Sequence record: SRR31156797_12395
Direction: 5' to 3' (one strand)
DNA length: 34,085 nt
Numbering within the stretch: the stretch's first letter is position 1; each line of letters starts with the position of its first letter. The position numbers and the translations under genes are program-made. This document shows, one piece after another, positions 1 through 34,085 of this stretch. The notes under the pieces are model-generated. The model saw only the letters and a list, made by a program, of their open reading frames with translations. It was not told the origin of the DNA and did not search any database.

Positions 1-152
<152 letters not shown>

Positions 153-190
153 TTAGAAATAAAATTTACAACTTCATTAAAAATGAGGTA

Positions 191-198
191 CAAAAGTA
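191..198 (-). promoter_or_regulatory. Bacteroidota sigma-A -7 element for gap
   Basis: Minus-strand TACTTTTG matches TAnnTTTG, about 50 bp upstream of the start codon. Confidence 0.65.
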
Positions 199-305
199 TA
201 AAATCAATAACAATTGGTCAAAAAAACTAGAAGGCTTTTTCTAAAATCAATATTAAAAAATGTAAAACGGCCCCAAAATATGCTCTACAGCATAAAATTA
301 GGCAC

Positions 306-341
306 AAAAAAAGGAGCAAAATATAATTTTGCTCCTTTTTT
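306..341. terminator. Intrinsic terminator (symmetric A/T flanks) downstream of the small lipoprotein gene
   Basis: AAAAAAGGAGCAAAAT-ATA-ATTTTGCTCCTTTTTT, a perfect stem with A/T tails. Confidence 0.85.
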
Positions 342-360
342 GGCTACAATTCTATATAGC

Positions 361-492
361 TTATACGTTTTCTGAATTCTTTTCTACATTTACTTTGCTA
401 TAAGCAGGACAATCTTCTGTGCTTTTGCAAGAACTTAATCCTAATGCAGTAAATAATACAACGGCTGCTACAACAAAAAAAGCTTTCTTCAT
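361..492 (-). CDS. Small (43 aa) putative lipoprotein with a C-x5-CPAY motif
   Basis: Manual translation MKKAFFVVAAVVLFTALGLSSCKSTEDCPAYSKVNVEKNSENV*: basic N-terminus, hydrophobic core and LSSC lipobox, followed by a terminator. Below the ORF-track size cutoff. Confidence 0.8.
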   Translation of the reverse strand: MKKAFFVVAAVVLFTALGLSSCKSTEDCPAYSKVNVEKNSENV

Positions 493-552
493 GACTTTTA
501 AATTACGATATAAATATTGATAGTTTCTTTAATTTCTTCTCACTGTTATAAT

Positions 553-578
553 AACGGGCTAGCTTAATTTTGGTTACA
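553..578 (-). promoter_or_regulatory. Putative ECF-sigma promoter for the small lipoprotein
   Basis: Minus strand TGTAAC-N16-CGTT, the AAC/CGT architecture typical of ECF sigma promoters, about 60 bp upstream of the ATG. Confidence 0.55.
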
Positions 579-711
579 TAATTGCTTCTTTTTATGATTA
601 ACATCTTATTATTAATGACCAACCCGTTTTTTAAATAGAATTCGAAGCACAGCGATAAAAATATGATTAATCTTTAAACGCTCAAAATATTATACCTTTT
701 TTATCTATAGC

Positions 712-1374
712 TTATCTCCTTTTTCTTAATCCTTTTAATTCAGAAAAAGCCCTTTCTACATCTTCGTCATGCACCAGTACGGTAAACTCATTAGTTGTAG
801 AAATCACTTCTGTTATATTAATACCTTCCCAGGCAATTGACTTTAAAATATAATAATAAAACCCAGGAACCTGCGTGTTGCTTTCGTGCAGTTTTAATGT
901 GATGGCAGAAAGATCTTCTTTTTTTTGCAATAATTCTTCATTATTAAAATATTGATTAACAAGTTCAGTATACATACTACTTATCACAAGGTTAGATTCA
1001 TGTACGCCTCTAACCAGCGTATAAAATATATCAGTGTGTTGGGATATAGCCTCAAATACGTTTTTATGGCATTTCGCCAGTGTATTGGAGTTCTTAAAAG
1101 TATAATCAGTTAAATCAGAGCGAACAATAATATCGCCCAACATGCTAATCATTTTATCTATTCCCCTGTTTAAATAAATATCAATTTGAGGAGAAAGACG
1201 ATTCAGCGCCATCACAATAGCACCATGTTTGGCATCTTTTGTTATTATCTTATCTACTTCAGGTTTTATTTTGCGTGATAAAGCAGAAATATTGATTAAT
1301 CCTTCAGCAAGTGCTTCAGCTATAAATGGTTTTGACTTGATTACAATTTCAACAGCTTGGGGTATTGTTATCAT
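712..1374 (-). CDS. ACT-domain protein with a putative N-terminal HTH (often labelled 'aspartate kinase' but has no kinase domain); probable amino-acid-sensing regulator
   Basis: 220 aa. N-terminal helical GLINISALSRKI segment; C-terminal ACT-like PGFYYYILKSIAWEGINITEVISTTNEFTVLV. Too short for a kinase domain. Confidence 0.7.
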   Translation of the reverse strand: MITIPQAVEIVIKSKPFIAEALAEGLINISALSRKIKPEVDKIITKDAKHGAIVMALNRLSPQIDIYLNRGIDKMISMLGDIIVRSDLTDYTFKNSNTLAKCHKNVFEAISQHTDIFYTLVRGVHESNLVISSMYTELVNQYFNNEELLQKKEDLSAITLKLHESNTQVPGFYYYILKSIAWEGINITEVISTTNEFTVLVHDEDVERAFSELKGLRKRR

Positions 1375-1399
1375 CTAATTATGTTTTAAATAATACAAG

Positions 1400-1417
1400 A
1401 TGTTAAAAATATAACAT
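1400..1417. promoter_or_regulatory. Palindromic candidate operator ATGTTA-N6-TAACAT
   Basis: Perfect 6-bp inverted repeat in the divergent intergenic region, 25 bp from the ACT gene start. Confidence 0.4.
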
Positions 1418-1473
1418 TTTGTTGAAAATTGGTTTTATTTGTCACTTAATTTTACTCTTTAATATTCGCCAAT

Positions 1474-1481
1474 TATATTTG
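1474..1481 (+). promoter_or_regulatory. -7 element (TATATTTG) upstream of dapA
   Basis: Exact TAnnTTTG match. Confidence 0.55.
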
Positions 1482-1606
1482 CGATGGATAAAATGAAAAT
1501 GTGTTTATGATTATTTGAATAAAGAAGATTTTGTTATGATCTCTTTTTTATACTTTTAAGCCGGAAAAGAAATACATTGTTAAAGATTGATTATTAAGAA
1601 TAAGTT

Positions 1607-2494
1607 ATGGCATTTACATTAAAAGGCTCTATTGTTGCTATTATTACGCCCTTTACGGAAACAGGTGAAATTGATTGGAATGCATTTGATAAACTAATCG
1701 ACTTTCATTTAAATAATGGAACAGACGGGATTGTAGTATGTGGAACTACAGGAGAAACGCCAACATTGACAGATGAAGAAGATGAGGCACTGGTTGAAAG
1801 AGCGGTAAAGAGAATTAATGGTAAAATTCCGGTTATAGCAGGTAGTGGAAGTAACTCTACTCAAACAGCCATAGACAAAACAAATAAGGCTAAAGAATTA
1901 GGTGCTGATGCTGCGCTGGTTGTTGTACCTTATTATAATAAGCCTACACAAAAAGGAATTTATGAGCATTTTAAATCAGTAGCAGAAGCCACTGATATTC
2001 CTATTATATTATATAATGTACCTTCAAGAACCGGAGCCGGATTAACACCGGAAACAGTGGTTCAGTTAGCTAAAGATTTTGATAGTATCGTTGGCGTGAA
2101 GGAAGCTGCAGGAGTAATGTCGTATTTTACTGAGATTATAGCCAATGCTCCGGAAGATTTTCTAGTATATAGTGGAGATGACTTTTTATCTAGCGCTGCG
2201 AACTTATTAGGTGCTGATGGGTGTATTTCTGTTATAGCTAATTTAATACCTGCCGATTTTCATCGATTAATGGAGGTTTCTATGAAAGGTGATGTAGCAG
2301 AAAGTAGAAGATTATTTTACAAGTATCAAAAAATAATGGACTTATGTTTTATTGAGTCTAATCCAATTCCGGTAAAAACAGCTTTAGCAGAAATGGGTTT
2401 TGTAAATGAAGTCTTCAGACAGCCATTATGTACTATGGAAGAGGATAATAAGAAACAGCTTTTAGAAGAATTAAAGTCTTTAGAGCTGATTTAA
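1607..2494 (+). CDS. dapA: 4-hydroxy-tetrahydrodipicolinate synthase
   Basis: GTTGE, PYYNKP, LYNVPSRT, catalytic GVKEA and NPIPVK motifs; 295 aa. Confidence 0.96.
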   Translation: MAFTLKGSIVAIITPFTETGEIDWNAFDKLIDFHLNNGTDGIVVCGTTGETPTLTDEEDEALVERAVKRINGKIPVIAGSGSNSTQTAIDKTNKAKELGADAALVVVPYYNKPTQKGIYEHFKSVAEATDIPIILYNVPSRTGAGLTPETVVQLAKDFDSIVGVKEAAGVMSYFTEIIANAPEDFLVYSGDDFLSSAANLLGADGCISVIANLIPADFHRLMEVSMKGDVAESRRLFYKYQKIMDLCFIESNPIPVKTALAEMGFVNEVFRQPLCTMEEDNKKQLLEELKSLELI

Positions 2495-2523
2495 AAATTA
2501 TATTTTGTTGGTGATGATTCAAG

Positions 2524-2552
2524 AAGGTCTTTCAATTAGGAAAGGCCTTTTT
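2524..2552 (+). terminator. Intrinsic terminator after dapA
   Basis: AAGGTCTTTC-AATTAG-GAAAGGCCTT followed by TTT. Confidence 0.75.
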
Positions 2553-2597
2553 GCCTTTATAGATATGTGCTTGCAGTTATAGAATAAAGTGGATTCG

Positions 2598-2605
2598 TAT
2601 ATTTG
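2598..2605 (+). promoter_or_regulatory. -7 element for the nitroreductase
   Basis: TATATTTG, 20 bp before the ATG. Confidence 0.65.
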
Positions 2606-2624
2606 TATCTGAAAAAATAATACT

Positions 2625-3368
2625 ATGGAAACAATATTAAATCATAAGTCAATTCGAAAATACTCAGAAAAAGATATTTCTCAGGATATTCTAGAGGATA
2701 TATTAATAGCAGGAACCAGAGCTTCAACAACTGGTAATATGCAGGTTTATAGTATTGTGGTGAGTAAAGATGCCGAAATGAAAGAAAAATTGGCACCATG
2801 CCATTTCAATCAACCGATGGTGAAGCAGGCGCCTGTAGTGCTAACTTTTTGTGCTGATTATAATCGATTTAATAAATGGTGCGAAGTTAGTAATGCAGAA
2901 CCTGGATATGATAATTTCTTATCCTTTGTAACAGGTGCAATTGATGCTTTATTGGCCGCTCAAAATGTTTGTCTGGCTGCAGAAAGTAAAGGATTAGGTA
3001 TTTGTTACCTGGGAACAACCATTTATACTGCAGATAAAATTATTGATATTTTAGATTTACCTAAAGGTGTTGTGCCGGTAACTACTGTAACTTTAGGTTA
3101 TCCTGATGAGCAACCGTCTTTAACCGATAGATTACCTCTGGAGGCAGTGGTTCATTACGAAAAATATAAGGGTTTCTCAGAAGATGATATAAAAGGGCTT
3201 TATAAAGAGAAGGAATCTTTAGCTGAAAATATAGGTTTTGTAAAAGAAAACAATAAAGAAAGTTTAGCCCAGGTTTTTACAGATGTAAGATATAAGAAGC
3301 AAGATAATATTACTTTTAGTAAAGTACTTTTAGAAGTATTAAAGAAGCAAGGATTTATGAATCAATAA
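2625..3368 (+). CDS. NfsA/FRP-type NADPH-dependent nitroreductase / flavin reductase
   Basis: HKSIRKY FMN-binding start, ASTTGNMQVYS, AAESKGLGICYLG, LGYP and DRLPLEAVVH motifs. Confidence 0.9.
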   Translation: METILNHKSIRKYSEKDISQDILEDILIAGTRASTTGNMQVYSIVVSKDAEMKEKLAPCHFNQPMVKQAPVVLTFCADYNRFNKWCEVSNAEPGYDNFLSFVTGAIDALLAAQNVCLAAESKGLGICYLGTTIYTADKIIDILDLPKGVVPVTTVTLGYPDEQPSLTDRLPLEAVVHYEKYKGFSEDDIKGLYKEKESLAENIGFVKENNKESLAQVFTDVRYKKQDNITFSKVLLEVLKKQGFMNQ

Positions 3369-3465
3369 GAAAAAGCAACGCATATTTTCTATTTTTTTTG
3401 AAAATTAAAAAATAAAGCGTTATATTGTTTTGCAATTTTGTTAAGAAATAATTAAATTGCTATCA

Positions 3466-3592
3466 GTATTGATTTTGATTATAAAATAATATTAGCAATT
3501 CATTTGTTTGTGTTGTGTGTTTTACAAATGAATTTTGTGTGTTGTGTTAGTTGAGAATGAAAAGGCTTATTTCCCCAAATAGGCCTTTTTCA
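3466..3592 (+). ncRNA. Candidate small RNA: hairpin with GU-rich loop, GU-rich linker and terminator (5' end approximate)
   Basis: Perfect 11-bp stem AATTCATTTGT(3497-3507)/ACAAATGAATT(3524-3534); TGTGTTGTGT at 3509 and 3538; terminator at 3560-3590; promoter-like TAAATTGC at 3453-3460; no convincing ORF. Confidence 0.45.
3560..3590 (+). terminator. Intrinsic terminator
   Basis: AAAAGGCTTATTT-CCCC-AAATAGGCCTTTTT. Confidence 0.8.
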
Positions 3593-3795
3593 ATTTAATA
3601 CGCTATACTTTCCGAAAGGTTATCTTTTCTATCCATTTTATTTTTAGACTTTATTTTCAGTAGAAGTATTTTCATTTCTTTCTATCGTGTTTTAATGTTT
3701 ACTGCATTATTATTTTGATTATTCCCTCAGTTAAAACTGATTTATATTTGAATCGGCATTTCTAGAGTTACACTATATTTTTTTAAAACATTTCT

Positions 3796-3877
3796 TTCAC
3801 GATATTTTCACTACATCGTGAAGCAACCGTGAAGTAATAGTGAAGAAGAAGTGAAGGAACAGTGAATGAATAACGAA
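3796..3877 (+). promoter_or_regulatory. Helically phased array of TTCAC/GTGAA sites (11-bp period) upstream of the GH81 gene
   Basis: TTCAC at 3796 and 3807; GTGAA at 3818, 3829, 3840, 3851 and 3862; degenerate ACGAA at 3873. A -7-like TTTCTTTG follows at 3885-3892. Confidence 0.75.
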
Positions 3878-4209
3878 TCACTTCTTTCTTTGTACCGAAT
3901 AATTCAAGTATGGCTTAAAAAGCAGATGACTAGGTAATAAGTCGTTAACCTGAATCGTGTTAAGTTAAAAAAAAGTAGTTTTAGCGTAGGTGCTCCATAG
4001 TTAAAACGTAGTTGTAAACTCTTCATTTAAGGTGTTTCTGTATAGGTTTGGCAAATCATATTAATGGTTGGGTTGATTAGGTAAAATCAATCTTGTACTG
4101 AATAATTACCAGCATACTTTTTCTTTTTTGATCTGCTATTCAGTGTTTGAAATCTACCTTATCAGCTTTATCTACCAGAAAACTATTGTTTAATTATTAA
4201 ATCTCTAAA

Positions 4210-7200
4210 ATGAAAAAAACACACTACGTTTTAATGTTAATTTGTGCTTTTATCCTAATGGGTCAAAGCACTGTTTTTTCTCAAACATCGGTTTCGGTAG
4301 GGAGTGGAAGTTACGCTTCTTATCCTCCTGCTGAAGAACTTCAATTTGAATGGGAGGGAGAAATATTTTATGATGATTACAATTTTGTTTATAACAATGA
4401 AATTTATGTAACTGAAGGTGAAACCAGACCTATACCTACGAACGACTGGTGGACGAATATTTTGGTTGAACAATATGGCGGTCTATTGTTTGCTTACCCT
4501 TTAGTTATGCAACCTCTTGAAAGCGGACTTCAAATACAATACCCAACTGGTTTTTCTGCCGATGGTAGTAATTTAGATCGGGGAACAGGTATTGTTGTTA
4601 AAGCTGCAGGTTTTGAACCTGACAAGGCTATTGCATCAGATTGGTCAGACTGGTTGGTAGAGATGAGCATGCCGGATGAAAGTACCGGAGTCAATATGAA
4701 AGTGACTATGGGGCATGGTATTCCATTTACATGGATTGAAACCAATGGCATGAATCCGGAAATATCTGCAGGCGCAGGTGCGGCATATTATACGGCTGAG
4801 GGAACGGAAGTGAGTTTTCCATTAGCGTCAGGTAGTTCATTTGTACTTTCATCAGAAGGACGTTTGTTTGGGATACATATGGGTGATGGCGTATCAGCAG
4901 AATTATCGGGACAGCAATATATTACCATAGATTTAGGGGCGAGCTATAGTCTTTCTGAAATTGATTTGCTTTGGGAGGCAGCCTTCGCATCCGCATATTC
5001 TATCCAGGTATCTGATGATAACTCAAACTGGACAACCTTGCAATCTGTTAGTAATGGAGATGGCGGGAATGATCATTTTTCAATATCAGGGAGTGGGCGA
5101 TATGTTAGAATATTGCTTTTAGAAAGAGGTACTATTTATGCATATTCTTTATTTGAAGTTGAGGTAATTAGTGAAGGAGTTAATGTAGCACTTAATAAAG
5201 ATGTAATGGCGTCCTCTTCACAAGCAGGATTTGTGCCTGAGGCGATTGTAGACGGTAATGAAGGTATTAGATGGGCTTCGGAAGCAAATGTGCAGGAATC
5301 ATTGGTTTTTAATATGGGTAATGGAAGTAATCACTTAGTCATATCTGCACTTACTCAATTTTCTGATTTAAGTACTTATGATGCTTTTGCACATAATAAG
5401 CCAACGGATACAGAGGTCGTTTATGATTATGATGTTGCTGGAGGTAAGGTAAATACTACATGGAATATAACTACAACAAACCTGGATGGAAGTGCTGCCG
5501 GAGATATGATTCAGGGTTTTATTCCGCACCAGTATAAGAATACCACATATTCTAATGTAAATTTTGTAGGAAACAATTATGTTACCGCAAGGGGAACTAT
5601 GAAAACGGCTTACGGTAGATCCTTTTCTTTTTCTTATCCATTTGGAGGAATTTTACCAAGTTTTACTGCTCCTTACAGTAATGATGCTGATACCAATCCA
5701 TATAGTGCCGATGTGCTTTATCAATTTATTACGGACTTTTCAGCTGCAAAAACAGGTTATGGTGCCGATACGTATTGGGGAGGTAAGGATCTCGTAAATT
5801 TAGCCAAATATACATTGATGGCTAAGGAATTAAATCATCAATCGTATGAATCACTAAAGGAAAGAACAAAAGCAGCTTTAATTGATTGGTTGACATATAC
5901 TCCGGGAGAAACATCAAAGTATTTTGCTCGCTACGAACGTTGGAAAGCTTTAATCGGATTTGATCAATCGTATGGTTCTGCTCAATTTACGGATAATCAT
6001 TTTCACTACGGATATTTAATTCACGCAGCCGGTTTATATGGTATGATAGACGATGATTTCTTAACTGATTATGGTGATATGTTAAAACTGGTTGCGCAGC
6101 AGTATGCAAACTGGAATAGAAACGATACATTTTTACCTTACTTCAGAACGTTTGACCCATGGATTGGTCATTCTTATGCAGGAGGAACAAGTTCTGGAGG
6201 AGGAAATAACCAGGAGTCTACTTCGGAAGCGATGCAGTCGTGGATTGGTTTATATTTGTTAGGGGATGCAATGGGAGATGCCCAGATGAGAGATGCCGGA
6301 GCTTTTGGTTATAGAAGTGAAGCTGCTGCCACATTGGAATATTGGTTTGATTGGGATGAAGAAAACCTTCCGGAAGCCTACGATCATAATATGGTAGGTA
6401 TTTTATGGAATGGAGGTTATTCATTTGGTACTTATTTTAGTGCGAGTCCGGTTCATATTCATGGAATTCAATACTTACCGGTTTGTCCGGGTTTTAAATA
6501 CCTGGCAGAAGATCCTGTTTGGGCAGCCCGCGAGTATACTGATATGATGGACGAAGCAGCAGTGCTTGATGGCCATAGTGATGAGATTGATTTTGGTGAT
6601 GATTGGGCACATGTGGCACTTGGTTTTAGAATGCTTTTCGATCCTGCTTATGTGGCTGACTTTATGGATACCAACATGGCATTAGGTAGTGAAGATTCAG
6701 ATTATATAATGGATTATGAGGTGGCAGGTATGAGTTATTTCTATACACATGCCATTCAAAACCTGGGAGACTTTTCCTTTAAATATCATACAAACTTTCC
6801 TTCAAGTAGTGTATTCGAAGAGAATGGAGTGTTTAGCAGAGCGGTGGTTTTTAATGCTTCTGGTACTGCAGAAACGTGTTATGTATACGATGCAAATGGA
6901 ACGGTTCAAGCCTCTTTCGAAGTACCTGCTAAAACTTTATATACTTATCCTGAGCTGCCGACAGACGGTCAGGAGCCAGAAAGCTGTTATGCATTATCTT
7001 CTGTTGCAACAGCCTCTTCGGGAAGTTCTAGTGTGGCCAGTGCGGTAGATGCCAGCATGGCAACCCGCTGGGTTGCAGAATCAACGGATGAAGAATGGGT
7101 CTTATTGGATTTAGGTATGCTATGTACGATAAGCCAAATTAGCATTGACTGGGAAGTAGCAAGTGCTGCTGATTACATTATCGAAGGATCTGTAGATGGT

Positions 7201-8049
7201 GCAGAATGGACTTCTATTCAATCTTATACAGGATTGTCGCAAGGTGATAGAACTGATGTGGTTGATAATCTGACTCAGGATCTTCAATTTGTCAGAGTAA
7301 CCATGACGGAGGCTGCAACGCCCTGGCCTTATTCTATTTTTGAAATAAGTGTATGTGGAAAGGTTGCAGAAGGTACTTATACAGGTCTTATTGAACCGAG
7401 TTTTATTGAGGCTGAAGACTATGTGAATATGAGCGGAATTCAAACAGAGCCTACAACAGATGTAAATGGTGGAATAAATGTAGGATGGATTGATGCCGGT
7501 GATTATATGGAATATGAAATTGAGGTTTATGAAGCAGGTACTTACAAGGTTGATTACCGGGTAGCCAGTATACCAGGTGGTGGTAATCTTCAGTTTCAAC
7601 TGAATGGAATTACCTTGTCCTCTACCATAGTAAATGCTACCGGAGGCTGGCAGAATTGGACAACATTAAGTACCAACGTTATTTTACCTGCAGGAACACA
7701 TGTTATCAGATTATATGCGGAATCGGGTGGATTTAATTTAAATTGGTTAGAAATATATAAACCGGGTATGAAATCAGGTAAGATATCTTCTCCATCTGAA
7801 AATACCATGGAGTCTGAATTTAAGCTATATCCAAATCCTGCAAAAGATGTTGTTTATATTAAAACTAGTGCAGATTTAGAAGGTCAAATTCAGGTGTTTG
7901 ATATGTCAGGTAAAATGATTTATACTTCTGAAATGGAGAGTGGATCACAATCTCATCAAATCAATCTTCAAGGTTGGGCAAAAGGTGTTTATAATGCAAG
8001 GGTTATTTCAGGTCAGCTTATTGTGCTTAAGCGATTTGTAGTGAAATAA
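4210..8049 (+). CDS. Secreted GH81 endo-beta-1,3-glucanase with two F5/8-type-C (CBM32-like) modules, a CBM6-like module and a T9SS C-terminal sorting domain
   Basis: Signal peptide; PTNDWW, DNHFHYGY and NQESTSEA (GH81 catalytic E-x-x-x-E); AVDA..TRW/LLDLG/FVRV F5/8 motifs (about 6991-7359); IEAEDY...GWIDAGDYMEY CBM6 (about 7402-7758); C-terminal LYPNPAKD...FDMSGK...GVY. Confidence 0.92.
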   Translation: MKKTHYVLMLICAFILMGQSTVFSQTSVSVGSGSYASYPPAEELQFEWEGEIFYDDYNFVYNNEIYVTEGETRPIPTNDWWTNILVEQYGGLLFAYPLVMQPLESGLQIQYPTGFSADGSNLDRGTGIVVKAAGFEPDKAIASDWSDWLVEMSMPDESTGVNMKVTMGHGIPFTWIETNGMNPEISAGAGAAYYTAEGTEVSFPLASGSSFVLSSEGRLFGIHMGDGVSAELSGQQYITIDLGASYSLSEIDLLWEAAFASAYSIQVSDDNSNWTTLQSVSNGDGGNDHFSISGSGRYVRILLLERGTIYAYSLFEVEVISEGVNVALNKDVMASSSQAGFVPEAIVDGNEGIRWASEANVQESLVFNMGNGSNHLVISALTQFSDLSTYDAFAHNKPTDTEVVYDYDVAGGKVNTTWNITTTNLDGSAAGDMIQGFIPHQYKNTTYSNVNFVGNNYVTARGTMKTAYGRSFSFSYPFGGILPSFTAPYSNDADTNPYSADVLYQFITDFSAAKTGYGADTYWGGKDLVNLAKYTLMAKELNHQSYESLKERTKAALIDWLTYTPGETSKYFARYERWKALIGFDQSYGSAQFTDNHFHYGYLIHAAGLYGMIDDDFLTDYGDMLKLVAQQYANWNRNDTFLPYFRTFDPWIGHSYAGGTSSGGGNNQESTSEAMQSWIGLYLLGDAMGDAQMRDAGAFGYRSEAAATLEYWFDWDEENLPEAYDHNMVGILWNGGYSFGTYFSASPVHIHGIQYLPVCPGFKYLAEDPVWAAREYTDMMDEAAVLDGHSDEIDFGDDWAHVALGFRMLFDPAYVADFMDTNMALGSEDSDYIMDYEVAGMSYFYTHAIQNLGDFSFKYHTNFPSSSVFEENGVFSRAVVFNASGTAETCYVYDANGTVQASFEVPAKTLYTYPELPTDGQEPESCYALSSVATASSGSSSVASAVDASMATRWVAESTDEEWVLLDLGMLCTISQISIDWEVASAADYIIEGSVDGAEWTSIQSYTGLSQGDRTDVVDNLTQDLQFVRVTMTEAATPWPYSIFEISVCGKVAEGTYTGLIEPSFIEAEDYVNMSGIQTEPTTDVNGGINVGWIDAGDYMEYEIEVYEAGTYKVDYRVASIPGGGNLQFQLNGITLSSTIVNATGGWQNWTTLSTNVILPAGTHVIRLYAESGGFNLNWLEIYKPGMKSGKISSPSENTMESEFKLYPNPAKDVVYIKTSADLEGQIQVFDMSGKMIYTSEMESGSQSHQINLQGWAKGVYNARVISGQLIVLKRFVVK

Positions 8050-8081
8050 ATTCGCATTAATAGTATCTTCATATAATTATT

Positions 8082-8115
8082 AGCCGGAGGGGAGTTGGTC
8101 TCCTTCGGCTTTCTT
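8082..8115 (+). terminator. Intrinsic terminator after the GH81 gene
   Basis: AGCCGGAGGGGA-GTTGG-TCTCCTTCGGCT-TTCTT. Confidence 0.8.
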
Positions 8116-8172
8116 ATTGCCGATTAGAATACAAAAAAAAGAGCAAAAATTCATAAGTTGGTTACTATAACT

Positions 8173-8324
8173 CTTTCCCTTAGCATTCTACATTGGTTTC
8201 TCTTACTATTCTACAATTATTTCCATTAGTATCTCACAATTGTTTCCCTTACCATTCTGTGATTATTTGTATTAGTATTCCGCATTTGTTTCCATTACCA
8301 TTCTACAAATGTTTCCATTACTAT
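8173..8324. repeat. Degenerate 23-bp tandem repeat, about 6.6 copies, consensus GTTTCCATTACYATTCTACAATT
   Basis: Units start at 8173, 8196, 8219, 8242, 8265, 8288 and 8311 (partial), with no indels and no spacers. Confidence 0.9.
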
Positions 8325-8468
8325 GGGTGGTTTTTCTCTATGTTAAGTGAGTTTTGTTAAATGAAATTGTTATTTCAGTCTAAAAAGTTATTTTTATTCG
8401 AATATTCACGACATATATTTAAAAAGGAATAAGTCAAAGCAAAAAATTGAAAATGAATAATTAATCTA

Positions 8469-11330
8469 ATGAAGAAAATCTTATTTATTCTTATCGTTTT
8501 TTACTTAACCACACCTGTTAGCAGTATCAATTTCAAAGGAGGATATCCATTTATAACTAATTATTCAAAAAAAGATTACAAAGTATCTAATAATAATCAT
8601 GCGATCATTCAGGATCAAAGAGGAGTGTTGTATTTCGCTAATGATTTTGGTATTCTGGAGTTTGATGGTCATACTTGGAGTATTATTCAAGTAGCAAGTA
8701 ATCATTCAAATATTAAATCACTAGCCTTCGATAATCATCATCGCTTGTATGTGGGCGCTCAGGGCGATATAGGATACCTTAGTTGTCAAGTACCTCATGG
8801 CCTTATTTTTAAATCGCTTGTAAATAAGATCCCTGTTTCTAAAAGAGGGTTTGGGGATGTAGAAAATACCTTTGTTCTTGAAAATTCGATCCTTTTTCAT
8901 AGTCACGAAAGTATATTTGTTTATGCCAATGATACTATTTCGGTTTATGAATTAGATGGAGGATGTAGCAATGCATTTCAGGTTCAGGACAGGATAATTG
9001 TTCAGGGTGTTGAGGGATTATTTGAATACCAATCAGAAGGACTAACCCCATTTCTGCAAGATAAAAGGATACTTGATGCTGAGATTGCAAATATTTTACC
9101 AGCAGAAGCTAACCGGTATATAATTGTGACACGCAAAAAAGGACTTTTTTTATTGGAAGATGGAAAGTTATTTTCATTACAGGTGAAGCCTCAAATCGAC
9201 TTTTCGATGGTAAATATAAACACTGCTGTATTAAGCAGAGATGGAGAAATAGTAATAGGTACCAACAGGCAAGGTCTTTATTTTATATCGCAGGAAGGAA
9301 GGATTCTCGAACATTTAAATAATACGAAAGGACTTCAGAGTAATGAAATTGAGTCTTTGTTTTTTGATCAATCAAATAACCTTTGGATTACAAATAATAA
9401 GGGAGTTGATTTTGTTGAAGTTGCTTCACCATTTTCCAGGTTTACTTCAAATATGAGCGAAGGGTATAATGTTTACGATGTTACTGTATTCCATAATTAT
9501 ATCTATTTAGCTACGCATAATGGTTTAAAGCTAAGTAGTGTAAAGTATAAAGATGATGTTTTTTCATTGACAAATACGTTTAAAAATATAGATGGAGCAG
9601 ACGATATAAACTGGAAACTTACGAAGATCAATGATCGTTTATTTGCTTGTCATGATAATGGCTTTTCGGAAGTAAAGGACGGTAAAGTCCTATATACAGT
9701 AAAATGCAATGGCGGATGGACACTTCAACCTATATCTGATAATGATGAAAGACTAATTGGGGGAACATATACGGGGCTGGTAAGTTTGGTAAAAGTAAAT
9801 GGGAGGTATCAATTAGAACATGAAATAGAGGGCTTTGGTGAAACATGTCGTTTGTTGGAAGTGGATTCTCAAGGCAATGTATGGATGGCACATGGTTATA
9901 AGGGTATTTATAAAATAATGCTATCTGAAGATTTTAAAAAGGTAGTCTCTGTTGCGTTTTATGATAAAAGTAAAGGATTGCCGGATAACCTGTACAACAG
10001 TGTGCTGAAAATTGATGATGAGATAATATTTGGAACTTCTAATGGGCTATATTTCTATGATGCAGAGAATGACACTATGCTTATTCATAAGGAACTGACT
10101 GAGCTCGCAGGCACTTGGCATAATGGACAATTTATTGAGCAGGACGATAATAAGAATGTGTGGTTTGTAACCGAAAATAGTGCGGGAATAATAAAACGAT
10201 TCGCAGGAGGAGGTCGTTATGTGGAGCAATTACCTTTGCTAAAATTGACTGATTCTTATATTCCGGGTTTTATTTCATTTGAACTGCTTAAAAATGGATC
10301 AGCATTAATAGGTTCAAATAATGGCTTGGTTTTTTATAACGACCGGAATAAGGATTTGAACCCCAAATTATTTCAGGTATTTATCCGGAATGTTAACACT
10401 TTGCATCAGGATAAATCAAAAATATACAGCGATCGTATTGATTACTTATGCGACACTCTTAAGCAGGAAGGAGTAAAATTACCCTATGATCATAATAGTC
10501 TTCATTTTGATTTTGCTACCGGTTTTTATGAAAATATAGAACACATTCGCTTTAAAGTATATTTAGAAGGATATGATAAGGACTGGAGTAGCTGGCAACC
10601 TGACTGGCATAAGGAATATACCAATTTGCGAGAGGGGGATTATGTTTTTAGGGTAAAAGCCCAAAATATTTATCATACGGTTAGCGATGAGGTGAAATTT
10701 CGCTTTACCATATTGCCGCCATGGTACAGAACCATCTATGCCTATGCGGTATATGTAATGCTTATACTGTTATTACTATGGTTGGTAATTAAGATTCGAA
10801 CAATCAGGATTTACAGGGAAAAGGAAAGTTTTATACAGGAGCAAAAGCGCGAAAGAGAAATTGAGCAATTGAGGTTTAAGGAAGAGAAATTAAACGATGA
10901 ACTTTTTAATAAAAATCAGGAATTATCTGGTTTGGCCATGAAGGTGATCTATAAAAATGAAAAGTTATCGGAACTCAAAGAAAAAGTTTCTTCAATAGAA
11001 GAGATGACTTCGGGAAGTATTTCTACAAAGATAAATGCTTTGCTTAAGTTTATTGATGCTGAGTTGAATGAAGATAATTGGGCTGATTTTGAGATGCGTT
11101 TTGACCTGGCACATAATAACTTTCTAAAGCGCTTAAAGTCGGATTATCCAGACTTGACATCCAAGGATTTAAAAACTTGTGCTTATTTACGTATGAATCT
11201 TTCTACAAAAGAAATAGCCCGATTGCTGAATATGACTGTTAGAGGAGTCGAAACAGCCAGGTATAGAATTAGAAAACGAATAGGTTTGGATTCAACAGAT
11301 AACCTGACTGATTTTATTTTGACTTATTAG
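8469..11330 (+). CDS. Membrane-anchored one-component sensor-regulator: periplasmic beta-propeller, Y_Y_Y domain, TM helix, coiled coil and LuxR-type HTH
   Basis: Signal peptide; propeller repeats (QDQRGVLYFA, DQSNNLWI, DSQGNVWM); YLEGYDKDWS..EYTNLREGDYVFRVKA; PPWYRTIYAY plus TM; LSTKEIARLLNMTVRGVETARYRIRKR. No kinase or receiver motifs. Confidence 0.9.
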   Translation: MKKILFILIVFYLTTPVSSINFKGGYPFITNYSKKDYKVSNNNHAIIQDQRGVLYFANDFGILEFDGHTWSIIQVASNHSNIKSLAFDNHHRLYVGAQGDIGYLSCQVPHGLIFKSLVNKIPVSKRGFGDVENTFVLENSILFHSHESIFVYANDTISVYELDGGCSNAFQVQDRIIVQGVEGLFEYQSEGLTPFLQDKRILDAEIANILPAEANRYIIVTRKKGLFLLEDGKLFSLQVKPQIDFSMVNINTAVLSRDGEIVIGTNRQGLYFISQEGRILEHLNNTKGLQSNEIESLFFDQSNNLWITNNKGVDFVEVASPFSRFTSNMSEGYNVYDVTVFHNYIYLATHNGLKLSSVKYKDDVFSLTNTFKNIDGADDINWKLTKINDRLFACHDNGFSEVKDGKVLYTVKCNGGWTLQPISDNDERLIGGTYTGLVSLVKVNGRYQLEHEIEGFGETCRLLEVDSQGNVWMAHGYKGIYKIMLSEDFKKVVSVAFYDKSKGLPDNLYNSVLKIDDEIIFGTSNGLYFYDAENDTMLIHKELTELAGTWHNGQFIEQDDNKNVWFVTENSAGIIKRFAGGGRYVEQLPLLKLTDSYIPGFISFELLKNGSALIGSNNGLVFYNDRNKDLNPKLFQVFIRNVNTLHQDKSKIYSDRIDYLCDTLKQEGVKLPYDHNSLHFDFATGFYENIEHIRFKVYLEGYDKDWSSWQPDWHKEYTNLREGDYVFRVKAQNIYHTVSDEVKFRFTILPPWYRTIYAYAVYVMLILLLLWLVIKIRTIRIYREKESFIQEQKREREIEQLRFKEEKLNDELFNKNQELSGLAMKVIYKNEKLSELKEKVSSIEEMTSGSISTKINALLKFIDAELNEDNWADFEMRFDLAHNNFLKRLKSDYPDLTSKDLKTCAYLRMNLSTKEIARLLNMTVRGVETARYRIRKRIGLDSTDNLTDFILTY

Positions 11331-11348
11331 TGTAAAGTTTAAAAAATA

Positions 11349-11380
11349 ACACAGAGGCACTAAGGCACTGAGTTCTGTGT
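11349..11380. repeat. Short hairpin enclosing three 8-bp units (CACAGAGG/CACTAAGG/CACTGAG) between convergent genes
   Basis: ACACAGA(11349-11355) is complementary to TCTGTGT(11374-11380); period-8 internal repeat. Confidence 0.5.
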
Positions 11381-11444
11381 ATTATTGTATCAATAAGATT
11401 TATCGATTTAAGTTATTTATTAATACATTCAATTAATGTAGAGT

Positions 11445-12089
11445 TCAATCTATGCTTGGTGAAGGAGTTAATACTTCTTCCACCCTTTTAAATAATTTTT
11501 TAGTTACATCTAAAGATGCTCCATTCATTGGATATAGCATTAATATAGAACTATCTTTAGATAAAAACCATAACTCTAATTTTCCATGATAAAACAACAA
11601 ATTATCCTCTTTGGCTTTTATTAGTTTATTTAAAAATTGAGTTTTACTACTTAAATCATGAAATTTCAGTTCTTCAATTGTTGATTCAATGATAGGGTAA
11701 TCATTATTAGAATTAAATCGAAAAACTAGATTACTTATATCTAAACTAGAGGTGTCTACTAAAATTTTATCATCTTGCACTTTTGTTTCATCGCGACTAT
11801 CTATCAAAACATCATTAATATAATCAAAAGTAACATAGCTTAAATCACTCTTGTCAATTGAAATTCGTTTGGGAGTAAAAATGATATCTTCATAATTTTC
11901 TAACTTTTTAAGTGAATCGTAAATAATAACTAAATTGTTATTTGAATTTAATGTAATCTTTGATTTGTTTTGAATTGTCTCATTATTCTCAACAATTTTG
12001 TCTCTTTCTAATGATTTATATTGATTCTTACCTATACACGAAACATTTAATATTATGGTGCAAATGATTATATAAATATTGTTCTTCAT
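11445..12089 (-). CDS. Hypothetical lipoprotein, very AT-rich
   Basis: 214-aa ORF; MKNN, hydrophobic stretch and NVSC lipobox-like site; no recognised domain. Confidence 0.65.
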   Translation of the reverse strand: MKNNIYIIICTIILNVSCIGKNQYKSLERDKIVENNETIQNKSKITLNSNNNLVIIYDSLKKLENYEDIIFTPKRISIDKSDLSYVTFDYINDVLIDSRDETKVQDDKILVDTSSLDISNLVFRFNSNNDYPIIESTIEELKFHDLSSKTQFLNKLIKAKEDNLLFYHGKLELWFLSKDSSILMLYPMNGASLDVTKKLFKRVEEVLTPSPSID

Positions 12090-12110
12090 TATTGATGAAG
12101 ATTAGGTTAA

Positions 12111-13187
12111 TTAGTTATTCTTAAATTCAATACCCAAAGATTCTCCCACTTTCTTTAAATCTTCGACAACGGGAGGAAGTAAATCAATTCCATCTTTCAT
12201 TCTTTGAGCTGAAATTTCTCTTTCCGGATCGCCAGGAACCAGTACCTGATCGTAACCTTCTGCAGGAACAGCATTTCTAAAGGTAGTAATCCAGTTATCC
12301 ATGTGTTTTTTAAATTCATCAGCAGGTCTGAAGGCGTCAATGCGCATGGCTCCTAAAAAGTGGCCAATGCCATCACCAACTGGATTCTCAGGTACAGGTA
12401 TATAGGAAACAAAAGGTGGTACCCAAGGACCATAATTGGCTCCAGGTAGCACTGCCGATAAAATATCTACTAATCCTCCTAAACAGTATCCTTTGTGACT
12501 TCCGTGTACTCGATCACTACCAAGCGGAAGCATGGCACCTCCTTTTTTTAAGATGGCTGCATCTGTCGATGGATTACCATTTTCATCTTGTGCCCAACCT
12601 AAAGGAATGTCTTCTCCCTTGCGTTGCAGAACTTCCAGTTTTCCATTGGCAACCGGTGTAGTGGCCATGTCGATCACTACCGGAGGTTGTTTATCGGCAG
12701 GTATAGCTACCGAAATAGGATTTGTTCCTAAAAACTTACTTTTAGAAAATGTAGGAGAAACCAGCGGACTGGCATTGGTCATTGACCAGCCAATCATATC
12801 TTCTTCCAAAGCCATCATAGAATGGTATCCGGCAATTCCGTAGTGGTTTGAGTTTTTTACAGCTACCCAACCTGTTCCTGCATTTTTTGCTTTCTCCATG
12901 GCTATTTTCATGGCTTTAGGAGCCACAACAAGTCCGGCACCTAAATCGCCATCAATAACGGCTGTACTTGGTGTTTCATGCACCACCTTAATATTTGGCC
13001 TTGCGTTAAGTCGACCTTTTTCCCATAAACGAACATAACCACCTAAGCGAGCCACGCCGTGTGAATCAACACCGCGAAGATCTGCAGAAATTAAAACTTC
13101 AGAAGCTAACATAGCATCATCTTCAGAACTACCCATTTTTAAAAATACCTGACGGGTAAATTCTTTTAAATATTGTACAGTATACAT
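12111..13187 (-). CDS. Ldh_2 family (AllD/YbiC/ComC-like) NAD(P)-dependent oxidoreductase
   Basis: ADLRGVDSHG, NSNHYG, GTNPI, DMATT and HKGY motifs. Start moved to ATG 13187 because the track's TTG at 13214 lies inside a TATCTTTG -7 element. Confidence 0.92.
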   Translation of the reverse strand: MYTVQYLKEFTRQVFLKMGSSEDDAMLASEVLISADLRGVDSHGVARLGGYVRLWEKGRLNARPNIKVVHETPSTAVIDGDLGAGLVVAPKAMKIAMEKAKNAGTGWVAVKNSNHYGIAGYHSMMALEEDMIGWSMTNASPLVSPTFSKSKFLGTNPISVAIPADKQPPVVIDMATTPVANGKLEVLQRKGEDIPLGWAQDENGNPSTDAAILKKGGAMLPLGSDRVHGSHKGYCLGGLVDILSAVLPGANYGPWVPPFVSYIPVPENPVGDGIGHFLGAMRIDAFRPADEFKKHMDNWITTFRNAVPAEGYDQVLVPGDPEREISAQRMKDGIDLLPPVVEDLKKVGESLGIEFKNN

Positions 13188-13211
13188 GTGTTTCCTTAAA
13201 AATGAAGTGCT

Positions 13212-13219
13212 CAAAGATA
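13212..13219 (-). promoter_or_regulatory. -7 element for the Ldh_2 gene
   Basis: Minus-strand TATCTTTG. Confidence 0.65.
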
Positions 13220-13248
13220 CAAAACTAATTTATGCACTTTGATTCGGT

Positions 13249-14391
13249 CTACTCAAAATCCAGATTTGTAATAAAAAAGTTAGGCGTAAAAACCACACTA
13301 ATTCCATAGGCGTAATCAAATTGTGAAGCATCCGGATCGAAATACGTTTCGAATTGAGCGTTAAAAGTTACTTTCTTCATCAGTTGTTTTGAGAAAGTGA
13401 ATTTGGTGTTTAGCAATTGCCTGTCTTTGGCATAAATGCCTGCTTCATGATCAGAAACAGAATGAAACAAGGCTGTGCCTTTTAGGGCATACCAGTCGCT
13501 CGATTTCCAGTAAGCCAACATAATTTCGCCATGTTTGTGGGCTAAAACTGCGGTAGGATAAAAAGCATATCCCATTTTAAAAGGTAAACCTTTGGCATCG
13601 GTTAAATCATTATACAAGGCTACATAAGGTGTAAAGCTTAGTTTGTTGATAAAAGCACCTTGTATTTCCTTTTGGACTTTTAATCCCGACACCATATTCA
13701 CTAAGGAATAAGATTCTATATCGTAATCACTGATTTGACCACCCAAATGAGAAGCCAGGAATTGAAAGGGGAGGGATATTTTAAAAGTGCTTTCTGCATC
13801 AGAAAACAAATACTCAGCACTGATTCCTCCGGTAAATTTTTCAGGAATATCATCTCCATGAAATATAAATTGTTCCCAATCGACCCAGGTATCCAAAAAT
13901 AGCTTGGGGCTTTGATGGATGAATTGCACGCCCGTTTCCTGTGGTCTGAAATATTGCCATTCAGAATTAAAAATAGGTTCAATTAAACGATGGTGAACAC
14001 TTCCTTTTAAATTTCCCAGAATCATATCCCATGTCTTACTTAATTGGGTATGGATGGAAACAACTGGTATCACTTCCGAAAATTCTTGGAGACCATCATA
14101 TTTTAAGGCATGTACTCCAATTTTTAACCTTACGTTTGATCCGGCATAGTACATGAGTGATGGTTCAAATGAATAACCAGGAAGGGTGTATCCTTCAGAG
14201 AATTCACCAAAGTATTCATCGTTCGTTAAAAAGTTGTTGCTTTCTAATCTAAAGAACAGTTTGTTGGCATCTTCTGCTTTAAATTCAGGATAGGTATAGC
14301 GCGAGGATTCGTTAATTTGTCCAACAGTATGCAACGATATGAAGCATAAACACCCAATTAATAAGAGCGCTTTTAATTTTTTAAAGACCAT
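13249..14391 (-). CDS. Hypothetical exported protein, probable outer-membrane beta-barrel
   Basis: Signal peptide; aromatic-rich alternating beta-strand patterns (LFLDTWVDWEQFI, FDYAYGISVVF). Confidence 0.65.
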   Translation of the reverse strand: MVFKKLKALLLIGCLCFISLHTVGQINESSRYTYPEFKAEDANKLFFRLESNNFLTNDEYFGEFSEGYTLPGYSFEPSLMYYAGSNVRLKIGVHALKYDGLQEFSEVIPVVSIHTQLSKTWDMILGNLKGSVHHRLIEPIFNSEWQYFRPQETGVQFIHQSPKLFLDTWVDWEQFIFHGDDIPEKFTGGISAEYLFSDAESTFKISLPFQFLASHLGGQISDYDIESYSLVNMVSGLKVQKEIQGAFINKLSFTPYVALYNDLTDAKGLPFKMGYAFYPTAVLAHKHGEIMLAYWKSSDWYALKGTALFHSVSDHEAGIYAKDRQLLNTKFTFSKQLMKKVTFNAQFETYFDPDASQFDYAYGISVVFTPNFFITNLDFE

Positions 14392-14454
14392 TTTTGTAAT
14401 TCGAAATCATGAATAAAAGTTTAGGAAGGAGGGTAGTTGTGAGCATAAAAATAT

Positions 14455-14489
14455 AAAAAAGCCGTAAATACAGTTGATTTACGGCTTTT
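14455..14489 (-). terminator. Intrinsic terminator after pheT
   Basis: AAAAGCCGTAAAT-ACAGTTG-ATTTACGGCTTTT with a T-tail on the minus strand. Confidence 0.85.
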
Positions 14490-14511
14490 ATTATAATTAA
14501 TTATTCGAGTT

Positions 14512-16965
14512 TTATCTTAATTGTGCTTCGATCTCTCTTTCGAAATTCTTAATCATGCTATTCATGATTTTATCAATTTGCTTGTCCGTAAGGGTTTTGT
14601 TTTCATCTTGTAGAATGAAATTAACGGCATACGATTTTTTATCTGCACCTAGCTTTTCACCTTCGTAGATATCAAATAAAGAGATACGCTTTAATAGTTT
14701 TTTCTCTGTTTTATTGGCGATTGCTTTAATCTGACCAAAGGTGACTTTTTTATCAACCAATAAAGCTAAGTCACGACTTACTTCAGGGAATTTAGATATC
14801 TCTTTGTAAATCAGTTTTTGCTTACCGGCTACTTTTAATAAGTTATCCCAGTTGAACTCTGCAAAGTAAACGACTTCTTTTAAACCAAAGTTTTTAGCTA
14901 ACTCAGGCTTCACAATTCCGAAATCAACCAGGTGAATCTTATTTTTTGTAGAAAGGGTTAATCCTTCAATGAAAATATCGTTCTCAGTCGTTTCTTCACT
15001 AAGCATACTTTCAGGAAGATTCATACGGGCAATAATTTGCTCTACAACCGCTCTTAAATCTGCAAAAGAAACGTCTCTCGCCTCTGCGTTCCAGTTAGCG
15101 CTAATCATCTTACCAGAAAGGAAAATTCCCAAATGGTGCTCTTCACTGTATTTATTTAAAGATCCCTTTTCTCCTTCAGGATTCAGATAATAACAATTTC
15201 CGAATTCGAATAATTTAAGATCGCTGTTTCTGCGGTTTACGTTGTGAACAACAGACTCCAAACCTCCCATAACTAAAGACTGGCGCATGCCGCCTAAGTC
15301 ATTACTCAATGGATTAAACAAGGCAACCACATTTTTCTCCGGATATTTTTCCAGTTTTTCGTAGAATGAAGGCTTTGTTAATGAATTACACATGATTTCA
15401 TTAAAACCTTGCGCTACCAATTGGTTGGCAATGATATTTTTTACTTTGTGATCATCCGGCTTATCCGAATACACTAAAGTAGAGTTTACAGCGGCAGGGA
15501 TTTCAATATTATTATAACCGTAAATTCTTAAAATATCCTCAATCACATCTACCTCTCGTTGAACATCAACACGATAAGGAGGAACAGATAATAACATACC
15601 TTCTTCATCCTCGCTCTTAATAACCATTTCAAGGGAAGTAACAATTTTTTTAATTGTATCCTTACCTAAAGCTTTACCAATTAAGCGGTCGATGTTTTTC
15701 CAGGTAACCTTCACTTCAAAGTTTTGAACTGGTTCCGGGTAAATATCTGTGATGTCAGAAGAAATCGTACCTCCGGCTACTTCTTTAATTAATAATGCTG
15801 CTCTTTTTAAAGCGTATATCGTAATGTTTGGATCGATACCTCTCTCGAAACGGAAAGAAGCATCGGTACTTAAAGTATGTCTCTTTGCTGTTTTTCGAAC
15901 ATATACAGGGTTGAAATAAGCACTCTCTAAAAATACTTTAGTGGTAGATGCTTTAACGCCACTTTTAATACCTCCAAAAACGCCGGCAATACACATGCCT
16001 TCATTTTCGTTACAAATCATTAAATCTTTATCCGATAATTCTCTTTCTTGCTCATCAAGCGTTGTGAACATTGTTTTATCAGCTAAAGTTTTTACGATGA
16101 CTTTGTTTCCGGCAATTTCGTCGCCATCAAAAGCATGTAAAGGTTGACCTAGTTCGTGTAATACGAAATTTGTAACGTCTACAATATTATTGATAGGCGC
16201 TAAACCTATTGAAGTCAGTTTATTTCTTAACCACTCAGGAGAATCCTGTACTTTTACATCTGAAATAGTGACGCCGGCATATCTTGGACAAGCTTCCTGA
16301 TTTTCAACCGTAACATCAACAGTATAATCGTTATTCTCCACTTTAAAATCATCAACAGAAGGAAGCTCAAGATTTACTTCTTCGCCATTGGCTTTTAGGT
16401 AGGCAGCTAAATCGCGGGCTACACCAAAGTGAGAAGCGCCATCTACACGATTAGGTGTTAAATCAATTTCAATTACCGCATCGGTTTCAACATTAAAATA
16501 ATCTTTAGCTAAAGTACCTACAGCCACATCTTCGGGTAAAACCATAATACCATCATGACTGCTTCCTAAACCAATTTCATCCTCAGCGCAAATCATACCA
16601 AGCGAAGCTTCGCCCCTGATTTTACCTTTTTTAATGGTAAAACTTTCATCACCGCTATACAAAACTGTTCCAACTGTAGCTACAACTACCTTTTGTCCTG
16701 CTGCCACATTAGGCGCACCACAAACAATCGATAAAGGTTCTTCACCACCAATATTCACCGTTGTTTTACTTAATTTATCTGCATTAGGGTGTTTTTCGCA
16801 GGTAAGTACTTCTCCAATCACCAATCCTTCTAATCCGCCTTTAATGGATTGCACTTCTTCGATACCTCCAACTTCAAGACCAATATCCGTTAGGATAGTT
16901 GAAATCTTTTCTGTTTCAATATCTATATTTAAATAGTTTTTTAACCAGTTGTATGAAATCTGCAT
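14512..16965 (-). CDS. pheT: Phenylalanine--tRNA ligase beta subunit
   Basis: MQISYNWL, HPNADKL, VCGAPNV, TPNRVD, GQPLHAFD, SFRFERG and FPEVSRDLAL motifs; 817 aa. Confidence 0.98.
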   Translation of the reverse strand: MQISYNWLKNYLNIDIETEKISTILTDIGLEVGGIEEVQSIKGGLEGLVIGEVLTCEKHPNADKLSKTTVNIGGEEPLSIVCGAPNVAAGQKVVVATVGTVLYSGDESFTIKKGKIRGEASLGMICAEDEIGLGSSHDGIMVLPEDVAVGTLAKDYFNVETDAVIEIDLTPNRVDGASHFGVARDLAAYLKANGEEVNLELPSVDDFKVENNDYTVDVTVENQEACPRYAGVTISDVKVQDSPEWLRNKLTSIGLAPINNIVDVTNFVLHELGQPLHAFDGDEIAGNKVIVKTLADKTMFTTLDEQERELSDKDLMICNENEGMCIAGVFGGIKSGVKASTTKVFLESAYFNPVYVRKTAKRHTLSTDASFRFERGIDPNITIYALKRAALLIKEVAGGTISSDITDIYPEPVQNFEVKVTWKNIDRLIGKALGKDTIKKIVTSLEMVIKSEDEEGMLLSVPPYRVDVQREVDVIEDILRIYGYNNIEIPAAVNSTLVYSDKPDDHKVKNIIANQLVAQGFNEIMCNSLTKPSFYEKLEKYPEKNVVALFNPLSNDLGGMRQSLVMGGLESVVHNVNRRNSDLKLFEFGNCYYLNPEGEKGSLNKYSEEHHLGIFLSGKMISANWNAEARDVSFADLRAVVEQIIARMNLPESMLSEETTENDIFIEGLTLSTKNKIHLVDFGIVKPELAKNFGLKEVVYFAEFNWDNLLKVAGKQKLIYKEISKFPEVSRDLALLVDKKVTFGQIKAIANKTEKKLLKRISLFDIYEGEKLGADKKSYAVNFILQDENKTLTDKQIDKIMNSMIKNFEREIEAQLR

Positions 16966-17038
16966 TGTACAATAATTTTACGCTAAATAATATGCACTAA
17001 AATCGGATGTTAGTTATCCGTAATTTTATTTAAGGCAA

Positions 17039-17046
17039 CAAAAGTA
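17039..17046 (-). promoter_or_regulatory. -7 element for pheT
   Basis: Minus-strand TACTTTTG. Confidence 0.6.
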
Positions 17047-17196
17047 ATTATTTTGAATTCAAGTTACCAAAATACACCTGAATTTTATTAATAATAGAAA
17101 AGAGATGATTTTAAGGAGTGTTGTATTACTTTAAAAGCATGGTTTCGCTTACACTATTTGTATGTATTGTTTTATTTAAAATCCCGCGATCTATTG

Positions 17197-17204
17197 TATA
17201 TTTG
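17197..17204 (+). promoter_or_regulatory. -7 element for the surE-lpxB-gld operon
   Basis: TATATTTG about 30 bp before the GTG start. Confidence 0.65.
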
Positions 17205-17235
17205 AGAACTAATTTCAATCTAAAAACAACACATT

Positions 17236-18000
17236 GTGAGCAAAAAACCATTGATATTAATTACTAATGATGATGGTATTCAGGCTAAAGGAATCCATTG
17301 TTTGGCTGATGCATTAAAAGATATAGGTGAATTGGTGGTGGTGAGTGCCAATACGTCTTTTTCGGGCATGTCGCATGCGATTACCGTAAAAGATCCGTTG
17401 TATATTAAAGAATTGCCTCAAAAAGATGGGGTTCGGTATTGCCAGACAAATGGAACACCTGTGGATTGTGTAAAACTTTCTTTACATACTATTCTCGATA
17501 GGCATCCAGATTTTATTGTATCCGGTATTAATCATGGTTCTAATAGCTCCAATAGTGTTCATTATTCCGGAACATTGGGGGCAGCGCGAGAAGGATGTAT
17601 GAATGGTATTCCATCCATTGGATTTTCTTTAATGAGTTATGATGCAGATGCTGATTTTAGAGAAAGTCAACGCGTGGTTAAAGCGGTTATGACTGATGTA
17701 ATGGCAAACGGTTTAGCCCCGGAAACATTTTTAAATGTGAATATTCCCGATTCTAAAAAACTGGATGGTATTAAATTATGCCGTCAGGGAAAAGGAAAAT
17801 GGGTGGAGGAATTTATAGAAAGAGTGGATCCAAGAGGTAGAAAATATTATTGGCTAACCGGTCATTTTGAGAATCTGGAACCGGAAGCAACAGATACAGA
17901 TGAATATTATTTAGATAATAATTATGCTACGGTTGTGCCATGTATTATTGATGTTACCGATTTTGAATTTATAAAGGAAGGAAGAACTTATGAATTGTAA
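17236..18000 (+). CDS. surE: 5'/3'-nucleotidase SurE
   Basis: ILITNDDG, GTPVDCV, SGINHGSN, YSGT and DPRGRKYYW motifs. Confidence 0.96.
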   Translation: MSKKPLILITNDDGIQAKGIHCLADALKDIGELVVVSANTSFSGMSHAITVKDPLYIKELPQKDGVRYCQTNGTPVDCVKLSLHTILDRHPDFIVSGINHGSNSSNSVHYSGTLGAAREGCMNGIPSIGFSLMSYDADADFRESQRVVKAVMTDVMANGLAPETFLNVNIPDSKKLDGIKLCRQGKGKWVEEFIERVDPRGRKYYWLTGHFENLEPEATDTDEYYLDNNYATVVPCIIDVTDFEFIKEGRTYEL

Positions 18001-18286
18001 ATGCAACAAACTATATATTGGCTTATTAATAGGAATAGTGCTACCACTGATTACCTCCTATCTTATTTTTTACTTCAGATTTGGTGATACCTTAAGCATT
18101 CAGGAGTTTATTGATGGACTGATAAAAGTACATAGCTTTACCAAGCTTTTAAGTGTAAGTGTTATTCCAAACCTGATATTTTTTACGATTGCCATTAAAC
18201 TCGAAAGATTATTAGCTGCCAGAGGAATTGTAACCGCAACTGTATTATACGCTGTGGCTATCATTATATTGCGCTTTGCCTTGTAA
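17990..18286 (+). CDS. Small hypothetical membrane protein (about 3 TM helices)
   Basis: 98 aa, three hydrophobic segments, overlaps the surE stop (translational coupling). Confidence 0.75.
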   Translation: MNCKCNKLYIGLLIGIVLPLITSYLIFYFRFGDTLSIQEFIDGLIKVHSFTKLLSVSVIPNLIFFTIAIKLERLLAARGIVTATVLYAVAIIILRFAL

Positions 18287-18297
18287 AAAAATATTCG

Positions 18298-18801
18298 ATG
18301 AAGAATACTTATAAGACTTTTGTTAAAACAGGATTGGCTTTATTTGTCATACTTTTAGTTGCTTGTACAACCAAAACAAGTGTAAAAAATAAAAGTACTG
18401 ATGCACAAACTGAGGCAAAAGTATTTTATGATGAAAAAGTCGCATTAGAATTTGTTAATTCATATATCGCGTTTTGTAGTACATTACCATCAAATGTTGA
18501 ATGTCAGCATTGGGTAGATACCAATAAAGTGTTAACTAAGAGCTTTAAAGAATCATATGTTGAGTTAATGAAAAAGGCCGAGAAAGAAGATTCTGAAATG
18601 GGACTTGGTTATGATCCAATTTTAAATGCTCAGGACTTTCCTGATAGTGGATTTAAGATTAAAGATTTCAGTAAACAAAGTGGAATTGTAACGATAACAA
18701 GTGATGAGTTTTCTGGGTTTACATTAATGATTAAATTAACATTGCAAAATTCAAAAACGATGATTGAAGGTTCAGGTGTAATTAATATAGAAGGTAAATA
18801 A
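18298..18801 (+). CDS. Hypothetical lipoprotein, DUF3828/YbjP-like
   Basis: LVAC lipobox; YDPILNAQD motif reminiscent of DUF3828. Confidence 0.6.
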   Translation: MKNTYKTFVKTGLALFVILLVACTTKTSVKNKSTDAQTEAKVFYDEKVALEFVNSYIAFCSTLPSNVECQHWVDTNKVLTKSFKESYVELMKKAEKEDSEMGLGYDPILNAQDFPDSGFKIKDFSKQSGIVTITSDEFSGFTLMIKLTLQNSKTMIEGSGVINIEGK

Positions 18802-18849
18802 ACTTCAAAAATAATTACGGCACTCTCACTATTTATACAAAGTAAGAAA

Positions 18850-19980
18850 ATGAAATACTACATTATAGCAGGCGAACCTTCCGGTGATTTGCATGCATCC
18901 AACTTAATGAAATCTTTAAAACAAGAAGATCCTCAATGTGAGTTTCGGTTTTGGGGAGGTGATTTAATGAAAGCAGTTGGAGGCGAAATGGTAAGGCACT
19001 ATTCAGAAACGGCCTACATGGGCATTAAGGAGGTTGTGGCTAATTTGGGTAAGATTAAGGCTAACTTTAAATTGTGTAAATCAGATTTGTTAGCCTATCA
19101 ACCTGATGTTTTGATATTAGTGGATTACCCCGGCTTTAACCTGCGCATGGCAGAGTTTGCCAAAAATAAAGGCATTAAAGTATTTTATTATATCTCACCC
19201 AAAATTTGGGCCTGGAATACAGGGCGTGTTAAAAAGATTAAAACCTTTGTGGATAGGATGTACACCATTTTGCCTTTCGAGACAGAGTTCTATAAAAAGC
19301 ATGGTGTGCCGATTGATTATGTGGGTAATCCAGTGCTGGATGCGATTGATGGCAGGCAGCATAAAAACGAAGATATCACGACTTTTAAAACCAGAACGCA
19401 ACTGGATGAAAGACCCATCGTGGCTTTGTTAGCGGGTTCCAGAAAGCAGGAGTTGCATTATGTACTTCCTGAAATGTTGAATATGGTAGATCAGTTTCCG
19501 GAATTACAGTTTGTTATTGCAGGTGCGCCTTCTTTTAAAGAAGAGGATTATAAGGAATTTGTACAAGGGAAAGATGTGAAAATCATTTTTGACGAGACTT
19601 ATGAATTGGTGCAGCAGGCACAAGGGGCTTTGGTTACTTCCGGAACGGCAACTTTGGAAACCGCCTTATTGGATTGTCCTCAGATTGTATGTTATAAAAT
19701 GTGGGGCGGGAAGCTATTTTATCGTTTTATTAGGGCGTTTATTTTAAAGGTGGAACATGTTTCATTGGTTAATTTGGTGTTAAATAAGGCTGGAGTTAAG
19801 GAACTATTACAGGATAACCTTAATTTTGATAGCCTGAAAAAAGAGTTGACAAACTTATTGCAAAATCAGGATTACAGAATCAATATATTTAACAACTATA
19901 ATGAGTTGCACCAGATCATGGGCGAGCCCGGAACAAGCTCGCGTGCAGCAAAATTAATGGTAGAAGCTTTAAAAAACTAA
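18850..19980 (+). CDS. lpxB: Lipid-A-disaccharide synthase
   Basis: AGEPSGD, VDYPGFN, SPKIWAW, ILPFE, LLAGSR and SGTATLE motifs. Confidence 0.97.
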   Translation: MKYYIIAGEPSGDLHASNLMKSLKQEDPQCEFRFWGGDLMKAVGGEMVRHYSETAYMGIKEVVANLGKIKANFKLCKSDLLAYQPDVLILVDYPGFNLRMAEFAKNKGIKVFYYISPKIWAWNTGRVKKIKTFVDRMYTILPFETEFYKKHGVPIDYVGNPVLDAIDGRQHKNEDITTFKTRTQLDERPIVALLAGSRKQELHYVLPEMLNMVDQFPELQFVIAGAPSFKEEDYKEFVQGKDVKIIFDETYELVQQAQGALVTSGTATLETALLDCPQIVCYKMWGGKLFYRFIRAFILKVEHVSLVNLVLNKAGVKELLQDNLNFDSLKKELTNLLQNQDYRINIFNNYNELHQIMGEPGTSSRAAKLMVEALKN

Positions 19981-19986
19981 TCACTC

Positions 19987-20718
19987 ATGTGGAGTTTATA
20001 TCGAAAAGAGATTGCCTCATTTTTTAGTTCCATGACCGGTTATTTGGTAGTGGGCGTATTTTTAGTACTTACGGGATTGTTTTTATGGGTGATACCCGGA
20101 GAAATGAATATTCTGTTTGGTGGTTATTCCACACTGGAATCGTTGTTTTACCTGGCACCATGGCTCTATTTATTTTTAGTTCCGGCCGTTACTATGCGTT
20201 TGTTTGCCGACGAAAAAAGAACAGGAACTATAGAGTTGCTTTACACCCGTCCGTTGACTGAAATGCAGGTGGTACTGGCTAAATATTTAGCGGGATTTAC
20301 CTTAGTGCTGATTAGTTTATTACCAACCCTTATATATTATTATTCTGTTATTCAGTTGGGTAATCCTATTGGGAATATTGATCACGGAGGTACTTGGGGG
20401 TCTTTTATCGGATTGTTATTTTTAGCCGGAATCTATGTGGCTATTGGCGTTTTTTGTTCATCCCTAACGGATAATCAAATAGTATCGTTTGTCATTGCGG
20501 TGGTTTTAAGTTTTGTTTTTTACTATGGATTTGAAGCTTTGTCGCAAGTCGTTTCGGATAAAGGTTCTCAAAACTTCATTGTTTATTTAGGTATCGATGA
20601 GCATTATCAATCTATTAGTCGTGGAGTAATTGACTCAAGAGATTTACTCTATTTTTTTAGTGTCATTACCTTGTTTGTTTATTTTACGCGAACTGTTTTA
20701 GGTAGCAGGAAGTGGTAG
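19987..20718 (+). CDS. gldF: Gliding-motility ABC transporter permease GldF
   Basis: Multi-TM protein; PAVTMRLFADEKRTGTIELL, DNQIV and HYQSISRGVID motifs; directly upstream of gldG. Confidence 0.92.
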   Translation: MWSLYRKEIASFFSSMTGYLVVGVFLVLTGLFLWVIPGEMNILFGGYSTLESLFYLAPWLYLFLVPAVTMRLFADEKRTGTIELLYTRPLTEMQVVLAKYLAGFTLVLISLLPTLIYYYSVIQLGNPIGNIDHGGTWGSFIGLLFLAGIYVAIGVFCSSLTDNQIVSFVIAVVLSFVFYYGFEALSQVVSDKGSQNFIVYLGIDEHYQSISRGVIDSRDLLYFFSVITLFVYFTRTVLGSRKW

Positions 20719-20780
20719 GTAAGGTTAAAGTTGAAAAAGGTTAAGGGTTAAAGAGGTGGAAAGGATAAAGGTTAAAGTAG
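20719..20780 (+). repeat. C-free low-complexity tract with GGTTAAAG-like units
   Basis: GGTTAAAG at 20723, 20746 and 20770; variants at 20739 and 20763; no C on the + strand from 20707 to 20780. Confidence 0.55.
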
Positions 20781-20817
20781 CCAGGATTACTAACAACTAG
20801 AATAAAAGCAAAATATA

Positions 20818-22512
20818 ATGTCTCGAAATATAAAATCTAAAAATATTTGGCAACTGCTTATTTTAATAGTGGCCGTTGTGCTTATCAATATGATTGCTGT
20901 AAACTGGTTCTTTCGCTTGGATTTAACCAGTGAAAAACGTTATTCATTATCTGATAATACCAAAGAGTTGCTGTCTTCATTGGATGGGGTAGTTTTTGTA
21001 AAAGTATATCTAGATGGAGATTTGAATGTAGGCTTTTCTAAACTATCAAAGTCAAGCTATGAGTTGCTGAGCGAGTTCCGAGTTTATGGAGGACGAAATA
21101 TTGAATTCAGTTATATTGATCCTAATGACGGAACAAAGAAGGAAAAAGAAACAATTCAGAATGAACTGAAGGAATTAGGTTTGAGTCCTCAACCTGTATT
21201 TGAAAAATCAGAGGATGGAAGGAATACAACATCCTATGTGTATCCATATGCGATTTTATATTATAATGGGATGCAACTACCCATTAGTTTGTTAGAAAAT
21301 ATTCAAGGGTTCTCTGGACCTGAAAACTTAAATAAATCCATAGAGAGTTTAGAATTTAAATTTACCGATGCCATTCGTCGTATTACAACAGAAGAAAAGC
21401 CACGTATTGCTTTTATTGAAGGGCATGGAGAATTGGATGAGTTGGATGTAATTGATATTACAGATCATTTATCGCAATATTACCAGGTCGACAGGGGAGT
21501 AATAGGAGAAGATCCATCCATATTAGATCCGTACAAAGCCATTATTATTGCTAAGCCTCAACAAAAATTTTCGGAGAAAGATAAATTTGTGATTGACCAG
21601 TATATGATGAAGGGTGGTCGTGTAATGTGGTTGGTGGATGCTGTGAATGTGACATTGGATAGTTTGCGAAAATCTCGCGAAACCATTGGCTTGATGGCTG
21701 ATTTAAATATAGAAGATCAGTTATTTAAATATGGTGTTCGCATTAATCCGGTGTTGATTCAGGATATGCAGGCCTCTATGATACCTATTACGGTGTCAAC
21801 CGGAGGACAACCTCGCATTGTTCCGGCTCCCTGGTTGTATAGCCCATTGCTTATTCCTCAGCCAGATCATGCTATTTCCAGAAATATGAATGTGGTACAG
21901 GGTGAATTTGTGAGTTCCATTGATACCGTAAACAGTCAACTTGAAGTGGATAGAACTGTGTTGTTAAGAACTTCCCGTTATTCAAAAACTGAACAGGTTC
22001 CTGTGTTTGTAAGTCTGGGTTTTGTAAATGAGAAGCCTGATCAAAGAAGCTTTACGCAGTCTTTTTTGCCTGTTTCTATCATAGAGGAAGGTTATTTTAA
22101 TTCGGTGTTTGAAAATCGTTTTGTTCCGGATGAAATTCAGCCTAAGCCAGCGGTAATTAAAAATAAGAGTGAGTTCACTAAGATGATAATTGTTGCTGAT
22201 GGTGATCTTATTAAAAATAAAGTACGGTTTAAATCAACCAATCCCAAAATATTGCCATTGGGTTATGATGAATTAACTCAGGCTAATTATGGCAATAAGG
22301 ATTTTATTTTAAACGCTGTCAATTATCTATGTGATGATGATGGTTGGATGGATTTACGTGCCAGAAGCTATACACTTCGCTTATTGGATAAAAGCAAAGT
22401 CAGTAACGATGCCTTCTTCTGGAAAATGATCAATATGGTTGTACCTGTATTATTAATATTGCTATTAGGAATAGGCGTTGTGGTGTATAGAAAATATAGG
22501 TACACCAGATAA
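20818..22512 (+). CDS. gldG: Gliding-motility ABC transporter auxiliary component GldG
   Basis: RLDLTSEKRYSLS, GHGE, IDQYMMKGG, IVADGD and NKDFILNAVNYL motifs; N- and C-terminal TM helices. Confidence 0.93.
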   Translation: MSRNIKSKNIWQLLILIVAVVLINMIAVNWFFRLDLTSEKRYSLSDNTKELLSSLDGVVFVKVYLDGDLNVGFSKLSKSSYELLSEFRVYGGRNIEFSYIDPNDGTKKEKETIQNELKELGLSPQPVFEKSEDGRNTTSYVYPYAILYYNGMQLPISLLENIQGFSGPENLNKSIESLEFKFTDAIRRITTEEKPRIAFIEGHGELDELDVIDITDHLSQYYQVDRGVIGEDPSILDPYKAIIIAKPQQKFSEKDKFVIDQYMMKGGRVMWLVDAVNVTLDSLRKSRETIGLMADLNIEDQLFKYGVRINPVLIQDMQASMIPITVSTGGQPRIVPAPWLYSPLLIPQPDHAISRNMNVVQGEFVSSIDTVNSQLEVDRTVLLRTSRYSKTEQVPVFVSLGFVNEKPDQRSFTQSFLPVSIIEEGYFNSVFENRFVPDEIQPKPAVIKNKSEFTKMIIVADGDLIKNKVRFKSTNPKILPLGYDELTQANYGNKDFILNAVNYLCDDDGWMDLRARSYTLRLLDKSKVSNDAFFWKMINMVVPVLLILLLGIGVVVYRKYRYTR

Positions 22513-22546
22513 AGTTGCTTTAGTTGATCGCTCAATAAATTCACTT

Positions 22547-23470
22547 ATGGATAAATTAAAATATTTAATCGTATTTGTAGCACTCATCGTCCTTGGTTTT
22601 ATCTATTATCTAACACAATCTAAAAGTACATTAGATAATGAGTTTGATGTGGCTATTGCATCTGAAGATATAGTTGAATTCAAATTATCAGATCCACAAG
22701 ATACGCTCCATTTTGAATTATTGAATGATAAATGGGTTTTAAATCAGCAACTAAACGCTTCGGATCTTAAAGTGGATGGGATGATCGAATTGCTAAAGTC
22801 TGTCAGTGTTAAAAATCCGATTACAGGAACTAAAGGCGAGGATTTAAAACAAATCATTATTGAAAGTGGCGTTCAGGTTAATGTTGGTGAGCAATCTCTT
22901 TATTTTATAACTAATCCGATAGATTTAAACGGAAACTTCGTATATAAAACAGGCCATAAGTATGTAGGGCAGCTTAATCAAATAGCAGGGATTAATGAAC
23001 TTCAGGCTTTTTTATCTACAGATAAAGCACAATGGATTAGTAAGTCTATTTTTAATGTTAAATCGGAGGATGTGGAAAGTATTGAGGTAATATGGCCAAA
23101 TGCCACCAATAGTTTTGAAATACAAAAGAATGATTCCGGCCAGTTTGTACTTTTATCAAATGGAAAATATGTTGAAAAGGCCGATAAGAATAAAATAAAG
23201 TATTATACCTACGAGTTTGGTGATATTCAATTGGCATCTAAGGGTGACAAATACAAAGCGGTGGCTGGAGAGTTGGAATGTAAGATCGCTTTGAAAACAA
23301 GTAGTAATCAAATTACAAGTGCTACATTTTATAAATTAGTAAGTAATGATGGTAATGTGGATCGCAATAATTTGATTGTTCATCATAAGGAAGCCAATTC
23401 TTGGGGTAAAATATCCTATGTAAAAATGAGTCCTTGCTTCAAAAAAATCGACTTCTTTTATAAAGAATAA
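22547..23470 (+). CDS. DUF4340-like exported protein associated with gldFG
   Basis: Likely start ATG 22547 (MDKLKYLIVFVALIVLGFIYYL anchor), which avoids overlap with gldG; two repeated beta-rich modules; position after gldG is typical of DUF4340. Confidence 0.6.
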   Translation: MDKLKYLIVFVALIVLGFIYYLTQSKSTLDNEFDVAIASEDIVEFKLSDPQDTLHFELLNDKWVLNQQLNASDLKVDGMIELLKSVSVKNPITGTKGEDLKQIIIESGVQVNVGEQSLYFITNPIDLNGNFVYKTGHKYVGQLNQIAGINELQAFLSTDKAQWISKSIFNVKSEDVESIEVIWPNATNSFEIQKNDSGQFVLLSNGKYVEKADKNKIKYYTYEFGDIQLASKGDKYKAVAGELECKIALKTSSNQITSATFYKLVSNDGNVDRNNLIVHHKEANSWGKISYVKMSPCFKKIDFFYKE

Positions 23471-23532
23471 TTTTATGTAATCCAGATAGTTAGTTTTTTT
23501 TCAAAACCCCTGATTTCAAAATCAATTTTTAA

Positions 23533-23540
23533 TATATTTG
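23533..23540 (+). promoter_or_regulatory. -7 element upstream of dnaN
   Basis: TATATTTG. Confidence 0.6.
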
Positions 23541-23705
23541 GTGAGTGTTCATAAAGGCTGATAACTCCTTTGGGTTAATTTTGGTTAAATCAAAGAATTA
23601 GTTTATCATTACGATATTAAAATTCAAAAGACATTAAGTGTTTAAAATGTTCAAAGTCAGTGTTTAAAAAGAAGGCTTTGAATGCTTAAAATAAAATTAG
23701 TTAAT

Positions 23706-24833
23706 ATGAAATTTGTAGTTTCAAGTTCTGAGCTTCTATATCACTTACAGGCAGTAAGTCGGGTTGTTAGTAACAAAAGTACTATTCCAATTTTAGAGAA
23801 TATTTTATTTGAGTTGAAGGAAAGCAAATTAACCATAACCGCTTCCGATTTGGAATCAACTATGGTTACCTCGATGGCACTTGACAATGTAGATGGTGAA
23901 GGAGTAATTGCTTTACCTGCAAAAATTTTACTTGAAACATTAAAGAAGTTCCCTGAGCAACCAATTACATTTGATATTGCTTTGGATACAAAAGCAGTGG
24001 ATATTGTTACTGATAAAGGTAAATTTAGTGTGATGGGATTGGATGGTGACGAATTCCCGGAGATTCCTCAAATTGACGCTGATAAGTCTTCGCGTTTACA
24101 ATTACCGGCTTCATTGCTATTATCAGGAATTAATAAAACCTTATTTGCGACTGCAGACGATGAGCTTCGTCCGGTAATGAATGGTATTTTAATTGAGATG
24201 TCTCCTGAAAATCTAACTTTTGTAGCGAGTGATTCTCATAAGTTGGTACGTTACCAAAGAACAGATGCTACAACCGATTTTAACTCTTCATTTATCTTAC
24301 CTAAAAAACCAGCTTCTTTCCTTAAGAATGTATTGGTAAAAGAGGACGGAGATGTATCTGTAGAGTTTGATGATAAAAATGCTTACTTCCAAATGGAAAA
24401 TCACCAGTTGGTTTGTCGTTTGGTTGAAGGTAATTACCCTAGTTATAATGCGGTTATTCCACAGGATAATCCAAATAAAATCATTATCAATCGCCAGGAG
24501 GTTGTAAACTCTTTAGGTAGAGTTTCTCTTTTCTCAAACCAGGCCAGTAACTTAGTAAAGTTATCAATTGATGGTGATGAATTGATGGTATCTGCGCAGG
24601 ATATCGATTTTTCTATTTCGGCTTACGAAAAATTGAGTTGCCAGTATGATGGAGATTCAATTGAGATTGGTTTTAAGTCGGCATTTTTAGCTGAATTATT
24701 GGATAATATTTCATCAGAAGATGTAGTGATGGAATTAGCTGATCCGGCAAGAGCAGGTATTTTCTTACCTGTTGATAACGAAGGGCCGGAAGATGAATTA
24801 ATGTTATTAATGCCGATGATGATTAATGCTTAA
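23706..24833 (+). CDS. dnaN: DNA polymerase III beta sliding clamp
   Basis: MKFVVSS start (ATG 23706 preferred), PILEN, ASDLE, RPVMNG, ASDSHKL and LLMPM motifs. Confidence 0.97.
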   Translation: MKFVVSSSELLYHLQAVSRVVSNKSTIPILENILFELKESKLTITASDLESTMVTSMALDNVDGEGVIALPAKILLETLKKFPEQPITFDIALDTKAVDIVTDKGKFSVMGLDGDEFPEIPQIDADKSSRLQLPASLLLSGINKTLFATADDELRPVMNGILIEMSPENLTFVASDSHKLVRYQRTDATTDFNSSFILPKKPASFLKNVLVKEDGDVSVEFDDKNAYFQMENHQLVCRLVEGNYPSYNAVIPQDNPNKIIINRQEVVNSLGRVSLFSNQASNLVKLSIDGDELMVSAQDIDFSISAYEKLSCQYDGDSIEIGFKSAFLAELLDNISSEDVVMELADPARAGIFLPVDNEGPEDELMLLMPMMINA

Positions 24834-24855
24834 TCATATCGTTTAAAATATTTAC

Positions 24856-24882
24856 AGGGAGCCTTTTGAGCTCCCTTTTTTT
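24856..24882 (+). terminator. Intrinsic terminator after dnaN
   Basis: AGGGAGC-CTTTTGA-GCTCCCT-TTTTTT. Confidence 0.85.
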
Positions 24883-24899
24883 ATGCCAACAGATTAATG

Positions 24900-24907
24900 T
24901 ATCTTTG
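24900..24907 (+). promoter_or_regulatory. -7 element for mnmA
   Basis: TATCTTTG. Confidence 0.65.
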
Positions 24908-24945
24908 TGCGCTAATTTAATTTTCTGTTATTCTGAAGAAGCAAA

Positions 24946-26145
24946 ATGCAAAAGAAAAAAGTTGTTATCGGGTTATCGGGTGGTGTTGATTCCAGTGTGG
25001 CTGCTTATGTTTTAAAAGAGCAGGGCTACGAAGTTATCGGTTTGTTTATGAAAAACTGGCACGATACTACTGGTGTGTTGGAGTCGGATTGTCCATGGTT
25101 AGAGGATAGATTTGATGCGATGGCGGTGGCTAAAAAGCTGGATATTCCTTTTCATTTTGTGGATCTAAGTAAAGATTACCGAGCCAGAGTAGTGGATTAT
25201 ATGTTTGGGGAGTATGAAAAAGGTCGTACACCAAACCCGGATGTACTTTGCAACCGGGAAATTAAGTTCGATGTATTTATGAAAAAGGCTTTCGAACTGG
25301 GGGCTGATTTTGTAGCAACAGGTCATTATTGTCGAAAAGATACCATTGAAAAGGATGGTAAAGAATATCATCGTTTGCTGGCAGGTAGCGATAATAACAA
25401 AGACCAAAGTTATTTTTTATGCCAGTTATCGCAGGAACAGCTTTCTAAGGCATTGTTTCCTGTAGGAGATATTATAAAACCGGAGGTGAGACGAATAGCC
25501 AATGAGCTTAATTTAGTTACGGCACACAAAAAGGATTCTCAGGGAATCTGTTTTGTTGGGAAAGTTGATTTGCCGGTGTTTTTACAACAAAAACTGGAAG
25601 CTAAAAAAGGTAAAGTCTTTTTAATAGATAGGGACTGTGAACTATATCAAAGAGATTGGTCTAAAGCTTTTGATAATCCCAGTGATGAAGTATTGGAAGA
25701 ATTATCGCAACCTTATCCTTTTCATCCTAAGTTTGGTAAAAAGGTAGGTGAACACGGAGGTGCGCATTTCTATACTATCGGTCAGCGTAAAGGTTTAAAT
25801 ATTGGCGGTTTTCCGGAGCCATTGTTTATTATTGGTACTAACATTCAGTATAACCAGATTTACGTAGGTATGGGAAAAGAAAACCCTGGTTTATACAGAC
25901 AAGTACTGAAAGTAAATGCAGATGAATTACATTGGGTAAGACCTGATTTGGAAATGAAGGTTGGAGAAAGTCGTCGTTTAAATATACGTATTCGTTATCG
26001 TCAACCATTACAAATAGGTGTAATTCATAGAAGAGCTGAAGGTATGTATGTGGTTTTTGATGAACCACAAAGAGGAATTGCAGCGGGTCAGTTTGCGGCC
26101 TGGTATGTAGATGACGAATTAATAGGATCCGGAGTAATTGATTAG
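24946..26145 (+). CDS. mnmA: tRNA-specific 2-thiouridylase MnmA
   Basis: [39 protein letters not shown] and YTIGQRKG motifs. Confidence 0.97.
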
Positions 26146-26182
26146 GCTTTAATATAGCCAACTCCGGAATTGATATTATACA

Positions 26183-26683
26183 TTACTTAAACATTTTAGG
26201 ATAAATATAAAGAGAAGGTTCACCACTTCTTACTTCTAAGTCTTTCCAGTTATCAATACTAAATCTCACTACCGTTGTGCAAGATGTTGGAAAGTGATAC
26301 AAATCTTCGTTCATTAAATTAACTGTAAAGCTGGCAATATCCGGATTGTGTCCAAAAATGATGATGGTATCATATTTATCTTCAAATTTAGCCAGATAAT
26401 CAATCATTTGAGCGGCCGTATATCCATCGTAAATAAACTGTTCCTTGACAATATCATCAGGATTGTAATCCAGAATATCTGCAAATATGCTTGCCGTTTC
26501 CATGGCTCTGGTGGCACTGCTGGTAATGAATAAATCAGGACTGTATCCTTTTTTGTCCAACTCTTTGGCTATTAATGCAGCATCCTTATGTCCTCGGGGA
26601 AGTAATTTCCTTTCAAAATCAGATTTGCTATAATCGTACAATTGTTCTGTTTTGGCGTGACGGACTAGTATTAGTTTTTTCAT
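26183..26683 (-). CDS. SixA-like histidine phosphatase
   Basis: LILVRHAK, DFERKL, SSATRAMET and GHNP motifs. Confidence 0.88.
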   Translation of the reverse strand: MKKLILVRHAKTEQLYDYSKSDFERKLLPRGHKDAALIAKELDKKGYSPDLFITSSATRAMETASIFADILDYNPDDIVKEQFIYDGYTAAQMIDYLAKFEDKYDTIIIFGHNPDIASFTVNLMNEDLYHFPTSCTTVVRFSIDNWKDLEVRSGEPSLYIYPKMFK

Positions 26684-26812
26684 GGTTTTAGTATAAAGTA
26701 TCTTCGTTAAACAAGTTTTAAACCATTTTACAAAAAGGGTCTTTTGTCTTTATTCTGATTATTATAATTAGATGTTTAAAATAGCTATTTTCGGGCAAAA
26801 TAAAACAGAATA

Positions 26813-27319
26813 ATGACTCGAATAGGACTTTTATCAGATACGCATTCATACTTTGACCCACGTTTTACAGATCTCTTTGCCAACTGTGACGAGATTTGGC
26901 ATGCCGGTGATATTGGTGATGTTAAGGTGCTGGATGCGATGCGAGAGTTAAAACCGACTCGTGCTGTGTTTGGTAATATTGATGATGCCAAAATAAGAGC
27001 AGAGTTGGATGAACATTTAAGATTTACATGTGATGGGGTAGATGTCTGGATGACTCATATTGGTGGATATCCCGGAAAATATGCGCCACAGGTTAAGTCA
27101 ACGATTTATAAAAATCCACCTAAATTGTTTATCACAGGACATTCGCATATTCTAAAAGTGATCTTTGACGATAAAATTGGCTGTTTGCATATCAACCCTG
27201 GAGCGGCTGGGAGAAGTGGTTTTCATGCTGTGAGAACAGCTATTCGATTTACTTTAGATAATGGTGAAATTAAGGATTTGGAGGTGATAGAGTTGGATAA
27301 TAAAACCTTTGGAAAATAA
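26813..27319 (+). CDS. YfcE/MJ0936-like metallophosphoesterase
   Basis: LSDTH, HAGD, FGNID, GHSH and NPGAAG motifs. Confidence 0.92.
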   Translation: MTRIGLLSDTHSYFDPRFTDLFANCDEIWHAGDIGDVKVLDAMRELKPTRAVFGNIDDAKIRAELDEHLRFTCDGVDVWMTHIGGYPGKYAPQVKSTIYKNPPKLFITGHSHILKVIFDDKIGCLHINPGAAGRSGFHAVRTAIRFTLDNGEIKDLEVIELDNKTFGK

Positions 27320-27352
27320 AAGGCTGAACGAATTGAACATTCAGCCTTAAAT
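27318..27352. repeat. 35-bp hairpin/terminator, copy 1 of a direct repeat
   Basis: AAAAGGCTGAACGAATTGAACATTCAGCCTTAAAT; stem AAGGCTGAA/TTCAGCCTT; 33/35 identical to 29040-29074. Confidence 0.88.
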
Positions 27353-27366
27353 AGGTTTATTAACCT

Positions 27367-28692
27367 TTAGTCTTTAACACAACGAACCTGGTACCCACTA
27401 GCTTTACCTGTATCTTCACCCCAAAGATTGTAAGATTCATTGGATAAGCCCCATTTATAAGCATACTCACTATCAGACTCAGTTAAACTCCACCATGCAG
27501 CACCTCCTTCTCCTTCAAATTCACCTGTACTCATTCGGAAGCCCGCAGGAATCGCATTAAAACCAGATCTATTATTATCTTCTTGATTATTACCAACTCT
27601 TCCGTATTCCTCGATCTGTGCAAAAAAACTCGGACCTACAGGTTCCTCTTCAACATATTCTTCCCAACCTTTGTGTGCAGCTATTGCTTTACCAATATAA
27701 CCTCCTGTATTTTGCAAGTATTCAACAAGTTCGGTCCATTCTGTATTATCGGGAACATGCCAACCATCCGGACATACTCCTTGAACTTGATTACCTTCTG
27801 TTATGGTTGCTCCATTCACTGTCGCTCCATAAGTGTACAAAGCACCATATTCCAATGCGTTATTATTATTAAAATAGCAATATGCTTTTGATGTGTTACT
27901 ATTTTCCAAATTATTCCAAGAAAGCTCTGAGGTAACATTGGGAATTGGGTTTCCATTCGAATAAGTTGTGGTATTCAGGTTTTCAGCCATCCACCACTGA
28001 TTACCAATTTGTACAATTGGGTAAGGGTTATTATCTCCATCAATACAATCGAAAAAATTCGTTGTTATTGTTTTAGTTGCAGAAGGAATTTCATTAACAA
28101 CAGTGCTCAAATTACCTGATTTTAACAAATAGGAAATTCTATCACCAGAAGAGTAGGTTAATACATTATTTGACTTAGATTTTAATAAATAAGGATCATC
28201 TTTTAAAATGGTGGTTTCTATAATGCTATTGACGCTTGGTTTCTCTTGTATAATTTTACAACTAAAATTGTTTTTGGGAGTTATAACATGAACCAAATAT
28301 AGTCCAGGCTTAGCTATTGATAATTTAAATTGATTGATTCCAATTTCAAAAAACACCTTCTTCGATACTATTATTTTTCCGGATAGATTTGCTATCTGAA
28401 CAAAACCTTTTGTTTGGTGGCTTGACCTATAATTCAGATTAGTTTGGGTAGAATAAGGGTTAGGTACAATTGTAGCTTTAGGGAAAGATTTATCTGTATC
28501 AATATCAGTTGTAATTTGACTGAGTATTAACGATTCGCTTCCTCCAATTGTTAGCATCTGATCTGTAGAAAGATTAGTAACAATCACTTCATCAATATCA
28601 AACAAATTACCCTAGGACGCAAAGTTAATTTCTATATCCTGAGCGGATAATTTCGTAGTAAATAGGGCTAGAATTATTAATATCCATTTCAT
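27367..28692 (-). pseudogene. FISUMP (Fib_succ_major) domain exported protein with an in-frame TAG at codon 27
   Basis: ATG 28692 gives MKWILIILALFTTKLSAQDIEINFAS*GNLFDIDEV..., in frame with the 412-aa ORF; TAG at 28614-28612. FISUMP motifs QIGNQWWMAENL, YGALY, CPDGWHVP, SGFNAIPAG and VRCVKD. Confidence 0.78.
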
Positions 28693-29039
28693 AGTAATTA
28701 GGCTTTAAATAATGAACTAGCAATATAATTAGACTAGGTAGGCGAATCAATAATTGAGTTTCGAACTTTGATGACTTTATGGAAAATAAAGATAAACACA
28801 TCTTTATAGCTGATATGTGTAAATATCAAATACGTAAAATTAGAGAATCAGAGTTGTAATGTAATTTTTAGAAGCAGGAAATTGTGTGTAAATCGTATTG
28901 TCTGTGAATTATTATTGAAGATATAAGACAATTGATTTTATATGATATTCAGTATGTTAATAAAGTAACAGTAATTGATTATGTATGAAACAGGCAAGTA
29001 AGAATGTAAAGACTACAGTACGTATCTTGAAAAACTAAA

Positions 29040-29074
29040 AAAAGGCTGAACGAATTGAAAGTTCAGCCTTAAAT
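29040..29074. repeat. 35-bp hairpin/terminator, copy 2 of a direct repeat; terminates the DUF3857 operon
   Basis: AAAAGGCTGAACGAATTGAAAGTTCAGCCTTAAAT with a T-tail on the minus strand. Confidence 0.88.
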
Positions 29075-29088
29075 TAATCTTATAGTAT

Positions 29089-30990
29089 TTATTGAATCTT
29101 TTTTAGGATAGCCATTACGCTATCGCTTTTTTTAATTTTTGCATAGAAGGCTCTGAATTCATTGTATTCTTCAGCAGGAAACAGCCCGCTATTCATCTCC
29201 AATGAACGAATGTAGATAATGTTATCTCCCTCCACTTTTGTTTCCGATACATAAGAGCCATATTTATTTTCGTAGTTTTCTTTGTTCGGAAGTACTTCAA
29301 TTTCGTAACCTTTAGGAATATTGTAGCTTACCGTATCAATCTGACAATATTCAGAAGGTTTACGGATATTGTAAAATCGCTTTTTTATTTTTCTGGGTAC
29401 ATAGGTCCATTTACTTGCCAGGTTTAAAGGAACAAATAAACGTGAACCGCTTTTAGATGCATAGTTATTTAGTTTGAGATCAATCTTTTCATCTAATTTA
29501 GGGTGACTGCTGTATTGGGCATCTAAATCAAAACTGTTGATGATAAAATTGGGTATATCAAAATCTTTGTACAGCATTTTTAATTGCGATTCTTTATCCT
29601 CTGTGGTAAGGCGATGTTTTTCGTCATATTCCAAACCTGTATATATAGAATTAACAACTGCTTCACAGTCGCCGGACTCTTGAATAGTTACAGTGGTATT
29701 TCGAACAACTTTATTTTCATTTTTATCATACTTAGGTGTTTTGGTTAATATACCACCATCTTCAGTAATTAATAATACATGCCTGTTGTCTGTAAAATCC
29801 CCAAGAAAACCACAAGGCATAGTTTGGCTTGTGCACTCCAGCCAAATTGTGTCTGTTGCCAAAGGCACGCATAAAATGATATGGTTTCCCTGATGCGATA
29901 CAAAATTAGGATCATAACTGTAGCTATAACTTCCAGCTTTTACAGCTGTACAATATGATTTTATACCTGCATACTTTAGTATTGCTGACATGTAATTAGA
30001 TAAAGCCTTACAATCTCCATAACCATTCAAAGCAACTGTTTCAGCAGGAAAGGTTTGTATACCTCCAATTCCAATTGATATATTTACATATCGAGTATGC
30101 GATTGCATATATTTATATAATGAACTGACTTTTGAAAATTCTGTAGTGCAAGTATCTAATATTGCATCAATCTCAGCTTTTTTCTCATCAGGTAATTCAT
30201 CTCGATTTTTGTTGAGGCGAAAAAGAAAGTCTCCATAACTTTTCCAAGAATCGGTTTTTCCTTCAAAGTTATCATAGGTAAATGTTTCTAATCCCACCCT
30301 AAGGAATGGGGCAAAAGATGAAGCAGAGGGGCGGTAGGGCTCGTTATGAAATGGTTTTAAATTCTTTAATTCCCATTTATAAGTGTTGCCGTTCTCTTCT
30401 TTTATAATGTCATCATTAAAATTATATTCTTTGTATTTGAATTGTAGAGAAGGATCAAATGATATTTCATAAGAGCTTTGAATAACAGATAAATTGTCTT
30501 CCCATAAAGGATACCAGCCTTCAATGCCATAGGTGTTGTTTTCTTCGTAAGAATAATCGTACTCTAAAGTGTATGGGTAAGAATTGTTATATGGCCTGCA
30601 CATTTTTCTTCGTAAATCAGAATACGCAGTTCCGTAGGTATCATACCCTTCATCTTTCCATTTATTTTTTGTCCATTTTTCAGTTTCAACACCCAAGGCA
30701 TTGTACATTGAGGCATTTAAAGTAAGTATGTTCGTATTTTTATTGTAATGAACAGCTTCCCAGGCTTTTCTTTCGCCTTTTTCATTAAGAACGGTAATGA
30801 CTTTGTGAACTGTAACTACGACTTTAGAAAGAGATAGGATTTCTACTTTTTTGTTTTCTTCACGAATAACAGCATTCGCTCCTTTTTTAAGGGAGTCTGG
30901 AATGGCTGCAATGTATTCTATTTTTATGTTTTTAGCTTGAACAGCTGATATGGTAAGGCATAAGATAATTAGAAAAAGTAGTTTGTTCAT
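29089..30990 (-). CDS. DUF3857 plus transglutaminase-like domain protein, catalytic Cys present
   Basis: Signal peptide; ANAVIR N-domain; RYVNISIGIGG, GYGDCKALS, NHIILCV and WLECT motifs. Confidence 0.87.
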   Translation of the reverse strand: MNKLLFLIILCLTISAVQAKNIKIEYIAAIPDSLKKGANAVIREENKKVEILSLSKVVVTVHKVITVLNEKGERKAWEAVHYNKNTNILTLNASMYNALGVETEKWTKNKWKDEGYDTYGTAYSDLRRKMCRPYNNSYPYTLEYDYSYEENNTYGIEGWYPLWEDNLSVIQSSYEISFDPSLQFKYKEYNFNDDIIKEENGNTYKWELKNLKPFHNEPYRPSASSFAPFLRVGLETFTYDNFEGKTDSWKSYGDFLFRLNKNRDELPDEKKAEIDAILDTCTTEFSKVSSLYKYMQSHTRYVNISIGIGGIQTFPAETVALNGYGDCKALSNYMSAILKYAGIKSYCTAVKAGSYSYSYDPNFVSHQGNHIILCVPLATDTIWLECTSQTMPCGFLGDFTDNRHVLLITEDGGILTKTPKYDKNENKVVRNTTVTIQESGDCEAVVNSIYTGLEYDEKHRLTTEDKESQLKMLYKDFDIPNFIINSFDLDAQYSSHPKLDEKIDLKLNNYASKSGSRLFVPLNLASKWTYVPRKIKKRFYNIRKPSEYCQIDTVSYNIPKGYEIEVLPNKENYENKYGSYVSETKVEGDNIIYIRSLEMNSGLFPAEEYNEFRAFYAKIKKSDSVMAILKKIQ

Positions 30991-31021
30991 AGTTATTGTA
31001 ATCTTAGGTTATAAAAACAAA

Positions 31022-31047
31022 GAAGCATCCCAAAATTAGGATGCTTC
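31022..31047 (-). terminator. Intergenic hairpin between the two DUF3857 genes (weak terminator or mRNA stabiliser)
   Basis: GAAGCATCC-CAAAATTA-GGATGCTTC, followed on the minus strand by TTTGTTTTT. Confidence 0.65.
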
Positions 31048-31064
31048 GTAAAATATAAATGCAA

Positions 31065-33098
31065 TTAGTTTACCTTTTTCAATACAACTTGTTCTGCTTC
31101 TTTAGCAACAATCATTTCGTTGAATTTTCTCAAATTAGGATATTCTACCCCGGAGAAAATTGTTTGGTTAATTTGTTCCATATTTGTCAGCTGAATAGTG
31201 TTTTGTCCAATTTTATTTATGGCAAATACATATCTGGCTTTATTATCCGGTAATGCAGTAATCATTTGCTCAGGCAGTTCATCAATAGTATATCCTTCCG
31301 GTATAGTCAGTGTTATAATAATCTGCTCTTTGGTTGGATAATTATAGTCTACCGGATAAACTCTTTCCTCTCGTTTAAAAATATTTTCAACGGCTCTGTT
31401 GATTACTTTCGGATTTAAAAATACCATATCTCCAGCCTGACTTACTCTGTTTTTTAGAACAATATCCGATTTAATAATAATAGGTTTGTCGATGCTGTCT
31501 ACATTCTCAATAGTAAATTCGCTTATTTCAGCGTCTTTTAAATCCTCCTCAATATATTTAATAAACTTTTCTTCCGACTCTTTGCTTTTATAAGCTTTGC
31601 GTGCCTGAACTGCAGCATAATTTATTCCCTGATAGGTTAAGCTTCCGTTTAAGTTCAGTTCTTCATCCATTTTTAGGTTAACCATATAAATTTCGGTTTT
31701 CGGTGTACGGCTGTACAAATCAACCCAGTCACCCATTCCTTCTCTAACAAGTCGGCCTCTGCCGTTTAAGCAATAGGATGGTAATAGGTTAAATGGACAG
31801 TTACCTTCGGTTGCATCCATTAATAAATACTGTCCATCAATACTAACGGCCGTAATAACATGATTGAATTGAGTTAGACTTACCAAGCCGGGGCGCACCA
31901 TTCCATGTTTACGTGTACTGATAATTACAGGATAAGCATCAAGACCAAGTTTTTTACATAGTGCTACCAGATTCATGTTAATATCAGCAGAAGAACCTTT
32001 GGCATCCATGTAGGCCTTTCTAATAGAGGTTGTAGGATAGATTCTGAAAGCTTCGTTCCAGGCCATTCTTTTAGAAATATGATTGTAAGCTAAGCATGCT
32101 TTTTCAACAGGTGTTGAGGCTTTTGAAGAAATAGTTTCGGAAATATCATTTAAAAATGCATTTCCCTTTAACGCACCTCCAAATTTTTCAGTATTTAAAA
32201 GTGTATGGTTTATTTTTGCCCAGGTTGAAGTGTAACTTTTATAAACAGACCATGGGTATCTTGTAGATTGTAATTCAAATTGTACAGAGGAGATATAATC
32301 TCTAGCAGTAGTAATGTAAGGTTCGTTTTTAAAGGCAGGAACATCTTTTGCAACATATTTCATATGTGTTACTTTAGCTTCAAAATTTACATTTTGCCCT
32401 GGTGTTCTTCCATTTTGGTCTATTCTGGCTTCAGTTCGAAATGAAAAAGTTTCATGAGTTTCTTTTTCTGTTTTATTTATCATGATATAGCCTTCAACCC
32501 AGTTTTTGTAATTATACCATTCGATTACATCTACATTATATTCTGAATAAAGTGTTGGTATATCATCTTGGAAATCCCATGATTGCAGGTTAAAAATAAA
32601 TGGACTTTGGATTTGATAACTTAAATCGATAATGGAACCTTCTTTAACATTGGGACAGGCAATATTAATTACATCGTGATTTTTGTCTAGTTCTTTTTTG
32701 AAGATGTTTTTGTTGCTAAGTTTTGTTTTCTCTAACTTGCCATCTTTCATATTATAAACAAAGCCCTTAATACCTACTGCTTTTTCTTCATCGCCAGTTC
32801 CATCTTTATACAGGTAAAATTTAAAATCTCCTTTATTGAAGGCTTCTTTATCAAACACTTTAATTCGAACATGTTTTTGGAAGATCGTTGTAATGTCAGA
32901 TTCGGTTATTCTAAATTCGGTGTTGCCGAGTGCTCCTAGAACAACAGCGCTTGCATTACTATCAATCGGGCAACTGGTCATAGCAATTTCTTCAGCAGAA
33001 ATTTTACCATAACGCATAAAATCTTTATCTGCTAATATGTTTCCCGAAAAGATGAATGAAATGAGCGTAACAAGAGCACAAAGTTTAAGAGTTTTCAT
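31065..33098 (-). CDS. DUF3857 plus transglutaminase-like domain protein lacking the catalytic Cys
   Basis: Signal peptide; NVKEGSII, WDFQDDIP, VPAFKNEPY, KGSSADIN, FNHVI and LMDAT motifs. Confidence 0.87.
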   Translation of the reverse strand: MKTLKLCALVTLISFIFSGNILADKDFMRYGKISAEEIAMTSCPIDSNASAVVLGALGNTEFRITESDITTIFQKHVRIKVFDKEAFNKGDFKFYLYKDGTGDEEKAVGIKGFVYNMKDGKLEKTKLSNKNIFKKELDKNHDVINIACPNVKEGSIIDLSYQIQSPFIFNLQSWDFQDDIPTLYSEYNVDVIEWYNYKNWVEGYIMINKTEKETHETFSFRTEARIDQNGRTPGQNVNFEAKVTHMKYVAKDVPAFKNEPYITTARDYISSVQFELQSTRYPWSVYKSYTSTWAKINHTLLNTEKFGGALKGNAFLNDISETISSKASTPVEKACLAYNHISKRMAWNEAFRIYPTTSIRKAYMDAKGSSADINMNLVALCKKLGLDAYPVIISTRKHGMVRPGLVSLTQFNHVITAVSIDGQYLLMDATEGNCPFNLLPSYCLNGRGRLVREGMGDWVDLYSRTPKTEIYMVNLKMDEELNLNGSLTYQGINYAAVQARKAYKSKESEEKFIKYIEEDLKDAEISEFTIENVDSIDKPIIIKSDIVLKNRVSQAGDMVFLNPKVINRAVENIFKREERVYPVDYNYPTKEQIIITLTIPEGYTIDELPEQMITALPDNKARYVFAINKIGQNTIQLTNMEQINQTIFSGVEYPNLRKFNEMIVAKEAEQVVLKKVN

Positions 33099-33209
33099 GG
33101 TTTAAATGAAGTTTAGGATTTTTAATTGTAATTAATTATTCACAAAAATTACATAATTATTTCACTATTCCAATTGTTTGAAAGAGAATTATTTAAAAAA
33201 ATACATATG

Positions 33210-33217
33210 CAAATATA
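33210..33217 (-). promoter_or_regulatory. -7 element for the DUF3857 operon
   Basis: Minus-strand TATATTTG. Confidence 0.55.
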
Positions 33218-33279
33218 TAAATTGTATGAAGGGTTTGTTTTTAATAAAATGTAAGATAGGATGTTATAGTGGGAGATTG

Positions 33280-33969
33280 TTATTTGACACTAATTTCGAG
33301 AGTTCCTAACTCTCTATAATCGGCTCTGTAATTTCCTTTTTGTAATTCTAAAATACTACCTAAAGCACCAGTTATGATCAACTGACCTTTTTTCGGATGA
33401 TAACCATGTTTAATAGATAGGTTGATTGCAGTAGAAAGTGCTTCCCACTGATTACCCATAGCTTCTATGGCATTGCCAGTGTTTATCAGATTGTCATTGA
33501 GGTACAGTTGAGCAGTACAGGTATTCGGATTAATGCTATGCGCTGCTATTTTTTCTCCAACGACATAATGAGAGCTAAAACCATTATTGGCAATAACGTC
33601 GGTAGGAGGTAAGCTGCCAGCGTCTGTAATAGTTATGTTTGGAATTTCGAATACCGGCAATATTTCACTTACCAAATCCTTAACAGATTCGCTGTTGGTA
33701 AGCTCTGAGATGTCCTTGCCTAAAATAAAGCCTATTTCTGTTTCAATTTTCGCCTGTTGAAATGAAGCTAATTCAATTGTGGCATTGTTTTTAATTTCTC
33801 CTTCTGAAAAGAGAACGCCTGAAATTAATGTGGGCAAGCCTAATTTTTTTTGAGCTTCCTTTGCAGAAACAGCAGCTTTAAAGCCACCAATTGTTTTTGT
33901 ACTCAGTATTTCAGAAACCAATTTGGCCTGGTCTTCATATGCTTTGTCAATTTTATCTTTTGAGATCAT
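33280..33969 (-). CDS. MhpD-like (2-keto-4-pentenoate hydratase / FAH superfamily) protein
   Basis: AYEDQ, GFKAA, IETEIGF, DVIANN and GQLIITGAL resemble the MhpD motifs AY..Q, GYK, E.E.AF, IADN and G..V.TG. Confidence 0.78.
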   Translation of the reverse strand: MISKDKIDKAYEDQAKLVSEILSTKTIGGFKAAVSAKEAQKKLGLPTLISGVLFSEGEIKNNATIELASFQQAKIETEIGFILGKDISELTNSESVKDLVSEILPVFEIPNITITDAGSLPPTDVIANNGFSSHYVVGEKIAAHSINPNTCTAQLYLNDNLINTGNAIEAMGNQWEALSTAINLSIKHGYHPKKGQLIITGALGSILELQKGNYRADYRELGTLEISVK

Positions 33970-34085
33970 AGTTTTATTTGTTTAATTTCTCTCAAAGAAA
34001 ACTAATTTATAAAGAATGTATATGTTTTTTGCTTTCGATCTTTTAATAACCTGATTTCGACATAAAATTTCGGATTCAGAACGCT

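What the first reader, a model, noticed from the sequence alone, without database searches (positions are those of the whole stretch)
3796..3892. Seven-site operator lattice with exact 11-bp pitch in front of the GH81 gene
Seen: TTCAC(3796)-N6-TTCAC(3807)-N6-GTGAA(3818)-N6-GTGAA(3829)-N6-GTGAA(3840)-N6-GTGAA(3851)-N6-GTGAA(3862), plus a degenerate ACGAA(3873). The spacers differ while the pentamers are invariant. The left part is a nested dyad centred at 3814/3815; the right arm runs up to a non-consensus -7 element (TTTCTTTG, 3885-3892), and the last site lies about where the -33 element should be. Inference: about one site per helical turn would let a regulator nucleate at the dyad and oligomerise along one DNA face to activate a weak promoter. 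The obvious candidate is the membrane-tethered LuxR-HTH sensor at 8469-11330. This is my best candidate for an undescribed regulatory mechanism in the window.
Basis: partly seen in the sequence, partly recalled or inferred. Interest (0 to 1): 0.75.

Follow-up and report, generated by a model that had tools for sequence, protein, structure and literature searches.

The report
Phased GTGAA site array, binder unknown
A run of seven identical five-base sites, one per DNA turn, really does sit upstream of a glucanase gene and recurs elsewhere in related bacteria, so it is probably a docking array for a still unidentified DNA-binding regulator and not for the neighbouring sensor gene.

Summary
TTCAC sits at 3796 and 3807, and GTGAA at 3818, 3829, 3840, 3851 and 3862, at an exact 11-bp pitch, far beyond chance. 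The array is not unique to this gene. The same layout occurs at the orthologous locus of a 95-97% identical Saccharicrinis MAG (L053), at a second locus of that MAG (L045) and in another Saccharicrinis MAG (L114); a looser relative lies in a Paludibacteraceae MAG (L055). All 20 direct pentamers in the four arrays are invariant. In the ortholog the surrounding 228 bp is only about 78% identical, yet all seven sites and their phase are kept. That ortholog lacks both GH81 and the Y_Y_Y/LuxR regulator: window 3989-12138 is an 8.15-kb strain-specific segment. No regulator homologue lies within 10 kb of any other array fetched. I read the array as a helically phased, multi-site operator or upstream activating array for an unidentified DNA-binding protein. 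It most resembles the multi-direct-repeat sites of OmpR/PhoB-type regulators. It controls whatever transcription unit lies downstream. The LuxR assignment and the proposed -7/-33 placement are not supported. One-face cooperative binding is a known mechanism. Moderate interest.

The parts
3796..3811 (-). Left arm: two inverted sites (TTCAC at 3796 and 3807), in phase with the direct run
   Evidence: Identical in ortholog L053. Present as nnCAC in phase in L114. Shifted by 1 bp in L045.
3818..3866 (+). Core: five direct GTGAA sites at an exact 11-bp pitch; unit consensus A-GTGAA-G-S-A-A-Y
   Evidence: Exactly five perfect GTGAA in all four arrays; 20 of 20 pentamers invariant.
3873..3899 (+). 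In-phase degenerate sites (ACGAA 3873, CCGAA 3895) and the conserved post-array block CGAATCACTTCTT (3874-3886)
   Evidence: an nCGAA site lies in register after the run in all four arrays (index 5 to 7). L055 has TCGAA in phase, followed by TCACTCTT.
3925..3946 (.). 7-bp inverted repeat with an 8-bp spacer, lying between the array and the downstream -7-like box; a possible second operator or an RNA hairpin
   Evidence: Perfect in L053. One arm position changes on both sides between window and L053 and pairing is kept.
3976..3983 (+). Degenerate -7-like box (last base differs). The ortholog has a perfect match here, and homology to the ortholog ends about 5 bp further on.
   Evidence: The -7 consensus is recalled, not taken from a call.
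4043..4050 (+). Perfect -7-like box inside the strain-specific segment, 160 bp before the GH81 start codon; candidate GH81 promoter
3743..3750 (+). Perfect -7-like box 46 bp upstream of the array, conserved in L053. If used, the array would be transcribed.
   Evidence: No equivalent box upstream of the L045 or L114 arrays.
3761..3988 (.). Diverged segment holding the array: about 78% identical to L053, against about 99% immediately upstream
   Evidence: identity per 30 nt.
3989..12138 (.). 8.15-kb strain-specific segment (GH81, Y_Y_Y/HTH regulator, 214-aa predicted lipoprotein). It is absent from the orthologous MAG locus, which has about 290 unrelated bp instead.
4210..8049 (+). GH81 glucanase with F5/8-type-C and CBM6 modules and a T9SS C-terminal sorting domain
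8469..11330 (+).
   Evidence: GerE E=0.0014, below the Pfam cut-off; Sigma70_r4_2 4.6e-6; MctR 2.4e-5. The AF2 model has low confidence.

Best explanation
The array is a helically phased, multi-site DNA operator or upstream activating array for a sequence-specific DNA-binding protein that is not yet identified. One protomer would read each AGTGAAG core in successive major grooves on one face of the helix, with the A-rich four bases between cores lying in the minor groove (inferred). Five direct sites plus two inverted sites would give cooperative, concentration-sensitive occupancy (inferred). The array is one member of a small dispersed family in Saccharicrinis, and perhaps more widely in Bacteroidia. 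It sits about 85-170 bp upstream of -7-like promoter boxes and would control whatever transcription unit lies downstream. In this strain that unit is the GH81 gene. In a near-identical relative it is a short non-coding stretch, and at a paralogous locus it is a lipoprotein/OMP/DUF4249/TonB-receptor cluster. In architecture it is closest to the multi-direct-repeat sites of OmpR/PhoB-family winged-helix regulators. It is not specifically the operator of the adjacent Y_Y_Y/LuxR sensor. Shown here: the array, its family, site-specific conservation and the absence of linkage to the regulator. Inferred: protein binding, the type of protein, and activation.
For: The array is exact and non-random.

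Family: the genome scan returned the same 2-inverted + 5-direct layout in L053 and L045 (one Saccharicrinis MAG) and in L114 (another). Paralog flanks are unrelated: blastn similarity between window and L045 is limited to 44 bp of the array.

Ortholog L053: all 35 pentamer positions are identical against 32 of 42 spacer positions (Fisher p=0.0013). The 15 pentamer positions that the search pattern did not require are all kept (P=0.015 at the local 75.6% background identity).

The unit divides into about 7 constrained bases plus a 4-base A-rich part.

All arrays lie in long non-coding regions: 840 bp in the window, 1414 bp in L045.

In L055 the array stands in the opposite orientation to the gene it precedes. 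That fits a DNA-level element better than an RNA-level one.

Precedent: ArcA sites hold 2-5 direct repeats at 11-bp centre-to-centre spacing (PMC3798270, passages).
Against: No binding protein is identified. No gene with an OmpR-type DNA-binding domain lies in the window or in the L045 flanks.

Inverted sites next to direct ones are not the canonical OmpR/PhoB layout.

The family rests on 3 independent loci plus 1 ortholog plus 1 tentative relative. All were found with a pattern that required four perfect GTGAA, so much of the pentamer invariance among paralogs is by ascertainment.

No transcription start is known. -7-like boxes are common in this AT-rich DNA (8 hits with up to 1 mismatch in about 1200 nt of the window), so the distance to a promoter is weak evidence.

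The genes next to the arrays share no clear functional theme beyond secreted or outer-membrane proteins.
Confidence: 0.5

Rival explanations
1. The membrane-tethered Y_Y_Y/LuxR-type sensor (8469-11330) nucleates at the dyad, spreads along one face of the helix and activates a weak GH81 promoter.
For: The regulator gene lies 4.6 kb downstream in the same strain-specific segment as the array's diverged allele. It has a sensor, a membrane segment and a weak LuxR/GerE-like HTH. LuxR-annotated genes are often the first gene of laminarin gene clusters (PMC13188888, passage). A LuxR/NarL-type activator, BvgA, binds one monomer per helical turn on one face, from an upstream high-affinity site down to the -35 region (PMC7250471, passages). 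The central TTCAC-N6-GTGAA pair is a dyad.
Against: Ortholog L053 keeps the whole array but has neither GH81 nor the regulator, and no remnant of either. 0 of 122 fetched loci hold a homologue of the regulator; L045 and L055 each have up to 10 kb of context per side where the contig allows. The regulator's own upstream region has a different 23-bp repeat and no GTGAA array. BvgA dimers are head-to-head, whereas 3818-3866 is five direct sites. TTTCTTTG is not kept in L053. Caveats: the MAG could encode the regulator elsewhere, and the loss of the segment could be recent. Neither could be checked.
Confidence: 0.12
2. The array is a degenerating or structural 11-bp tandem repeat with no specific binder. 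It could be a slippage-born minisatellite, or phased A-rich DNA that bends the helix. It would persist because it is young or homogenised by unit gain and loss.
For: TRF calls it a period-11 repeat. The window's units 2-5 align best with L045 units 1-4, which suggests unit turnover. L055 has seven nearly identical units, as expected of a recent expansion.
Against: Mutation is not spread evenly over the unit: 0 of 35 pentamer positions differ from the ortholog against 10 of 42 spacer positions. Positions +6 and +9 vary within every array while GTGAA never does. All four arrays have exactly five perfect sites, and the flanking inverted sites and in-phase nCGAA sites also recur. Bending would not need an invariant GTGAA.
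Confidence: 0.15
3. The element acts as RNA. Transcription from the consensus box at 3743-3750 would put (GUGAA-N6)x5 into a long leader, where a protein or a fold acts on it.
For: A perfect -7-like box lies 46 bp upstream, conserved in L053. The long non-coding stretch downstream and the strand-asymmetric, purine-rich units would suit a leader. The left arm can pair with the first direct sites. A small hairpin at 3925-3946 keeps pairing through a change on both sides.
Against: No Rfam match above chance. Fold energies are unremarkable: z=-1.15 for 3757-3900, and -0.71 and -1.13 for the downstream parts. L045 and L114 have no equivalent upstream box. In L055 the array lies on the opposite strand to the flanking genes. 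An exact 11-nt pitch together with an inverted arm is a property of duplex DNA.
Confidence: 0.08
4. The array is an iteron-type site for a partition, replication or recombination protein (an RHH ParR-like protein, a Rep, or a recombinase arm site). It would mark the edge of a swappable segment and would not be a transcriptional operator.
For: It consists of five 11-bp direct repeats, the same as one half of the R1 parC centromere (PMC2241845, passages). The array lies exactly at the left edge of the strain-variable segment, where identity falls from 99% to 78% at about 3761. In L114 a perfect 13-nt inverted repeat brackets the array. In L045 two MITE-like copies flank it.
Against: No par, rep, integrase or transposase gene is present in the window or in the L045 flanks. 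The context is chromosomal housekeeping genes (dapA, pheT, lpxB, dnaN). blastn finds nothing similar in the plasmid or phage collections. The right end of the variable segment has no matching array.
Confidence: 0.1

Closest known systems
Multi-direct-repeat operators of OmpR/PhoB-family response regulators, e.g. E. coli ArcA (PMC3798270)
   Same: Direct repeats with 11-bp centre-to-centre spacing and 2-5 contiguous elements, giving long, concentration-sensitive occupancy on one helical face (passages). The unit divides into a conserved core plus an A-rich remainder (the comparison with the PhoB unit is recalled).
   Different: A different core sequence. Two inverted sites abut the direct run. 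The binder is unknown, and no winged-helix regulator gene lies nearby. The phylum is Bacteroidota, where I found no description of such a site.
BvgA (LuxR/NarL-type) arrays at the Bordetella fha and ptx promoters (PMC7250471)
   Same: One monomer per helical turn, all on one face, with a strong site furthest upstream and weaker sites running toward the promoter (passages).
   Different: BvgA binds as head-to-head dimers every 22 bp, so half-sites alternate in orientation. Here five sites in a row point the same way. BvgA's most promoter-proximal dimer abuts the -35 region, whereas here the conserved -7-like boxes lie at least 85 bp beyond the last GTGAA.
parC centromere of plasmid R1, bound by ParR (PMC2241845)
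   Same: Sets of five 11-bp direct repeats, each bound by one dimer, doubling as an operator (passages).
   Different: parC has two sets flanking its own promoter and sits next to parM and parR on a plasmid. Here there is one direct set plus two inverted sites, on a chromosome, with no par genes.

Membership tests
OmpR/PhoB-type multi-direct-repeat operator | Direct repeats at about 11-bp centre-to-centre spacing | tested here: met
   Five GTGAA at exactly 11 bp, with the same pitch in L053, L045 and L114.
OmpR/PhoB-type multi-direct-repeat operator | Two to five contiguous repeat elements | tested here: met
   Five perfect direct elements in each of 4 of 4 arrays. The range comes from PMC3798270.
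OmpR/PhoB-type multi-direct-repeat operator | All elements head-to-tail | tested here: not met
   Two sites, at 3796 and 3807, are inverted relative to the run.
OmpR/PhoB-type multi-direct-repeat operator | Bound by a winged-helix response regulator | not testable with these tools
   No such gene is in the window or in the L045 flanks. The rest of the genome was not available.
BvgA-like one-face array of a LuxR/NarL-type activator | Half-sites paired head-to-head, with dimer centres every 22 bp | tested here: not met
   Only the pairs around 3814/3815 are inverted. Sites 3818-3866 are all direct. The feature comes from PMC7250471.
BvgA-like one-face array of a LuxR/NarL-type activator | Array abuts the core promoter (-35 region) | tested here: inconclusive
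   No transcription start is known. TTTCTTTG at 3885 is not conserved in L053. The perfect -7-like boxes are at 3743 and 4043.
BvgA-like one-face array of a LuxR/NarL-type activator | A cognate LuxR-type regulator co-occurs with the array | tested here: not met
   Present only in the window. 0 of 122 fetched loci, including L053, L045 and L055, hold a homologue. Genome-wide absence was not tested.
R1 parC-type iteron centromere | Two sets of 11-bp iterons flanking a promoter, next to partition genes | tested here: not met
   One direct set only, and no par genes among the 24 ORFs scanned. No plasmid match.
Plain tandem repeat (minisatellite) | Head-to-tail copies that diverge evenly along the unit | tested here: not met
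   TRF finds period 11, but differences are confined to spacer positions: 0 of 35 against 10 of 42 in the ortholog, p=0.0013.

The most novel reading that the evidence does not exclude
The fixed layout (two inverted sites, five direct sites, then in-phase weak sites) is the docking platform of an undescribed Bacteroidia regulator that assembles a defined oligomer or short filament on one face of the DNA. The array with its promoter forms a conserved control module under which different cargo is exchanged between near-identical strains: a GH81-plus-sensor cassette here, a short non-coding unit in the sister genome, and an outer-membrane uptake cluster at a paralogous site.
Probability: 0.15. 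Interest if true: 0.65.

Novelty: new variant of a known kind. Interest (0 to 1): 0.4.

Why it matters
Almost nothing is known about how marine Bacteroidia outside the SusR, hybrid two-component and ECF paradigms switch on secreted glycanases and outer-membrane uptake systems. A short, highly constrained motif that recurs in several Saccharicrinis genomes gives a concrete bait for finding the regulator, by pull-down or footprinting, and for defining its regulon by a genome scan. The comparison with the sister genome also gives a caution. The gene next to an operator-like array need not be its partner: the array outlives the GH81/sensor cassette, so assigning a regulator by adjacency would probably be wrong here.

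Tried and rejected
- **Rfam.** At relaxed threshold on 3300-4300, and at gathering threshold on the whole window and on L045, L053 and L114, there were only two chance-level hits (E 0.3) and nothing at gathering score.
- **Sigma-70 and terminator scan.** 3300-4300 gave no more promoter-like sites than shuffles and no terminator call. This scan does not model Bacteroidota promoters.
- **RNA folding.** The leader and the downstream segments gave z-scores from -0.7 to -1.15, which is not distinctive.
- **Plasmid and phage collections.** blastn of 3761-3990 found no match in either.
- **Shared sequence beyond the array.** Among the paralog flanks only chance-level 9-15-mers appeared.
- **Second copy in the window.** Only a weak two-site match at 33139-33165, within chance.
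- **Remnants of the island genes.** Searching L053 for GH81, the regulator and the 214-aa gene found none.
- **Genes next to Bacteroidales-type GTGAA arrays.** 35 neighbours of 17 loci were scanned. They are a different family, in part next to 23S_rRNA_IVP genes, and say nothing about this array.
- **PDB sequence search with the regulator's C-terminal 89 aa.** Only spurious top hits; LuxR-type chains appeared at E about 0.8-0.9.
- **AF2 model of the cytoplasmic part.** Too uncertain (mean pLDDT 66) to justify a fold search.
- **Literature.** Searches for a described GTGAA 11-bp site, a Bacteroidota Pho box, or a binding site of Y_Y_Y/LuxR regulators found none. This covers only the open-access library searched.
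- **Sigma-54 and ECF promoter readings.** I considered both for the post-array block by eye and dropped them, because spacing or conservation did not fit. No tool test was run.

Full report
**Observation**

The sequence is as described. TTCAC lies at 3796 and 3807. GTGAA lies at 3818, 3829, 3840, 3851 and 3862, and ACGAA at 3873. All are 11 bp apart, and both inverted pairs are centred on 3814/3815.

All five exact GTGAA-N6-GTGAA matches in the 34-kb window lie in the array. With up to one mismatch there are 9 matches against a shuffle mean of 2.29, and 0 of 100 shuffles reach 9. GTGAA itself is at its expected frequency, 66 against 67.8. Tandem Repeats Finder gives period 11, 4.8 copies.

**Surroundings**

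The array lies in an 840-bp non-coding region (3369-4209). Upstream is a nitroreductase-family gene (2625-3368, +). Downstream is a 1279-aa GH81 protein with F5/8-type-C, CBM6 and T9SS sorting domains (4210-8049, +). The array ends 333 bp before the start codon.

- a signal peptide;
- Reg_prop and Y_Y_Y sensor modules;
- a hydrophobic segment;
- a coiled coil;
- a C-terminal HTH that matches GerE only weakly (E=0.0014, below the Pfam cut-off), Sigma70_r4_2 at 4.6e-6, and NarL-type regulators at 2.4e-5.

A single-sequence AF2 model of the cytoplasmic part was of low confidence (mean pLDDT 66). "LuxR-type" is therefore plausible but only weakly shown.

Upstream of that gene there is a different tandem array at 8174-8324: period 23, 6.4 copies, with no GTGAA sites.

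**Relatives**

Most hits are unrelated 11-bp tandem repeats that happen to contain GTGAA.

Three hits share the window's layout: L053 and L045, both from Saccharicrinis MAG OY781921.1, and L114 from Saccharicrinis MAG OY763044.2.

Each array has exactly five perfect GTGAA. These are preceded by two inverted sites:
- TTCAC in phase in the window and L053;
- nnCAC in phase in L114;
- shifted by 1 bp in L045.

Each run is followed by an in-phase nCGAA site.

Over the 20 direct units, GTGAA is invariant. A precedes it in 17. The following positions read G in 16, variable, A in 19, A in 17, and T or C in 16. The unit is therefore about seven constrained bases plus an A-rich four, not a pentamer in a free spacer.

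The pattern I searched with required four perfect sites. Part of this invariance is therefore ascertainment.

A profile of the four arrays, which match it by construction, picked out one further locus clearly above the rest: L055, a Paludibacteraceae MAG, at 41 bits. L055 has seven direct units and then, in register, TCGAA followed by TCACTCTT. The window has CGAATCACTTCTT at 3874-3886. I treat L055 as a tentative distant relative.

**The ortholog**

L053 is the same locus in a close relative. Window 1-3988 aligns at 97.2% and window 12139-17109 at 95.7%. Window 3989-12138 has no counterpart; about 290 unrelated bp stand in its place. That window-only segment carries GH81, the Y_Y_Y/HTH gene and a 214-aa predicted lipoprotein. 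No remnant of those genes is left in L053.

Identity is about 99% up to about 3760. It then falls to about 78% from 3761 to 3988. The array therefore lies in a diverged segment at the left edge of a strain-variable region.

Within that segment all 35 pentamer positions are identical, against 32 of 42 spacer positions (Fisher p=0.0013). Counting only the 15 pentamer positions that my search pattern did not demand, full conservation has P=0.015 at the local background identity of 75.6%.

Homology to L053 ends about 5 bp after a -7-like box. That box is perfect in L053 and has one mismatch in the window at 3976-3983. The shared part thus looks like array plus promoter, and the differing part looks like what is transcribed. 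The -7 consensus I used is recalled, not taken from a call. Such boxes are frequent in this AT-rich DNA, so this is suggestive only.

**Paralogs**

In L045 the array sits in a 1414-bp region. On one side is a divergent hrpB-type helicase gene. On the other is a cluster encoding a lipoprotein, a small beta-barrel-like protein, DUF4249, a TonB-dependent receptor and a PepSY_TM protein.

Similarity between L045 and the window is confined to 44 bp of the array. Nothing beyond chance is shared in the flanks.

In L114 only 638 bp are available. An ORF starts about 165 bp to the left of the inverted sites (about 190 bp from the first GTGAA) on the other strand and runs off the locus.

In L055 the array lies between the stop of a sigma-70-like gene and the start of the next gene. 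Both are on the strand opposite to the GTGAA run.

**The LuxR assignment**

- tblastn with the regulator finds no homologue in any of the 122 loci. Among the arrays with context, only the window's has such a neighbour.
- The regulator's own upstream region carries a different repeat.
- In the one well-studied case where a LuxR/NarL-type activator lines one face of the helix (BvgA), monomers sit one per turn but as head-to-head dimers every 22 bp, down to the -35 region (PMC7250471, passages). Here five sites in a row are direct.
- The proposed -7 element TTTCTTTG is not conserved in L053.

Caveats: the MAG may encode the regulator elsewhere, and the loss or gain of the segment could be recent. 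Neither could be checked, because no further genome scan was available.

**An RNA reading**

A perfect -7-like box at 3743-3750, kept in L053, could drive transcription through the array. Against this:
- Rfam finds nothing.
- Predicted folds are not more stable than shuffles (z=-1.15, -0.71 and -1.13).
- L045 and L114 lack such a box.
- The L055 array is on the other strand from its neighbouring genes.

A 7-bp inverted repeat at 3925-3946 keeps its symmetry through a change on both arms between the window and L053. It could be a small hairpin or, equally, a second dimer-type operator.

**Most likely mechanism**

The pentamer-specific conservation, the exact helical pitch, the mix of orientations, the recurrence at unrelated loci and the intergenic position together point to a DNA element read by a protein: one protomer per turn on one face, with cooperative filling of five to seven or more sites.

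The closest documented architecture is the multi-direct-repeat site of OmpR/PhoB-family regulators. ArcA sites have two to five direct repeats at 11-bp centre-to-centre spacing, and occupancy depends on their number and strength (PMC3798270, passages).

Five 11-bp direct repeats also match one half of the R1 parC centromere bound by ParR (PMC2241845, passages). Nothing else here is plasmid-like.

Whether the array activates or represses, and from what distance, is inferred and not shown.

**Novelty**

One-face, one-site-per-turn cooperative arrays are well known. The motif, its fixed 2+5 layout, its occurrence in Marinilabiliales and the unknown binder are new as far as my searches go (in the open-access library only). 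I rate it a new variant of a known kind, of moderate interest.

**Limits**

- Flanks were fetched for only 80 loci.
- L114 has almost no context.
- No expression or binding data exist.
- The supplements of the cited papers were not consulted.

Noticed in passing
window 8174-8324: A second, unrelated tandem array lies between the GH81 terminator hairpin and the Y_Y_Y/HTH regulator gene: period 23 (or 46), 6.4 copies. It is inside the strain-specific segment. It may be the regulator's own operator. Bacteroides LytTR-like operons are reported to have 11-bp repeats at 22-bp pitch (PMC6193735, passage).
   Followed up: partly
window 3989-12138: An 8.15-kb segment (GH81, sensor/regulator, 214-aa lipoprotein) is present here. 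In the orthologous locus of a 95-97% identical Saccharicrinis MAG it is replaced by about 290 unrelated bp. The last codons of the adjacent Ldh_2 gene also differ between the two.
   Followed up: yes
window 3925-3946: A 7-bp inverted repeat with an 8-bp spacer lies between the array and the next -7-like box. It is perfect in L053, and one position changes on both arms between the two genomes.
   Followed up: partly
L045 9513-9659 and 10231-10377: Two 95%-identical 147-bp copies of a MITE-like element with 18-bp terminal inverted repeats flank the paralogous array. The element is found in no other fetched locus and not in the window.
   Followed up: partly
L114 223-235 and 371-383: A perfect 13-nt inverted repeat brackets the array, with 135 nt between the arms, and a further 21-nt pair at 81% lies beside it. 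This could be an invertible or hairpin-forming segment.
   Followed up: no
L002, L022, L046 (also L013, L030, L035, L037, L059, L076, L079, L109): Rumen and gut Bacteroidales carry a different 11-bp array (GTGAA followed by a G/A-rich hexamer) that ends in a fixed last unit. In 3 of the 3 loci where I identified the small neighbouring gene, it is a 23S_rRNA_IVP / bAvd-like four-helix-bundle gene.
   Followed up: partly
L032, L069, L095, L122: Chitinophagaceae-type loci carry palindromic 11-bp arrays: several TTCAC-containing units, then their mirror image with GTGAA, forming long perfect hairpins.
   Followed up: no
L007 9432-9469 and 9580-9617: A Prevotella MAG has two four-unit arrays of a similar purine-rich unit in inverted orientation, 110 bp apart, next to LPD3 and D12 methyltransferase genes (probably a mobile element). 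The same flanks recur in L044 and L121.
   Followed up: no
window 27367-28605 (-): In this ORF the T9SS sorting domain matches residues 47-119, ahead of the Fib_succ_major domain at 198-411. That is the reverse of the usual C-terminal position. The start may be mis-set, or two genes may be merged.
   Followed up: no
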